Assembly: GCA_963662465.1 (NCBI GenBank) | Contig: OY759599.1 | Span: 5,984,001-6,048,000 of the forward strand | Direction of reading: 5' to 3' | Source: Desulfatiglandales bacterium | GTDB lineage: Bacteria; Desulfobacterota; DSM-4660; Desulfatiglandales; Desulfatiglandaceae | DNA: 64,000 nucleotides | In this document: positions 1 to 64,000 of the stretch, in pieces | Numbering within the stretch: the stretch's first letter is position 1 | Layout of the letters: every line of letters begins with the position of its first letter | Notes under the pieces: model-generated | The model's input: only the letters and a program-made list of their open reading frames with translations | Databases searched by the model: none | What the model was told of the DNA's origin: nothing | Made by a program: the position numbers and the translations under genes

Positions 1-1
1 T

Positions 2-346
2 AGTAATATTACTTATCATTGAACGAATTGAATAAAAGATTCTAATTTTCTGTCGATCCCGTTGTGTTTTTGGAATGCTTTTTTTCCCTTTTATTGGCTT
101 ACAAATATCCCATAATTGACTTATTAACCTACCAAGTTCATCAATAAGAGCAGACAATGTTACATAAAAATATTGCAATGATTGAAACATCTCCCTTTCA
201 TTGATCCATGATCTGATGGCATTAATGCATTTCTCAATTTCAAAGAAAATCTCAGGATACTGTTTTGGATCGTAATAACATTGTCTTGCAAGTCTGTTTT
301 GAGCTTTGTCCAACATTGTCAAAGCTCTCTTAATATTATTAATCAT
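2..346 (-). CDS. AT-rich hypothetical protein, runs off the left edge of the window (MINNIKRALTMLDKAQNRLARQCYYDPKQYPEIFF...)
   Basis: Manual translation: ATG at 346 preceded by AGAGG RBS, 115 codons with no stop to the edge; absent from the ORF track because it is incomplete. Confidence 0.7.
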   Translation of the reverse strand, partial: MINNIKRALTMLDKAQNRLARQCYYDPKQYPEIFFEIEKCINAIRSWINEREMFQSLQYFYVTLSALIDELGRLISQLWDICKPIKGKKSIPKTQRDRQKIRIFYSIRSMISNIT

Positions 347-800
347 GTGCAACCTCTCTAATTTAACATAGACTGTTGCACTATGATTATGCACACTTAT
401 CAAAAAAAGTCCCTAACTTTTTTCCGCTAAGGCGAATTCAGGAAAAAATGTTTGGCCTCACGAAATGCGCTTTGATTAGGATATTGATTCGGAACCGTTT
501 AACAGATGAAATAATTTCAATATGTTAGAGTAAACCCCACAACATTTAGACTTATGCGCTCTTTACATTGTGGGTAAGAAAAACCGCGGTTCAGATGAAT
601 CTCGAAAAAGAATTCAAAAAAAATCCTGCGGGGAACAGCATGGGCACGCCGAGACTTTCACGCATTTCGCATGGCATGGGAAGAGGCACGGCTGCCCGGA
701 GAGAACGTGGCTGTTTGCCCCATTCGGTTGAGGGAGTTCCTCTCCCCGGAGGCGGTTGTGGATGGTGCCGTCAACCAGCGCCTGGCAGAAGCACTTCCTG

Positions 801-914
801 ATTAACACGATTTATGAGGAAGGCGAGTTGTCGCCGGAGGCAACTGTCAAAAAATATTTGACAGTTCGCCAGGAGGGGAATCGTATGGAGGTCGTCATTG
901 AAACTCAAGTTTAA
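801..914 (+). pseudogene. Fragment of a RhuM-family (virulence/DNA-binding) gene
   Basis: Frame reads INTIYEEGELSPEATVKKYLTVRQEGNR, resembling the conserved RhuM segment; no start codon, early stop. Confidence 0.6.
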
Positions 915-1023
915 AAAACAGGCCTATCAGACACGCGCCGTTGAAGTGACAAAAAACATGGCGGAAGGCATTGAATTTCACCTTACGGCGATCAAGGATG
1001 TCTTATTCGTACGCTTATCATGA
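898..1023 (+). pseudogene. Truncated N-terminus of a type III restriction enzyme Res subunit
   Basis: GGAGG RBS then TTG, reading MKLKFKKQAYQTRAVEV as in typical Res N-termini; stops after 41 aa. Confidence 0.5.
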
Positions 1024-1044
1024 AAATACATCTCAAGAGGCTCC

Positions 1045-1098
1045 ACTGTGAGAGAGGCTTGCAGCCTCGACTATCGCGGCGAGACGCCGCTCCCACAG
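1045..1098. repeat. REP/REPIN-like palindromic doublet
   Basis: CTGTGAGAGAGGCTTGCAGCCTCG...CGCGGCGAGACGCCGCTCCCACAG: two small hairpins inside inverted CTGTG/CACAG ends. Confidence 0.55.
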
Positions 1099-1206
1099 CG
1101 CCATTTTCATCTACGGAGGTGACAAACCCCCTTGTCATGAGCGTTTGCCATAAAAATCTTCTGGGGAAAAAACAAACTTTTCCAATCCCACGTAAGGTCG
1201 CGAGCC

Positions 1207-1239
1207 AAAAAAAATGCCGGATTGGGGAAATCCGGCATT
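1207..1239 (-). terminator. Rho-independent terminator downstream of tRNA-Pro(GGG)
   Basis: AATGCCGGATT/AATCCGGCATT stem followed by a T-run on the minus strand. Confidence 0.75.
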
Positions 1240-1260
1240 ATGGTAACTCATTGATTTTTA

Positions 1261-1337
1261 TGGTCGGGACGCGGAGATTTGAACTCCGGACCCCCTGAAC
1301 CCCATTCAGGTGCGCTACCAGACTGCGCTACGTCCCG
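1261..1337 (-). tRNA. tRNA-Pro(GGG)
   Basis: Reverse complement CGGGACGTAGCGCAGTCTGGTAGCGCACCTGAATGGGGTTCAGG...GTTCAAATCTCCGCGTCCCGACCA; cloverleaf, anticodon GGG, encoded CCA. Confidence 0.97.
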
Positions 1338-1417
1338 ATAAAACGTGATTATCATATTTCCTTTCTATTTTGTCAAGAAATAAATTCATTGAATCATTCG
1401 ACATCGCCAAATTCTTG

Positions 1418-2116
1418 TCAGGGCTTGGGTTTCAGCCAGAGCCGAAATAGATTTCCGAACTTATAGATTCCCTCATGGACCAGGTTGAACCGGCTTTCCC
1501 TCATGTCCGTACAGGTTACGGGAATCTCTTGAAGCCTGTGTCCGTCCTGAAAGGCCCTGGCTGCAATGGCAACCACATAGAAGGTATCATTGTCGATATG
1601 GTGAAAGTATCTCTTGAGCAGATTCTTTCGATATCCCTTTGCCGCAATGGAATAATCATGAAAATCAATTCGAAGCAACCGTCTCGCCAGGCGAATAAAG
1701 AGATTGCTGGCCATTTTTCGGGACCAGGACCGCTGTTGTTCTCCCGTGATTTTGCTGCCGATGACCATATCCGAATGATCCAGCAGCCGGTAAGCCGCGG
1801 GAATAAAATCAAGACTGATGGAAAGGTCCATGTCCACGGTGATAATCCGGTCATAGGCGGCCATCCTGATCCCTTCCCTGAAGGCTCGTCCTACCCCCCT
1901 TGACGCCAGGTGAAAAAAACGTACCGAATCATACCGTCTGCTCAGTTCCTCCAGCAGATTCACGGTGCTGTCATTGGACCCGTTGCTGCCGATGATCACC
2001 TCATAAGGCAGGTCCAGGGAATCCAGGAAAGCCAGCAAATGCACGGTATTTTTCATCAGCAGGTCTTGCTCGTTGTACACGGGGATAAAAATGGTAACGC
2101 CTGATTTTGATATCAT
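1418..2116 (-). CDS. Family 2 glycosyltransferase (polyprenol-phosphate glycosyltransferase-like)
   Basis: IPVYNE, NGSNDST and DMD motifs. Confidence 0.9.
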   Translation of the reverse strand: MISKSGVTIFIPVYNEQDLLMKNTVHLLAFLDSLDLPYEVIIGSNGSNDSTVNLLEELSRRYDSVRFFHLASRGVGRAFREGIRMAAYDRIITVDMDLSISLDFIPAAYRLLDHSDMVIGSKITGEQQRSWSRKMASNLFIRLARRLLRIDFHDYSIAAKGYRKNLLKRYFHHIDNDTFYVVAIAARAFQDGHRLQEIPVTCTDMRESRFNLVHEGIYKFGNLFRLWLKPKP

Positions 2117-4764
2117 GGCCGGGCCATCTCCTGTAACCGGTCCTTTGAATACTTCGCCCAGGCGCTGTCCGGGAACTGATCGATGGCTTTTCGGAACTGA
2201 ACACGAGCTTCTTCTATATCACCCTGGTTCAGGCAGCACAACCCCATGTGGTAGAGAACCTCCGAAGCCCGACCCGTCTCCGGATAGGTCTCCAAAAGCC
2301 ATTTGAGCCAGTGGCGGGTTTGTTGCCAGTTCTTTTCCCGATAATAGCACATGGCATAGTGGTATGCCGCCTGGTCCACGATGAGGGTTTGGGGAAATTC
2401 CGCCATCACCTGCTGAAAATAACCCCTGGCCCCATCATAATCCTCTTTGGTAAACGCCTGGATGCCCTGGTTATAGGGAAGTACCGGGAACCTTGGCGAC
2501 AATCGGACCAGGAAATAAACCGCCGAAACGGCTGCCAGTCCCAGCCCCAGACAGATTGTTTTATAGGCATATCGGTCGAACCCCTTCGAAAATCGGTTTC
2601 GGATGACGCCAATCCAGGGGTACAGAACCAGAAACAGGATGCCCAGGATGGAGAGACCCACTCCCAGATCGTCCGGCCGGCTTCGTCCATAGTAAAGCCG
2701 CACTCTGCTGTTTTGAGGATAGACCAGCATAAATGCCGGGGATGCCAGGTAGACCTGGTCCGCGCCTTCCACTTTCCAATTGGGGTGATAGGATACCTTG
2801 ATCAACAGGGGTTTCCCGGGTGAGGCATTCTCAATGATAATTTCCTCTTCTCCAATTACCTCTCGGATGGCATCGACCTGACCCGCCGGCATTTTTGGAA
2901 ACAGAGGCGTCTTGGGAAGCGTTCTCACATCAGGATCCGCTAAGACATGAAACCGGGTATGGTCTTCCGGATCAACCGTGTCCTTGAAAACCAGTGGTAC
3001 GGAAAGATCCCCCATGCGAAACCACTGGTAGGATAATTTGCGCCAGTCTTTTGTTGAGACCATTACGGGTCGTTGTAACACCGGTTCCACATATTTGCCG
3101 GAATTGCCCATCACCCGGTGAACTTCGTAAGGCCCGGACCGGAAGGCAAAATCAAACAGGGGGGATTTTGTAGCTGTCCTGATGGTCTCGGGTTCCACGA
3201 GGATGACCTCGCCCACGTTGAAGAGCTTCAAATGCTCATGGGCCTTTTTCAAGTTAAAGCGTGAATAGTTGTAATCGGGAATGGGGGTGGAAGGTTGTTG
3301 AGAAATCTCCGATTGCAGATAAAAGATAAAGGGAACCGAGAGACTGCCCTGGATATAGACCCCTTCCAGGGTGGACCTGCCTGAAAAAAGCGGCAGGTTT
3401 TCAAAGGCTCTCACCGTGCCCGCCCCCTGGTGGCGCATGGAATGTTCATAAACGACCCGGGGATCTTTCTTATCCCCCTTCAAAAAGCGGTTGATGGCGT
3501 TAAAAGGCTTCCACAGTGGTTTGGCTTCAAAACCGGCGTAGTTGGATCGCGCCCAGTTTCTGGAAATGGTTTCCCGACCATCCACCCACAAAAAGGTCAG
3601 AACCAGAACCACCAGGGCCACAAGAATCTTATAAGTGCTGGGAATTTTCAGGGTCCGGGGAATGGGAAATAGCGCCCATAAAATGGCGCCTGCAATGACC
3701 GGAAAAAATTGAAAAAAGGGAAGGAACCGGATATCCACAAGACCGATCCGGTACCCGATAAAGTACAGGGCCAGGCCGGAAAAGGCGATAAACCAAACAT
3801 AGGCCCAGGGTTTCGGCAGCACGCCCGGTCGGGCCCCATTGGGTGTGAAAAACATCCACACAGTGCCGGCGAGTGCGCAAACCATAAACGGATAAAGGAT
3901 AACCGGTAGAACCTCCCGCTGAATTTGATCCCAGCCAAAGAAAATCCACAAAATACTGAACCGGGTGGTATAGGGCAGAAAGGCCAGAAGCGGAATCAAC
4001 CAGAACCCCATGAGACAAAACGCCAGGGTGTGTATCAACAGCAAGCGTTTCAGGTTCTGTTTAAACCGCGTTCGGGTCATCAGAAAAAAAAGAGAAGCGA
4101 AAAGGACACAAAGAAGGGTGTAGCCGTGGCATAGACCCACCAGGGCCAGCACAATGGCACACATCTGAATACCGATATTTTCCGACATGGCCCGATACAA
4201 CAACCCCAGCCATAAAACTGCCAGGGAAAACCCGATGCTGTAACAAAATGTTCCGGCCAGAGTGCTGGGAATATTGCCCCCCCACATGGAATTTCCTTCC
4301 ATAAACAAAAACGGTAAAGCGAACAGGGCGCCCGTAATGGGAATGGGAAACGGCTGTTTAAGGAGCCGAAAGAAGAGATACGTACAGGAGGGAAGAAGGA
4401 AAATGCCCAAGACGGTTACCAGTTTAAAGGCAATCTGCAAGGGAATCACCCACGACAGCACTGACATGATTAAAAAGGGCAGCGGGAAATAGTTCTGGAG
4501 GATGGGAAAACCCGCCAGGCTTCCCTGGCACCATCCTGAAATTTTGCCTTTCGGAAGAAGACTGTCCTTGAGATACTGGGCCGTGTAATAATGGGAGCCG
4601 GTATCCCCACCGGTGGTGATGGTTTTTGAAAAAAGAAATGCCGGCTCAAAATAGCAGAGAAGAAACGCAAAAACAGCGCCCATCATCAGCAGATCAACAA
4701 CAATGGTTTTGCTGGCGCTGTTTTCTTTTTTGATGATAATTTCCATTATTTCAAACCCATCCAC
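2113..4764 (-). CDS. Multi-TM membrane protein (6-pyruvoyl-tetrahydropterin-synthase-related / GT-C-like) with C-terminal TPRs; start may be 4746
   Basis: TGGDTGSH motif after TM1, many TM helices, C-terminal YbgF-like TPRs; overlaps the GT2 start. Confidence 0.75.
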   Translation of the reverse strand: MDGFEIMEIIIKKENSASKTIVVDLLMMGAVFAFLLCYFEPAFLFSKTITTGGDTGSHYYTAQYLKDSLLPKGKISGWCQGSLAGFPILQNYFPLPFLIMSVLSWVIPLQIAFKLVTVLGIFLLPSCTYLFFRLLKQPFPIPITGALFALPFLFMEGNSMWGGNIPSTLAGTFCYSIGFSLAVLWLGLLYRAMSENIGIQMCAIVLALVGLCHGYTLLCVLFASLFFLMTRTRFKQNLKRLLLIHTLAFCLMGFWLIPLLAFLPYTTRFSILWIFFGWDQIQREVLPVILYPFMVCALAGTVWMFFTPNGARPGVLPKPWAYVWFIAFSGLALYFIGYRIGLVDIRFLPFFQFFPVIAGAILWALFPIPRTLKIPSTYKILVALVVLVLTFLWVDGRETISRNWARSNYAGFEAKPLWKPFNAINRFLKGDKKDPRVVYEHSMRHQGAGTVRAFENLPLFSGRSTLEGVYIQGSLSVPFIFYLQSEISQQPSTPIPDYNYSRFNLKKAHEHLKLFNVGEVILVEPETIRTATKSPLFDFAFRSGPYEVHRVMGNSGKYVEPVLQRPVMVSTKDWRKLSYQWFRMGDLSVPLVFKDTVDPEDHTRFHVLADPDVRTLPKTPLFPKMPAGQVDAIREVIGEEEIIIENASPGKPLLIKVSYHPNWKVEGADQVYLASPAFMLVYPQNSRVRLYYGRSRPDDLGVGLSILGILFLVLYPWIGVIRNRFSKGFDRYAYKTICLGLGLAAVSAVYFLVRLSPRFPVLPYNQGIQAFTKEDYDGARGYFQQVMAEFPQTLIVDQAAYHYAMCYYREKNWQQTRHWLKWLLETYPETGRASEVLYHMGLCCLNQGDIEEARVQFRKAIDQFPDSAWAKYSKDRLQEMARP

Positions 4765-4992
4765 AAGGTCTCGGCACTGACAGTGAAAGTGAACGAACAG
4801 ACGCTCCGCCAGAGCGTAAGCGGCAAAAGCCTATCTATGCATGCCGCCCATGTCAATAAAAAGGATTGAGATGTTGAAAATGAGAATGGCGGGTGGCAAA
4901 AAAAGAGGTTGCGGCAAACCCTCAAAAATAGCTAAACTGATAAGTTGTATCCAAAACCGATCCTCATTTCGCGATAATCGCTGGAGAAACAT

Positions 4993-5160
4993 ATGAAAGC
5001 CGATATTTTTTTTATCAATGGGCAAGTGGTCAATGTTTACTCAGGAGAAATCCTGCCCCACAATGCGCCGGTTTCAGGTGAAAAAATTTGCTATGTGGGA
5101 CCCTCAAAAGCGTTGATGGGTCCCGGAACCCGGGTGAAGGATGAAAAGATAATTTTATAA
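4993..5160 (+). pseudogene. N-terminal remnant of an adenine deaminase/amidohydrolase gene
   Basis: GGAG RBS, MKADIFFINGQVVNVYSGEILPHNAPVSGEKICYVGPSKALMGPGTRVKD, stop at 55 aa before the metal-binding motif. Confidence 0.6.
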
Positions 5161-5181
5161 TCAAATCAAGGAGTCCGACCA

Positions 5182-6012
5182 ATGGAAAACCAACCGTTAA
5201 ATGCGCAATCAGTCACCTATGACACAAAAGACCATATCGGAACCATTACCCTCAACCGGCCCGAAAAACGAAACGCCTTGAACCCCCATGTGTGGGAAGC
5301 CCTGGACCGGGCCATCGGCATGGCGGAAGCGGATCCCGACGCCAGGGTTGTCATGGTTCGGGGCAAGGGAAAATCCTTTTGCGCCGGGTTGGACTTGAGC
5401 CCGGAAAACGAACTCTTTTCCGCATTCAACAAACCGGCCGATGCCGCCCAAAAGGTATGGTTTTTTAAAGAAGTCAGCAAAGTTCAAAATATCCACACCC
5501 GACTGGAAAAGCTTTCAAAACCCACCATTGCGGTGATTCAAGGCCATTGCCTGGGAGCGGGGCTTGAATTGGCCCTGTGCTGCGACATCCGCATTTGTGA
5601 AAAGGGATCTTCCTTTGCCCTGCCCGAATCCAAACTGGGCATCATAACGGATGTGGGAGGCCTTCAGCGATTGCCGGAGGTTGTGGGAAAGGGGCACGCC
5701 AGGGAAATTGCATTTCGAGGAAACCGGTTCGACGGTTACAAGGCCCAACGTATTCAGTTGGTGAACGATGCTTATGATAACCCCGAGATCCTAGACCAAA
5801 AGGCCATGGAAATGGCGGTGGAAATCGCCGGCAATCCACCTTTGGCCGTCCAGGGGACCAAAGAGGTCATGTGTTTTGATGAGGAAGCAAGTCTTTTAGA
5901 ATCCCTTCATTACAATGCGGCCCGCTCCAGCATGATCATTCCATCGCAGGATCTCTTTGAAGCAATTTCAGCTTATATGCAGAAACGTAAAGGCAACTTC
6001 AAAGGCGCCTGA
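5182..6012 (+). CDS. Enoyl-CoA hydratase/isomerase (crotonase family)
   Basis: LNRPEKRNAL, FCAGLDL, GAGLELALCCDIR, PESKLG. Confidence 0.93.
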   Translation: MENQPLNAQSVTYDTKDHIGTITLNRPEKRNALNPHVWEALDRAIGMAEADPDARVVMVRGKGKSFCAGLDLSPENELFSAFNKPADAAQKVWFFKEVSKVQNIHTRLEKLSKPTIAVIQGHCLGAGLELALCCDIRICEKGSSFALPESKLGIITDVGGLQRLPEVVGKGHAREIAFRGNRFDGYKAQRIQLVNDAYDNPEILDQKAMEMAVEIAGNPPLAVQGTKEVMCFDEEASLLESLHYNAARSSMIIPSQDLFEAISAYMQKRKGNFKGA

Positions 6013-6115
6013 TCAGAATTTTCATTTTGATTTTTTTATCGTCTTTTCCTATAAGGGTTAGGATTTTTATAGCCGCCCGTTGACGTCAAATTTGTTTTTT
6101 TTAAGCGAGGATCAT

Positions 6116-7432
6116 ATGAAGCAGATTAATGTTGGGATCATTGGATTTGGGACCGTGGGTGCGGGAACGTTTGAGGTGCTGACCACCAACCGGGAGATTA
6201 TCACAAACCGGGTAGGCGCCCAGGTGGTGGTTCGAAAAATCGCGGATCTCGATATCGAGACGGATCGGGGAATTCCTGAAAAACCAGGTAAGCATATTTT
6301 AACCACCGATGCCATGGACATTCTTCTTGACCCCGAAATCCATATCGTTGTCGAACTGATGGGCGGCCTTGAAAAGGCCCGGGAGTTCATTCTAAAAGCC
6401 ATGGAACAAGGCAAGCATGTGGTCACAGCCAACAAAGCCCTGCTGGCGGAATTTGGTTCCGAAATCTATGGCGCGGCCGAACGTTATGGGGTCAGTCTCG
6501 CTTTTGAGGCCAGTGTGGGCGGGGGTATTCCCATCATCGGCGCTTTGAAAACCGGACTTTCCGGAAACCGGATTCAAACCTGTATGGGTATCCTGAATGG
6601 CACCTCAAACTATATCCTCACCAAAATGGCAAGAGAAAACCTTTCCTTTGAACGCGCCGTAAAGGAGGCCGTGGATTTGGGCTTTGCGGAAGATCCACCG
6701 ACCCTGGACATTGACGGCACCGATGCGGCCCACAAACTGGCCATTATGATCTCAATCGCCTTTGGCAGCGCCATCGATTTTGACCATGTATTTCGAGAGG
6801 GAATTACGGCCATAACGCCGGATGATATCCGGTTCGCCCGGGAATTCGGATACCATATCAAGCTCCTGGCCATTGCCAAAGACCTCGGCAATCAAGTGGA
6901 AGCCCGTGTCCACCCGGTGATGATTCCTAAAAATCATATCCTGGCCAATGTTCATGAGGCCTTTAACGCTATTTTCCTTGAAGGGGATTTTGTAGGCCCC
7001 ACCCTCTATTATGGCCTGGGGGCCGGCCGAAGACCCACCGGCAGCGCCGTGGTCTCAGACATCATATCCCTGGCCAGGGATATGGTTATGGAAAAGCAAG
7101 GCATGGTTCCACCCTTAGCCCATGTGAAACCGCCGGAAAAGGCCGTTGTGATTCAACCCATGGATGCGTTAGTGACGTCCTATTATTTCAGGGTTTCCGC
7201 CCTTGACACCCCTGGGGTTTTATCAAACATCTCAGGGATTCTAGCCCAAAACGGCATCAGCATATCCTCTGTCATTCAGAAGGGTCGGGACGAAAAAGGT
7301 TCCGTTCCCATTGTCATGCTGACCCATGAAGCACGGGAAAGCCAGGCGCAAAAGGCGATCCAATTGATTGACAATCTCGATGTGGTAACCCATAAGACCG
7401 TGATTATTCGTGTGGAAGGAAACGACCGATGA
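6116..7432 (+). CDS. hom: Homoserine dehydrogenase with C-terminal ACT domain
   Basis: GFGTVG, VTANKAL, FEASVGGGIP, GILNGTSNYIL; ATG 6116 after GAGG. Confidence 0.96.
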   Translation: MKQINVGIIGFGTVGAGTFEVLTTNREIITNRVGAQVVVRKIADLDIETDRGIPEKPGKHILTTDAMDILLDPEIHIVVELMGGLEKAREFILKAMEQGKHVVTANKALLAEFGSEIYGAAERYGVSLAFEASVGGGIPIIGALKTGLSGNRIQTCMGILNGTSNYILTKMARENLSFERAVKEAVDLGFAEDPPTLDIDGTDAAHKLAIMISIAFGSAIDFDHVFREGITAITPDDIRFAREFGYHIKLLAIAKDLGNQVEARVHPVMIPKNHILANVHEAFNAIFLEGDFVGPTLYYGLGAGRRPTGSAVVSDIISLARDMVMEKQGMVPPLAHVKPPEKAVVIQPMDALVTSYYFRVSALDTPGVLSNISGILAQNGISISSVIQKGRDEKGSVPIVMLTHEARESQAQKAIQLIDNLDVVTHKTVIIRVEGNDR

Positions 7433-8655
7433 CAAACGAGAAGAAAAGCAAGACCAAATATATTCTCCTGGTAGGCGACGGCATGGGGGATTACCCATTG
7501 CCCCAACTGGATGGTAAAACGCCTCTGGAGGCAGCTCGCACCCCCAATATGGACCGTATTGCCGCCTGCGGAATCGGGCTCGCCAATACCATTCCCGACG
7601 GTCTTGAACCGGGGAGCGATACGGCCAACCTGTCCCTCATGGGCTATGATCCCGCCACGTACCATACGGGGAGAGGCCCCTTTGAAGCGGCCAGCATGGG
7701 CGTGGCACTGGGGGAAAATGAGGTGGCTTTTCGAATGAACCTGGTCGCACTGAACCGAAGATCAGACCGGGAAATCATCATGGTGAGCAACAGCGCCGGG
7801 GGCATCACCACCGAAGAGGCCGGACTTCTGGTGGAGGACCTGAAAAAAAGAATGGTCGTGCCGGGGGTACGCCTTTACCCAGGTGTTGCCTACCGACACC
7901 TTCTGGTATGGGATGGCGGCGATGAAGACGCCGAAACCATTCCGCCTCACGATGTTCAGGACCAGAACATGGCAAGTTACCTGAATCCTGAACGTCAAGA
8001 TCCCATCGTAGACCTTACGCGACTCTCGTGGCCCTTTCTGGAAGGGCACCCCACTAATTTGATTCGCAAAAAGAAAGGGCTGCTTCCGGGCAACTCCATC
8101 TGGTTATGGGGACAGGGAAAGGCGTTGAACGTCCCGAAGTTCAAAGATAAATTCGGTCTTTCGGGCGCGGTCATTTCCGCGGTGGATCTCCTGAAAGGCA
8201 TCGGCGTTTATGCCGGACTCAGAACCATTGAGGTGGAAGGCGCCACCGGGTATCTGGATACCAATTATGCCGGAAAAGCCGAAGAGGCCTTAAAGGCCCT
8301 TGACGATTTGGATTTCATGTTCGTTCACGTGGAGGCGCCTGATGAGGCCGGCCACGAAGGGAATATCCCAGGGAAAATTCAAGCCATCGAAGCCTTCGAT
8401 GAAAAAGTGGTGGGGAACATTCTGAAAGGACTGGAAAAATTTGAAGATTATCGCATTCTGGTGGCGGCCGATCATTTCACCCCCATCTCCAAGAAAACCC
8501 ATACCAGTGACCCCACCCTGTTTGCATGGGCAAACAAACAGGAACTGGCCAAAGGAAAATCAGGCATCGGATTCACGGAACGCTTTGCCCGGAAATCAGG
8601 ACTTCATTTCAAGAAAGGACATGAACTCATGCCCACATTTCTAGGACAATCTTAA
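7429..8655 (+). CDS. apgM: Cofactor-independent phosphoglycerate mutase family protein (hom-linked type, proposed homoserine kinase)
   Basis: VGDGMGD, GKTPLEAA, PGSDTANL, HVEAPDEAGH, DHFTP; coupled to hom. Confidence 0.9.
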   Translation: MTNEKKSKTKYILLVGDGMGDYPLPQLDGKTPLEAARTPNMDRIAACGIGLANTIPDGLEPGSDTANLSLMGYDPATYHTGRGPFEAASMGVALGENEVAFRMNLVALNRRSDREIIMVSNSAGGITTEEAGLLVEDLKKRMVVPGVRLYPGVAYRHLLVWDGGDEDAETIPPHDVQDQNMASYLNPERQDPIVDLTRLSWPFLEGHPTNLIRKKKGLLPGNSIWLWGQGKALNVPKFKDKFGLSGAVISAVDLLKGIGVYAGLRTIEVEGATGYLDTNYAGKAEEALKALDDLDFMFVHVEAPDEAGHEGNIPGKIQAIEAFDEKVVGNILKGLEKFEDYRILVAADHFTPISKKTHTSDPTLFAWANKQELAKGKSGIGFTERFARKSGLHFKKGHELMPTFLGQS

Positions 8656-8734
8656 GGAACGACTGCGAATCCCTTGACAGGCGCAATGGTTTTGACCTAT
8701 TTTCGGAAAAAAATAAAATGAAGGAGAAAAAAGC

Positions 8735-9421
8735 ATGAAAATACTGTTTTTCGGACCCAATGGCAGCGGCAAAGGCACCCAGGGCGCCATCGTAAAAGAC
8801 AAATACGGCATTCCTCACATTGAAACGGGCGTTATCTTCAGGGATAACATCGGCCGGGGAACCGACCTGGGAAAAGAGGCCAAGGGCTACATCGACAGGG
8901 GGGAACTGGTTCCCGACAGCATCACCATCCCCATGATCCTGGACCGGCTGAAGGAAGCGGACTGCAAGAACGGTTGGCTTCTGGACGGCTTCCCCCGCAA
9001 TCTCACCCAGGCCCAGGAGTTGGATAAGGCGCTGAAAGAGGCGGGCATCACCCTGGATATCGTCATCGACATGAAACTGGACCGGCAGATTGCCAAAGAC
9101 CGCATCATGGGTCGCAGGCTTTGCGTCAACGACAACAACCATCCCAACAATATCTTTATCGACGCCATCAAACCCAAAGACGACAAATGCCGGGTCTGCG
9201 GCGGGGAGCTGAAAACCCGCAGCGACGACCAGGACGAAGCCGCCATCGATCAGCGTCACAACATTTATTATGACACGGAAACGGGCACCACGGCCGGATT
9301 GCTGTTTTATAAAGAGGTTTCGGCGAAAAACAACGGCGTCCCCAGAATTATTGATCTGGAGGGCAAAAACGCTCTGCCGGAAGTATCCGCAGATTTGATG
9401 GGCAAACTGGACCAGGTGTAA
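8735..9421 (+). CDS. adk: Adenylate kinase with metal-binding LID (C-x5-H-x15-C-x2-C, sulfate-reducer type)
   Basis: GPNGSGKGT, LDGFPR, CVNDNNH...CRVC. Confidence 0.96.
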   Translation: MKILFFGPNGSGKGTQGAIVKDKYGIPHIETGVIFRDNIGRGTDLGKEAKGYIDRGELVPDSITIPMILDRLKEADCKNGWLLDGFPRNLTQAQELDKALKEAGITLDIVIDMKLDRQIAKDRIMGRRLCVNDNNHPNNIFIDAIKPKDDKCRVCGGELKTRSDDQDEAAIDQRHNIYYDTETGTTAGLLFYKEVSAKNNGVPRIIDLEGKNALPEVSADLMGKLDQV

Positions 9422-9454
9422 GCAAGTACCTAAAATTAGAACCTGAACTCAAAA

Positions 9455-9624
9455 AAGGGAACATGGCGGTGTCATGTTCCCTTTTTCTTCCATTCGATTG
9501 CAAAACCGTGCTGATCCGTTTTTTCTATTATCGTACCTGAGCCTGATCCGGCTCGGAGAGCGGCGCCATTCCCAGTATCCGCGCAATAACCTGACCTTTC
9601 TGGGAAAAGACAAAATCAATAAAA
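9455..9624. repeat. Copy 1 of a ~170-bp imperfect direct repeat (terminator hairpin plus orphan 3' end of the PstS-like gene)
   Basis: Aligns with 11699-11869, about 21 differences by manual count; minus strand 9623-9528 encodes FIDFVFSQKGQVIARILGMAPLSEPDQAQVR*. Confidence 0.92.
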
Positions 9625-9807
9625 TTATTTTTGTGAAAACACGTCATTTTTATCCCGATGGTTACAATATTTGAGAAAAGACTTGATCATCGAATAACAA
9701 GGGAGTATGACTCAATAAGGAAAGGGGGTGATAGGAAAAAAATAAGGTTGGAGGGACAAGCGGGAAGAAAAGAGACGTCCGGTTTAAAACTGTAAGGAGC
9801 AAGGAGA

Positions 9808-11148
9808 ATGAAATCCGTTAAATTTACAATAGTTATCGCGTTGGCTTTAACTATCTCCTTAGTCTTGTTTTACGGTGGTCAGATGGCCCGTTCCGCTGAC
9901 GGTGAAAATCATTGCTTCACCTGCCATACGAATGCCCAAAAGCTGATAAAGATCACAAGGGAGATTGCAAAGGCCAACAAGGACAAACCAGGGGGCTCCG
10001 CTGAAACCGAAGGCGAGGGGTGAGGGGGAGACGTGGAGCCGTTGGCTCCGCACGAAAAGTTGTGGGTTGATAGTGCAATAGCCGAGGATGAAAACCATGG
10101 TGAACTTTGCTGTCACGAATGCCATGGTGGCAATCCCAATGATCCAAATTGGAAAACAGCCCATAAGGGCGTAGTTAAAGATCCTTCATATCCAGACGCT
10201 TCCGAGACATGTGGATCGTGCCATGATGAGATTGCGGAGAATTATAAGAGCAGTCTTCACGTGACGCTTTCCCCATTCAAGAAAATGATAGATATGCGGG
10301 CTAATCCAAACAAGGATGTGCATGCCAAGGTGGATGCCGCCAGAGGGTCCCATTGCAATGCCTGTCACAGCAGTTGCGGTCAATGTCATATCAGCCGCCC
10401 TGAGGCAGTGGGTGGCGGCCTGTTGGAGGGTCACCTTTTCCAGAGAAGACCCCCCATGCATACCGTTTGTACGGGATGCCATGGGAGTCGTATCGAAAAA
10501 GAGTATTTTGGCAAGAACAAGGGTATTCCTCCTGACATTCATAAACAGAAATATTTTAGATGCACCAAGTGTCACAAGGCTGATGAAATGCACGGAGACG
10601 GCAAGGCGTATGCCAACAGACATGAGGTGGAGAACGGTCCAAAGTGTTTAGACTGCCACGAGGATATCTACCAGCAAAAAGCGAAAAATCCCAAAAGCCA
10701 CTGGATCCACAAAGATCAGGTCAGTTGTCAGGTCTGCCATTCCATGCCTTACAAGAATTGTTATAGCTGTCATGTTGGAAAAGACAAACAGGGCTTTACA
10801 TTCTATAAGAACAAGGAATCTCCCATTGAGTTCAAGGTGGGTCTAAATCCCCTGCAATCGGAGAAAAGGCCTGAAAAATTTGTCACACTCCGCCATGTTC
10901 CAGTAGATCATAAGACTTTCGATTTCTATGTGAAAAACGGCTTGTCCAACTTCGACTCGTTTCCTAACTGGAAACTTGCCACACCCCATAATATCAGGCG
11001 ACACACACCTCAAAACAAGACCTGTAATAATTGTCACGGCAACACAGCGTTGTTCTTGCTTGAGAAGGATGTTAAGCCGGATTACCGGAAGGCCAACAGG
11101 AATGTTATTGTGCCTCCGGCCCTGGTTCCCCAAAAAAGGAGCAATTAG
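9808..11148 (+). CDS. Exported multiheme (11 CxxCH) cytochrome c, probable selenoprotein with in-frame UGA (Sec72) at 10021-10023
   Basis: ORFs 9808-10023 and 10033-11148 are in frame; signal peptide and CFTCH before the UGA, 10 CxxCH after it; context GEG-U-GG; SECIS-like hairpin follows. Confidence 0.85.
10032..10054 (+). promoter_or_regulatory. Putative bacterial SECIS element
   Basis: GGAGCC-GTT-GGCTCC stem-loop extended by CGTG/CACG; GU-starting loop begins 17 nt after the UGA. Confidence 0.75.
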
Positions 11149-11215
11149 TGCAGAGTTTGCTTGCTTGCAAGCTTGGCTTTAAACCCAAAACCCAATTACA
11201 TAAGGAGAAAAGCCG

Positions 11216-11650
11216 ATGAAAAAACGTTCACTTTTTGTATTTGCGCTGGTATTTATGTTCGTCTTCGCCTTTGCTGTTCCTCAAACTATGGCAGAAGATA
11301 TGACTGCCGAAAATTTCGTTGCAGAAGCGAAAAAGGATGTCTGTGAGGTCTCGGTCTCTGATGCCAAGGGGATGCTGGATAAGGGAGGATGTGTTTTTTT
11401 AGATTGCCGGGAACCAAAGGAATTCAAAATGGGGCATGTCCCGGGCGCCGTCAATATCCCCCGTGGGCTGATGGAATGGAAGGTTTCCAAGAAAATTCCG
11501 GATAAGACCGCCAAAATCGTTGTTTACTGTAAGGTAGGGGGCCGGGGTTGCCTATCCGCCTGTACCCTTTGTCGCATGGGTTACAAAAACGTTGTTAACA
11601 TAGCGGGTGGATGGCAGGCATGGGAAAAGGCGGGGTATCCTGTTGAATAG
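11216..11650 (+). CDS. Exported single-domain rhodanese (sulfurtransferase)
   Basis: Signal peptide; LDCREPKEFKMGHVPGAVNIP, active loop CKVGGR, GGWQAW. Confidence 0.92.
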   Translation: MKKRSLFVFALVFMFVFAFAVPQTMAEDMTAENFVAEAKKDVCEVSVSDAKGMLDKGGCVFLDCREPKEFKMGHVPGAVNIPRGLMEWKVSKKIPDKTAKIVVYCKVGGRGCLSACTLCRMGYKNVVNIAGGWQAWEKAGYPVE

Positions 11651-11698
11651 GTAAAAGCGTATGAACGAAAACCCTGTTCAGGCACAATGTTGAATGAT

Positions 11699-11869
11699 AA
11701 GGGAACATGACGATGTCATGTTCCCTTTTTCTTCTATTCGATCGGCAAAACCATGCGGATCCGTTTTTTCTATTATTTTGTCTGAAGCTGCTCCGGCTCA
11801 GGCAGCGGCGCCATTCCCAGTTTTCGCGCAATAGCCTGACCTTTCTGGGAAAAGACAAAATCGATAAAA
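11699..11869. repeat. Copy 2 of the ~170-bp direct repeat, including a bidirectional terminator at 11699-11730
   Basis: AAGGGAACATGAC-GAT-GTCATGTTCCCTTTTT plus the last 31 codons of the 11773-12600 gene. Confidence 0.92.
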
Positions 11870-12600
11870 GCCTTTACCGATCCTTTCGGCGTCCCTTTGG
11901 TCACAAAGGAAAACTCCTGAACATAAGGATAGTCTTTGTCTTTTGGTAAAAGGCCGTTAATCTTGATTTTCGTAAGTTCCCGCCGTGCGGTTGTGGCCCC
12001 CTGGGTAATGAAGGAAATAGCCCCTTTGAGGCATGATACGGAATCCATAACCATTGTGGACCGATAGGTCATCAAATCATATTTTATCTCACGACGTTTC
12101 ATGACAACCCGCTGAAAATTTTTAAAAGTGCCGGTATTTTTGTCTGGGATGACAATCACAATGGGCAGATTTTCACCTCCCAATTCCTCCCAATTGGTGA
12201 TATCCCCGCTGAAAATCTCTTCCAGCTGTTTGGATGAAACGTTTTTAACACAACATCCCTCGTTGACAATCACCGCAAGAGGATCCTTGCAAAACGGTAT
12301 TTCCACATAACCCCACTCTTTGTGTCGAGGATAGAGACGTCGCGTAGTGCTTACGATATCACAGAAATCGTTCATCAAACGATTGACTGCCGATGCTGAG
12401 GACGTAATGTATAAATCCACCGGAATCCCTGTCTCTTTTGTAAACGCATCCAATCGTTCATGTTCAAATGCTTCGTAAACCTGGGCGGAGCAACTATATC
12501 GCAATGGCTGCTGGGCCATCACATTCCTCTCGGAAAACCCCCAGTAGCCCAATAGACCCACTAACAATGCCAGGAATAACGTAAAATGTTCTTTTTTCAT
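11773..12600 (-). CDS. PstS-like (phosphate/oxyanion) periplasmic substrate-binding protein, with no adjacent permease genes
   Basis: N-terminal hydrophobic helix; DPLAVIVN, IFSGDITNWEELGG, AFIDFVFS. Confidence 0.8.
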   Translation of the reverse strand: MKKEHFTLFLALLVGLLGYWGFSERNVMAQQPLRYSCSAQVYEAFEHERLDAFTKETGIPVDLYITSSASAVNRLMNDFCDIVSTTRRLYPRHKEWGYVEIPFCKDPLAVIVNEGCCVKNVSSKQLEEIFSGDITNWEELGGENLPIVIVIPDKNTGTFKNFQRVVMKRREIKYDLMTYRSTMVMDSVSCLKGAISFITQGATTARRELTKIKINGLLPKDKDYPYVQEFSFVTKGTPKGSVKAFIDFVFSQKGQAIARKLGMAPLPEPEQLQTK

Positions 12601-12666
12601 AATGACGCCTCCTTTAGTTTTGTTTTCCCATAAAAACTAAGATACTCCATTTCATGTTCTTTGAAA

Positions 12667-12682
12667 AGCAAAACATGTGCCG
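12667..12682 (-). promoter_or_regulatory. Sigma-54 (-24/-12) promoter of the PstS-like gene
   Basis: Minus strand CGGCACATGTTTTGCT = GG-N10-GC, near the TGGCAC-N5-TTGC consensus. Confidence 0.7.
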
Positions 12683-12930
12683 AAATCTTCATGGGGGAAA
12701 AAAGCACTTATGTCCGTGGAGAAACTAGGAATTTTTTAAAAAATCAGCGAAGAACGATAATGATCGATTATCGGGACGTCAAATGACTTTACAACCTGTA
12801 AAATCAAGCACAACGGTTAACGATCGGTTAAGCTTTAGCATTAACAGTTGACAGCCAGGTTGCCGACCCTATATTCTTTCCACTTCCGCGACCCTAAAGC
12901 CACAAACATCCTCAAGAAAGGAACGTATAC

Positions 12931-13758
12931 ATGTCTCAAGACCTCATACCACATATTGACCGGTTGATTCTGCAAAGACCTGCCTCCAAAGCCGCACTGG
13001 TCTCATTTCGGGAACTGGCGCTTCTCATGGCCTGGGAAACGCCTGACGTCAAGCCGGTCGAATTTAAAAAGGGAACCCGGGACATTCAGCAACAAGAGGG
13101 ATTCCCACTGTTTTCGAAAGAGGATTTGCCCGTTGATTTCAGCGCTGCATCCCGTCTGCTGAAAAGATTCCTGGCGCACTTGTATACGGCCAACAGAGAT
13201 GACGTGAAGGGGATGAAAAAAGCACTTGAACATGCGGAGGCGGACGGCAAATGGGCCGAGAATCTGTTGAAGGCTATCCTGAAGCAGGATGAAAAGGCCT
13301 TATCACGGATTTCAAAAGAGATCAACCTGGAAACAAAGACGGTTTTCTTCCTGGGACAAACAGCCTTAAGACCTTCCATTCACGGGCTCCGTGATGTACT
13401 GGCTGAAGATATTGATAAAAACGGGTGGAACCATGGCTATTGTCCCCTGTGCGGTTCACAGCCGGACATGGCCTATTTCGAAAAGACCGGCAAGCGATAC
13501 CTTCATTGTGAACTGTGCGGTGAACAATGGCCCTATTCCCGAATCAAATGCCCTTTCTGCAATACCGAAGAACAGGATAAGCTGGGCTATTTTGAGGCTG
13601 AAGGAGAGGAGGGATTTCGCGTCTATTTCTGCCGGGAATGTCGGCGATACATCAAAACAATTGATAAAAGGGCCTTCGAGGAATTGGCGCCCCTGGAACT
13701 GGAAAGCCTGGCTACAATCCATTTAGACATTTTAGCCGGCGAGCATGGTTTTAAGTAG
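12931..13758 (+). CDS. fdhE: Formate dehydrogenase accessory protein FdhE
   Basis: CPLCG, CELC, CPFC and CRECRRYIK cysteine pairs; near the fdh genes. Confidence 0.93.
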   Translation: MSQDLIPHIDRLILQRPASKAALVSFRELALLMAWETPDVKPVEFKKGTRDIQQQEGFPLFSKEDLPVDFSAASRLLKRFLAHLYTANRDDVKGMKKALEHAEADGKWAENLLKAILKQDEKALSRISKEINLETKTVFFLGQTALRPSIHGLRDVLAEDIDKNGWNHGYCPLCGSQPDMAYFEKTGKRYLHCELCGEQWPYSRIKCPFCNTEEQDKLGYFEAEGEEGFRVYFCRECRRYIKTIDKRAFEELAPLELESLATIHLDILAGEHGFK

Positions 13759-13766
13759 AAAAACAT

Positions 13767-15398
13767 TTAAGACAACCCGAGACAATTCAGATAGAATTGA
13801 ATGAGCGAGGTTTGTTCATCATGGTGATTTCCGCCCTCTTCCCGTATGGCGGCAAGCAGGTTTTCGGATACAATTCTTGCATCACCGACGCGCCCTGCGC
13901 CGGTCAGTTTCCGAAAAATATAATCATATATCCATGAACGGACAGGAAGACGACTCTCCATAAACGTAGAAACGGCCTTATCCCATTGGCCCTTGTCCAC
14001 CATATGGGCAAGGGCCAGAGATCGGAGGACAACCGGATCACATCGGTTTTCATAGGCAATGGCATAGCCAAGCCCTTTTTCAATGGTTTTCTTGAGTTTA
14101 AATGGGCTTTCCGGGGCACAAAAATAGTAGGGTGCAATATAACCCTCTGATGGCATTCCATACAGATGTTTTGTGTCCGCGCTTTTCTCAATCTCTCGGC
14201 ACAGCCGGGTACCCCTGTATATCCTGCCGCCCACAGTGTATTCGTACCGTCTCAAAATGCCCGGCCTGTATGTTTTCATCTGTTCAATGGAACAATTGAC
14301 GGTCTCATGGGTTTCACCGGGAAGCCCGAAGATCATCGATACGGTGCAGGGCAGGCCGTTTCGTTCACAGATCTCCAGTGTGTTCTGAATATCCCGCCGG
14401 CGGTATGAAGCATAATTTCGCTTCAGTACCCTGTCCGAAAAACTATCACAGGCCAGGATGACGGAAAAATTCGCCTCAAACAGACGCTTTGCAAACGCCT
14501 CATCAAAAGGCCTGGGTAGGAACTGTGAGGTAAATCCAAACCGCTCGTGCAGACCTTCATGGATAATTCTTTCAATCAAGCGGGAACAGTAACTGAGATC
14601 GGGAAGATTAAATTCCGTATCCACAAAAAATATTTCCCTGACATCCTCATGCATTCTGGATATGGCATGCATTTCCTCGAGGACCTGGTCCATCTCCCTG
14701 AAAACAATCGAAGTCCCCTCGATAATCGGTTCTACGCAGTAGCTGCACCTCTGATTGCACCCCCGCTTTACCTGCACGGGAAGACCTGTTGTTTCCAGAG
14801 CAAACCGGAATTTTTCTTCCCGTATGGTTGGAAACACGCCGTCAGCAAAAGCATACGCTTTCCTGGAATTGGCTTTAAACTCGCCGTCAAAATAGGTAAG
14901 GCCACTGATCTTTTTCATCTTCTCCCTGTCGGGAAAAGCTTCGATGAACTGCCTGAAAGGTTCCTCACCTTCGCCTGCTACCCCAAACTCGATACCCAGG
15001 TATTTCAAGATTGCCTGAGGTGCAATGGTAAATCCACCGCCACCACCGACGATCGGAATTTCAGGAGCATGTTTTTTGATCAACTCCACAATTCTCTTGA
15101 TTTCAGGCAGAAAATAGAAAGTCCTGAAATCACGCCCCACGTAGTCGCCATAGGATTCACAGGACAAACACGTATCCAGATTTCGTATGCCCAGGCCTAT
15201 CACCCGCGGCCGATTTTCCGTCAAAAGATTCAACAGATTTATTTCCAGATCGGCGTCGGGAAGAAAAGGATATTCAACCGCTACATGATGTCCACGTTTA
15301 CGGAGGTAATTGGCAATGACATCTAATCCGAAGGGATAAACCTGCTTGATAAGATAATACGGATCCGTATAGAGGAGCAGGATGCTTGATTGTTTCAT
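13767..15398 (-). CDS. B12-binding-domain radical SAM protein
   Basis: VYPFGLD/GIRNLD N-terminal domain, GEGEE, RGCNQRCSYC (CX3CX2C), FGLPGET. Confidence 0.88.
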   Translation of the reverse strand: MKQSSILLLYTDPYYLIKQVYPFGLDVIANYLRKRGHHVAVEYPFLPDADLEINLLNLLTENRPRVIGLGIRNLDTCLSCESYGDYVGRDFRTFYFLPEIKRIVELIKKHAPEIPIVGGGGGFTIAPQAILKYLGIEFGVAGEGEEPFRQFIEAFPDREKMKKISGLTYFDGEFKANSRKAYAFADGVFPTIREEKFRFALETTGLPVQVKRGCNQRCSYCVEPIIEGTSIVFREMDQVLEEMHAISRMHEDVREIFFVDTEFNLPDLSYCSRLIERIIHEGLHERFGFTSQFLPRPFDEAFAKRLFEANFSVILACDSFSDRVLKRNYASYRRRDIQNTLEICERNGLPCTVSMIFGLPGETHETVNCSIEQMKTYRPGILRRYEYTVGGRIYRGTRLCREIEKSADTKHLYGMPSEGYIAPYYFCAPESPFKLKKTIEKGLGYAIAYENRCDPVVLRSLALAHMVDKGQWDKAVSTFMESRLPVRSWIYDYIFRKLTGAGRVGDARIVSENLLAAIREEGGNHHDEQTSLIQFYLNCLGLS

Positions 15399-15844
15399 GC
15401 TGCCTTTCTTCCAAACCGGAATGTTTTAAGGTTTATATTTTATTAACCCAATACCTTCTTATTTTCAAGCGATCAAAAATTATATGCCACAAAAAGTCGC
15501 ATAAATTCAGAAAGAAAAGATTATAGTCGGCGCTGTCTTTTTTCAGACAAGAGAAAGCCTTAAGTCATTCCCGACATATGTAAATAATTGAATTTTATAA
15601 AAAATTTGTTGACAAAGATAAGCATTTTCGTATTGAATGATTTATCAGTACAGTCATCAACGTCACTATTCTCATTCGCATTTTGTTATTACTAACCCAG
15701 CGGGGCTCAAGCTTGTTGCCGACAAAGAAGAGGTTCGCACGGATATTCGCTGTTCTTTCCTAAGCGTGTTGGCGCCCGGATATTTCATTCCGGGTTTACG
15801 TATCTTCATTTAACCCGAAACCTTAACGGAAAAAAGGAGGAGGT

Positions 15845-18800
15845 ATGGACATTACGCGTCGTGATTTCTTCAAGATCACAGGGGCTTCTGCTGCGGGAGC
15901 GGCGATTATGGGTCTGGGCCTTGATTTGAAGCCACTCAAATCCCATGCGCAAACCCTAAAACTTCGCTTCGCCAAAGAAACCACCAGCATCTGCTGTTAT
16001 TGTGCGGTGGGGTGTGGCGTTATCTGCAGCACCGGAGAAGCAGGAGCAGGAAAGATCATCAACATCGAGGGGGACCCGGATCATCCGGTAAATGAAGGGG
16101 CTCTCTGTGCCAAAGGAGCGGCGTTGAGTCAATTGGTCAACAATGACGGCCGGTTGACGATCCCCCTTTATCGGGCGCCTTACAGTACTGAGTGGCGGAA
16201 AGTATCCTGGGACTGGGCACTTACGAGTATCGCGGAAAGGGTCAAGAAGACTCGGGATGCCGACTTTGAACGTAAAAACGCCAAAGGCCAGGTGGTCAAC
16301 CGCACCACGGCTATTGCCAGTGTGGGGAGTTCAGCCCTGGACAATGAGGAGTGCTGGCTGATACAGGCCCTCATGAGGTCGCTGGGGCTGGTCTACATTG
16401 AACACCAGGCCCGTATCTGACACAGCGCTACTGTTGCGGCTCTGGCAGAGTCGTTCGGACGCGGCGCAATGACGAATCACTGGATCGACATCCGAAACAG
16501 TGACTGCATTCTGATCATGGGTTCCAATGCGGCTTCGAATCACCCCATTTCCTTTAAATGGATTACTGAGGCCATGAAGCGTGGCGGCAAGTTAATCAGC
16601 GTTGATCCCCGTTTTACCCAGACCTCAGCGAAGGCTGATTTTTACACTGCTTTGAGATCGGGGACGGATATCGCCTTCCTGGGCGGGATGATCAAATATA
16701 TCCTCGATAACAACAAATACTTCAAAGAGTACGTGTCCGAATATACCAATGCCGCCTTCATCATCGCTGACAGCTATGATTTCAATGACGGTCTCTTCTC
16801 CGGTTACGATGCTGAAAAGCGTAAGTATGACAAGAGCAAGTGGGGTTTCGTAAAGGACGAGAAAGGAATCCCGAAGAAAGATCGCACCCTCCAGAACCCC
16901 CGTTGTGTATTCCAACTGATCCAAAAACACTACAGCCGCTATAACCTGGATACGGTTTCAGCCATCACCGGAACCCCGAAAGAGGATCTGGTGAAAGTCT
17001 ATGAGATGTACTCAGCCACGGGCCGGCAAGGACAAGCCGGGACCATCATGTATGCCATGGGTTGGACCCAGCACACGGTCGGCGTCCAGAATATCAGAAG
17101 CATGGCCATTATCCAGTTGTTGTTAGGAAATATGGGGGTAGCAGGCGGCGGCGTCAACGCCCTGAGGGGAGAATCCAATGTTCAGGGTTCTACGGATCAC
17201 TGCATTCTGTTCCACATCTGGCCGGGTTATCTGAAGACCCCAACGGCTTCCCTGCCCACTTTGGCTGCCTACAACGAAAAATTTACGCCCAAAACCAACG
17301 ATCCCTTAAGCGCCAACTGGTGGGGGAATTATCCCAAGTACAGCGTTAGCCTGCTCAAGTCGTATTTCGGGGACAAGGCGACTGCGGCCAATGATTTTGG
17401 GTATAACTGGCTCCCAAAACTGGATGACGGTGTGACCTATTCATGGCTTGATCTCTTTGACGCCATGTACAGGGGAAAATTCAAAGGCCTTTTTGCCTGG
17501 GGCATGAACCCTGCGGCTTCGGGGGCCAACGCCAATAAGAACCGGCAGTCCATGTCAAAATTGGACTGGATGGTCAATGTTAATATCTTTGACAATGAAA
17601 CCGGTTCTTTCTGGAAAGGTCCGGGCATGGATTCCAAGAAGATAAAGACAGAGGTTTTTATGCTCCCCTGTGCCGTTTCAGTGGAAAAGGAAGGATCCAT
17701 CACCAACAGCGGACGCTGGATGCAGTGGCGTTATAAGGCCGCGAATCCTCCTGCCCAGGCATGGTCTGATGGTAATATTCTGGTAAAATTAGGGGAAAAG
17801 CTTAAAGATCTCTACAAGGGGGGCGGGGTCTTCTCCGAGCCGATCGTCAACCTGAAGTGGGATTACACCCAGCATGGCAAGTTTGACGCCCACGCCATGG
17901 CCAAGGAAATCAACGGCTACTTCCTCAAGGACATGACGATAAAAGGAAAGGCATTCAAGAAGGGAGATCTTGTACCGAGCTTCGCATATCTCCAGAGCGA
18001 TGGTTCCACCAGCAGCGCCAACTGGCTGTACTGTAACTCCTATACGGGTAAGGGTAACATGTCTGCCAGGCGAAAGAGGGAGGAATCGGGCATAGGGCTC
18101 AATCCTGAGTGGGCCTGGTGCTGGCCGGTTAACCGCCGCATCATTTACAACCGAGCATCCGTTGACAAAACCGGGAAACCCTGGGACAAGGAACACCCGG
18201 TGATCGAGTTCAAGGGAAAGGTGGAAAACGGCAAGTATGTGTCCAATAAGTGGGTCGGAGATGTTCCCGACGGGGGCTGGTACCCCATGCAGAACCCAGA
18301 CGGGTCTGAGCGTACGGACACCAAATATCCCTTCATCATGAAACCGGAGGGCCATGCCCATGTGTTTGGACCGGGCCGTGCGGACGGGCCGTTTTCGGAG
18401 CACTACGAGCCGGTGGAAAGCCCTGTTTCGAAACAGCCTTTCTCCAGTCAACTGGCCAGTCCCGTTGCGGTCACATACGGCACAAACATGGATATCTACG
18501 CGTCGGATAATCCCAAGTATCCCTATGTGTGCAGCACCTACCGTGTCTGTGAACACTGGCAGACCGGTATCATGACCCGGTGGCAGCCGTGGCTCCTTGA
18601 AGCCCAGCCCCAGCTCTTTGTGGAGTTGAGCAAGGAACTTGGCGTTGAATTAGGGATCAAGAATGGAGAGAAGGTTACGGTGGAATCGGCCCGCGGCAAG
18701 GTAGAGGCCGTTGCCATGGTGACCATCCGGTTCAAACCCTTCACGATTCAGGGGAAAACCGTACACCAGGTAGGTCTCCCATGGCATTTTGGATGGGTCC

Positions 18801-18910
18801 ATCCCAAGGATGGCGGCGATTCAGCCAACCTGCTGACACCTTCGGCTGGTGATCCTAATACCAGGATTCCCGAAACCAAGGCCTTCATGGTCAATATCAG
18901 AAAGGTATAA
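15845..18910 (+). CDS. fdnG: Periplasmic Mo/W formate dehydrogenase alpha subunit, selenocysteine (UGA at 16418-16420, codon 192)
   Basis: Tat signal TRRDFFK, CCYCAVGC, EHQARI-U-HSATV; in frame with 16469-18910; hairpin downstream of the UGA. Confidence 0.96.
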
Positions 18911-18923
18911 AGGGGGTGGTCTG

Positions 18924-19679
18924 ATGAGCGGAAAAGCGTTTTTTATCGATACGACAGTATGTACTGCATGTAGAGGCTGTCAGATTGCCTGCAAGCAATG
19001 GAACCAGCTGCCGGCCACAAAGACCCATCAATGGGGAAGTATGCAGAATCCCAAGGACCTCTCTTTTGATACCTATAAGGTGGTTCGTTTCGAAGAACAC
19101 ATGGGGAGCAACAACAAACCCGTATGGTATTTTTTCCCGGAACAGTGCCGGCATTGTGTGGAGCCCCCCTGTCTGGAAGTGGCGGAGAGTGAAGCGCCGG
19201 GTGGGATCATCATAGACCGTCAGACGGGCGCTGTCCTCTACACGGATAAACTCAAAAAGGCGAAAACGCAAAACGTCATTGACGCATGCCCTTTCAACAT
19301 TCCACGGGCACAAAAGGGGACCGGGTATCTCTCCAAATGCACCATGTGCGTTGACAGGGTACACAATGGCCTCTTACCCGCCTGCGTCAAGACTTGTCCC
19401 ACCGGGGCCATGAATTTTGGAGATCGTGAAAAAATGGTTTCTCTGGCGAAAAAGCGGTATGGCGAGGTTAAATCGAGATTCCCCAAAGCCACCCTCACCG
19501 GCCTCGAAGATCTCAGGGTTTTTTATCTGCTGGCCGACGAGCCCAAAGCGTACTACCGCTATGCCAAAGTGAATCCTCTGCCGAACAGCATGGACAGGAA
19601 GATGGCGCTTAGAAAAATTGGGAGATCATTGAAGGACCTCTCCAGGGAATGGCATATGATCAACAAACTGGCCGGTTAA
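18924..19679 (+). CDS. fdnH: Formate dehydrogenase iron-sulfur (beta) subunit
   Basis: CTACRGCQIACKQWN, CRHCVEPPC, CTMC, PACVKTCP. Confidence 0.92.
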   Translation: MSGKAFFIDTTVCTACRGCQIACKQWNQLPATKTHQWGSMQNPKDLSFDTYKVVRFEEHMGSNNKPVWYFFPEQCRHCVEPPCLEVAESEAPGGIIIDRQTGAVLYTDKLKKAKTQNVIDACPFNIPRAQKGTGYLSKCTMCVDRVHNGLLPACVKTCPTGAMNFGDREKMVSLAKKRYGEVKSRFPKATLTGLEDLRVFYLLADEPKAYYRYAKVNPLPNSMDRKMALRKIGRSLKDLSREWHMINKLAG

Positions 19680-19702
19680 TTAAACGGCTTGAACGGTGAA
19701 AA

Positions 19703-19736
19703 GAAAAGGGGGGGTTCGCGAGGGCGCCCCCTTTTC
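19703..19736 (+). terminator. Rho-independent terminator after the fdh genes
   Basis: GAAAAGGGGG...CCCCCTTTTC stem followed by T-rich sequence. Confidence 0.7.
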
Positions 19737-19884
19737 TATTTCTAACGCGTCGTTGGTTCTCACCGGTTAACGGAAAAAAGCCTTGACAACGATAGGTTGA
19801 CATTAAGATAATGTGTAACCATTAAGTTAAAATGGGAAGTTTAGGCTAAGCAGGTTTCCGTTAACTCATATGAGGAGGCGCCGA

Positions 19885-20829
19885 ATGAAAGAGGCAAAGG
19901 AATTCTACGAAAGGTTGGAAAGGAAAGGAATCTCACGAAGGGATTTCATGAAGTACTGTGGGGTGGTTACCGCCACCATGGGGCTCTCATCTTCCTTTAT
20001 CCCAAAGGTTGCGGAAGTGTTCGCGGCCCCAAAGCAAAGACCGCCGGTGATATGGCTCCACTTTGCTGAATGCACGGGATGTTCCGAGGCGACCCTTCGT
20101 TCCATGTATCCCTGGATCGATGAACTGGTTCTGGATATACTGGATATTGCCTACCATGAAACCATTATGGCTGCTTCCGGGCGCCAGGCGGAAGATGCGC
20201 TTCATGCTGCCGCCAAAAAGTACAAGGGAAAATATATTTGCGTCGTAGAAGGTGCCATCGCCACCAAATATAACGGGGCTTATGGAAAAATCGCCGGACG
20301 TACATTTCTTGAAGTGGCCAAGGAGATCGTCCCCAATGCCGTCGCCACCATCTGCATCGGAACCTGTTCCTCCTACGGGGGCATCCAGGCGGCAAAACCC
20401 AACCCCGGCGGTTATAAAGGCGTGGGGGAAGCGCTGGGCGTCAAGACCGTCAATATCCCCGGTTGTCCACCCAATCCCATCAACCTGGTAGGCACCATCG
20501 TTAATTACCTTCTTCTCGGCAAACTGCCCGCCCTTGACGATCTGGGCCGCCCCCTCTTTGCCTACGGAAAAACCATACACGATCAATGCCCCAGAAGGTC
20601 CCATTACGAAAACGATGAATTCGTGACGGAATTCGGTTCAAAAGAGGCCCAAATGGGATACTGCCTGTTCAAAATGGGCTGCAAGGGTCCTGAGACCTAC
20701 AATAACTGCCCTACCGCCAAATTCAATGACGGCACCAGCTGGCCCGTGGAAGCGGGCCACCCCTGCATCGGCTGCAGCGAGCCTGACTTCTGGGATAAAA
20801 TGACCCCGTTCTTTGAAGAAACCAGGTAA
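19885..20829 (+). CDS. hydA: Periplasmic [NiFe] hydrogenase small subunit (group 1, Hyn type)
   Basis: Tat SRRDFMK, ECTGCSE, PGCPP, HDQCPRR, GCKGP, GHPCIGC. Confidence 0.95.
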   Translation: MKEAKEFYERLERKGISRRDFMKYCGVVTATMGLSSSFIPKVAEVFAAPKQRPPVIWLHFAECTGCSEATLRSMYPWIDELVLDILDIAYHETIMAASGRQAEDALHAAAKKYKGKYICVVEGAIATKYNGAYGKIAGRTFLEVAKEIVPNAVATICIGTCSSYGGIQAAKPNPGGYKGVGEALGVKTVNIPGCPPNPINLVGTIVNYLLLGKLPALDDLGRPLFAYGKTIHDQCPRRSHYENDEFVTEFGSKEAQMGYCLFKMGCKGPETYNNCPTAKFNDGTSWPVEAGHPCIGCSEPDFWDKMTPFFEETR

Positions 20830-20888
20830 TCGGAATCACAGTCGAATTCGCAATCAAAAAATACTCTTAAGAAAAGAGAGGAGAAAGT

Positions 20889-22535
20889 ATGGGCAAAAGA
20901 ATTATCGTCGATCCGATTACCCGGATAGAGGGGCATTTAAAAATTGAGGTGGAAGTTTCCGGAGGAAAAGTCGTCAATGCCTGGAGTTCCGCGCAAATGT
21001 TCCGGGGCATTGAAATTATATTGCAGGGAAGAGATCCAAGGGATGCACCCCTGTTTGTTCAACGTTCATGCGGCGTTTGCACTTACACCCATTACCTGTC
21101 ATCCATGAGGGCCGTTGAAAACGCCGTAGGCGTGACCATCCCCAAGAATGCCCGTATTGTTCGAAACCTTTTGCACGGCGCACAGTTTCAGCAGGACCAC
21201 ATCACCCATTTTTATCAACTGCATGCCCTGGATTTTGTGGACGTGGTGGATGCCCTCAAAGCAGACCCTCAAAAAACAGCGGCCCTCTCGGCCAACGTCA
21301 GCAATGATCCCCTTGGCGGAACCGCCTATTTCAAGGAAGTTCAGCAAAAAATCAAGACCTTTGTGAACAGTGGGCAATTGGGTCTTTTTGCCAATGGCTA
21401 CTGGGGGAGTTCTGCCTACAAACTGCCGCCGGAAGCCAATCTGATGGCAACGGCCCATTATCTCGAAGCCCTTCGCATCCAGGCCAAAATGGTCCGAATG
21501 CATGCCATTTTCGGCGCCAAAAATCCCCACCTTCAGGCCCTGGCCGTGGGTGGGGTCACCAGCGTTAAAGACCTGACGCCTGACCGTATTGCCGAATTTC
21601 TCTATATCTGGAAAGAGGCTCAGGAATTTGTGCGCAACGTCTATATCCCCGATCTGGTCGCCATTGCATCTTTTTATAAGGACTGGGGAAGCATCGGCGG
21701 CACCTCCAATTTCCTGGCCTGGGGCGATCTGCCCATGTCGGAAAAAGAACCCGAAAGCCTTTTTTTGCCTCGTGGGGTCATCATGAAACGGGACCTCAAA
21801 GGTGTCAAAATGGCTGATCCCAAAAAGGTTACCGAACACATTGATCGCTCCTGGTATGAAGGCAAAGGGGCCAAACATCCCTATAACGGAGAAACCAAAC
21901 CCTATCAGGGCGATCCCAAATACGACACCAATGGCCGGTATTCCTGGTCCAAGGCCCCTCGCTACGAGGACGAAGCCTGTGAAGTGGGTCCCCTGGCGAG
22001 AGTCCTGGTGGCCTATGCCTGGGGCAAAAAGGATTTTCAGGATGTGGTCGACAGCACCTTGAAAAAGCTTAATATTCCGGTGACAGCCCTCTTTTCCACC
22101 CTGGGCCGAACGGCGGCCCGCGGCCTTGAGACTCTCGTCATCGGAAATGCCATGGAAGGCTGGGTCATGGAACTGGTGGAGAACCTGAAATCGGGCGACA
22201 CCGCCACCTGCGCCAAATGGACCATGCCCGACAAAGGCAAAGGGTGCGGATTGAATGATGTGGCCAGAGGCGCTTTGGGGCACTGGATTGAAATTGAAGA
22301 CAAAAAAATTAAGAATTACCAGTATGTGGTGCCATCCACATGGAATCTGGGGCCCAGATGTGAAAAAGGCAAACTGGGACCCGTTGAAGAAGCCCTCATC
22401 GGAACGCCGGTAGCCGATCCCAAAAGACCCCTGGAAATTCTCAGAACCGTCCACTCATTCGATCCCTGCATTGCCTGCGGGGTACATGTCATAGATCCTG
22501 ATTCAAACCAGGTCTATAAAATAAGAGTTGTATAA
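20889..22535 (+). CDS. hydB: [NiFe] hydrogenase large subunit (Cys form, not NiFeSe)
   Basis: DPITRIEGH, RSCGVC, DPCIACGVH plus a cleavable C-terminal tail. Confidence 0.96.
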   Translation: MGKRIIVDPITRIEGHLKIEVEVSGGKVVNAWSSAQMFRGIEIILQGRDPRDAPLFVQRSCGVCTYTHYLSSMRAVENAVGVTIPKNARIVRNLLHGAQFQQDHITHFYQLHALDFVDVVDALKADPQKTAALSANVSNDPLGGTAYFKEVQQKIKTFVNSGQLGLFANGYWGSSAYKLPPEANLMATAHYLEALRIQAKMVRMHAIFGAKNPHLQALAVGGVTSVKDLTPDRIAEFLYIWKEAQEFVRNVYIPDLVAIASFYKDWGSIGGTSNFLAWGDLPMSEKEPESLFLPRGVIMKRDLKGVKMADPKKVTEHIDRSWYEGKGAKHPYNGETKPYQGDPKYDTNGRYSWSKAPRYEDEACEVGPLARVLVAYAWGKKDFQDVVDSTLKKLNIPVTALFSTLGRTAARGLETLVIGNAMEGWVMELVENLKSGDTATCAKWTMPDKGKGCGLNDVARGALGHWIEIEDKKIKNYQYVVPSTWNLGPRCEKGKLGPVEEALIGTPVADPKRPLEILRTVHSFDPCIACGVHVIDPDSNQVYKIRVV

Positions 22536-22552
22536 TGGTCATAAACTGAAAA

Positions 22553-22587
22553 TCTTAACCGCCGCTTCAAAAAGGCGGCGGTTAAGA
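22553..22587 (+). terminator. Stem-loop after the hydrogenase large subunit gene
   Basis: TCTTAACCGCCGC / GCGGCGGTTAAGA 13-bp inverted repeat. Confidence 0.65.
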
Positions 22588-22617
22588 CTTATCGTATTTT
22601 CATTTACATAGCCCTAT

Positions 22618-25365
22618 ATGGCCCAGCACCCCAAAGCATCCGTGCCGGAATCCTGGCTCAAGTTTGTGGTTCACCACCCCTGGTGGGTCATCCTCCCCGT
22701 TGTTCTGTTAACCCTTGTATTTGCCTGGCAAATACCGAATCTTCGATTTGAAACATCCATATACGACTTAACCATTGAGGATCTGCCCCAAACCATCGAA
22801 TACAATGCCTTTAAAAAAGCCTTTGGGTGTGAAGAGATTGTCCTCGTTGTCGCCAGGACCGAAAACATTTTTAATCCGGAAACATTCAGCAGTCTTGACC
22901 GATTGGCCAAAACCTTTGAAAAAATTAAAGGGGTACGGCGAGTCATCAGCCTTCCCGGCATCAAAAAGGCCATGGACATCACCGGAAAATGGACCCTTCC
23001 GGATTTCAAAAAGGAAATCGAACCCGTTACCCTCCTTGAAAAAAATATTATCTCCAAAGACGGTAAAACCACCGTCATATCTCTGATACTGGAAGACACC
23101 AAACAAAAAGATCCCGTCATTGCCGCGATCCAGGACCTGATTGACAAAGAAACAGCCCCTGAGTCCATATACCAGATCGGCATGCCCGTGGTGGCCAGGG
23201 CGTTAACACAGTTTACAGAGCAGGATTTCATAAGACTTCCGCCCATTACCTTTCTCCTCATTGCCCTGGTTCTTTTTCTCCTGTTTCGCAATCTTCGCGG
23301 CGTGTTGATTCCAGCCGGTTCAGTCCTCATTGCACTCATCTGGACATTCGGTCTTATGGCATGGACCGCCATTCCCCTTTCGCTGCTCATCATGATCGTC
23401 CCGATTTTTCTCATTGCCGTAGGCACTGCCTACTGCATGTATATCTTCCCCGAATACGCGTTAGCCCGGCAAACATGTGAAAATCCAAAAGAGGCTTCCT
23501 TTCAATGTTTTGAGCGACTCGGGTTTCCCACTTTCCTGGCCGTGTTCACCACCACCATCGGACTGGGGTCCCTTCTCATCAACAAAATCAGTGAAATCCG
23601 ATTCTTTGCCCTTTTTTCATGCTTCGGCATCCTTGCCATGCTGATCATTTTTCTCACCTTCCTGCCGGCGGTGATGGCGCTTTTGCCCTTCCCCGAAAAA
23701 TCCCACAAAGCTGAACCATCGGGAAAAGAAACCCTGCTGGATCGCCTTCTGTCGGGCATTATCCGGGTGAACCTTCATCACCGGAAAGTTGCGCTGGGGC
23801 TGATCGGGTTAATCTCTCTCCTGGGAATCCTTGGAATCTTACAGGTGCAGGTTGAGACCAACCCCATGGACTTTTTCAAGGAGAACACGCCCATTGCACG
23901 CCACTTTAAAGACATCTACCGGGATATGGCCGGCAGCTTTCCCATCAATGTTGTTATCGACAGCCATCAGGATGATTTTTTTGAAAAACCGGAACACCTG
24001 AAACAAATTGCCAGGCTGCAGAAATTTTTCGCCACCCTGGCGGGGGTGGATAAAACCATCTCCTTTTGCGATTACCTTAAACTGGTCAATTACGCCACCA
24101 ACCAGCATCAAGACGAATTCCATGCGCTGCCGGAAGAGGCCTTCGAGGTTCGCATGCTCATCAACAACTTCAAAACCATGCTGGGCCTTGACATGCTGAC
24201 GCGATTCATAAACGAAAATTTTTCAAGGATCAACATCATCTTAAGAACCCATATTTCCAGTTCCAATGATTTTCTGAACACCCAGAAAAAAATTGAAGCC
24301 TACCTGAATAAAAATATGCCGCCAACATTCTCCTTTCAAGTCACCGGGATCGGCGTCGTGATTTCTCACAGCAGCCGCCTTATCACCGAAGGACAGCTGA
24401 AAAGCCTGTGCATGACTCTCGTGCTGGTGTTTGCCATCATGTTTTTATTGTTCATGTCCTTCAAGGTTGGCATTATCGGCATCCTTCCCAACTGCTTTCC
24501 GATTATTGTCGCCTTTGGCGTCATGGGTTGGGCGGGAATCCCCCTATCCATGGCAACAAGCCTCATTGCCGGCGTTGCCGTCGGTCTGGCGGTAGATGAC
24601 ACCATTCATTATCTGGTTAGCTATAACCATGAATTTAAAAAAGATCTGAACAAGGAACACGCCCTTCAAAATACCATTCGACATATGGGAAAACCCATCA
24701 TCTTCACCACCGTAACCATCAGCCTGGGGTTTTCCATACTCATGTTTTCCAGCTTCAAACCGACGGCCGTTTTTGGTCTTATGATGGTGATTACAATGGT
24801 TTCCGCCCTGGTGGCGGATCTCATTCTCTTGCCCTCCTTGATGCTACATGTGGAACTGGTCACCATCTGGGATCTGCTCCGGTTGAAGCTGGGCAAGGAT
24901 CCCCAGGAAGGAATACCGCTTTTCAAAGGACTTTCCCGCACCCAGGTCCATTATATATTGATGACCGGCAACCTGAAAACCTATGAAGCGGGTGGGGTAG
25001 TCATGACCAAGGGGGAAGTCAGCGACTCCATGTATGCCATCATTTCAGGGAAGTTGGAGGTACTGGGGGGCGCCGATCAAGATATAAACGGTATCATCCG
25101 CCCGAGGAAAGTCATCGCAACGCTTGAGACCGGCAACGTGGTGGGAGAGATGGGCATGATCCGATCCTGCGAAAGATCCGCAACCGTTGTGGCTGCTTCC
25201 CCCTCGGAACTCCTTCAAATCAATGAAAGGATGGTGAAACGACTTCAGTGGCTCTACCCCCCAACAGCTCACCGGTTTTTTTTCAATCTGATGACCATTT
25301 TATGTGATCGATTGCAGAATCTGACGGAATGCTATCTGAAAGAAACCGACAGTGATGCGCATTAA
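22618..25365 (+). CDS. MMPL/RND-family membrane transporter fused to a C-terminal cyclic-nucleotide-binding domain
   Basis: Two MMPL halves (GLAVDDTIH) and a cNMP motif GEMGMIRSCERSATV. Confidence 0.87.
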   Translation: MAQHPKASVPESWLKFVVHHPWWVILPVVLLTLVFAWQIPNLRFETSIYDLTIEDLPQTIEYNAFKKAFGCEEIVLVVARTENIFNPETFSSLDRLAKTFEKIKGVRRVISLPGIKKAMDITGKWTLPDFKKEIEPVTLLEKNIISKDGKTTVISLILEDTKQKDPVIAAIQDLIDKETAPESIYQIGMPVVARALTQFTEQDFIRLPPITFLLIALVLFLLFRNLRGVLIPAGSVLIALIWTFGLMAWTAIPLSLLIMIVPIFLIAVGTAYCMYIFPEYALARQTCENPKEASFQCFERLGFPTFLAVFTTTIGLGSLLINKISEIRFFALFSCFGILAMLIIFLTFLPAVMALLPFPEKSHKAEPSGKETLLDRLLSGIIRVNLHHRKVALGLIGLISLLGILGILQVQVETNPMDFFKENTPIARHFKDIYRDMAGSFPINVVIDSHQDDFFEKPEHLKQIARLQKFFATLAGVDKTISFCDYLKLVNYATNQHQDEFHALPEEAFEVRMLINNFKTMLGLDMLTRFINENFSRINIILRTHISSSNDFLNTQKKIEAYLNKNMPPTFSFQVTGIGVVISHSSRLITEGQLKSLCMTLVLVFAIMFLLFMSFKVGIIGILPNCFPIIVAFGVMGWAGIPLSMATSLIAGVAVGLAVDDTIHYLVSYNHEFKKDLNKEHALQNTIRHMGKPIIFTTVTISLGFSILMFSSFKPTAVFGLMMVITMVSALVADLILLPSLMLHVELVTIWDLLRLKLGKDPQEGIPLFKGLSRTQVHYILMTGNLKTYEAGGVVMTKGEVSDSMYAIISGKLEVLGGADQDINGIIRPRKVIATLETGNVVGEMGMIRSCERSATVVAASPSELLQINERMVKRLQWLYPPTAHRFFFNLMTILCDRLQNLTECYLKETDSDAH

Positions 25366-25479
25366 AGCATAAAATTCTTGAATGATCGTCATGATAACGA
25401 CTATACTGAGTTGCTCTAAACTTTGCGCTTATACATATTCTTACCACAAAGACACAGAAGGGGAAAAACATTTAAATTC

Positions 25480-25634
25480 GGTTCATCGCGGATTAACGTG
25501 AAATCGCGCTTTGAGATTGTTTCGGTTCGGGCTGTAGGTGCGACTTCAGTCGCACAGGGTCGGCTTAATGTGCGACTGAAGTCGCACCTACAATCGGCTC
25601 AGAAGCCAAATCTCACGCGAATCCACGATGAGCC
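25480..25634. mobile_element. 155-bp MITE-like element enclosing a REP doublet
   Basis: 25-bp terminal inverted repeats (20/25 match), flanking 8-bp direct repeat TTAAATTC, internal perfect 24-bp inverted repeat 25533-25556/25569-25592. Confidence 0.75.
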
Positions 25635-25667
25635 TTAAATTCAAACCGGAATCGCATCAATTTTTGG

Positions 25668-26222
25668 GTGAACTCAATGGAAGAAAAAAAGATCACCATC
25701 ATGGGTGTCGGCAATATCCTTTTTACGGATGAAGGCGTCGGTATTCGAGTTCTTGAAGCACTGAACAAACAATATGATTTCCCGCCCAATGTGACAATGG
25801 TCGATGGCGGGGTTCTCGGCATGAACCTGCTGGGGACGATTTCAGAAGCCGATTATCTGATTGTGATCGATGCGGTTCGAAATGGCGGGGAACCTGGTAC
25901 ACTCTACCGTCTTGAGGGCGAAGAAATTCCACAGCGGGTGCTGGCCAAGAATTCCCTTCACCAGGTGGATCTCCTTGAGGCACTTACTTTCTGCCAGGCA
26001 CTGGATAAACAACCTGAAACCCTGATTATCGGAGTCGAACCCGAGGATATCAAAACCGTGGGACTGGCGTTAACAACCCCCGTGGCCGAAAAAGTCCAAC
26101 CCATGATAACAATGGTTCTTTCGGAGCTTACACGGCTTGGGGCTTTTGCTTCCCGGCGTGATCTTTCTAAACCCTTCATCCAAACCGAAGACAAACTATC
26201 CGCCGGTATTCCTTCATTGTAA
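25668..26222 (+). CDS. hyaD: Hydrogenase maturation endopeptidase (HyaD/HybD family); start may be 25677
   Basis: GVGNILFTDEGVG, DGG, IDAV, SLHQ. Confidence 0.93.
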   Translation: MNSMEEKKITIMGVGNILFTDEGVGIRVLEALNKQYDFPPNVTMVDGGVLGMNLLGTISEADYLIVIDAVRNGGEPGTLYRLEGEEIPQRVLAKNSLHQVDLLEALTFCQALDKQPETLIIGVEPEDIKTVGLALTTPVAEKVQPMITMVLSELTRLGAFASRRDLSKPFIQTEDKLSAGIPSL

Positions 26223-26241
26223 ACCAAAGAGAGAAAAAATT

Positions 26242-26475
26242 ATGTGTCTTGCCATACCCGCAAAAGTCATTCACATCACCGACCACATGGGCACGGTCGA
26301 TATGGACGGTACACAGAGGGACGTCAGTCTCCTTCTGCTGTCGGACGCACAAATCGGCAACTATGTCATTGTCCATGCCGGTTTTGCCATTCATCGCATC
26401 AATGAGGCGGAAGCCCAGGCCTCATTAAAACTGTTGCGCGAAATGGCTGCCTTGCCGGAGGCGCGGAAAACATGA
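26242..26475 (+). CDS. hypC: Hydrogenase chaperone HypC
   Basis: MCLAIP N-terminus, VIVHAGFAI. Confidence 0.95.
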   Translation: MCLAIPAKVIHITDHMGTVDMDGTQRDVSLLLLSDAQIGNYVIVHAGFAIHRINEAEAQASLKLLREMAALPEARKT

Positions 26476-26658
26476 CTTCAGTGGAATCATTTCAATTTTC
26501 CACATTTTCAAAGAGCAAACAGGAATCGCCCTCTCGGAATCCCTTGACACAGACTATTTTCTTCCACTATACTTTTTGTGATCTGTTTGACTTTAAATTC
26601 AGTCATAGATGGAAGATCAAATCAACATAACTTACACAAGAAAGGAGGTGAAACCCAA

Positions 26659-27057
26659 ATGACCAAAAGGTTCTACATACTTTTAACCGCTATCTTTACC
26701 TGTCTACTCTTTGTTTCCGTGGGTGTGCTGGTTGCGGCGGATGTTCCCGAAACCGTCACCATTGAAGGGAAAGACTACGCAAAGGACAAGAAAGGCCCGG
26801 TAGAGTTCCATCACCAAAAGCATGTAAGCGATTATAAGTTAGCCTGCACCGATTGCCACCATGTGTACAAGGACGGTAAGAACGTGTGGAAAGAAGGCGA
26901 CAAAGTTCAGAAATGCAGTGAATGCCATGATCCTGCCGAAAAACAGGGGGACGTTATGAAACTGCAAAACGCTTACCACCGGAACTGCAAGAATTGCCAT
27001 AAGGAAAAGGGAAAAGGTCCTTTCAAAAAATGTAACGATTGCCACGCCAAGAAGTAG
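26659..27057 (+). CDS. Tetraheme cytochrome c3
   Basis: AGGAGG RBS, signal peptide, PVEFHHQKH, four CxxCH. Confidence 0.93.
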   Translation: MTKRFYILLTAIFTCLLFVSVGVLVAADVPETVTIEGKDYAKDKKGPVEFHHQKHVSDYKLACTDCHHVYKDGKNVWKEGDKVQKCSECHDPAEKQGDVMKLQNAYHRNCKNCHKEKGKGPFKKCNDCHAKK

Positions 27058-27270
27058 GTGCGAAAACCCTTACATGCATCAGCTTCTTTACAGTTCATAG
27101 CCGTCTTCCCCCATAAAAAAAGGAAGACGGCTTTTTTCATTTGGTTTTGATTGGAGAAAAGAGAAGATAAGCCTCAGCTGCGATTCACCCAAGAAAATCT
27201 GGTAGTGGTTAGGGGTTTCATGCTGCTTTTTTTTGTTGGTCCCTCTTTCGGAAAATAACAGCCATCTAAC

Positions 27271-27326
27271 AAAAGAAGCGCTGCGGTTTGTTGGAAAAGT
27301 TCCCTTCAAACCACAGCGCTTCTTTT
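27271..27326. terminator. Terminator between convergent cytochrome c3 and ferredoxin genes (second hairpin at 27099-27137)
   Basis: AAAAGAAGCGCTG...CAGCGCTTCTTTT; AGCCGTCTTCC/GGAAGACGGCT plus T-run. Confidence 0.7.
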
Positions 27327-27346
27327 AATTGAAACAAATAATTCTT

Positions 27347-27535
27347 TTAGACTTCGGTTACCGTAATGGCTTCATGCTCACACACTTCAATACAGCTCTC
27401 ACAACCCAGACACTCTTCCGCGTTTACGGGATCCGATTTTCCATCCACCATCTCGTAGACATCGACGGGACAGACCTCAACACACTCTTCACAACCTTCA
27501 CATTTGTCTTTATCAACAACTACTTCATAACCCAT
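27347..27535 (-). CDS. 2[4Fe-4S] ferredoxin
   Basis: CEGCEECVEVCP and CLGCESCIEVC; AGGAGG RBS. Confidence 0.93.
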   Translation of the reverse strand: MGYEVVVDKDKCEGCEECVEVCPVDVYEMVDGKSDPVNAEECLGCESCIEVCEHEAITVTEV

Positions 27536-27708
27536 CTGACGTAACCTCCTGATTTATGTTGAAACACCTTGCATATAAAGAAAAATATTGAAACTTTCAC
27601 CAATCGCGGCTTACCTAACAGAGTAAGTTCTTTGTGTCAAGTCTTTTCATCTCACAACCCTTTTTACCAACCCACCCGAATGGTACGCCGCGAATTGAAC
27701 CCTTACTT

Positions 27709-28866
27709 TTATGCCGCCGCTTCCTCTTTAATTGACACGGCAATCTTATACAAAATCGTCAACACAAAGAATCCAGCCGCCAGCACGCCAATCGTAATTA
27801 ATACCTCCAACGTCGTCGGCCAATAAGGCGTCACGGTTTCAAAACAGTTTGGCGTAAAGCCGCCGATGATCAACCCGAGCCCCTTATCAATCCAGGTGGC
27901 GATAATCACCGACACACATGCCACCGCCAAGGTATCTTCCTTGCGCCTTGTTGCCGGGACGATCAACAGAACCAGCGCCACCACGGCAAAACCGGTCGCA
28001 GTCCACATCCAGGGAGCCAATTTTCCATATCCGTCCAAGCCATGAAAAAGATACTCAAACGCATGCATATGCCCCGGGATCTGACTGTAAAAAGCCGTAA
28101 ATAACTCAAGCAGATAGAAAAATACATTGATAATCATGGCGTAGGCGATAATGCCGCCCAACGTTCGAATTTGCTCCTTTCCGGGATCAAATTTGGAAAC
28201 CTTCTTGACGATCAGGCACAATAGCACCAGTAACGCGGGTCCCGCACAAAACGCAGAGGAAAGAAACCTGGCGGCCATGATGGCGCTCAGCCAGAAATGC
28301 CTTCCCGGAAGGCCGGCATACAGAAAGGCCGTCACCGTATGAATCGTAAAAGCCCAGGGAATGGAAACATAGGCCAAAACCTTGACCCACTTCTGATACT
28401 TGATTCCTTTTCTCTCAGCAGCCAAAACGTTCCACCCCACCACAATATTCAGCAGGAGATAAACGTTGAGGACAATCATATCCCAGAACAGGATCGAATT
28501 GGGAGTGGGGTAAAGAATAACATTCATGATGCGAACCGGATTGCCAAGGTCCACAAATACAAACAGAAGACACATGAGAATGGCGGCAATGGCCAGAAAT
28601 TCACCCAGGATGGTAATCCTGCCAAAAGCTTTATAATCATGTAGATAATAGGGTAGCACTACCATCACACCCCCGGCGGCGATACCCACGAAATAGGTAA
28701 GCTGTCCGATATAGAGCCCCCATGATACGTCTCTGCTCAAGCCCGTAATTCGCAGGCCTTCAAAATACTGATAGATGTAACATCCGGCACCTATCCCGAT
28801 CAAAGCCAGCAGAAAAATGAGCCATGCCCAATAGCCTGTCGTTCCCTTTATCGCTCTGTCAAGCAT
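27709..28866 (-). CDS. dsrP: DsrP, NrfD-family membrane subunit
   Basis: ITGLSRDVSWGLYI, IHTVTAFL; operon position. Confidence 0.93.
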   Translation of the reverse strand: MLDRAIKGTTGYWAWLIFLLALIGIGAGCYIYQYFEGLRITGLSRDVSWGLYIGQLTYFVGIAAGGVMVVLPYYLHDYKAFGRITILGEFLAIAAILMCLLFVFVDLGNPVRIMNVILYPTPNSILFWDMIVLNVYLLLNIVVGWNVLAAERKGIKYQKWVKVLAYVSIPWAFTIHTVTAFLYAGLPGRHFWLSAIMAARFLSSAFCAGPALLVLLCLIVKKVSKFDPGKEQIRTLGGIIAYAMIINVFFYLLELFTAFYSQIPGHMHAFEYLFHGLDGYGKLAPWMWTATGFAVVALVLLIVPATRRKEDTLAVACVSVIIATWIDKGLGLIIGGFTPNCFETVTPYWPTTLEVLITIGVLAAGFFVLTILYKIAVSIKEEAAA

Positions 28867-28874
28867 AACCTACC

Positions 28875-29690
28875 TCATATAATATAAAATACGTTTGGTC
28901 CGGTACCCAAAGCGGGTTTTCTTCTCACAGAATAGTGGTCCCGGAGCAATTTTCTAACGTTGGATTCAGGATTTGCGAGATCTCCAAAATGCAACGCACT
29001 GACTTTAATTTTATCACAGGCCTGCACGCATGCGGGAAGCTCTCCCTTGGTCACCAGTTCGGTACAGAAGTTACACTTTTCAACAACGCCCTTTGATCTT
29101 TCCGGATAAGCCTTATTGGTGGGAAAATCAGGATTCAGTTTTTTCGGAGCCTTCCTGGGATTTCCCCAGTTAAAGCTTCTGGAACCATAAGGACACGCCG
29201 CCATGCAGAACCTGCAGCCGATACAGCGATGCATATCCATGGCAACAATGCCATCCTCTTCCCGCTTGAATGTTGCCTGGGTGGGACACACCCGAACGCA
29301 GGGAGGATTGAAGCAGTGGTTGCACATGAGGATAAACGGTTTGCCTTCAACACGCTCATCGATGAATTCGTTGGGATGATCCGGAAACACATGCTCGTAC
29401 TCATCCTGCCAGATCCACTTAATGGCATGTTGAGGCTCTCCCCAGTCCGGTACGTTGTGTTCCCGATGACAGGCCACCATACAGTCTTTGCAGGCCTTTT
29501 TTTCCTGCTGGGCCAAACATTTCCGCATATCGATGACCATGGCCCACCGTTTCCCCTGGGTCAGCGGGATGCCTGCCGTAGAGGCTTCCAATTTCCCTGG
29601 GGCGAGGATATCAATAGCCGCTGCTCCCCCGAGACCGAACAGGGTGGCGTAGCCGGCGATTTTCAGGAATTCTCTTCTGTCTACCCCCAT
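28875..29690 (-). CDS. dsrO: DsrO, periplasmic Fe-S subunit
   Basis: Tat DRREFLK, CNHCFNPPCVRVCP, CIGCRFCMAACP. Confidence 0.93.
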   Translation of the reverse strand: MGVDRREFLKIAGYATLFGLGGAAAIDILAPGKLEASTAGIPLTQGKRWAMVIDMRKCLAQQEKKACKDCMVACHREHNVPDWGEPQHAIKWIWQDEYEHVFPDHPNEFIDERVEGKPFILMCNHCFNPPCVRVCPTQATFKREEDGIVAMDMHRCIGCRFCMAACPYGSRSFNWGNPRKAPKKLNPDFPTNKAYPERSKGVVEKCNFCTELVTKGELPACVQACDKIKVSALHFGDLANPESNVRKLLRDHYSVRRKPALGTGPNVFYII

Positions 29691-30076
29691 TACTTTTTCT
29701 CCTCCGGCGCGATATGACAATCCCAGCAATAAGGATTAACGCTCAAATAGTTGTGACATTGATCACAGAATTTGGTTTTGTCGGAATGGCAATCCATACA
29801 GGTCACTTGCAGGCTCTTATAATAAACTTTGCCGTCGGCAGCCTTGTAATAACGTTCACCGTCCCTCACAGCTGTATGCCGCCATTCATCCAGCATGGTA
29901 AAATGTGATTCTCGCATATACTCTTTCGGCGCCACACACACTTTTGCTTCCTTGGCTTTTTCCGTCAGCTGCGGGTCCGGCGCCTTTGCGGCAGTCCCCG
30001 CATTGTAAATAAAAGGCGAAAGAAACAGACCGATACCAATGATCAGGCCAACAATAATCTTGCCTCCATCATACAT
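29690..30076 (-). CDS. dsrJ: DsrJ triheme cytochrome c
   Basis: MYDGGKII, CV...MRESH, CMDCH, CDQCH, CWDCH. Confidence 0.93.
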   Translation of the reverse strand: MYDGGKIIVGLIIGIGLFLSPFIYNAGTAAKAPDPQLTEKAKEAKVCVAPKEYMRESHFTMLDEWRHTAVRDGERYYKAADGKVYYKSLQVTCMDCHSDKTKFCDQCHNYLSVNPYCWDCHIAPEEKK

Positions 30077-31700
30077 CCTCTTCATCCTCCATTCCAGGCA
30101 ACGGTTCCCCACGCAAATCAGTGGTTCGTTTCTTCTCGCCATCCAGTATCAGCGCATTCCCCACCATTTCGTGGATGCCAATCACATCCATGCCCGGCAC
30201 CCAGTAGTCCATTAATGCCGGAAACACGGCCCGGTCAATGGCGCAAATACAGGCCAGTGTGTTCACCCCATATTTTTCGTGAACAAATTTCACGGCGTTT
30301 GCCCTGGGAAGACCGCCGCGCATGCGAAGCTCCATGTCTTCTCCGGCGTTGAGCCCTGAGCCGCTGCCGCAACAGAAGGTCTGCTCACGAATGGTTTCAG
30401 GGGGCATCTCATAGAAAGTGTTGCAAACACTATTGAGTACGTATCGCGGCTCCTCCAAAAAACCCATTCCTCGGGCCGTGTTGCAGGAATCGTGAAATGT
30501 CACCTTAAGGTTGTCGTTCCGGCTGGGATCCAGTTTCAATTTATTGTGTTTGATGAGATCCGCCGTAAATTCCACCAAATGAATCATTTTGGTCGTTTTA
30601 GCATTTTCAAAAACCGTCCCGGTGATGGGGGATTTGGGAACTTCCAGAAAATCGGCCGGTCCATTCCATGTGTCCATGTATTGATTGAGGACCCGCCACA
30701 TGTGACCGCATTCACCGCCGATGATATATTTAACCCCAAGCCGCTTGGCTTCATGGTACATTTTGGCGTTCAGCCTTTTGGCCATTTCGTGGGAGGTAAA
30801 ATATCCGAAATTCCCCCCCTCAGATGCGTAGGTACTCCAGGTAATATCCAGACCCATGTCCTTCAAGTAATGGAACAGGATGAGATATCCCATGGCCGTA
30901 TAGGTTCCCGGGTCGGCGAAAACATCCCCGGAAGGCGTCAAAAACAGGATCTCGGCGCCCCTCCGGTTGAAATCCGGTTCAACCTTGACGCCGGTGACAT
31001 CCTCGATTTCGTCCACGAAGAATTCGATCATATCCACAAATGCATGGGGTTGTATCCCCAGATGATTTCCGGTTCGATTACAGTTGGCCACCGGTCCCGC
31101 AATCCAGTCGATATTCAAACCGAGAAGGTTTGTCAATTCCCGGCCCAGAATGGTCACCTCCGCCGTATCAATGCCATAAGGGCAAAAAAGCGAACAGCGA
31201 CGGCATTCGGAACACTGATAAAAATAGTACCACATCTCTTTGAGGGCATCCTCGGTCAGTTCGCGCCCCCCGCCAAATTTACCCAAGAGCTTTCCACCGA
31301 TAGTGTGTTCCTTACGGTATATGGACCTCAAGAGTTCGGCACGCATTACCGGCATGTTTTTGGGATCGCCCGAACCGATAAAGAAATGACACTTATCGGC
31401 ACACGCGCCGCAACGCACGCAGACATCCATGAAGATTTTTAAGGAACGATATTTGTCCAAACGGTCCTTAAGTCCTTCTTTGAAAATGCTTTTCCAATTT
31501 TCCGGCAGTTGCCAGTCTTCATCCGTGGGATTCCAGTCTTTCGGGAAAGGCATGCCCACAGCCTCGGTATTTTTGGGCTTGGCGCCGTAGCAATAAATGC
31601 CCGGATGGATTTCCGCGGGCTGATCCATCCACCCCTTATCAAAAAGGGGCGGATAATGATCTATCGTTGCAGTTTCTGTTGCTTTGGGGGTCTTCGCCAT
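30069..31700 (-). CDS. dsrK: DsrK, HdrD-like Fe-S/CCG subunit
   Basis: CVRCGACADKC, CSECRRCSLFCP, GECGH, CCGSG. Confidence 0.95.
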   Translation of the reverse strand: MAKTPKATETATIDHYPPLFDKGWMDQPAEIHPGIYCYGAKPKNTEAVGMPFPKDWNPTDEDWQLPENWKSIFKEGLKDRLDKYRSLKIFMDVCVRCGACADKCHFFIGSGDPKNMPVMRAELLRSIYRKEHTIGGKLLGKFGGGRELTEDALKEMWYYFYQCSECRRCSLFCPYGIDTAEVTILGRELTNLLGLNIDWIAGPVANCNRTGNHLGIQPHAFVDMIEFFVDEIEDVTGVKVEPDFNRRGAEILFLTPSGDVFADPGTYTAMGYLILFHYLKDMGLDITWSTYASEGGNFGYFTSHEMAKRLNAKMYHEAKRLGVKYIIGGECGHMWRVLNQYMDTWNGPADFLEVPKSPITGTVFENAKTTKMIHLVEFTADLIKHNKLKLDPSRNDNLKVTFHDSCNTARGMGFLEEPRYVLNSVCNTFYEMPPETIREQTFCCGSGSGLNAGEDMELRMRGGLPRANAVKFVHEKYGVNTLACICAIDRAVFPALMDYWVPGMDVIGIHEMVGNALILDGEKKRTTDLRGEPLPGMEDEEDV

Positions 31701-31702
31701 GG

Positions 31703-32773
31703 TTACTCCTTTTCTCCTTTTTCCGCTGTTGTGTCAGCCCCTTTGTCCACGGGCAAACCAGCCTCAATCATCACGTCTCTGAAATCATCCTCATAGGCCT
31801 CGTAGGTGTGAAACTTGACGGGATAATTCCATGGATTCACATGCCTGACAAACCGGCTGTTATTGGCCAAATTCCTTGTGGGACTCATAAACACGCCTGC
31901 CAGATGCATCAACTTGCTGAATGGCAAATAGGCGATTAAGACACACAGTATAAAGAGATGGATATAAAAAATTACGCCGATCCCGTCGGGCACAACGGGA
32001 GAAAATTTAAAGATCCCGATAACCAGTTCCTTAACCTTGGTAATATCCACTCGCAGGAGGTAGCGCATGAGCATGCCGGTAAAACCAAGGGAGAGAATGA
32101 GGAAGAGTGGAAAATAATCGGCTGGGAGCGACAAATAACGCATCTGGGAATAAAGAATTCTTCTAAGCAGCAGCCACGTGACCGCCGCCATAAGCAACAT
32201 ATCCGTCAGATAAACCCCGGGCAGCCCAAAGCCGTTAAAGGGCGCGGCGCCCATCTGCATGAAACCATCAAGACTTTCAAGTACAAAAACAAAGCCGGGA
32301 ACCGGTTCCATAAAAAAGCGAAAATGCCTAAGAAAAATCACGAGAAACGAATAATGGAAAAGGAGCGCGGCAACCCAGAGCCATTTTTCCCACTCGTAGT
32401 TGATTCTTGGCGCGCCATCAACCTGAGCGTATTCCAGCCGGGTATTGCGGAACAGAGATCGAAAGGTGAGAACCTCGAAAAGCATCCTCACCACCACGCC
32501 GCCCGTGCCTTTGGGATTGTCAATGGGGTTGCTCTTGATCCAGGGGAAAGACCATTGCTGACCCGCCGTAGTGGGGATCCGGTAAGGAACAGGCGATCGC
32601 CCCCAATCCAGAACACGCACGATGATGCCCACAATGAAGGTGGCCAGGGCCGCATAGGGAATGACAACCCCGAAGAGCGTCTTTAAATCCAGGGCGCCGA
32701 CACCAATCCATGGAATCAAAACCACGACCATCACCGCGAAGCATGAAAACAGAATACTCAATACAAAATTCAT
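31703..32773 (-). CDS. dsrM: DsrM, membrane cytochrome b
   Basis: PVPYRIPTT, FHYSFL, PFSKLMH, SPTRN. Confidence 0.95.
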   Translation of the reverse strand: MNFVLSILFSCFAVMVVVLIPWIGVGALDLKTLFGVVIPYAALATFIVGIIVRVLDWGRSPVPYRIPTTAGQQWSFPWIKSNPIDNPKGTGGVVVRMLFEVLTFRSLFRNTRLEYAQVDGAPRINYEWEKWLWVAALLFHYSFLVIFLRHFRFFMEPVPGFVFVLESLDGFMQMGAAPFNGFGLPGVYLTDMLLMAAVTWLLLRRILYSQMRYLSLPADYFPLFLILSLGFTGMLMRYLLRVDITKVKELVIGIFKFSPVVPDGIGVIFYIHLFILCVLIAYLPFSKLMHLAGVFMSPTRNLANNSRFVRHVNPWNYPVKFHTYEAYEDDFRDVMIEAGLPVDKGADTTAEKGEKE

Positions 32774-32839
32774 AGACGATTACCTCATTTCCAAAAATCA
32801 AAAAACTGCCCCAGTATTGCCAATTCAGATTCCTAAACG

Positions 32840-33340
32840 CTATTGCTCCGGAATCTCTTTAACAAGATTTGCCCGCTGCATTAACCGGCCAAACTCATTT
32901 TTGACTTCATTCACACGAATGTCGAATAACTGCTGGCGACACTGCGAATAGACGTCAAAAGCCAGGAGTGCAACTGCATCGACCCTGTCTTCAAGCATAT
33001 GCCGTTCAGTAGAATAGCCGTCCCCGAGCGTTTCCCTCAGAATAGCCTTTAACCGAAGGACAAACCCTACAGCATGGGAAGGCTTAAAGTCCTGTACCGC
33101 CCTGATTCGGATGATTTTATCAAGGGAAGAAAGAATTTTCTCCTTATCATCCCCTTTAACCAGTTCATCGAAGAGTATTTCAACGTCTTTTGTTATAATT
33201 AACCCGACCGGGTTGGCAAACTGACTCTTTTCTTTCTTAAGAAATTTCTGGGTTTCTTTCGGATAGGTAGCAATAATGACTTCCTGCCACTTGCGGACGA
33301 TGGTGGATCGGTTTTCTGAAAGGATGCTATCCAAACTCAT
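32840..33340 (-). CDS. dsrT: DsrT (RsbRD N-terminal-domain protein)
   Basis: FANPVG and IRIRAVQDF motifs; directly upstream of dsrM. Confidence 0.88.
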   Translation of the reverse strand: MSLDSILSENRSTIVRKWQEVIIATYPKETQKFLKKEKSQFANPVGLIITKDVEILFDELVKGDDKEKILSSLDKIIRIRAVQDFKPSHAVGFVLRLKAILRETLGDGYSTERHMLEDRVDAVALLAFDVYSQCRQQLFDIRVNEVKNEFGRLMQRANLVKEIPEQ

Positions 33341-33485
33341 AATTATTAATGTTAGTTTCCAAAGGCCGGAAGCTATACTTCTCCCCAAGATTTTTTGTTA
33401 CGGGAACCTATACAAAATACTCTTTTCATGTCAAGGAAAAAATCGATGCTTGCCAATGGATTGTTTTGACATTAGACTCATTTCC

Positions 33486-34805
33486 ATGAAATGGGCCGGG
33501 AATAAAACAATTTTTGGATGGGCCATGTACGATTGGGCCAATTCAGCCTTTGCCACTACCGTGATGGCTGGCTTTTTTCCTGTTTTTTTTAAGCAGTACT
33601 GGAGCATCAATGCTGACGCCACGATCAGCACCGCGCGTTTGGGCCTTGGCAATTCCATTGCCGGGGTGGTGGTGGCGCTCTCAGCGCCCATTCTTGGCGC
33701 CATTGCCGATAAAGGCGGAACCAGAAAGAAATTTCTTCTGTTTTTTGCGGTGATGGGCATCATCATGACCATAGGCCTATACCTGGTTTCCCGGGGAAAC
33801 TGGTCCATGGCGCTTCTGCTCTACGTTTTGGCTACGGTGGGTTTTTCAGGGGGAAACATTTTTTATGATGCATTAATCACCGGCATTACAACCGATGATA
33901 AAATCGATATGGTTTCATCCCTGGGATTTTCCATGGGGTATCTGGGAGGGGGGGGCCTTTTCGCCGTCAATGTATGGATGACCCTTCGCCCTGAGATTTT
34001 TGGATTTTCAAACGCGGGAGAAGCGGTTCAGTTTTCTTTTCTGATGGTGGGTATCTGGTGGGCAATATTCTCTATCCCCATCTTTCTCTTTGTCAAAGAA
34101 CCTGAGGGAACCGCCGCCGGAGTTCATGATGATAACATGGTCAAAGCCGGATTTCACCAGCTCAGACAAATCTTTCGAGAAGTGCGACACCTGAAAACCA
34201 TTTTCCTTTTCCTCCTGGCTTACTGGCTCTATATTGATGGCGTCAATACGATCATTCGCATGGCGGTGGACTACGGTATTTCCATAGGATTGGACACCAG
34301 GGACCTTATTTTAGCGTTGTTAATGACCCAATTCGTTGGTTTTCCCTCCGCCATCGGTTTTGGCTTCCTGGGGCGGAAATTTGGCACAAAGCCCGCCATC
34401 TTTGCGGCTATCGCTGTTTACCTGTTTGTGTCTGTTTGGGCTGCTTTCATGAAAAACTGTGTGGAGTTCTATGTGTTGGCCATCATCGTTGGACTGGTTC
34501 AGGGGGGGATTCAGGCACTAAGCCGTTCCTATTTTGCAAAACTAATCCCCGTGGTAAAATCCGCGGAGTACTTCGGTTTCTACAATATGGTGGGCAAGTT
34601 TTCCGCCATCATCGGACCTGTTTTCATGGGAGGGGTCGGACTTTTTATAAAATCCCTGGGATACAACAGCCAAACGGCCTCCAGAATCAGCATTTCATCC
34701 GTCGCTCTTTTCTTCATTGCAGGCGGCGCCCTCCTCTACTTTGTCAATGAAGAAAGCGGGAAAAGGGAGTTGGCATATCTCTCTGACGGCAAGGTCCAAT
34801 CATAG
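33486..34805 (+). CDS. MFS transporter (UMF1/Atg22-like)
   Basis: GWAMYDWANSAF, QALSRS, about 12 TM helices. Confidence 0.9.
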   Translation: MKWAGNKTIFGWAMYDWANSAFATTVMAGFFPVFFKQYWSINADATISTARLGLGNSIAGVVVALSAPILGAIADKGGTRKKFLLFFAVMGIIMTIGLYLVSRGNWSMALLLYVLATVGFSGGNIFYDALITGITTDDKIDMVSSLGFSMGYLGGGGLFAVNVWMTLRPEIFGFSNAGEAVQFSFLMVGIWWAIFSIPIFLFVKEPEGTAAGVHDDNMVKAGFHQLRQIFREVRHLKTIFLFLLAYWLYIDGVNTIIRMAVDYGISIGLDTRDLILALLMTQFVGFPSAIGFGFLGRKFGTKPAIFAAIAVYLFVSVWAAFMKNCVEFYVLAIIVGLVQGGIQALSRSYFAKLIPVVKSAEYFGFYNMVGKFSAIIGPVFMGGVGLFIKSLGYNSQTASRISISSVALFFIAGGALLYFVNEESGKRELAYLSDGKVQS

Positions 34806-34822
34806 ATTGTTAACCATCTCCT

Positions 34823-36616
34823 TTATTTCCCCAACGTCTGCCTCATTCGTTTGACCATTTCGCCGCTTCGAACATATACCTCAATCCGCAGTAATTTTTC
34901 CTCCACCCCCTTTTTATTGATAAACAAAACCGTTGGAACGCCTCGAATATGGTATCGTTTTTGAAGGATATCCTGATGCGGATGTCGCTTTGTCAAATCC
35001 ACCCTGAGATTCACGAATTGATCACTCAGCGTCACCACTTCAGGATCTGAAAACACATCTTTTTCCAGGGCCCGACAGGGACTGCACCAGTCCGCATAAA
35101 AATCCAGCATCACGGGCCTTTTTTCCTCGGTTGCGGCTGCCAGACGCTCAGGGGTGTAGGACAGCCATTGCACCCCCGGTCCATGGCGCACGCCAAAGGG
35201 CGAGGACCAGAATACAATAGCCGACACTATCAGCAAAATTCCAACGCCTTTTCTAATGGTGGAGAAGGGCCGCTGATTCTTTCCTTCCTTATCAAGAAAA
35301 CCCAAATGCAAACCGGCTGCCGCCATGACCACGGCAAAGAGGCTTGACCTGGAAACAGCGGGAATCAAGGGCAAGAGCAAATACCCGGCCATGCCCACAA
35401 GAACCCACCCAAGGGATTTACGAATCCAGACCATCCATGTTCCCGACATGGGCAGTTTATCCGCCGCCCCCGAAAATACCGCCAGAACCGCCAGGGGAAG
35501 CCCCATGCCGATACTTAACACAAAGAAATAGAGAAACCCCAGGAACGGGTCCCCCTTCTGCCCCACATAGGTCAGAAGTCCGAGAATAAAGGGGCCCAGA
35601 CAGGGGGCCGCCACAATGCCCAGGGTCAACCCCATAAAAAGAGTCCCGAAATATCCCCCAAAATTTTTGGCGGCCATGTTCGTAAGGCCCGCGGGGATTC
35701 GCAGTTCCCAGAAACCGAAAAAGCTGAACGCCAATGCCATCAGTATCCCGGCCACCAACATCAGCACAATGGGGCTCTGCAGGGCTGATCCCAGCATACC
35801 ACCCGAAAGGGCGGCGACTACACCCAGCACCGAATTGGTAATGGCAAGCCCCAATATATAAAAAATACCGTGGACCAGGGGGATACCTCCCATGCGCCCC
35901 CCTTGTCCTCCAAAATAGGACACCGTAATGGGAATGAGGGGATAAACGCAAGGGGTTAAATTCAACGCAAGCCCACCCAGAAAAATTCCCAAAAGGGTCA
36001 ACCACAGCCCCGCGCCGGCTTTCCATCCACCCTCTACCGGCGCGGAAGCAGGAGTAGATTCAACAGATTTGAATGTTTCCGGGTTGATGGGCTTGCCAGG
36101 GTTTCCAGGCGCCGCCACAGTCACGACAAAGGCAAAGGGAACCGTTTCAGGCGGCAAACAGGCCGTCGCCGAACAGGCCTGAAAAGAAAGCTGACCCTTG
36201 ACCTTTTGTTTCCCTTCCGGGGTGCCCTTTAAAACGGCGAGTTTTGCCCGTACCATGATCTCGCCCCCAAAAACAGCCACCGGTTCATTCATATACGGAA
36301 ATCGCTTTTCCAGGGTCGGAGGAAACTGAATATCCTCAATTTTTATCGCGGAAGATTCCAAAAAACGGAGATGGGTGGGAAACAGGTTCTCCGAACTTTT
36401 TAGGGGACCATGCAGGAACCATGGCAATTGAATTCGAATGCGAAACGAAACCGGATACGTATCTCCTGCCTCATACGCATCTTGGGATTGCACCGTATCG
36501 ATTGAAGCTGTAGCGGACCAGGCATTCAAAGAAAAAAACAGCGGCAAAAGAAAAACAAAAAGGCATAGCATTCCGAAAGAAGAAAACAACTTCACCTTTT
36601 TTCCGAATCCAAACAT
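34823..36616 (-). CDS. dsbD: Thiol:disulfide interchange protein DsbD
   Basis: N-domain QACSATAC, TM domain LTPCVYP/APC, thioredoxin DFYADWCSPC. Confidence 0.92.
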   Translation of the reverse strand: MFGFGKKVKLFSSFGMLCLFVFLLPLFFSLNAWSATASIDTVQSQDAYEAGDTYPVSFRIRIQLPWFLHGPLKSSENLFPTHLRFLESSAIKIEDIQFPPTLEKRFPYMNEPVAVFGGEIMVRAKLAVLKGTPEGKQKVKGQLSFQACSATACLPPETVPFAFVVTVAAPGNPGKPINPETFKSVESTPASAPVEGGWKAGAGLWLTLLGIFLGGLALNLTPCVYPLIPITVSYFGGQGGRMGGIPLVHGIFYILGLAITNSVLGVVAALSGGMLGSALQSPIVLMLVAGILMALAFSFFGFWELRIPAGLTNMAAKNFGGYFGTLFMGLTLGIVAAPCLGPFILGLLTYVGQKGDPFLGFLYFFVLSIGMGLPLAVLAVFSGAADKLPMSGTWMVWIRKSLGWVLVGMAGYLLLPLIPAVSRSSLFAVVMAAAGLHLGFLDKEGKNQRPFSTIRKGVGILLIVSAIVFWSSPFGVRHGPGVQWLSYTPERLAAATEEKRPVMLDFYADWCSPCRALEKDVFSDPEVVTLSDQFVNLRVDLTKRHPHQDILQKRYHIRGVPTVLFINKKGVEEKLLRIEVYVRSGEMVKRMRQTLGK

Positions 36617-36781
36617 TTAGGTTACCTCGACCAAACGCCCTTATAAAGAGATGGAAAAGCGAAAAACCTCCGACGGATTTCATGGTTTCCCATAAAGATA
36701 CAAAAAATTAACAATGGTTACATGATATCAATTTTTGCGACATAAACATGTGGCTTGACAATTTTATTTTCTTGTTTCCTA

Positions 36782-37246
36782 TCAAAGATTTTCGTTTAAA
36801 ACCGTAATCACTTCCGCCTTTCTGAGTACTTTGCCCTCATCCTGATTCACGTAGCCGTTTTTAACAATTTCGAGGATTGTTTCGTTTTCCAGCGTTTCTG
36901 AACTCCTGGTATCCACCACCTTGCAGGAATCCATGCCGGCCCGGCTATCGGGAAATTCTATTTTGACGACGCCGTTAACCTTGAGCAGCCGGACAAGCTT
37001 TTTCCGGATGGAACGGACGTTCTTCACCAGCCGACGGGACGTCTTGTCCATTCCATCCTCCTTGGCCTTGATTGTTCCTTCCAGATTTTCAAATGCGTCC
37101 AGAACTTCAAAAAGGCCGGAGAAAAGTTCTCTCTCTCTGGCGTGAAACACGCCCGCCTGTTCTTTCAAGGCATGAGAAAGATCTGCAATCTTCAACTGAA
37201 ACTCAATTAGTTTTTTCCGCAGAAAATCCTTTTTTTCTTTCATCAT
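36782..37246 (-). CDS. GrpE-like nucleotide exchange factor
   Basis: N-terminal coiled coil, LFEVLDAFE, C-terminal ILEIVKNGY...VLRKAEVITV. Confidence 0.8.
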   Translation of the reverse strand: MMKEKKDFLRKKLIEFQLKIADLSHALKEQAGVFHARERELFSGLFEVLDAFENLEGTIKAKEDGMDKTSRRLVKNVRSIRKKLVRLLKVNGVVKIEFPDSRAGMDSCKVVDTRSSETLENETILEIVKNGYVNQDEGKVLRKAEVITVLNENL

Positions 37247-37512
37247 GACTCATCAAAAATAGAAAGCCTTTTTAAATCGGATAATTGCGGTGCCTCCGGA
37301 CGCTCAAACGTTACCGTTTTCATGAAAGGTTTCAAGTCCATAAATTGCAGGTATTGATGGGCGGCGCCGGAAATAGGGTCCAAGAGGTCCCTCTGGGCCA
37401 TGGCAATTTCTCTTGCGCTGTATTGCCGCTTTCTGAGCGCAAGGGCCGCAGCCCGAACGATATCCCTTTTTTCAATGCCGGCATCGATATCCAGTATTTT
37501 GTACAGGTTCAT
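37243..37512 (-). CDS. Small degenerate J-domain-like protein lacking HPD
   Basis: MNLYKILDI... and AQRDLLDP resemble J-domain helices; coupled to both neighbours. Confidence 0.6.
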   Translation of the reverse strand: MNLYKILDIDAGIEKRDIVRAAALALRKRQYSAREIAMAQRDLLDPISGAAHQYLQFMDLKPFMKTVTFERPEAPQLSDLKRLSIFDES

Positions 37513-39572
37513 TCCAAATCTTCCCCTTCCAGTTCGTCGATCTTTTTTTCGATATCATAAAGAAGATCATGGTCATCATCCACTTTTAAAATCCATTTAT
37601 AGATATCTTCGAGAAAATAAATCTTCTCACTTTTCGAACTCAATTCTTCGTCCATATCTTCAATATTTCTTTTAAAAAACTCAAAGAACGCTTCCCGAAC
37701 CACATCCGAATCTGATTCATTGACAATTTTACAAGCCATGTTCATCTTGTGGCGGCTCAAGGCCTTTCCGAGGGCCATCATCTCAAGGTTCGATTCCGCA
37801 TCCCTCAACAGGCCCCGGGCATGTTCGTTTTCAGGGTTGATGGCAAGTGCATTTTTGAGCTGCATGGAAAGCACTTTGTCATTGATCAGGTTTTGGGAAG
37901 CCATTTCAACGGCCCGTCGACTCATGATAAGGGACAGCGCTTTTGCCGACTCATCCGACGGTCTCCGGTTATGAATGTCCATGAGGGCCTCCTCAAATCG
38001 TTGGAGTACATTCACGTCTACAGCATCCAGCGCCTCTGCAATGAATTGCTTCTCATATCGGGTCGCTGTTTCAAAAAGAATGGCCATGCTGTCCGAATAT
38101 CCATCCGGCGGTCTGGTTCCACGTTTTATGCACGAAAGCCCATAAGCAAAGAGAACCCTGCTCCTGGCGTAATCTGTGAATTCATCGCCGCTTTCGTCAG
38201 GGACAAGGGTTTGAACCGCCTTTTTATATTCCCCGCCCACCAGATGAAAAAAGCTTTCCCACGCCGGCGAATAACAACACCCGGTCCTCAGGTAATCTTC
38301 CCTGTTCTTGAAAAAACGCCTGTTTTTCCGAACAAGCGCCAGCAGCTCGGCGGACTTCCCCATTTGCGCGGCCAGGCGGGGCATCAAAATCGGCAAACCG
38401 ACTTTTTCCCGTTCCCGCACCAGGCCATGAATTTCCGATGCCACCGCCCTTTCCAGGGACCATTGGGCAAAAATCTTTTCCGTCGTTTCCTGATCCGGTT
38501 GGGCACTCCCCTGTAAGAGATTCTCGGCCCAATCCATTAACAGATTGCGCACCCCATCACATTTTTGGTTTTCGGAAAATCGGGATTCAAAGTCTTCGGA
38601 ATAGACGGCTGAAGGCCAAAACATGGAAAGATCTTCCCACGTCCCTGATATTTCGGTTTGTTTGAAACACACCTTGGCGTAAAGCTGAAGCAATGCCGGC
38701 GTCATTTCCAAGGAATTCCGGTTCAGCAATTCCCGAATGCCGTCATAATCTTCATTTTTCCACATTTCCCCCATCCAGGCGAACATGGATTGTTCAACCG
38801 CCTGGGAAAGCCCTGGGTACTCATATCCAGCATCCATCAGGTATTTCCCTTCCTTGAAAACCCTTTCCGGGGTCTCGCGCCCTTCAAAGGCAACCCAAAG
38901 ATCCGAAATCAGCAAGGCCGCCACCAGCGACTTCTGTTCCAGGAAACCTTCATCCCGGGATGGAATATTGTCCCATGTCTTCAGACATTCGTAGTATCTT
39001 CCGGTTTTGGCCAGAGAAAATCCAAAATCATACAAATGCCCCGGTTCCACCAAGGTCATCTGCTCAAAGGCTGAAACAGCTTCAGCATAAGCTTCCCCCT
39101 TGACCAGACATGTCGCTTTTCCAAGGAGCATGTTTTTATTTTCATTGGCCACAAAAGCACGGCCATAAAGCGCGGCGGCATTCCGGTAGTCACAAGCCGC
39201 CTCCGCATCTTTCGCAGCCTGACGCACGTCAATCTCCAACACGACATTTTGAAGCTGCTCAATCTTCTTTCTGATCCAGTCTTCCCCCAATACCCCATAG
39301 GCCTCTTCAAAACACTTGACCGCGCTTCCCGGATTACCGCCTTTTTCAATTTTTCTGGCTCTCTTAAGCAGTTCCCGAGCATTTTGCTTTTGGATCTCCT
39401 GGTCGCATATCTCAATTTTTTTCAACAGGTCTTTTTGTCCGGCCAGTGTCCCTAATTTCTCAAATTCCTTTTTGGCCAGGAGATAGTTCCCTTTTTGAAA
39501 AAACATCTCCCCCTTTTTCAAAATGGTTGCCGGGTCTTGCCCCAGACCCTGTTTTTTCTTTTTTTTGCCCAT
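37509..39572 (-). CDS. TPR/helical-repeat protein
   Basis: Repeated TPR-like units (KGNYLLAKKEFEK, GEAYAEAVSAFE, ALAINPENEHA). Confidence 0.75.
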   Translation of the reverse strand: MGKKKKKQGLGQDPATILKKGEMFFQKGNYLLAKKEFEKLGTLAGQKDLLKKIEICDQEIQKQNARELLKRARKIEKGGNPGSAVKCFEEAYGVLGEDWIRKKIEQLQNVVLEIDVRQAAKDAEAACDYRNAAALYGRAFVANENKNMLLGKATCLVKGEAYAEAVSAFEQMTLVEPGHLYDFGFSLAKTGRYYECLKTWDNIPSRDEGFLEQKSLVAALLISDLWVAFEGRETPERVFKEGKYLMDAGYEYPGLSQAVEQSMFAWMGEMWKNEDYDGIRELLNRNSLEMTPALLQLYAKVCFKQTEISGTWEDLSMFWPSAVYSEDFESRFSENQKCDGVRNLLMDWAENLLQGSAQPDQETTEKIFAQWSLERAVASEIHGLVREREKVGLPILMPRLAAQMGKSAELLALVRKNRRFFKNREDYLRTGCCYSPAWESFFHLVGGEYKKAVQTLVPDESGDEFTDYARSRVLFAYGLSCIKRGTRPPDGYSDSMAILFETATRYEKQFIAEALDAVDVNVLQRFEEALMDIHNRRPSDESAKALSLIMSRRAVEMASQNLINDKVLSMQLKNALAINPENEHARGLLRDAESNLEMMALGKALSRHKMNMACKIVNESDSDVVREAFFEFFKRNIEDMDEELSSKSEKIYFLEDIYKWILKVDDDHDLLYDIEKKIDELEGEDLE

Positions 39573-39650
39573 GGATATTGATATCCTTTTCTTTGAAAAC
39601 CTTTTTTCGACCCCAGTCCTAATTTGGAAGCTTTATTCCAAACCGAAACG

Positions 39651-40496
39651 TCACTCCAATTCAACCTCGATCCGCTCACCGGGTTTTAGCGTTATATGGG
39701 GATTGACGTCCCGTATCCGTTTCGTTGTTCCCTCGGGGCCATAAAATTTCATGGCAATCCCTTCAAGGCTGTCGCTCGCAACCACCCTGTAACCATACCA
39801 TACCTTTTTTCCGGCAATACGGATGATCCTGTGATACAAATGTTTAGCCTCAGCGGCATCTCTGAATATCTTCAGCCGTCTTCCCTTTTCCAGATTGTAC
39901 ACGCCTAGCCCGGGATTCAATTCCATCAGCACGGGAAAATAAAATCCGCGGCCATAACATTTTTTGGAAATTCGCCACAACGTCTCATCCCCGGATGCTT
40001 CATAATCGGTGAAAATTTCCGTTTTCGCGATACCATCCGACGTATCCTTAAAATCGGAAGATCCGGCTTCCTTTTTGGGGTCATTCTCGAAAGAAAAACC
40101 GAATTCAGCAAAAGCCGATGAATCCATAACACCGTAATTTACAATAGTTTTAACGGGAACCTTGATACCCATGGGCAAGGCGTGCAAAACAACTGGAGGA
40201 GGTGATTTGGACTGATGGGTTTGGCTGAGAAACAGACCCGCTCCCAAACCAAAGAGCAAAAGAAAACCGGCGCACAGGAACGGATAACGGAAGACGGAAG
40301 ACGGACGGCGAACCTCTATTGTCTGTCCTCTGTCTTCCGTCCTTCGTCCTCCGTCTTCCGATACCGACACCGCCTCATCCGGAATAGCGTCCAAGACCCT
40401 GAAGCAGGTTAGATCCGCATCACACTGGGGACATTCGGCGACTTCGTCTGAAACCAGATGAAATCCGCATATGGGACATGGTTTGTCGGATGCCAC
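39651..40496 (-). CDS. Zn-ribbon / single TM / double LysM-like protein
   Basis: CPIC...CPQC, TM FLCAGFLLLFGLGAGLFL, GDETLWRISKKCYG and DSLEGIAMKFYG. Confidence 0.8.
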   Translation of the reverse strand: MASDKPCPICGFHLVSDEVAECPQCDADLTCFRVLDAIPDEAVSVSEDGGRRTEDRGQTIEVRRPSSVFRYPFLCAGFLLLFGLGAGLFLSQTHQSKSPPPVVLHALPMGIKVPVKTIVNYGVMDSSAFAEFGFSFENDPKKEAGSSDFKDTSDGIAKTEIFTDYEASGDETLWRISKKCYGRGFYFPVLMELNPGLGVYNLEKGRRLKIFRDAAEAKHLYHRIIRIAGKKVWYGYRVVASDSLEGIAMKFYGPEGTTKRIRDVNPHITLKPGERIEVELE

Positions 40497-42845
40497 TTAT
40501 CGGGTAATATCCTTGTAGATGATGCCCGTTTTCTCTTCATGGACATTAAGGACAGCCGTTGCTTTCGGGTATATTTCATCCATTAGGTCAACTGCTTTTG
40601 ATGCATTTTCGGAGGTAATGGCTTTTAATATATCCTCAATAGCCCTGAAAAATTCCGACGCCTTGGAGGGATCCTTTTCTTCGCAGAGCTCACCCGCCTT
40701 CTGAATATGCATCAAGTTATTGACCATGCCCATCTTGTCAAGTTCCGCATCCAGATCATTAATGGCTTTGAGATTTTCTTCATAGGTTCCCTCCTCGTCC
40801 ATTTTTTCCAAATGCTTGATTTTTTTCCGAATAGCCGCCTGCGTTTCCCGGGGAATGGCGGGGCCGAAATCTTCCAGAGCGCTCTCGGCATAATAGATCA
40901 TCGGCTTGCTGTTACTGTTACTCCCACCGGAAGCCATTCGTCGCGCCTTTTGGATCTTCAGATCCGCACGCTCGTAGCGTTTTTCATCCACCCGGCCCGT
41001 CTCGGGCGCCACCACCCGGTTGATGTCCCTGACAGCGGAAAGGGCACGCTGGAGAAGATCGATCATGGTGTAATGGCCGTATTTCTTGTCGTTGGCTTCC
41101 GAAATAATCTCTTCCAGTGACACCAGGAGCTTTTCATCGGCGCTCCCCCTGGACAAGGTTCTCGACAGCCTGATATGAGGGAGTTCCTTCATGGCCGCCG
41201 TTACTTCGATGAGATTGTTCTCGTCGATTTCCAGCGAGAGTTCAACACGCTTGGGCGCATCCTTTTTTCCCCGATCATCCCCATTGGCGTCGTTTTTGTC
41301 ATCAGCGTCTTCATCCTCATCGATCCCCAACCAGAGATCCCCAATGGATTCTTCCTGATCGTTCACCACATTAAAAAACTTCATGTGAACCAGTTGCTGG
41401 TCGGCGTGTACCAACTTGAAGGTTTCCGTTTTTCGGCAGGGAAGCGGCGTATTTTTCTCCACCAGCAAATGCTTTTCACCGTTCTCCAGGTAGATGTAGT
41501 AATCATGGGCGGCAGAGTGAACAATGTCGAAAACCCCTTCTTCAATGACGTATTTTTCAAGATCAAAGCCGCAGCCGCCGCATATTTTTTCCTGCTGAGG
41601 CACATCCAGGCCGCATTGGGGGCACTCATAGGTTTCCGCAAGACGATGGCTCAGGATGGCCGCCCCTTCGGCAATGGCCAGCATGGGCCGTTCGTGAACC
41701 ATCACCTTCTCATGGCCGAAGACTTCTTTCATGGCCGCGATGACCCTGGGAATCCGCGAACTTCCGCCCACGAGCAAGACCTTGTCAATCAAGTCCGGCG
41801 TAAAGTGGATATCTTCCAGCACCTTTTGCGTAAGTCCCACAACGGTATCCACCATCCCGGCAATCATTTCATTGAACCGGTCCCGGGTAATTTCAACGTC
41901 CGCATCCACCAAATCGCCGTCTTCGTCTTTCAGGACCCCCAGGATCTCGATAAACGCTTCATCATGGTCGCTCAACCGGATCTTCGCTTTCTCGACAGCC
42001 GATTTCAATTCCCCGCGAAACCGGTTCCTGGTCTTGGGTTTCTGACCCTCGATGAAGGCCTTTATATCCGAAATATCATATTCCCGAGCAATTTCCGCCA
42101 GCACATAATCGGCCAGAAGACGGTCCATGTCTTCGCCGCCCAGCCACATGTCGCCTCCTTTGCCCTGCTCAATAAACTGGCCGCCGCTGATGGTCAGGAC
42201 CGAAAGATCAAATGTGCCGCCGCCAAAATCAAACACCAGGACGGTTTTGGCATCATCGCCCTTGACATTGTCCACACCGAAAGAGATGGCTGCGGCAGTG
42301 GGCTCCGGCAACAACCGTCGAACCTTCAAACCGGCCATGGCAGCGGCCATCCGGGTGGCGTGCTTCTGTTTGTCATTGAAATAAGCGGGCACTGTAATGA
42401 CGGCATATGCCACTTCTCCCCCGAAGGATGCTTCCGCATCCAACCGGATCTTTTCCAGGATTTTGGCGGAGATTTCCTCGGGAGAAAATTCCTTTTCCTT
42501 GAGCAGGATGCCCAGTTTATTGTCTGTTCCCCTGGAATGCCGATTTATCCGATAGCTCACGCGTTTTTCTTCTATGATCTTTAGCACCTCCGGATTGAGG
42601 ATGCTTCTCCCCATCAGACGTTTTACGGCCTGGACGGTATTTTCAGGATCCTGCTTCATCCATTCCAATGCATTTTTGCCCACCACAAATTCCGGTTTGG
42701 AAAACGGAAGCTTCTTCTTTTTAAGGGTTACGCAGGACGGGGTAAGATAGTCCCCTTCCGCATTCTTCAGAATTTCCACCTGAACTCTTTTAATGGCGGC
42801 AACGGAATTGGTTGTTCCCAAATCAATGCCTATGGACCTGGACAT
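40497..42845 (-). CDS. Specialised Hsp70-family protein (DnaK paralogue) with a Zn-ribbon insertion
   Basis: GIDLGTTNS, TVPAYF, EPTAAA, DFGGGTFD, LVGGSSRIP; CPQC-x12-CGGC after the NBD. Confidence 0.92.
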   Translation of the reverse strand: MSRSIGIDLGTTNSVAAIKRVQVEILKNAEGDYLTPSCVTLKKKKLPFSKPEFVVGKNALEWMKQDPENTVQAVKRLMGRSILNPEVLKIIEEKRVSYRINRHSRGTDNKLGILLKEKEFSPEEISAKILEKIRLDAEASFGGEVAYAVITVPAYFNDKQKHATRMAAAMAGLKVRRLLPEPTAAAISFGVDNVKGDDAKTVLVFDFGGGTFDLSVLTISGGQFIEQGKGGDMWLGGEDMDRLLADYVLAEIAREYDISDIKAFIEGQKPKTRNRFRGELKSAVEKAKIRLSDHDEAFIEILGVLKDEDGDLVDADVEITRDRFNEMIAGMVDTVVGLTQKVLEDIHFTPDLIDKVLLVGGSSRIPRVIAAMKEVFGHEKVMVHERPMLAIAEGAAILSHRLAETYECPQCGLDVPQQEKICGGCGFDLEKYVIEEGVFDIVHSAAHDYYIYLENGEKHLLVEKNTPLPCRKTETFKLVHADQQLVHMKFFNVVNDQEESIGDLWLGIDEDEDADDKNDANGDDRGKKDAPKRVELSLEIDENNLIEVTAAMKELPHIRLSRTLSRGSADEKLLVSLEEIISEANDKKYGHYTMIDLLQRALSAVRDINRVVAPETGRVDEKRYERADLKIQKARRMASGGSNSNSKPMIYYAESALEDFGPAIPRETQAAIRKKIKHLEKMDEEGTYEENLKAINDLDAELDKMGMVNNLMHIQKAGELCEEKDPSKASEFFRAIEDILKAITSENASKAVDLMDEIYPKATAVLNVHEEKTGIIYKDITR

Positions 42846-43447
42846 AAAGCTTATCCTTTCTCTTGGTTCCGATTTTTATAAGAAGAGGGACTATAAAAAA
42901 AAGGCGAATTGTCGGTCAAGGAATATCTTTTGGCGCTTCGCGGATTAATGTGAAAACTTTCCCGGAGGAGAAAAGTCGTATAGTCCGTAGTCCGTAGTTC
43001 GTAGGTCAGGTTGTCCCGCGTTCACATTTTTACCGCGAAATTTCGATTTTCACTCCAACCTCCATGAACGTTCAAAATCTCACACGTCCACACGCGGGAT
43101 TACCTGACATTGATTCGGCATAAACCGATAATCGCCATTGGCGACGTTAGGGTGGTCGTAAGAATGTCAGGGAACGGCGCGTTGGGGGTTTTTTCGGTCG
43201 TTTGATGAATTTCAACCCATTTGGGATTCAACAGCGTCAGAGGAAAGAACGGGACGCGCCGCACCCTGACCTACCGCGTGGGGAAAATAACCATGGGATC
43301 ATCGGGTCCCGAATACATACGATTTTTTATGACGAATGCACCGAGGTTTTTCTTGGCTTTGAGCGTTTTTCATGGAAATAAAGAGCTATCCCCAAGCATA
43401 AAGTCCCAAGCACGTTTTTCGTTAAAATTGCAAGTAATTGATTTTAC

Positions 43448-43524
<77 letters not shown>

Positions 43525-43735
43525 ATGGTTGTTCGGCTTGTTAGTTGGAAAACTACTCACTTGAACTCATAAAATCAAGCAAATATTTATGTCTTAATTC
43601 CTTGACCCATGAAAAACGTTCTTTTATAATATATGTTTGACTCAGCGAGGGAACCCCCACTGTGGGGGAAATAATTGTGCAACATGCAGTTTTTTTTGGT
43701 TCCCCATTTCATCAAAACATGACAGGAGGCCTCAA

Positions 43736-43924
43736 ATGGACCTTTGGAGGAAAATTGGTATTGCAATCGTCTCAATGATTCCGGCTTTTGTATTGAGTGG
43801 ACTGATCTGGAATATGTCTCATTCCTGGCTGTCAGTGGTTGCCATGATCGTCATTGTAGCCCTGTTCAGTGGTTCGGCCATTGCCGGAAAGTTTTCCTCC
43901 TCAGAACAAAGCGCCCATCATTAA
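43736..43924 (+). CDS. Small two-TM membrane protein (62 aa)
   Basis: AGGAGG RBS then MDLWRKIGIAIVS...; terminator follows. Confidence 0.7.
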   Translation: MDLWRKIGIAIVSMIPAFVLSGLIWNMSHSWLSVVAMIVIVALFSGSAIAGKFSSSEQSAHH

Positions 43925-43942
43925 GGCATTTTTCAAAAGAAT

Positions 43943-43978
43943 CGGGGGATCGGTTTTAGTTACCGATCCCCCTTTTTT
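43943..43978. terminator. Rho-independent terminator
   Basis: GGGGGATCGG / CCGATCCCCC followed by TTTTTT. Confidence 0.8.
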
Positions 43979-44012
43979 GTGCAGTCAATTCCCAACTGAA
44001 ATTTCAGGGATT

Positions 44013-44870
44013 TTATGCGTTCTGCATTTCACAGGCCATAATCGTCTGTTTGCAGAGTACGGATGTCGTTACGGAACCAACACCCGCGGGAACAGGGGAA
44101 ATGCGCGCCACGATGGGTTCCACCGCGGCATAGTCCACATCACCGCAGTATTTGCCGGGGTTATCCGGATCTGCGTTGATTCCCACGTCAATGACAATTT
44201 GTCCTTCCTTAACATAGTCGGCGTTGATCATCTTTGCACGGCCAACGGCTGCAATAAGGATCTCGGCTTCCTTACACACCGCAGGCAGATTTTCCGTCCT
44301 TGAATGGCAAATGGTGACCGTGCCGTGTTCTCGCAGGAGCAGCATGGCAAGCGGCTTACCCACAACCAGAGACCGACCGACCACCACACATTTCTTCCCC
44401 TTGATGGGGATATCATAATGATGGATCATATCCATGCATGCCGTGGGCGTACAGGGGGGGAAGCCCGTAGGATCATCCGTAAATACTTTTGCTGCGCCGC
44501 CCAGGCTCAAACAGTCAACATCTTTTTCCACGGGTATCAGGGTTCTTATTTTCCGTTCATCCAAATGTTTGGGCAGGGGAGAAAACATGAGGATGCCATT
44601 GACGTCCTTTTTAGCGCCGATATCCGTAAGGGCTTTCTCAAATGCTGCCTGATCAATATCTTCCGGAAATTCGAATACTTCACTTTCCATACCCACAGCG
44701 GTACATGTCTTTTTGGCGCCACCCTCGTAGAACAGGTCATCGGGACGGGCGCCGACCCTTACTATTCCGAGCTTGGGAATAATATTGCGACCCTTCAGTG
44801 CCTCAACCTTTTGGATCAGTTCCTCTTTCATCGCATCTGCAACGGGTTTGCCTTTAAGTCTCTCTCCCAT
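44013..44870 (-). CDS. folD: Methylenetetrahydrofolate dehydrogenase/cyclohydrolase
   Basis: [30 protein letters not shown]. Confidence 0.93.
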
Positions 44871-44882
44871 CAGTAAACCTCC

Positions 44883-45515
44883 TTATTTGGTTAATTTGGA
44901 AACCACAAGATCAAGTGCTTCATCGGCGAGTTTTGATCCTTCTTCCAACAATTTGTTCATTTCCGTTCTGGTTTGTTCTATAAAGCCGGTGTCTTTTATG
45001 GCGTTTAAATTAATAATAACATTCAGCCTTCCGGCAATAAGGGCAGCCTTCAAAAAAACAACGCCACAACCCACATCAGATATGGCAATCATGGTGCCAA
45101 TTTGTCCCATCCTATGATGGACCTTGATTCCTTCATACGCCTTACGCATAATCTCCATGGGGACGGAACAGGCGACTTTACAGCAGTTTTCCATGGTTTC
45201 TGCTTTGTATTTCGCCTCTTCAGGTGTTTTTTTGGGCAATCCATAGGCCTTTGATAATGGCTCGAAAACCTCGGCATCTTTGTCCACAAGATTTTCCAAT
45301 TCAGCGATTATCCGGTCGCCTTTGGCGATAAGTTCCTTGACCTCTCCTTCAACATCAGCATATTTCTTTTTGCCTACGGTGAGATTTCCCACCATATTGG
45401 AAAGGGCCATACCAATAGCGCCACCCATGGCAGCTGCGCCACCGCCTCCGGGAACAGCGGCTTTGGATGCCAATACCTCTACAAAATCCTTACAAGATTT
45501 ATCCAACATCGACAT
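44883..45515 (-). CDS. fchA: Cyclodeaminase/methenyl-THF cyclohydrolase (FTCD C-terminal family)
   Basis: LASKAAVPGGG, MVGNLTVGKKKY, SDVGCG, NVIINL. Confidence 0.85.
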   Translation of the reverse strand: MSMLDKSCKDFVEVLASKAAVPGGGGAAAMGGAIGMALSNMVGNLTVGKKKYADVEGEVKELIAKGDRIIAELENLVDKDAEVFEPLSKAYGLPKKTPEEAKYKAETMENCCKVACSVPMEIMRKAYEGIKVHHRMGQIGTMIAISDVGCGVVFLKAALIAGRLNVIINLNAIKDTGFIEQTRTEMNKLLEEGSKLADEALDLVVSKLTK

Positions 45516-45671
45516 GTTCTACTCCTCTCTTTAAGTGATTAGATTGTCCACGGATAAGGACCATGACAATAAATAATTGCGTAAAGATAAGCAAGACGTG
45601 TAATTATTCCTCGCAAAGGTCATTACATAGCGTATATTTATTTGTCAAGAGAAAAGGGGTGGAAAAAAACC

Positions 45672-45989
45672 ATGAAAGCAAATCTGGTTTACATCACTGC
45701 ATCAAGCGAAAATGAGGCATTGGGCATCGGCAAAGCGCTCGTTTCGGAAAGATTGGCGGCATCGGTCAATATCATCAATTCCGTTCGGTCTCTGTACTGG
45801 TGGGAGGGAAAAATTCATGATGAGCAGGAAGTGGTCATTGTTGCCAAAACAAGTGCTGCGCTTGTTGAAAGATTGACTGAAAAGGTGACGGCCATGCACA
45901 GCTATGTTTGCCCCTGTGTTGTCAGCATCCCCATTGAAAAAGGCCATCAGGCCTTTTTGGACTGGATTGACGCGGTTACCCGGGAATAA
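45672..45989 (+). CDS. cutA: Divalent cation tolerance protein CutA
   Basis: LVSERLAASVNI, SLYWWEGKI, HSYVCPC. Confidence 0.93.
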   Translation: MKANLVYITASSENEALGIGKALVSERLAASVNIINSVRSLYWWEGKIHDEQEVVIVAKTSAALVERLTEKVTAMHSYVCPCVVSIPIEKGHQAFLDWIDAVTRE

Positions 45990-46017
45990 TTTTTAAACAG
46001 GCGCTCAGCCCTTGCCC

Positions 46018-46647
46018 TTATTTTCCGGCCCGCCGTTTTTTCCTGATTATCCACGGTAAAAAGAGGATAACCGCAAGAGCGACGAGAATCAGAAATGCGA
46101 TGTTGTATTGAAAGAGGATGTGCCCCATTTTTTCTTTTACTGTTTCCCAGTTGTTTCCCAGTGAATAGCCGATGGCAATCCAGATAAGGTTCCATGCACC
46201 GGCGCTGATTAAGGCGAGAAGGGCAACCCTGAAAATGCCCAGGCGGGAGATGCCTCCCGCCAGTGAGATGATGGAACGAATGCCGGGAAAAAATCGGTTG
46301 AGCAGGATCAGGAAATAACCATATCTCTGGAACCAGTGTTCAGCCTGAAGGATGTTTTGAGCGCTGAAAAGTTTATAATCCCTTTCAATAAAGAATTTCC
46401 TGCCCAAAAGACGGCCAACCCAGAACAACGCCATAAACCCCGCCAGACTGCCCAGGGTGGTGGAGAGGTATACACCCATAAAGTCAAGTCGGCGGGCGCC
46501 CACCAGGAAAGCCCCAAACGCCGTAATGGTATCTCCGGGAATGGGGGGGAAGATATTTTCCACAAAGGCGCTCAACCCCAGTAGAAGATAGAGTAGGGAG
46601 TTTGGCAGCGTATCAAAGAGATCAAAAAAACGATCCAGATAAGACAA
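46018..46647 (-). CDS. DedA family membrane protein
   Basis: ENIFPPIPGD, RFFPGIRS. Confidence 0.9.
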   Translation of the reverse strand: MSYLDRFFDLFDTLPNSLLYLLLGLSAFVENIFPPIPGDTITAFGAFLVGARRLDFMGVYLSTTLGSLAGFMALFWVGRLLGRKFFIERDYKLFSAQNILQAEHWFQRYGYFLILLNRFFPGIRSIISLAGGISRLGIFRVALLALISAGAWNLIWIAIGYSLGNNWETVKEKMGHILFQYNIAFLILVALAVILFLPWIIRKKRRAGK

Positions 46648-46868
46648 GGAGATCCTTACAGATTGGGTTTTCGTAAAAGCCGTATGCTCAGGCAGTGTCT
46701 TTGACGGATTCTATGTTTCCCGGACATGAAATGTCAACAGACTCTTAATGATTCTTTGTGCCTTTGCGTGAAACCTTTTCATTTTCGGTTATTTCAAAAA
46801 ATGATGGTTGACGGATTTTCTTTCATTTGTTATTGCTCTACCGATAATACAAGGAGGATTTTCCAGTT

Positions 46869-47552
46869 ATGGCAAAGAAAAAGTTGACCCGAAAAGAGCT
46901 TTTAAAGGGCGCAGATGAATTCATGACGCTTTCCGGCAAAGTAGCGCTTTATTCAAGCCAACACCTGCGTGAGTTGAAATTGGCGGGGATTGGCCTGGCC
47001 GTTGTCGTGGTGGCCTATATCTCCATCTGGGCATACATGGGACATGCCAACAAAATGGGGCAGGAAGCCTATAACGTGGCCTATGATGCGCTGGTCCAAA
47101 GTCTTAAGCCTGAAAAGGCGGATGAAGAAAGTATGAAAAAATCAGAGGCGCTTTTTGAGGCGGTGATCAGCGATTATGGCACGAGCAAGGCGGCGGATCT
47201 GGCCCTGGCCCAGGTAGGGCATGCAAAGTTCACAGATAAACAGTATGACGACGCCATCGGTTATTACCAGGAGTTTTCGAGTAAAGCGTCGGGGAATGAA
47301 GCCTATGAAACCCTGACCCTCCTGGCTCTGGCTGCATGTCACGAAGCCAAAGGGGATATGGAGAAGGCGGTTTCGATTCTAGCCGGCATTGTAAAAGCCT
47401 CGGACAACCCTTTTCGGGAAAATGCCATGTTAAATTTAGAGCGGGTTTACAGGCTTGACAAACAGCCTGAAAAGGCGGACGAGATTTTGAAAAATTTCGC
47501 CAAGGAATATGCGAATTCGCCTTTTTATCCAATGATCAAAGCGCGCATTTAA
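46869..47552 (+). CDS. YfgM-like membrane-anchored TPR protein
   Basis: RKELLK.DEF, one TM helix, TPRs. Confidence 0.75.
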   Translation: MAKKKLTRKELLKGADEFMTLSGKVALYSSQHLRELKLAGIGLAVVVVAYISIWAYMGHANKMGQEAYNVAYDALVQSLKPEKADEESMKKSEALFEAVISDYGTSKAADLALAQVGHAKFTDKQYDDAIGYYQEFSSKASGNEAYETLTLLALAACHEAKGDMEKAVSILAGIVKASDNPFRENAMLNLERVYRLDKQPEKADEILKNFAKEYANSPFYPMIKARI

Positions 47553-47675
47553 GCTTAGAAATACTGTTTTTTACCGCCTGCCGCATTTTTTTATTTTTTT
47601 CGTTTAATCTTTGCTCCCCTATCGATCCGCTATTTCCATTATGGAGTCGGTTGTGCCGATAAATGCTGTGTGAGT

Positions 47676-47703
47676 CGGGGCGAAAAACCTTTCACCCCGA
47701 CCG
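47676..47703. repeat. REP-like hairpin
   Basis: GTCGGGGCGAAAAACCTTTCACCCCGAC. Confidence 0.5.
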
Positions 47704-47823
47704 CCATACGTTTATCCTTCCAAAATGAGAATTGATGTCTCTCGGTCTTTTTTCTTGACAGCTTCAGGGTTCTTTTTTTATAGTTACGATGTAGCTAAAA
47801 TGTAGCTTTTGAGGAGGCTTGAT

Positions 47824-49395
47824 ATGGTGATCACCGAAATTTTGGCAAGAAACGCCGGCGTGTACGGAGATGAGATTGCCCTTGTTGAGCGGGAGCCCGG
47901 AAAAGGGAGGCGGGCAACCTTGACATGGAAGGAATTTGATGGGATGGCCAACCGGGTCGCCAATGGTTTGATTGCCAAGGGCGTGAAACGAGGCGATAAA
48001 GTTATCCACTTGATGATGAATTGCCTGGAATGGCTCCCCGCCTATTTTGGAATCCTGCGGACCGGCGCATGGGTAGTTCCCCTGAATTTCCGGTTTACCG
48101 CCGAGGACATCGGGTATTGCGCGGATATTGCGGAAGCCAAGGCAATGATTTTTGGTGAGGAGTTTGTTGAGCGTATCGATACTGTCAAGGAAGACCTGAA
48201 AACCATCAATGATTTCATATTTGTGGGACCCGATGAAATAAAGCCTTCCTATGCGGAATCCTTTGCTGCTTTTCTTAAAACGGGTTCTTCTGATGATCCC
48301 GGCAAGGAAATCAACCTTCTGGATGAAGCAGCCCTTTATTTTACTTCCGGCACCACGGGAACCCCAAAGCCGATCCTTTTGACCCATCGGAACCTGGAAT
48401 CGGCTTGCATCACCGAAAACCGCCACCACAATCAAACCCATGAGGATACGTTTCTCTGCATTCCTCCCCTGTATCATACCGGCGCCAAAATGCATTGGTT
48501 TGGGAGCTTTATCGTGGGGGGGAAAGGCGTCATTTTAAAAGGGATCAAACCGGAGTGGATACTGGAAGCCGTAAGCGAGGAAAAGGCCACCATTGTGTGG
48601 CTGTTGGTGCCTTGGGCCCAGGACATCCTCATTGCCATTGAGAACGGCGACATCAATTTGAATGATTATAAATTGGAACAATGGCGCTTGATGCACATCG
48701 GCGCTCAGCCGGTTCCACCAAGTCTGATTAAAAACTGGAAAAAGGTTTTCCCGGCCCATGGCTACGATACCAATTATGGGTTGAGCGAAACCACTGGCCC
48801 TGGTTGCGTCCATTTGGGAATGGAAAATCTTCACAAGGTGGGGGCCATTGGGGTCCCCGGCTTTGATTGGGCCTGCAAAATCGTTGATTTTAACCTGAAG
48901 GAAGTGCCAAAGGGGAATCCCGGTGAACTCATGGTCAAGGGACCCGGCGTTATGAAAGAATACTATAAAAACCCCGAGGCCACGGAAAGCACCCTTATTG
49001 ATGGATGGTTGCTTACCGGCGATATGGCCCGTTTTGACGAAGACGGGTTTATCTGGCTTGTGGATCGTAAAAAAGATGTGATTATCACCGGCGGCGAAAA
49101 CATTTTTCCAGTGGAGATTGAAGCATACCTCATGGAAAATCGAAACTTGCAGGACGCCGCAGTCATCGGCATTGCCGACGAACGTTTGGGAGAGATCGCG
49201 GCGGCTGTGCTCAAACTCAAACCGGGTGCGTCTTTGAGTGAAGAAGATGCTTTCCGTTTTTGTGAAGGACTGCCGCGGTACAAGCGGCCCCGAAGGATCT
49301 TTTTTGATGATGTTCCCAGAAACCCCACAGGGAAGATTGAAAAACCCAAACTTAGAAAGAAATATGCAGGCATGGCTGAAAGTTTTAAGTTGTAA
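47824..49395 (+). CDS. Acyl-CoA synthetase (class I adenylate-forming enzyme)
   Basis: YFTSGTTGTPK, YGLSET, TGD, DRKKD, PRNPTGK. Confidence 0.93.
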   Translation: MVITEILARNAGVYGDEIALVEREPGKGRRATLTWKEFDGMANRVANGLIAKGVKRGDKVIHLMMNCLEWLPAYFGILRTGAWVVPLNFRFTAEDIGYCADIAEAKAMIFGEEFVERIDTVKEDLKTINDFIFVGPDEIKPSYAESFAAFLKTGSSDDPGKEINLLDEAALYFTSGTTGTPKPILLTHRNLESACITENRHHNQTHEDTFLCIPPLYHTGAKMHWFGSFIVGGKGVILKGIKPEWILEAVSEEKATIVWLLVPWAQDILIAIENGDINLNDYKLEQWRLMHIGAQPVPPSLIKNWKKVFPAHGYDTNYGLSETTGPGCVHLGMENLHKVGAIGVPGFDWACKIVDFNLKEVPKGNPGELMVKGPGVMKEYYKNPEATESTLIDGWLLTGDMARFDEDGFIWLVDRKKDVIITGGENIFPVEIEAYLMENRNLQDAAVIGIADERLGEIAAAVLKLKPGASLSEEDAFRFCEGLPRYKRPRRIFFDDVPRNPTGKIEKPKLRKKYAGMAESFKL

Positions 49396-49437
49396 CGTTT
49401 CACTTAAACGCAAATCAGAAACCATTTGGAGGAAAAT

Positions 49438-51294
49438 ATGCACAAATTGCTGACAGACGCTCCAGGGAAAAAGATGCTTTTACTGGGCAACGAGGCCATT
49501 GCCCGCGGCGCCTTAGAAGCAGGCGTATCATTTGCCACATGTTATCCGGGTACGCCTTCTTCAGAGATTCCACAAAACTTTTTCAGCATTAGCCAGGAAT
49601 CGGACCTCTATTTTGAATACTCCACCAACGAGAAGGTAGCCATGGAAGTGGCTGCTGCGGCGGCTGTTTCGGGGCTCAGGACCATTGTCACCATGAAACA
49701 TGTGGGGCTCAATGTCGCAGCCGACCCGTTGATGACGTTGGCCTATGTAGGCGTCAAGGGCGGCATGGTGATTATCAATGCCGACGATCCTTCGCTCTTT
49801 TCCAGCCAGAACGAGCAGGACAACCGCTACTTTGCCAGGCTGTCCGGATTGCCCATGCTGGAACCCACCTCCAGCCAGGAAATGAAGGACATGACCCTTA
49901 CGGCCTTTGAAATGTCCGAAGCCCTGGAACTCCCGGTCATTATCAGGACCACCACCCGGTTGGCCCATGTGAGAGGGGCGGTGGAATTGGGGACACTGAA
50001 ACCCGTTACCAAAAAAGCCACCTTTGAGAAGAACCCCTTCCACTTTGTGACGGTTCCCGCGGTTTCGAGGACCCTCCATAAGGAGTTGCTGGAAAAATTT
50101 GATAAGGCCTCCGAAATTTCCGACAATGACGCTCTCTACAATGAGGTGATCGGGACCGGGAAATGGGGTATTGTCGCTAATGGCGCCTGCTTTAACTACG
50201 TGAAAGATGCGGTTTTGGATTTGGGGATTGGCGATAAAGTTTCCATCCTGAAACTGGTGATGTCATGGCCGCTGCCGCGTACCCGGTGTATCGATTTCAT
50301 GAAAAAAATGGATAAGGTTCTGGTGGTGGAAGAACTGGAACCCATCAATGAAACCGAACTGAAGGCCATGGCCCAGGAGAACGGCATTACCATCCCCATC
50401 AAGGGGAAAGGGGTGGGGGCATTCTCACGCCTTTTTGAATATGACCCCGGCATGGTGCGCCAGGCCGTTGCCGATTATTTCGGCATCGCATACACAGCGC
50501 CCGAGCCACTGGATCTTTCGGGCATGTCGGATCTGCCGGGGAGACCACCCAACCTTTGCGCCGGGTGCCCCCATCGCGCCACTTACTATGCTGTCAAACA
50601 GGTTTTTGGGACGGACGCCATCTTTCCAACGGATATCGGATGTTATACCCTGGGCGTTCTGCCGCCCATTTCTATGGCGGATTTCGTTATCTGCATGGGG
50701 TCCTCCGCCAGTTCCAGTTGCGGTTTTGCACAAGCCACAGACCAGAAGGTCGTCTCCTTTATCGGTGATTCAACCTTTTTTCATTCGGGCATGACAGGTC
50801 TTGCGGATGCCGTTCACAACAACCATAAATTTACCCTGGTGATCCTGGACAATGGCACTACCGCCATGACCGGCCACCAGATTCATCCCGGCGTCAATAC
50901 GGAACCCATGGGGATCAAACGGACCCGCATCTCCATTGAAGAGGTGGTGCGGGGCTTGGGCGTCAAAGATATCCATGTGGTGAAACCCTTTAAACTGAAC
51001 AAAACCATGGAATCCATTAAAAAGGCCATGGAATACGACGGTTTATCGGTCATCATTTCACAGGAGCTGTGTCCCCTCTTTGCCAAGGCCACGAAACAGT
51101 TCAAGAAGACCAAACCTTTCCGTGTCAATCATGACAAGTGCAAGAACCACAGGGACTGCATCAATCTTCTGGCGTGTCCGGCCATGTATCTGGACGGGGA
51201 TCAAGTGGAAATCGATAAAATCGCCTGCATCGGCTGCACCGTGTGCGCTCAGGTATGTCCGGAAAACGCCATTGTACCCGTGAAAGAGGGATAG
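49438..51294 (+). CDS. iorA: Indolepyruvate:ferredoxin oxidoreductase alpha subunit
   Basis: LLGNEAIARG, YPGTPSSE, CAGCPHR, GDSTFFHSG, C-terminal ferredoxin. Confidence 0.95.
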   Translation: MHKLLTDAPGKKMLLLGNEAIARGALEAGVSFATCYPGTPSSEIPQNFFSISQESDLYFEYSTNEKVAMEVAAAAAVSGLRTIVTMKHVGLNVAADPLMTLAYVGVKGGMVIINADDPSLFSSQNEQDNRYFARLSGLPMLEPTSSQEMKDMTLTAFEMSEALELPVIIRTTTRLAHVRGAVELGTLKPVTKKATFEKNPFHFVTVPAVSRTLHKELLEKFDKASEISDNDALYNEVIGTGKWGIVANGACFNYVKDAVLDLGIGDKVSILKLVMSWPLPRTRCIDFMKKMDKVLVVEELEPINETELKAMAQENGITIPIKGKGVGAFSRLFEYDPGMVRQAVADYFGIAYTAPEPLDLSGMSDLPGRPPNLCAGCPHRATYYAVKQVFGTDAIFPTDIGCYTLGVLPPISMADFVICMGSSASSSCGFAQATDQKVVSFIGDSTFFHSGMTGLADAVHNNHKFTLVILDNGTTAMTGHQIHPGVNTEPMGIKRTRISIEEVVRGLGVKDIHVVKPFKLNKTMESIKKAMEYDGLSVIISQELCPLFAKATKQFKKTKPFRVNHDKCKNHRDCINLLACPAMYLDGDQVEIDKIACIGCTVCAQVCPENAIVPVKEG

Positions 51295-51305
51295 GGAGGC
51301 TCTAA

Positions 51306-51896
51306 ATGATGGAAACAAAGAGATTGGTATTTATCGGTGTGGGTGGTCAGGGAAACCTTCTTGCTTCTCGTTTATTGGGTGAAGCGGCCCTTTCAATGAA
51401 CATTCCCACCGTTGTCAGTGAAATTCACGGAATGGCCCAACGGGGCGGCATTGTGGAATCGGCGGTCTTGCTGGGAGACGTACAAAGCCCCATCGTATCC
51501 AGTTCGGAAGCCGATGTATTGATCGGTTTTGAGCCCCTGGAAACCCTGCGGGCCTTAGGCAAATGCAACAAAGATACGGTGGTCATCACCAACATACATC
51601 CTCTGCCCCCCTTTACCGTGGCCGTGGGCCAGGGGACTTATCCTAAGGTGGAAGAAACCCTTCAGTTTATTCGTGAAAGGGCGAAAAGGGTCATTGAACT
51701 CGACGGGACCGCTATCGCGGAAGAAGTGGGAAACCCTCTGGCGTTGAACATGGTTATGCTGGGTGCACTCATTGGTTCGGGGACAACCCCCATTGGGGCT
51801 GAAGAGATGAAGAAAGTTCTGTCAACTTCCACTAAAAAGGCATTTCTGGAGTCTAATTTGAAAGCCTTTGACCTGGGGATGGCGAAAGCGGTTTAA
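51306..51896 (+). CDS. iorB: Indolepyruvate:ferredoxin oxidoreductase beta subunit
   Basis: GVGGQG, SEIHGMAQRGG, NMVMLGAL. Confidence 0.94.
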   Translation: MMETKRLVFIGVGGQGNLLASRLLGEAALSMNIPTVVSEIHGMAQRGGIVESAVLLGDVQSPIVSSSEADVLIGFEPLETLRALGKCNKDTVVITNIHPLPPFTVAVGQGTYPKVEETLQFIRERAKRVIELDGTAIAEEVGNPLALNMVMLGALIGSGTTPIGAEEMKKVLSTSTKKAFLESNLKAFDLGMAKAV

Positions 51897-51925
51897 GCAC
51901 CAGGGATACAACAAGTTTAGAAATA

Positions 51926-51968
51926 CAAAAAGGCATCGATTCATGAGAAAGATCGATGCCTTTTTTTT
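51926..51968. terminator. Bidirectional terminator
   Basis: AAAAAGGCATCGAT...ATCGATGCCTTTTTTTT. Confidence 0.8.
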
Positions 51969-51980
51969 GTTGCCGGTTTT

Positions 51981-53546
51981 TCAACCGTCAACATCTTTCA
52001 TGTCCTTCTCAAAACGGCTTTTTCGCAGGAGAATCTTTTCCATCACATCCTTTTCCATAATTTCAAGATCTGATAGCAGAATCTTTCCATTGACATCACG
52101 GCGAACCACGGGAACATTGGAACTGATATACCCATAGCGCAGACCATAGGCGTTGTTTTCATCCACCAGCACGGATGAAGATGGCAGCTGGGCGGCTTGG
52201 TCCATGCCCGACTCTCTCAAAACGTGAATCAAATAGTTCTTCCCCGTGGACATGGCCATATCGTCCCCGTTAAAGGATCGCTCGAGCATGGCATCCTCAG
52301 TGTAAAGGAGGTCCAGGTTGGGGAAAACGCTTAAAATATTCATATGGACCGCCACCCGAAACCCGGCGTCATCCAGCCGATCTTTCAGCGCTGCGATTCG
52401 TTGATAATTTTCCCGAACATCATCTACGTCCCGGTAGGGAAGATCCAGAATAACGGATATTTCAAGGAATATGTTTCTGTCCAGATATTGAATCATGTTT
52501 TCAACAGCCTGCTCAATGTCCCGATAGAGATAACCTTTTGCCACATGCTTCAAGGTAAAATCAGAGGTGGACTCCAATCCGATGAGCAAGCAATTGACAT
52601 ACTTGTTGATGAATTCAATATAATTTTTATCCTTCAATAGTGTTATCCCGGTAAATATGGTGATGTGGTACTGGGAGATCTGTTGCAAAATTTCCTGAGC
52701 CACGGGGGAGTGGGGACGATAATAGGAGTCAATGAACCGAATGTGTTTGGAATTGAACCCCTGCATGGTCTCGTGGATGGCCCTGACCGCGTTTTGGCTT
52801 TCCATATCCTTCAAAAAATCCATTCGCGGCAATTCCTTGTACGTACAAAATTTGCATTTGCCGTACCAGCACCAGTTATTGAACCCGAAATGGACAGGGA
52901 TGGCTGTCTTTCCCTGATAATGGGGACTCAGAAAATCATTGCGACATTCATAAACGGTTCGGTAATCGTTTTGATCGATTTTTCCGTCTTTCCAATTTTT
53001 GATGATTTGATACAGATCGCTTGTCAGGTCAACATTCCCCGAAATAACAATGAGATTGTCGCGGAGTCTCGATTTTTCCACCCCCATATTGAAGAGAAAT
53101 TGCCGGAAAAAAGGGGGCGATAATCCAATATTGACGAGTGGGCCCCCAAGAACCACTTTCTTTCCACTTTGAAGCAATTGTTTTACGATCAGCAAATCAC
53201 AGAAATTGATGCAGGTAACAATAATATGCTCTGCTTCAAAATCTTCCCTGATAAATTCATCATAATACCCATGGGCCATGAAGACATAAAAAACATTGTA
53301 TACCATGTACTTCTGCTGCAAAAAAGAGATAACATTTGGAGAGAAACGGGAGGTGGCTTTTTCCAGAATGCCGTCATACAGCTCTTTGTCCTTGTTTGAG
53401 GTATAAGTCATGACGGGGATATGACTGAATTGGACATCAAGGTTTTTGTTGCGAAGCAGATTTTCCGTCATAATCCGGGTTGCCATGGGATAAAAAGGCT
53501 TGAATAATGGTGGATACACATAGGCGACTTTCATTTTTTTCACCAT
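51981..53546 (-). CDS. Radical SAM protein (class-B-like, CX4CX2C)
   Basis: YVYPP N-terminus, VVLGGP, CWYGKCKFC, IGLES. Confidence 0.78.
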   Translation of the reverse strand: MVKKMKVAYVYPPLFKPFYPMATRIMTENLLRNKNLDVQFSHIPVMTYTSNKDKELYDGILEKATSRFSPNVISFLQQKYMVYNVFYVFMAHGYYDEFIREDFEAEHIIVTCINFCDLLIVKQLLQSGKKVVLGGPLVNIGLSPPFFRQFLFNMGVEKSRLRDNLIVISGNVDLTSDLYQIIKNWKDGKIDQNDYRTVYECRNDFLSPHYQGKTAIPVHFGFNNWCWYGKCKFCTYKELPRMDFLKDMESQNAVRAIHETMQGFNSKHIRFIDSYYRPHSPVAQEILQQISQYHITIFTGITLLKDKNYIEFINKYVNCLLIGLESTSDFTLKHVAKGYLYRDIEQAVENMIQYLDRNIFLEISVILDLPYRDVDDVRENYQRIAALKDRLDDAGFRVAVHMNILSVFPNLDLLYTEDAMLERSFNGDDMAMSTGKNYLIHVLRESGMDQAAQLPSSSVLVDENNAYGLRYGYISSNVPVVRRDVNGKILLSDLEIMEKDVMEKILLRKSRFEKDMKDVDG

Positions 53547-53670
53547 CCCTAGCTTTAATTGATTATAGGTTTTAAGTTTTAGGTTTTAAGTTTTAAGTAA
53601 AAAAACGAAACCATATTATCTAAAAATTTGTTACAAAAAAAAGAAGATCATTGTCAGGAAGACTTAAAAC

Positions 53671-54828
53671 TTAAAACTTCGTTATTTTCGAGTTGTATGG
53701 TTGCGTGATTTCCACAAGTGCCTTGAAGATCGGGTCCTTGTCCACCCCTCTTTTTTTGGCGGTATCCAGCACTTCATTAAGGAACATGAGCCTGGACCAG
53801 TCAAAGGGTTTATTCTTCAGGCGCCGCACCTTTTCCGGCGTCAAGTCCCCAGGAAAACTGGCTGGAATCTCATGGCCCAGGGCCCTGAATGCGAGCATGG
53901 TGCGAATACATTTGTCGCATTGGCAACAGTTGGTGTCTGGAAGCGTATCGAACTTGTATTGTCCCTCCCAGCAGACCTTGAGGTTATCCAGCGCTTCGGG
54001 CCATAAAAACAGGGCTTCCAGTTTTTCCATCCGCGTAAAGACCATATCGTGATGTATTTTAAAGCGGTTGCTTGAAAGGAGTCGATCCGTCAGGGGATGA
54101 CTCCCCCATGGACGCAGATGAAGATAGGAATGGCTGCTGCCCACCAGACAGCCTCCCCACAGCGTGCGAAACAGAGACGATACCGATGCAATGACGCAGG
54201 CGTGAGTCATCCAGAATCTTTTAATGGAAAGCAGATACTTCAAGTTGGTTCTGACGTTCAGAAAGGTTAAATCGGGGTATAAAGCAAAGAGCTTCCGATT
54301 TCGTTCGACGACTTTCCCGCACGCTGCATTGTAATTGATGTTTACATCAAATCCCTCAATATACAGGATGGCATTCACATCAAAGCGCTTTCTTTTGATG
54401 GGACCCTTTTTCAGCACGTGATTCAGCGCGCTAAAGGCCCCATCCACGCCTCCGGAAAAGCTTAAAATCACGTTATTGTGGGTTTTATTTTCTTCCAGCT
54501 CACTGTCGGGAACAATATCAATGCGCTGGTATTTATCAGGAAACCATGTGCTGAAAATGATCTGAAATTCTTCCAGGTTATCCAGCAGGGACGACGAAAT
54601 CGGTCCATGCACCCGTAAGATTGCCTTGTCCTCCATGGCCTTCAGTAAGGCTGCAAGAACAAAGGGATCCATAAGATCACAGGAAACGTATTGCCATTGG
54701 TCCGGGGGAACCGAATACCATAGTTTCAAGTCTTCATCATAAGACCGATTCAAATTAATGTTGATACGCACCCGACCGTTTTCATCGCAGTTTTCAACGG
54801 GGCCCGGATACAAGTCTAATTTCCGCAT
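53671..54828 (-). CDS. PP-loop (QueC-like) protein of unknown function with a C-terminal Cys cluster
   Basis: SFSGGVDG, PWGSHP, VCW...NCCQCDKCIRT. Confidence 0.65.
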   Translation of the reverse strand: MRKLDLYPGPVENCDENGRVRININLNRSYDEDLKLWYSVPPDQWQYVSCDLMDPFVLAALLKAMEDKAILRVHGPISSSLLDNLEEFQIIFSTWFPDKYQRIDIVPDSELEENKTHNNVILSFSGGVDGAFSALNHVLKKGPIKRKRFDVNAILYIEGFDVNINYNAACGKVVERNRKLFALYPDLTFLNVRTNLKYLLSIKRFWMTHACVIASVSSLFRTLWGGCLVGSSHSYLHLRPWGSHPLTDRLLSSNRFKIHHDMVFTRMEKLEALFLWPEALDNLKVCWEGQYKFDTLPDTNCCQCDKCIRTMLAFRALGHEIPASFPGDLTPEKVRRLKNKPFDWSRLMFLNEVLDTAKKRGVDKDPIFKALVEITQPYNSKITKF

Positions 54829-54998
54829 GCATACTCCTTAAGGCTCGGACACAAAGCGGGACGATGCAGCAAAGGACCCCCACAAGCACTCCCACGCAGA
54901 GCGATGGGAAAGAGCAAAAGATCATTCCGATTTTTTATGGTCCGGCGGAATAGGGTCAAAAGGTCAAGTTCTAAAGCGGCGGGATAGATAACAAGGTC

Positions 54999-57900
54999 CT
55001 ACTTTTCATAGCTTTGCAACTTTACACCCAAGTCACGGATGCGACCGCTAAGTGCTCTGCAAATGTGAAGGGCAATCTGCGGATATTCTCTCACAATTTC
55101 GCTAAATTCCTGCTTGTGGAGCACCAGGAACCGGGAATCTTCCACGGTCTTGATGGAAGCAGATCGAACCGTATCTTCCAAAAGCGCCATTTCACCGAAA
55201 TAGTCCCCAGACCCCATGCGGGCCAGTTCAATCTCGCGAGCACCTTCTTTTCCCACGCCTTTGATCACGGCTACCGTTCCCTTGATAATCAAAAACATGG
55301 TTTCACCAGCATCCCCCTCCTTTATGACAAATTCATTATTTTTGCAATCCAGCTCCTCTGTTACCGACGCCACAGCCGCCAATTCGCTGACGGAAAGACC
55401 TTCAAATATGTTGATTCCCTTAACCCGCAGGATTTTGTCGGGAATTGTAATTTCCGTTTCCATACTGTCCTCCACTTTTTCGGAATCACCATGCCGGGCA
55501 TCCATAACCCGTGAAGCCATTTGCCGAACATATGAATTTTCCGATTCAGTCAGATCCTTCACAATGCCTTTGTCTGAAATGTCATTTTCCTGGTTGGCCA
55601 GCAGAAACAGTGTCAATACCACTGTAACCCAATCCCGTTTACCCAGAAGATGGGAACTCAGGGCGCTCTGGTCACCGCCGAAATCGGGCAACTTGAATTT
55701 TTTTCGGCCTACCGCCAATGCATCCTTGTTGTGTTGACTTTCCAGAAGCGGCAGCATAATGCTCGAAAGAGACTTATCCATTGTATCATCCAAAGCTTCA
55801 AGACTGTTGGATCTCGCCCGCTTATCCGATGAAAAAATGCCGCGCCAGATGATTCGCATTTGTCCTGATCGGTCCTCCGTAGCCAGCACGCGAAGAATGG
55901 TTTCAAGCGCCACCTGCATCTTGCTGGTAAGGTGGCCGGTGATAAGGTCTCTTGCCCGGCTTTCGGGAAATGCATTTAGACTTTCAACTTCCGACAGGTG
56001 GTTGTAACACCTCTCCAGCTGGGACCGCGCAAATCGATATAGATCGAGATCTTTGATGTTCAGAGATTCCAGCAATTCAAAGATGCCTTCTCGAATGCGC
56101 CGCCTGGGGATGTTAAGCGCTTCAACCAACACCTGTGGATTCTGGTGGGGCGCCTTCAGGATTTTTTCCTTTGCCAGGGTGCATATGACTTCTGAAACAT
56201 CGTCCATCCGGCTGATGGTCATTCGAATGGCATCATTGTCATTTAATTCAAAGGCCGTCAAAGCCGCCAGCCGAACCTGCTCCGAAGCATGGACCAGATA
56301 AGGCAGAACCAAGCTGTTAGGAGCTTCCACTTTCAAGTTGTGAAGCGCATACAGAACATGATGGATAAGGTCATGATTTTCAGGCGCCGCCAGCATGGCC
56401 TTTAGCCTTGGAACATAGCTTTCATCATCGGTTTTTCCGGAAGCGATAATCCCGGCACGCCTTTCAGCCAACTCTCGGGAAGCTAACCATGCATCAATGA
56501 CCGCCTTATATTCTTCGGGAGAAGCCCTGTACAAGCCGATTACGGCATAGGCTTTGACATCGGGGCTTTCGCTGGTTTCAAATATTTCCCTGGAAAAATC
56601 CCGGCCGCTCTCGGCGGAAAGACGATTGGCGGCTTTGATCATCGCAATGGCGAGGCCCTGCTTTTTTGGATCAACCCATTCCCTGAAACGGGCAATGGCA
56701 TCATCACCGGCTTCCGGAGACAGCATGGCCAGCAGTTGGATTTTGGTTTTGTCATCATTATTTTCAAGGACAGACAGGATGTGGTTATCCAGGTTTTCAA
56801 AGTTCTGGGCTTTGAGTACCCGAGCATGCCACAAACAATCTTCTCCCCGGGAGGCAAGGAAGGTCTCCAGGAGTCTGTTCTGGATGCTTTTGTCAGCAAA
56901 AACGCTGTCGGCGTCCTTTTCCTCAAGGGATTTGAGATCCAGCATATTGTTGCTGATCAGGTCCAGCAATATACGGGGATAGCTTTTTTTAAGAACAAAT
57001 GTGGTGACGACCCACGCGCCCACGGCAATCATGGCGGCAATGGAAAGATATCGGGGCGGGAAAAGGCCCTCTGAAACCATGATAATGCCGGACCCGATCA
57101 ATATGCCCACACGGACCACAGTGCCCCTCAAAAACGGTCGGATCACCGCTCGGTAGGATACGGGAAAAAGTCCCATAAGAATAGCGCGGGCCGGGTTGTT
57201 CATGGTGGTTCTCAGTATATTGGTGGAAATCCTGGCGTACATGGCGGAAAAAATATCAAATCGCAGTAGAAAGGCCAGAAACGCCAGCATATAGTTGATG
57301 GGATGAAACATGAGGACGACGGGCAGGCCCAGACGGCCGTACACCCGGCCCACGAAGAGGAGGATGATCAGGCTTACAATATTCATGCAGCCCCGAAAAT
57401 AGCCAAAGAAGTTCAGCATGCCGCTTTGGGTCGCGAAGGTCTGGTTGACCGAAAAAGCAAACTGGTAATTCATGATGGGGATGGCGATGTTGGGCAGCAG
57501 GGTTAACAGAACCAGGATTTTAACCAGGGTGGATTTTTTCATGAGGGGAAGAACATTCTTGAAATCTTCCACCAGGTTGGTCCTTTTTTTGCCCTTTTTC
57601 CCTTTTTTGTTCGAGAGAAGCAATGTGGGGAACTGTTTCCCCATTCGCCGAACCCCCAGGGCCCCCAGACTGGTGGTAATTAAATAGGCAAACATGAGAT
57701 TGTCCATGGTAATGGCTTTGGCCAGGGGGGGCGTGGCGAAACTGCCGATAATGCCCCCGATGACGCCTCCCGCGGTAATCAGCGGGAACAGGCGCTTGGA
57801 TTGTCTGGTGTTAAAAAGGTCGTTGGCCAGATTCCAGAAGATGAGCGCCAGAAGAACCTCGTATTGCGCTTTGAGGATATACAGAACCGGGTAAATGAGG

Positions 57901-58223
57901 TCAAAGCCGAGGGGAACCACAAAGCGAAGGGCGGCAACGGATATGCCGCAAAACAAGAGGGTATTTCCCAACATGCGGCTGCCCGGAATCTTCTGCATAA
58001 GTCCCGTCAGAAAGGCCATGATGAAAAAGGTGGAGATGGAATTGACCACATTGACAATGGGCAAATACTCAACGCCGTATCGTTTAAGGAAGGCTGTTTC
58101 CGCAAAATTATTAAACAGGATACTGGATGTGCGAATCAGGAAGAGAAGCAGAACGACCCAAAAAAACAGCGAAATCTCATCTTCGTAGACCTTAAGCCAT
58201 TTCCCCAGGATTTTTAGCATCAA
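54999..58223 (-). CDS. NTT (Npt/TLC)-like transporter + HEAT repeats + cNMP-binding domain
   Basis: FWNLANDLFNTRQSKRLFPLI, helical repeats, YFGEMALLEDTVRSAS. Confidence 0.85.
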   Translation of the reverse strand: MMLKILGKWLKVYEDEISLFFWVVLLLFLIRTSSILFNNFAETAFLKRYGVEYLPIVNVVNSISTFFIMAFLTGLMQKIPGSRMLGNTLLFCGISVAALRFVVPLGFDLIYPVLYILKAQYEVLLALIFWNLANDLFNTRQSKRLFPLITAGGVIGGIIGSFATPPLAKAITMDNLMFAYLITTSLGALGVRRMGKQFPTLLLSNKKGKKGKKRTNLVEDFKNVLPLMKKSTLVKILVLLTLLPNIAIPIMNYQFAFSVNQTFATQSGMLNFFGYFRGCMNIVSLIILLFVGRVYGRLGLPVVLMFHPINYMLAFLAFLLRFDIFSAMYARISTNILRTTMNNPARAILMGLFPVSYRAVIRPFLRGTVVRVGILIGSGIIMVSEGLFPPRYLSIAAMIAVGAWVVTTFVLKKSYPRILLDLISNNMLDLKSLEEKDADSVFADKSIQNRLLETFLASRGEDCLWHARVLKAQNFENLDNHILSVLENNDDKTKIQLLAMLSPEAGDDAIARFREWVDPKKQGLAIAMIKAANRLSAESGRDFSREIFETSESPDVKAYAVIGLYRASPEEYKAVIDAWLASRELAERRAGIIASGKTDDESYVPRLKAMLAAPENHDLIHHVLYALHNLKVEAPNSLVLPYLVHASEQVRLAALTAFELNDNDAIRMTISRMDDVSEVICTLAKEKILKAPHQNPQVLVEALNIPRRRIREGIFELLESLNIKDLDLYRFARSQLERCYNHLSEVESLNAFPESRARDLITGHLTSKMQVALETILRVLATEDRSGQMRIIWRGIFSSDKRARSNSLEALDDTMDKSLSSIMLPLLESQHNKDALAVGRKKFKLPDFGGDQSALSSHLLGKRDWVTVVLTLFLLANQENDISDKGIVKDLTESENSYVRQMASRVMDARHGDSEKVEDSMETEITIPDKILRVKGINIFEGLSVSELAAVASVTEELDCKNNEFVIKEGDAGETMFLIIKGTVAVIKGVGKEGAREIELARMGSGDYFGEMALLEDTVRSASIKTVEDSRFLVLHKQEFSEIVREYPQIALHICRALSGRIRDLGVKLQSYEK

Positions 58224-58438
58224 GTTGCCTCAGTATCAGGATGATAAATATGGTAAACACTCATGAATCACGCGAGCATTTACCCACAAACATGAAAATG
58301 ACCTCTACCACTTTTAAGCTAATGGCTAACAGCTAATTGCTAACGGCTATATTTTCATGGTAAATACGGGTATATTTACCTCGCAGTCCATTGAGAGTCA
58401 AGGATATTCACATCAGAAATGTCTTTGCACGACATAAC

Positions 58439-59884
58439 TCATTTCAAATATTCTTCGGCATTTTTTTGCCCCAATTGAGAAGCCTGTTTAAAGTCTGAAA
58501 GCGCCTGTTCTTTTTGTTCGGAGGCCAGGTAGGCCAACCCTCGATTGAAATAAAAATCCCCGTCCCTGGGATCAATTTTGAGGGCTGAAGTGTAATCCTC
58601 GATGGCGAGATCATATTTTCCCAAGGTATAATAAACGTTGGCGCTGTTGCAAAAGGCATCTGGAAAAGAAGGCTTAATGGCAATAACCTTTTGGAAATCC
58701 CGAAGGGCATCATCATACTTTTTCATTTTCACCTGGACCAGGCCCCTGTTGTAATAGGCATCCCCATTTTTCGGATTGATGCGGATGGCTTCAGTGTAGT
58801 CCTGAAGCGCTCGATTCAAATTCCCGTTTGAAGCATAGAGCCAGGCCCTGTTATAGAAAGCGTCTCCGTCTTTGGCATTTTCTTTAATAACAAGGTTAAG
58901 ATCCCGCAGCTTTTTTTCGAAGGTTTTTCCGTTGGGTTGCTGTTTTTTGGGCGGTGTTATTTTAGAAAGTTGAGGTTCCCGGGTCGTCTTCATTTTAGTG
59001 GTTTCAGTGACAGGTGTTTGTTTTTTTGGTATTTTTGGGCCTTCCCGGCCTTTTGAAGGGATAGGCGTCTCGGGTTTGCTTCTGATGATTTTCGATTTCA
59101 AAATCCCCGTTTTTTCAAGGGAGCCTTGGGAAAATGCCTGGATGTGCAACATGAGTTCCTCAAAAACATAAAATCCCGCGGCGGCAAACAACAGAAGACC
59201 CATGAGAAAAGCGACCAGCACCATCCGCCGGTTTGTTCTTACCGGCGGAAAATGGACAACAAGATCCTTGTCGCCGACCATTAGACCGCCCATCTGCCAC
59301 CGGTACAGCATACAGAGCGCCCAAGGTGCGAAAATAGAAAATGTAATACAATTCAGGATCCAGGTCAGCAGACAAATTTTGATATACTCACCCAAGCGGG
59401 CGCCAAAAGATGTTATTTTTCCTCCGTATAAGGTATGTTCTTCCTTCCAGGCGTGAAAACGGTACATTCCCACCAGATAGTATAATCCGAAAGTAACCAG
59501 GGGCAGTAGAACCAGGTGTAAAACATAAAGGACAAAGAGGCTGCCCCCTGTGCCGGTAAATCGGCTCGGTTTGCCGGCCACAAGGGTATGATCGGCTTTC
59601 CATCGAAAAATCCGGCAGAGCGCCCACGGGCCATAAAATCCCAGTGTGACAATTGTCAAAAAAGCGTTTAACAGAAGGGGAACAAAGAATTGCCCCCCGG
59701 TTCCCGAAAAAGCGGTTTTCTGGTCGTGAATGAGCGTATGGGAAGCTTTCAGCTTGAACAATCGAACGCAGGCCCAAGGGAAGTAGACCCCTAAAGATGC
59801 CAGGCTGAACAATCCCAGATGCAAAAACAGGGTGATGAAATACTGTCCGCCGGTTGCCTCGAATTGACAATTTCCTTTTGACAT
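58439..59884 (-). CDS. DUF898/YjgN-like membrane protein with C-terminal TPRs
   Basis: Repeated F.GTGG...TLG.Y.PWA units; AYYNRG-type TPRs. Confidence 0.78.
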   Translation of the reverse strand: MSKGNCQFEATGGQYFITLFLHLGLFSLASLGVYFPWACVRLFKLKASHTLIHDQKTAFSGTGGQFFVPLLLNAFLTIVTLGFYGPWALCRIFRWKADHTLVAGKPSRFTGTGGSLFVLYVLHLVLLPLVTFGLYYLVGMYRFHAWKEEHTLYGGKITSFGARLGEYIKICLLTWILNCITFSIFAPWALCMLYRWQMGGLMVGDKDLVVHFPPVRTNRRMVLVAFLMGLLLFAAAGFYVFEELMLHIQAFSQGSLEKTGILKSKIIRSKPETPIPSKGREGPKIPKKQTPVTETTKMKTTREPQLSKITPPKKQQPNGKTFEKKLRDLNLVIKENAKDGDAFYNRAWLYASNGNLNRALQDYTEAIRINPKNGDAYYNRGLVQVKMKKYDDALRDFQKVIAIKPSFPDAFCNSANVYYTLGKYDLAIEDYTSALKIDPRDGDFYFNRGLAYLASEQKEQALSDFKQASQLGQKNAEEYLK

Positions 59885-59931
59885 TCACCCACCTCTTCCT
59901 ATAAATGTTTGTGACCCTTCATGGTTTGCGC

Positions 59932-60252
59932 TTAGAGATATTCCTCCCGAATGGGGGAAAAAATCTCCACAATCACCGAATCTTCAAGCACCCTGGCTGA
60001 ATGCGGTACGTCTTCCGGTACGTTCCAGCTATCGCCGGGTTCGGCGTCAAAGGTTTTGCCTTCTATTATAAACTGAATTTTCCCTGAAACCAGGTAACCG
60101 GTTTGTTCATGGGGATGGCGGTGTTCGGGAACCGCGCTTCCGCCGTCGAGAATAAATTCGCACAGATGCGTTTTTTTGCCGTAAACGAGGCTTTTCATCT
60201 GAACGCCTTTTGCCGGAGTATTGTAACCTTCAGAATTCTTTTTGTAAAACAT
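59932..60252 (-). CDS. Cupin domain protein
   Basis: PEHRHPHEQTGY, PGDSW, VPHSA. Confidence 0.9.
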   Translation of the reverse strand: MFYKKNSEGYNTPAKGVQMKSLVYGKKTHLCEFILDGGSAVPEHRHPHEQTGYLVSGKIQFIIEGKTFDAEPGDSWNVPEDVPHSARVLEDSVIVEIFSPIREEYL

Positions 60253-60269
60253 ACCTTTATCCTTTCGTT

Positions 60270-62276
60270 TTATTCCCCACCAACCCCCTCAAGCCGCAAC
60301 CTAAGGTAGGCTTCCGAAGCTTCCGGGTGTTCCGGGGACAATTCAAGTACCCGCTTATAGGCCTTTACCGCTTTGGGAATTTGGCTTTTCTTTTCGCTGA
60401 GTCGCGCCAGTTGGAGCCAAAGGACCATGTCGTTTGGCTTTTCCTTTAAAATTTCTTCCATCTCATTGATAGCTCGGTTTTCTTTGCCGGTTTTAAGGTA
60501 GGCAAAAATAAGATATTCCCGTAAAAGGATATTTTTCGGATCGACGGCATTGGCCTTTTTCATCACATCGATGATTTCTTGATAGCCCTTCCGGGCCACA
60601 AGAATTTCAAATAATTCCTGGAGCAACGGATCCACTTGACTCCGTTTGTCCCTCAAAAGTTTTTCGATCTCGCTGATCCCCAGATCTACTTTTCCGGCCT
60701 TTAGATATGCTGACGCCAGGTGTTCATTAATCCGGATCTCCTCCGGGTTTTTTTTCAGACCCATTTCAAGAAGGGGGATGAGTTGGGCATATTCGCCTTG
60801 TTTTTTCAGATACTCAAAAACAAAATCGTAGAGGTCCATCTCGTTGGGTTTAAGTTCCAATAAAATCAGTGCCTGCCGGTAGGCAGCAGATGCATTGCTT
60901 TCCTTTCGGTAGATATCAAAGAGGATTTCCGGGGCTGTGGTATCTTCAGGGTGATTTCCGGCATAAGCCTCAAAATAGGGCAGCGCAACCTTCAAGTTTC
61001 CATTTTCGTATTCCAGGACGCTCAGATTGTAAAGCACCGCTTCATTTTTGGGATCAAGCGCAATAATTTTCCCATATACCTGCTTGAGCGCATCGTTATC
61101 CCCCTGCTGCTCCAGGATCTTGGCCATGAGTGCAAGACCACGCTTTGAATCCGGTTTTTTCTTCAGGATCTGGGACAGGTATTGTCGAGACTTTTCAAGG
61201 TTTCCCTTGTCCGCAAGCCTTTTCGCCAGCTTCAACCGTCCCTCGATATCATCGGAATTTAATGTGACCGCATTATCCAGATAAAAATCAGCCTCTTTTT
61301 GCCGTCCCAACCGTTCATATAAATCAGATAGATTATAGTGAAGGTTGGGATCCTTCTGGTCAAGACTCACGGCCGAAAGATAAGTCGAAACGGCTTTTTC
61401 CGCCTGCCCGGCTTTCGTGTAGAGGTAACCGAGGTTTTTATATAACGGCAGTTGCTTATCGACAGGCGCATGTTCAAGCAGTATTTGATACTCTCTTGCG
61501 GCTTCTTCCCATTCGCCTTTTTGTTCCAGTATTTCAGCAAGCCGTGCCCGTGTTTCAAAATCGTCAGGGTTGTGTTTGATTAATTCCCTCAGAACATCAA
61601 CCATTCCGTTTTGGTTCTTCAGAACGATGTAGCCCGCCAGAAGCTTCTTCAGTATTTCGGGGTCTTTTTTTTCAGCCGCCCTTTTCTGAAGCATGGGGAC
61701 GGCTTTTTCCCATAGGTTCTGCGCCATGTACTCGCTTAGAAGGCGATCATGGATTCGACTGTCTTCGGGAAGGAGGGCATGTCCTCTTTCAAGGATCGTA
61801 AGCCTCATTTCATCATCAATGATTCGGCTGGCTTTTTCCAGCCAGTCCTCTGTATAGGGCTGAATAATCCACGTAAGATATCCGATTTCCCGATTCAGGT
61901 GTTTGACTTGAATTTTAAAGTGGTAACGCTGAAAAGCATCTTTTTCGGGCAACAGCTCGGAGAGGGTTGTGTTATCGTATTGCAGCGCATTGACGTCAAG
62001 CCCTTTGCAGACGAGGCGGATATCCATGTTAAAGGGAATGTTTGTGGAAATGTCGGTAATTTCCAGCCTGTCCTTGGGGCGCAGGGAAAGGGTTTCTCCT
62101 GACAAAAGTTTAAGGGGACGGCCATTGACATTCATCAACAGGTAATTCAAGCGAGGGGCCTGGGAATGCTGCCGCCACAACCACCCGCCTAAAGCGGAAA
62201 TGCTCAGCACTAAAAAGGTGAATAGCCAGAAGAGCAGTCTGCGGCGCGCTCTTTTTTTTCTGCGATTTTCCAGCAA
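60270..62276 (-). CDS. Membrane-anchored multi-TPR protein
   Basis: Basic N-terminus, one TM helix, many TPRs. Confidence 0.82.
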   Translation of the reverse strand: MLENRRKKRARRRLLFWLFTFLVLSISALGGWLWRQHSQAPRLNYLLMNVNGRPLKLLSGETLSLRPKDRLEITDISTNIPFNMDIRLVCKGLDVNALQYDNTTLSELLPEKDAFQRYHFKIQVKHLNREIGYLTWIIQPYTEDWLEKASRIIDDEMRLTILERGHALLPEDSRIHDRLLSEYMAQNLWEKAVPMLQKRAAEKKDPEILKKLLAGYIVLKNQNGMVDVLRELIKHNPDDFETRARLAEILEQKGEWEEAAREYQILLEHAPVDKQLPLYKNLGYLYTKAGQAEKAVSTYLSAVSLDQKDPNLHYNLSDLYERLGRQKEADFYLDNAVTLNSDDIEGRLKLAKRLADKGNLEKSRQYLSQILKKKPDSKRGLALMAKILEQQGDNDALKQVYGKIIALDPKNEAVLYNLSVLEYENGNLKVALPYFEAYAGNHPEDTTAPEILFDIYRKESNASAAYRQALILLELKPNEMDLYDFVFEYLKKQGEYAQLIPLLEMGLKKNPEEIRINEHLASAYLKAGKVDLGISEIEKLLRDKRSQVDPLLQELFEILVARKGYQEIIDVMKKANAVDPKNILLREYLIFAYLKTGKENRAINEMEEILKEKPNDMVLWLQLARLSEKKSQIPKAVKAYKRVLELSPEHPEASEAYLRLRLEGVGGE

Positions 62277-62389
62277 TGGACAACCTCAAAGCGTCGATCT
62301 TAAGCGAATGGAACTTGCGAAGAGACCGACCATAAATCACGACTTTGACATAACCTGAGGCTGTTAATGTCGCATTAGCGGCACTGGTT

Positions 62390-63451
62390 TTATGCCGACA
62401 CTTTTTTTTTCGTCCTTTTTCCGAACTTTCCTTCCCAAATTAAAAGGATGGGACTGGCCACGAAAACAGAGGAATAGGTTCCCACAATCACTCCCACCAA
62501 CAACGCGAAGGCAAAGTCATGTATGACGCCGCCGCCCAGAACAAAAAGGGCAATGATGACGATCAGCGTGGTACCAGACGTCAAGATGGTTCGACTAAGG
62601 GTTTCATTGATGCTCATATTCATGGTTTCTTCAAAAGGTTTTCGCCTGAAGCGCCTCAGATTTTCCCGAATTCGGTCAAAGACAATAATCGTGTCATTGA
62701 GCGAATACCCCACAATGGTCAAAAATGCCGCAATAATGGAAAGAGAGAGCTCCCTTTCCGTCAAGGCAAAAAAGCCCATGGTAATGATGACATCGTGCAT
62801 GAGCGCAATGATGGCCCCTAAAGCGTATTTGAGGTTCAAAAACAAGCACAGGGCAAGGGTTACCATAAGGGCAATCAGAATGAGCCAGGTGACGCTGATG
62901 CCGATTTCCGAGGTGACGTAAACCACAAAAGCCAGACTTATGGCCATGATGATGCTCATTAGCCATTTCAGCTCAAATCGTCCTGAGATATAGATGGCAA
63001 TGAAGAGGATTGAATAGAAAATGGCAAAGAGGGCCTTTTGACGCAGGTCTTTGCCCACTTTTGGCCCGACCATTTCAACCCGCCGGATGTCAACGTTTGC
63101 GCCGAATGTGGTTTTTAATGCCTGCGCAACCCGGTCGCCCAGGTTTGCCATTTCAACTTCCGTATTTCGAATTCGAATGAGATACTCAAATTGTCCGGCT
63201 TCACCGAATTGCTGAACAATGCTGTCGTCGAGATTAACGGCGCCGAGGGCTTTTTTGATTTCGGAAGGAGACGTTTTTTGTGCCATTTTAACTTGAACGA
63301 GTACGCCTCCGGAAAAATCCACACCATAGTTCGGCCCTCCCCGCCACAAAAGCAACAGGATGGTGGCAAGAATCATTAAACCGGAAAAAGCGAAGGCGAT
63401 TTTTCGCTTTCCAATGAAATCGATGTTAATTCCGGGTTTTATAAATTGCAT
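62390..63451 (-). CDS. secF: Protein translocase subunit SecF
   Basis: GVDFSGG, VGPKVG, GYSLNDTIIVFDRIRE, GTYSS. Confidence 0.97.
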   Translation of the reverse strand: MQFIKPGINIDFIGKRKIAFAFSGLMILATILLLLWRGGPNYGVDFSGGVLVQVKMAQKTSPSEIKKALGAVNLDDSIVQQFGEAGQFEYLIRIRNTEVEMANLGDRVAQALKTTFGANVDIRRVEMVGPKVGKDLRQKALFAIFYSILFIAIYISGRFELKWLMSIIMAISLAFVVYVTSEIGISVTWLILIALMVTLALCLFLNLKYALGAIIALMHDVIITMGFFALTERELSLSIIAAFLTIVGYSLNDTIIVFDRIRENLRRFRRKPFEETMNMSINETLSRTILTSGTTLIVIIALFVLGGGVIHDFAFALLVGVIVGTYSSVFVASPILLIWEGKFGKRTKKKVSA

Positions 63452-63549
63452 TGAATAACTCCAAATGAAAGTTGGTAATCAGGCCATGGGTGCCAGGCTA
63501 TGGGCAATGGGCAGCCCATAGCCTATCGCCCATAGCCTATAAGCCCATT

Positions 63550-64000
63550 TTATATGCTCAATTTCTTCATGTTGCGTTTCACATACAGGTAATCAAAGAT
63601 GATCCGCGTAAAAAAGATGGCCGTGAAAAGACTGGCCACAATGCCGATACTGAGGGTCACGGCAAACCCGCGAACCGGTCCCGTTCCAAACTGAAAGAGG
63701 ACCAGAGCAACGATCAGGGTTGTCAGTTGGGCATCCAGGATCGTCACCATCGCTTTGGCATAGCCACCTTCAATGGCGGCCCTGGGGGGTTTCCCAAGCC
63801 GGAGTTCCTCCCGAATCCGCTCAAATATCAAGACATTGGCATCAACCGACATGCCGATAGTCAGGATAATGCCCGCAATTCCGGGAAGCGTCAGAGTTGC
63901 GCTGAAAAAGGCGAGTCCCGCCATAATGAAAAGTATGTTCAACAGGAGCGCCAGATCCGCGATGGCGCCGGAAAGTCCATAATAAATGATCATAAAGAAA
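63550..64000 (-). CDS. secD: Protein translocase subunit SecD (3' part; starts beyond the window)
   Basis: [35 protein letters not shown]. Confidence 0.96.

Follow-up and report, generated by a model that had tools for sequence, protein, structure and literature searches.

Positions 9808 to 11148 of the window (the whole 64,000-nt stretch of DNA that was analysed) carry two open reading frames (ORFs) on the forward strand. The first (9808-10023, 71 aa) starts with MKSVKF and is closed by a TGA at 10021-10023. The second (10033-11148, 371 aa) ends with a TAG at 11146-11148, the stop of the cytochrome gene described here. Positions 9808 and 10033 share the same frame, the segment TGA GGG GGA GAC joins the two ORFs, and read-through translation yields a 446-aa product with 11 CxxCH motifs, one before the TGA and ten after it. 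Coordinates and translation agree with the initial annotation, which had described a 71-aa ORF with a CFTCH motif, ending in TGA at 10021 and continuing in frame into a 371-aa ORF with 10 CxxCH. It had also pointed out that the downstream part has no signal peptide of its own, and the N-terminus of the 371-aa ORF, MEPLAPHEKLWVDSAIAEDENHG, is indeed devoid of any hydrophobic stretch. A putative Sec-type signal peptide is found at the beginning of the upstream ORF (residues 1-30, 9808-9897, forward strand), where a hydrophobic N-terminus was recognized by eye in the translation. This region forms a helix (residues 2-31) in the AF2 model and is probably cleaved after A-R-S-A. Since the apparent stop is read here as a selenocysteine (Sec) codon, the upstream and downstream ORFs would constitute one exported protein. 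The read-through translation, full-length orthologues and AF2 model together make it very likely that 9808-11148 is a single gene, encoding a cytochrome c of 446 aa that is exported and carries eleven covalent hemes and one Sec residue (U72).

The protein appears to be composed of an N-terminal extension, which includes heme 1, a helix and an ordered G-E-G-U-G-G loop, and of a ten-heme core with the fold of octaheme tetrathionate reductase (OTR; Shewanella oneidensis, PDB 1sp3). Heme motif 1 (CFTCH, residues 36-40, forward strand 9913-9927) lies 5' of the UGA, and no variation is seen at its C36, C39 or H40 among 49 proteins of the family. Motifs 2 to 11 occupy 10111-11037 of the forward strand, within the OTR-like core (residues 94-444), with first bases at 10111, 10210, 10354, 10375, 10468, 10561, 10645, 10726, 10759 and 11023. 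Their 20 Cys and 10 His are all invariant in alignment A1, as are the 11 CxxCH motifs across 49 relatives. No conserved Cys is observed outside these motifs, which accommodate all 22 invariant Cys of the 49 relatives. Three Pfam profiles (PF14537, PF14522 and PF13435) match the cytochrome above their cut-offs.

Sequence comparison indicates that the TGA at 10021-10023 (forward strand) is almost certainly a selenocysteine codon, included in the motif G-E-G-U-G-G and aligned with TGA or Cys in relatives. All ten full-length relatives exhibit a single in-frame TGA at the aligned site, with both parts in one frame and no spacing; the two separate genes with variable spacing envisaged as an alternative in the initial annotation were not encountered among them. 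TGA is kept in 50 of the 56 site-spanning matches identified in 209 genomes of the class and in 79 of the 80 best loci from one-per-species genomes, the remaining locus being masked. TGA-bearing loci reach down to 46% identity and the motif G-[EKG]-G-U-[GA]-[GS] is observed throughout. Homologues also include proteins with Cys at position 72: five paralogues (L050-L054, 37-39% identical, EG-C-GG) and P0082 (GEW-C-GG). A replacement by Trp, Arg or Gly had been considered as evidence of a nonsense mutation. Trp (TGG) occupies the site in one orthologue only (G062/P0087), where the rhodanese described below has been lost as well. Because genome G062 retains the TGA in FdnG, this Trp variant probably represents a single derived case. 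The 41 distant representatives that span the Sec site include 14 with Cys and 27 with neither Sec nor Cys (A, W, Y, L and others), which suggests that the chalcogen is dispensable for the fold. A relative about 92% identical differs at third codon positions and preserves the same frame on either side of the UGA. RNA contigs from this relative bridge the UGA in two metatranscriptome runs of one study, although such libraries may carry DNA.

A SECIS-like hairpin supported by covariation is located just 3' of the UGA (10033-10051, forward strand). The initial annotation had placed a GGAGCC-GUU-GGCUCC hairpin with its loop 17 nt past the UGA. This position is exact, 17 nt separating the A of the UGA from the loop G, and the inner stem (GGAGCC, 10035-10040; GUU loop, 10041-10043; GGCUCC, 10044-10049) extends to 8 bp (10033-10040 / 10044-10051). 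The loop G is found 20 nt past the U of the UGA in 70 loci and 23 nt past it in 9 loci. Folding of the single 61-nt sequence by RNAfold is unremarkable (z = -1.0; 30 of 200 shuffles fold equally well), so the hairpin is persuasive through comparison only. In two alignments, 95.7% and 90.0% of the stem cells are paired; when the partners are slid, this share falls to 25-50%. Pairs 7-17 and 8-16 alternate between CG/AU and GC/UA, four pairs are changed on both sides, and the covariation score was reached by none of 500 shuffles. The encoded residues swap between VEPLAP, VAPLEP and LAPLAP with retention of pairing. This exchange of amino acids (E/A to A/E) that preserves RNA pairing makes the hairpin a clean textbook case of a coding-region SECIS. 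Within the stem and loop, synonymous positions hardly vary (third-codon-position entropy of 0-0.22 bits at codons +4, +6 and +7) whereas the adjacent invariant Gly codons vary freely. A lack of the hairpin in homologues, which would have spoken against recoding, was seen in the Cys paralogues; in the TGA-bearing loci it is conserved with compensatory changes. No Rfam family matched the hairpin region. Recoding of the UGA at 10021 by SelB acting at this hairpin is therefore highly probable.

The source genome (G000) encodes the corresponding machinery: selB (382 bits), selA (614 bits), selD (373 bits) and tRNA-Sec (70.7 bits) all score above curated cut-offs. In the window itself, fdnG (15845-18910) reads through one TGA, at U192 in QARI-U-HSATV, the canonical Sec position already recognized in the initial annotation. 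The co-occurrence with sel genes proposed there was retained for the source genome. Across the class it cannot discriminate, since selB is present in 168 of the 209 genomes. Among TGA-bearing genomes, 42 of 50 have selB, and the 8 with no selB match are all MAGs (73-96% complete). The proposal of a 446-aa undecaheme selenoprotein with Sec72 is upheld by the conserved TGA, the Cys of the paralogues, the covarying hairpin and the sel genes.

It could be argued that the UGA is a true stop, separating a 71-aa monoheme peptide from a 371-aa decaheme protein or marking a pseudogene, or that it is read as Trp or another standard residue. Gene callers do annotate two pieces, one orthologue has TGG, and a GGAG lies 2 nt 5' of the GTG at 10033. 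However, this GGAG is not conserved, other loci having GGCGGCGCTGTG, and the downstream part needs periplasmic heme attachment yet has no signal peptide. Nor would a nonsense mutation be expected to persist at the same codon in 79 of 80 species whose identity falls as low as 46%. The covariation of the hairpin, the Cys codons of the paralogues and the TGA kept in FdnG by the Trp-variant genome point in the same direction. These comparisons already contradict a true stop or a standard residue, which we regard as very improbable.

The full chain was modelled with AF2 at a pLDDT of 94.2 from a 113-row alignment, compared with 44 when 49 close relatives were used. Residues 61-80 have a pLDDT of about 90-92. 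The G-E-G-U-G-G loop is therefore probably ordered, contrary to the flexible loop assumed in the initial annotation. The best structural match of the model is OTR (1sp3_A; Z 8.8, rmsd 4.5 Å over 261 residues, model 94-444 versus chain 5-434), the following one having a Z of 4.5. Foldseek also assigns OTR a probability of 0.99, with no match at E <= 0.001. A profile search finds OTR with an E-value of 2.1e-12 and the heme motifs aligned in order. By phmmer against PDB sequences, only a weak match to cytochrome c552 was obtained, and the OTR model TIGR04315 did not match the protein at E <= 0.1. OTR contains eight hemes, a Lys heme ligand and an active-site Cys. It reduces a sulfur compound in the periplasm by means of several hemes, as the protein described here may do, and the two share the core fold. 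However, the present cytochrome exceeds OTR by three hemes, and its heme 1 and Sec are located in an N-terminal extension of 93 residues that lies outside the structural match. The Lys ligand and the active-site Cys appear to have no conserved counterpart: there is no conserved non-motif Cys, and K158, the Lys closest to the aligned position, is an improbable OTR-like ligand, with Lys in 36 and Arg in 20 of 110 sequences. R228 is retained by 93% of Sec- or Cys-type relatives versus 44% of the others. The OTR family is listed among families with Sec members in a table of a 2026 review (PMC13188914).

Another system for comparison is MccSep, or ExtKL (Geobacter sulfurreducens GSU2937-2936, NF040886), described in the excerpts consulted of PMC13510729 as a Sec-containing multiheme polysulfide reductase with five hemes, a conserved Cys that ligates heme, and Sec325 (DG-U-P) within a C-terminal Ig-like domain. 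Both are periplasmic multiheme cytochromes c with one in-frame UGA split by gene callers into two ORFs, a SECIS-like hairpin right after the UGA and Cys-type relatives. They differ in the number of hemes (11 versus 5), in the location of Sec (Sec72 in an N-terminal extension, GEG-U-GG, versus Sec325 in an Ig-like domain at the C-terminus) and in the absence here of an extra conserved Cys able to ligate heme. NF040886 (cut-off 250 bits) matched neither the protein at E <= 0.1 nor anything in the whole genome, and no NCBIfam model claims the protein, which agrees with the initial annotation, where it was not recognized as the Geobacter ExtKL. MccSep is nevertheless the likely working analogue, in which a selenolate would attack a chalcogen-chalcogen bond and hemes supply electrons. 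The NCBIfam scan also gave no match at E <= 0.1 to NF041027, the GSU2204-family CXXCH selenoprotein. NF049953 ('Hypothetical protein DG', GUxG in the part of the review table consulted) was discarded as a name for the family, since this 172-position model is unrelated and gave no match of relevance. Multiheme cytochrome selenoproteins have been an experimentally known enzyme class only since 2026, with the five-heme MccSep. The eleven-heme cytochrome would represent a second, unrelated Sec architecture, in which the core is OTR-like and an N-terminal extension carries the Sec.

The cytochrome gene is followed, 68 nt downstream on the same strand, by a gene (11216-11650) for a secreted single-domain rhodanese of 144 aa (Pfam PF00581, E 3.5e-24). 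Its active-site loop is C105-K-V-G-G-R110 (Cys codon at 11528-11530), and 57 orthologues all share C105, G108 and R110. A rhodanese gene lies 3' of the cytochrome in 102 of the 134 loci compared, and in 44 of 47 when Sec-type loci alone are considered. In Cys-type loci the downstream gene encodes a rhodanese-domain protein of 343-347 aa, and cytochrome-rhodanese fusions occur in P0134 and P0148. ExtH, a rhodanese-like lipoprotein, belongs to the same Geobacter gene cluster as ExtKL. Wolinella succinogenes Sud-Psr provides a model for how substrate could be delivered: Sud is a periplasmic rhodanese-like polysulfide-sulfur transferase that feeds polysulfide reductase, and here too a small secreted single-Cys rhodanese accompanies a putative periplasm-facing sulfur reductase. 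Psr is, however, a molybdopterin enzyme and not a cytochrome, and homology is not claimed. The Geobacter gene cluster with ExtKL is treated in PMC5877670.

The window also encodes FdnG (with Sec), FdhE, a [NiFe] hydrogenase and cytochrome c3. In one genome (G054) FdnG is immediately 3' of the cytochrome-rhodanese pair. This formate dehydrogenase adjacency is not universal, being missing in G055 and in most loci of family f1. A sigma-54 promoter 5' of 9808 was considered and rejected, TGGTTACAATATTTGA being off-register with respect to the consensus when inspected by eye. No sigma-54 activator adjoins the cytochrome gene in the window; one is encoded divergently beside it in six other loci. In five genomes of the same genus without the cytochrome gene, compared as possible empty sites for the 170-nt flanking repeats, adk is present and the DNA downstream of it differs.

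Gene neighbourhood, fusion and fold analogy are the three grounds on which a function can be proposed. They suggest a Sec-dependent reductase of sulfane sulfur or of a related chalcogen compound. Chances appear evenly balanced that the cytochrome is a periplasmic reductase working with the co-encoded secreted rhodanese. In such a mechanism, sulfane sulfur (or selenium) would be bound as a persulfide to Cys105 of the rhodanese, and the target of the U72 selenolate would be the S-S (or S-Se) bond either of this carrier or of polysulfide, tetrathionate or thiosulfate in free form. The selenenylsulfide would next be reduced, with release of sulfide, by electrons that travel along the heme chain and probably stem from products of neighbouring genes, namely periplasmic formate dehydrogenase, hydrogenase and cytochrome c3. 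As a whole, the account of a one-gene Sec-containing 11-heme cytochrome with a rhodanese-linked periplasmic reductase role is judged likely.

U72 might mainly serve as an axial (distal) heme ligand, forming a natural His/Sec heme c in which it would tune the heme potential of a cytochrome devoted to electron transfer alone, or would itself be the catalytic centre. Only nine conserved non-motif His are available for eleven hemes, which suggests that His is missing as the distal ligand of one or two hemes, a situation known from multiheme enzymes that are catalytic. Besides CxxCH, U/C72 and E70 are the only invariant potential ligands in the N-terminal extension. H82 was rejected as a ligand, as it is not conserved outside the Sec-type clade: four of the five Cys paralogues have F or C in its place (His is retained in L054), and W or Y is found there in the wider family. 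The Gly-rich loop, in its confidently modelled position, could reach a heme iron. The excerpts consulted of PMC13510729 report a Cys-ligated heme 2 in MccSep and catalytic His/Cys-ligated hemes c in related sulfur enzymes, TsdA and SoxAX, which act in thiosulfate/tetrathionate chemistry. With a chalcogen side chain at the heme, TsdA and SoxAX offer a template for Sec as a heme ligand, although they are dihemes without Sec; neither was matched in sequence or fold by phmmer against the PDB, Foldseek, structural comparison or profile search. Against a ligand role, other residues occupy the site in 27 of 41 distant relatives, so that no ligand would be obligatory there, and the strict rhodanese link suits substrate chemistry better than potential tuning. 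We consider that U72 serving mainly as a ligand is rather unlikely; a ligand role and the rhodanese-linked reductase can coexist. More speculative still is a combination of the two, in which U72 would lie at, or be bound to, the iron of a heme without a His distal ligand and the cytochrome-rhodanese pair would reduce or disproportionate zero-valent sulfur (polysulfide). With U72 at or on the heme iron, natural selenocysteine ligation (or Sec gating) of a heme c would be encountered for the first time. In that case the pair would represent the periplasmic polysulfide enzyme long sought in sulfate reducers of the Desulfobacterales type, in syntrophs and in bacteria that partner alkane oxidisers, and its electrons would come directly from formate dehydrogenase or hydrogenase of the periplasm, no molybdopterin Psr being involved.

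The substrate could alternatively be selenium or tellurium oxyanions instead of sulfur, in selenite/tellurite reduction or detoxification with the rhodanese as a selenium carrier. MccSep reduces selenite as well as polysulfide (excerpts of PMC13510729), and the sole NCBIfam match of the cytochrome is ExtM, of a selenite/tellurite reduction operon. However, this weak match (42.6 bits) is far under the cut-off of 800 and spans short heme motifs, and no selenite-specific genes were seen in the gene contexts examined. Record titles, moreover, show the family spread among sulfate-reducing and syntrophic lineages of marine and freshwater sediments. In such sediments sulfur species far exceed selenium. 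Selenium or tellurium oxyanions are thus improbable substrates compared with the sulfane sulfur favoured above.

One-per-species genomes contain no fewer than 574 loci that encode relatives, and clustering at 50% identity leaves 207 clusters with E <= 1e-30. Runs with shares below 0.2 (salt-lake and aquatic metagenomes) were excluded from the habitat evidence. According to record titles, carriers include Desulfobacterales, Syntrophales, Desulfovibrionaceae, Spirochaetes/Leptospirales and Deferribacteres, so that the family is far wider than one genus. The suspicion of routine mis-annotation was well founded: 118 of the 120 best database entries are truncated at the TGA and begin just past it (371-aa part). 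They are named 'hypothetical protein' or, in JGI, 'thiosulfate/3-mercaptopyruvate sulfurtransferase'. Because databases store the truncated form almost exclusively, reconstructions of sulfur cycling in sediments probably miss the family and selenoproteome counts would be too low. No NCBIfam model covers the cytochrome family, a literature search found no paper on it, and it was not found in the passages searched of the 2026 selenoproteome review. Two cultured carriers, identified as such by record titles, Desulfosarcina widdelii PP31 and Dethiosulfatarculus sandiegensis SPR, make the family directly testable.

The cytochrome gene (9808..11148, + strand) is cut by a UGA at 10021-10023, corresponding to residue 72 (U72) of its product. 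The ORF at 9808..10023, MKSVKFTIVIALALTISLVLFYGGQMARSADGENHCFTCH...ETEGEG, ends at this codon, and the frame past it (GGG GGA GAC GTG...) is open up to the TAG at 11146-11148. The two ORFs share one frame, as the initial annotation had claimed, and read-through gives a product of 446 residues with 11 CxxCH motifs, one before the UGA and ten after it. The downstream part was said to have no signal peptide of its own, and the N-terminus of the post-UGA ORF is indeed not hydrophobic. Four independent lines of sequence evidence, namely codon conservation, Sec/Cys pairs, a covarying SECIS hairpin and the sel machinery of the genome, indicate that the UGA is almost certainly a selenocysteine codon and support the undecaheme selenoprotein originally proposed.

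Exactly one in-frame TGA is present in all 10 full-length matches (46-100% identity) from 41 related genomes. A class-wide search of 209 genomes (E <= 1e-40) returned 58 matches, 56 of which span residue 72; one TGA is found in 50 of these 56 and none in the other 6. After translation its context is always G-[EK]-G-U-G-G-x-V-x-P-L-x-x-H-E-K or a small variant. Relatives are encoded at 574 loci (pattern scan, one genome per species), and among the best 80 of these the aligned codon is TGA in 79 and masked in the remaining one. Five of the six stop-free class matches, which are ten-heme paralogues 37-39% identical to the query, carry Cys (EG-C-GG), as does a 444-aa metagenome protein (P0082, 60% identical; GEW-C-GG). 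In a more distant set, the 150 best representatives of 50%-identity clusters, site 72 is spanned by 41 sequences (Cys in 14, other residues in 27). Another 36 start no more than 6 residues past the Sec, as expected of proteins truncated at the UGA, and the remaining 73 are fragments silent on this site. That the UGA is a true stop, or the locus a pseudogene, is essentially excluded; the initial annotation had regarded Trp, Arg or Gly at this site as the mark of a nonsense mutation, and Trp does occur, but in one orthologue only (genome G062).

The hairpin GGAGCC-GUU-GGCUCC, previously placed with its loop 17 nt after the UGA, lies there at 10035-10049 (+ strand; 8-bp form 10033-10051), with 17 nt between the UGA and the loop G. 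Its single-sequence fold is unremarkable (RNAfold z -1.0). In 46 orthologous sequences 95.7% of cells in the 8-bp helix are paired, against 25-50% with slid partners, and in a wider set of 81 sequences (61 distinct) 90.0%, against 33-50%. In these 81 sequences pair 7-17 is CG in 28 and AU in 25, pair 8-16 is GC in 38 and UA in 22, and the covariation score of 0.336 (0.163 in shuffles) is reached by 0 of 500 shuffles. Sec-type relatives therefore retain the helix through compensatory changes; its absence from them would have spoken against the proposal. The residues encoded over the stem alternate between V-E-P-L-A-P, V-A-P-L-E-P, L-A-P-L-A-P and V-T-P-L-E-L because stem complementarity is kept, so that the protein bears the cost. 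In a set of 68 distinct sequences the entropy of the third codon position amounts to 0.22, 0.0 and 0.0 bits for codons +4, +6 and +7 (Val, Pro, Leu), whereas the Gly codons -3, -1, +1 and +2, invariant in the protein, have 1.7-2.0 bits. The distance from the U of the UGA to the loop G is 20 nt in 70 loci and 23 nt in 9, close to the geometry of E. coli fdhF. The hairpin is absent from the Cys paralogues.

The genome encodes the sel machinery, with all matches over cut-offs: selB (382 bits), selA (614 bits), tRNA-Sec (70.7 bits) and selD (~373 bits). The selD match, outside the window at G000:C1:5156011-5156934 (373.5 bits), has a single TGA in frame, which makes SelD a selenoprotein too in this genome. 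FdnG, a periplasmic formate dehydrogenase (15845-18910, + strand), has its TGA near 16418 at the canonical Sec position (Sec192, ...ARI-U-HS...), as first noted, and is cut by ORF callers into 191-aa and 813-aa pieces just as the cytochrome is. Co-occurrence with selB tests nothing, since selB is present in 168 of the 209 class genomes (90 of the 93 of high quality); the 8 of 50 TGA-bearing genomes with no selB match are all MAGs, 73-96% complete. The G062 orthologue (L049/L073, G062:C1:1639173-1640471; P0087) is the only one with TGG in place of the Sec codon, and its hairpin is kept. This genome has an in-frame TAG in its selB match, yet retains the TGA in FdnG. Either this lineage is losing the chemistry of the enzyme or the assembly contains errors, the latter being possible because this single-contig genome is scored only 81% complete.

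RNA gives weak support for read-through. Two metatranscriptome runs of one study yielded UGA-bridging contigs (record 6, 9795-10238; record 21, 9919-10397) of a ~92%-identical relative, although DNA carry-over is possible. Around the UGA (9954-10194) the listed differences fall at third codon positions of a single frame on both sides of it, and none of those listed lies between 10015 and 10061. Run X1 contains this stretch with no difference and may be the source of the assembly.

Judged from its sequences, the family is a genuine, widespread and systematically truncated selenoprotein, among the recently established multiheme cytochrome c selenoenzymes. The initial annotation suspected a routinely mis-annotated, uncharacterised family distinct from ExtKL, and both points hold. 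MccSep/ExtKL (NF040886), the 5-heme Sec cytochrome of Geobacter, probably works alike, but the cytochrome is not a member: the model matches neither this protein nor anything else in the whole genome, and there are 11 hemes here rather than 5, an N-terminal rather than C-terminal Sec, and no heme-ligating Cys. The octaheme tetrathionate reductase (OTR) has its fold in common with the cytochrome, which however fails TIGR04315 and has three extra hemes and a Sec-bearing extension. It also fails NF041027 (GSU2204 family). ExtKL, GSU2204 and OTR are the heme-related families listed in the searched passages of a 2026 review of the prokaryotic selenoproteome (PMC13188914). A full-text literature search, with subscription journals and supplements outside its coverage, found no paper on this cytochrome family. 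NCBIfam has no model for it (sole match ExtM, 42.6 bits against a cut-off of 800) and Pfam gives generic multiheme domains only. The name NF049953 ('DG', GUxG) was rejected as belonging to an unrelated 172-position model.

AlphaFold2 with a 113-row alignment reached a pLDDT of 94.2 and a pTM of 0.87 (pLDDT 44 with 49 close relatives). Residues 61-80 around the Sec have a pLDDT of ~90, so this loop is probably ordered rather than flexible, contrary to the earlier proposal. The top structural match is OTR (1sp3_A; Z 8.8, rmsd 4.5 A over 261 residues, model 94-444 against chain 5-434), followed at Z 2.9-4.5 by hydroxylamine oxidoreductase, octaheme nitrite reductase, OcwA, MtrA and MccA. Foldseek agrees weakly on OTR (E 1.6e-3, probability 0.99), and the family profile picks up 1sp3 with E 2e-12, the heme motifs lining up in the same order. 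From these matches, the cytochrome is predicted to be an OTR-like ten-heme core with a 93-residue N-terminal extension comprising heme 1, a helix and the Sec loop. The profile also matches a solved 278-aa 'Cytochrome c' (PDB 28pb chain A) with E 5.2e-12; the aligned profile positions, 81-155 and 246-423, take in the beta-rich C-terminal part. 28pb is absent from the fold-search results. Some Sec-type relatives are longer, with 13 CxxCH in 564-587 aa of open frame: L128, L132, L134, L137 and L158 are from MAGs that have Syntrophaceae or Syntrophales in the title, and L148 is from one titled Pseudomonadota. Four proteins of 650-774 aa (P0131, P0136, P0141, P0172) carry extra multiheme domains.

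All 22 invariant Cys lie within CxxCH motifs. Nine non-motif His are conserved for eleven hemes (H97, H119, H151, H209, H245, H262, H298, H301, H394), which implies that one or two hemes have no His distal ligand. H82 and K158 are unconserved in the wider family, where R164 and R228 are conserved. Of the representatives with Sec or Cys at site 72, 93% retain R228, compared with 44% where a different residue stands there, which points weakly to the heme-6 region.

The gene 68 nt downstream of the cytochrome (11216..11650, + strand) encodes a secreted rhodanese of 144 aa (PF00581). Among Sec-type loci, 44 of 47 have this gene after the cytochrome; for two of the other three the sequence runs out within 172 nt, and L041 shows none over 1485 nt. 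Overall, 102 of 134 loci have it. The loop C105-K-x-G-G-R110, with the active-site Cys, is invariant in 57 orthologues, some of which carry lipoprotein-type signal sequences. By tblastn, no rhodanese was found in 4 of 5 Cys-type loci; both of those examined over long flanks, however, encode a rhodanese-domain protein of 343-347 aa immediately after the cytochrome. Two rhodanese domains are fused to the cytochrome in P0134 and P0148, and such fusions probably explain why JGI labels many truncated entries 'thiosulfate/3-mercaptopyruvate sulfurtransferase'. At the G062 locus, the 2982 nt that follow the cytochrome contain no rhodanese.

Five lines suggest that the cytochrome is a Sec-dependent reductase acting on sulfane sulfur or on a related compound with an S-S or S-Se bond: its strict pairing, and occasional fusion, with a periplasmic sulfurtransferase; the single reactive chalcogen; the catalytic-type heme inventory; the OTR-like fold; and the MccSep precedent. 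By analogy, we give this function about an even chance. In MccSep, Sec325 attacks polysulfide or selenite beside a His/Cys heme (PMC13510729). Here the U72 selenolate would attack either the persulfide carried by the rhodanese or polysulfide or tetrathionate in free form, and the Se-S intermediate would then be reduced via the heme chain, with periplasmic FDH, hydrogenase and cytochrome c3 as likely electron donors. U72 might itself be a heme ligand; this is unlikely, but would be compatible with such a reductase. An even lower probability goes to selenite or tellurite being the real substrate.

Within 20 kb the window encodes FdhE, FdnG(Sec), a [NiFe] hydrogenase, HycI, cytochrome c3 and an NrfD/4Fe-4S pair. 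The periplasmic redox cluster at 19870-29726 comprises the [NiFe]/[NiFeSe]-type hydrogenase small and large subunits, an MMPL/cNMP-binding protein, the HycI protease, a class III cytochrome c3 and the NrfD-like and 4Fe-4S pair (minus strand). In family f3, FdnG(Sec)-FdnH-FdhE follows the cytochrome-rhodanese pair (G054) or directly the cytochrome (G062). A divergent PAS-sigma54 activator-HTH_8 gene lies beside the cytochrome in 6 of 12 annotated long contexts (Sec-type L074, L075, L077 and L078; Cys-type L081 and L082), which suggests sigma-54-dependent, signal-controlled expression; in the window no such activator is next to the cytochrome gene.

A ~170-nt direct repeat (87-88% identical; 9455-9624 and 11699-11869) flanks the cytochrome-rhodanese pair. 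It opens with a terminator-like hairpin, AAGGGAACATG...CATGTTCCCTTTTT, and has only these two copies in the 8.16-Mb genome. The relative G010, 95% identical, has the full downstream copy but just 68 nt of the upstream one. The repeat may be the scar of an insertion or duplication of a two-gene cassette behind adk. In G078 an open frame of 439 aa that matches nothing in Pfam (L075:6643-7959, + strand) runs antisense to the cytochrome gene, and a greedy ORF picker chose it over the UGA-split true gene, a trap for automatic annotation of this family.
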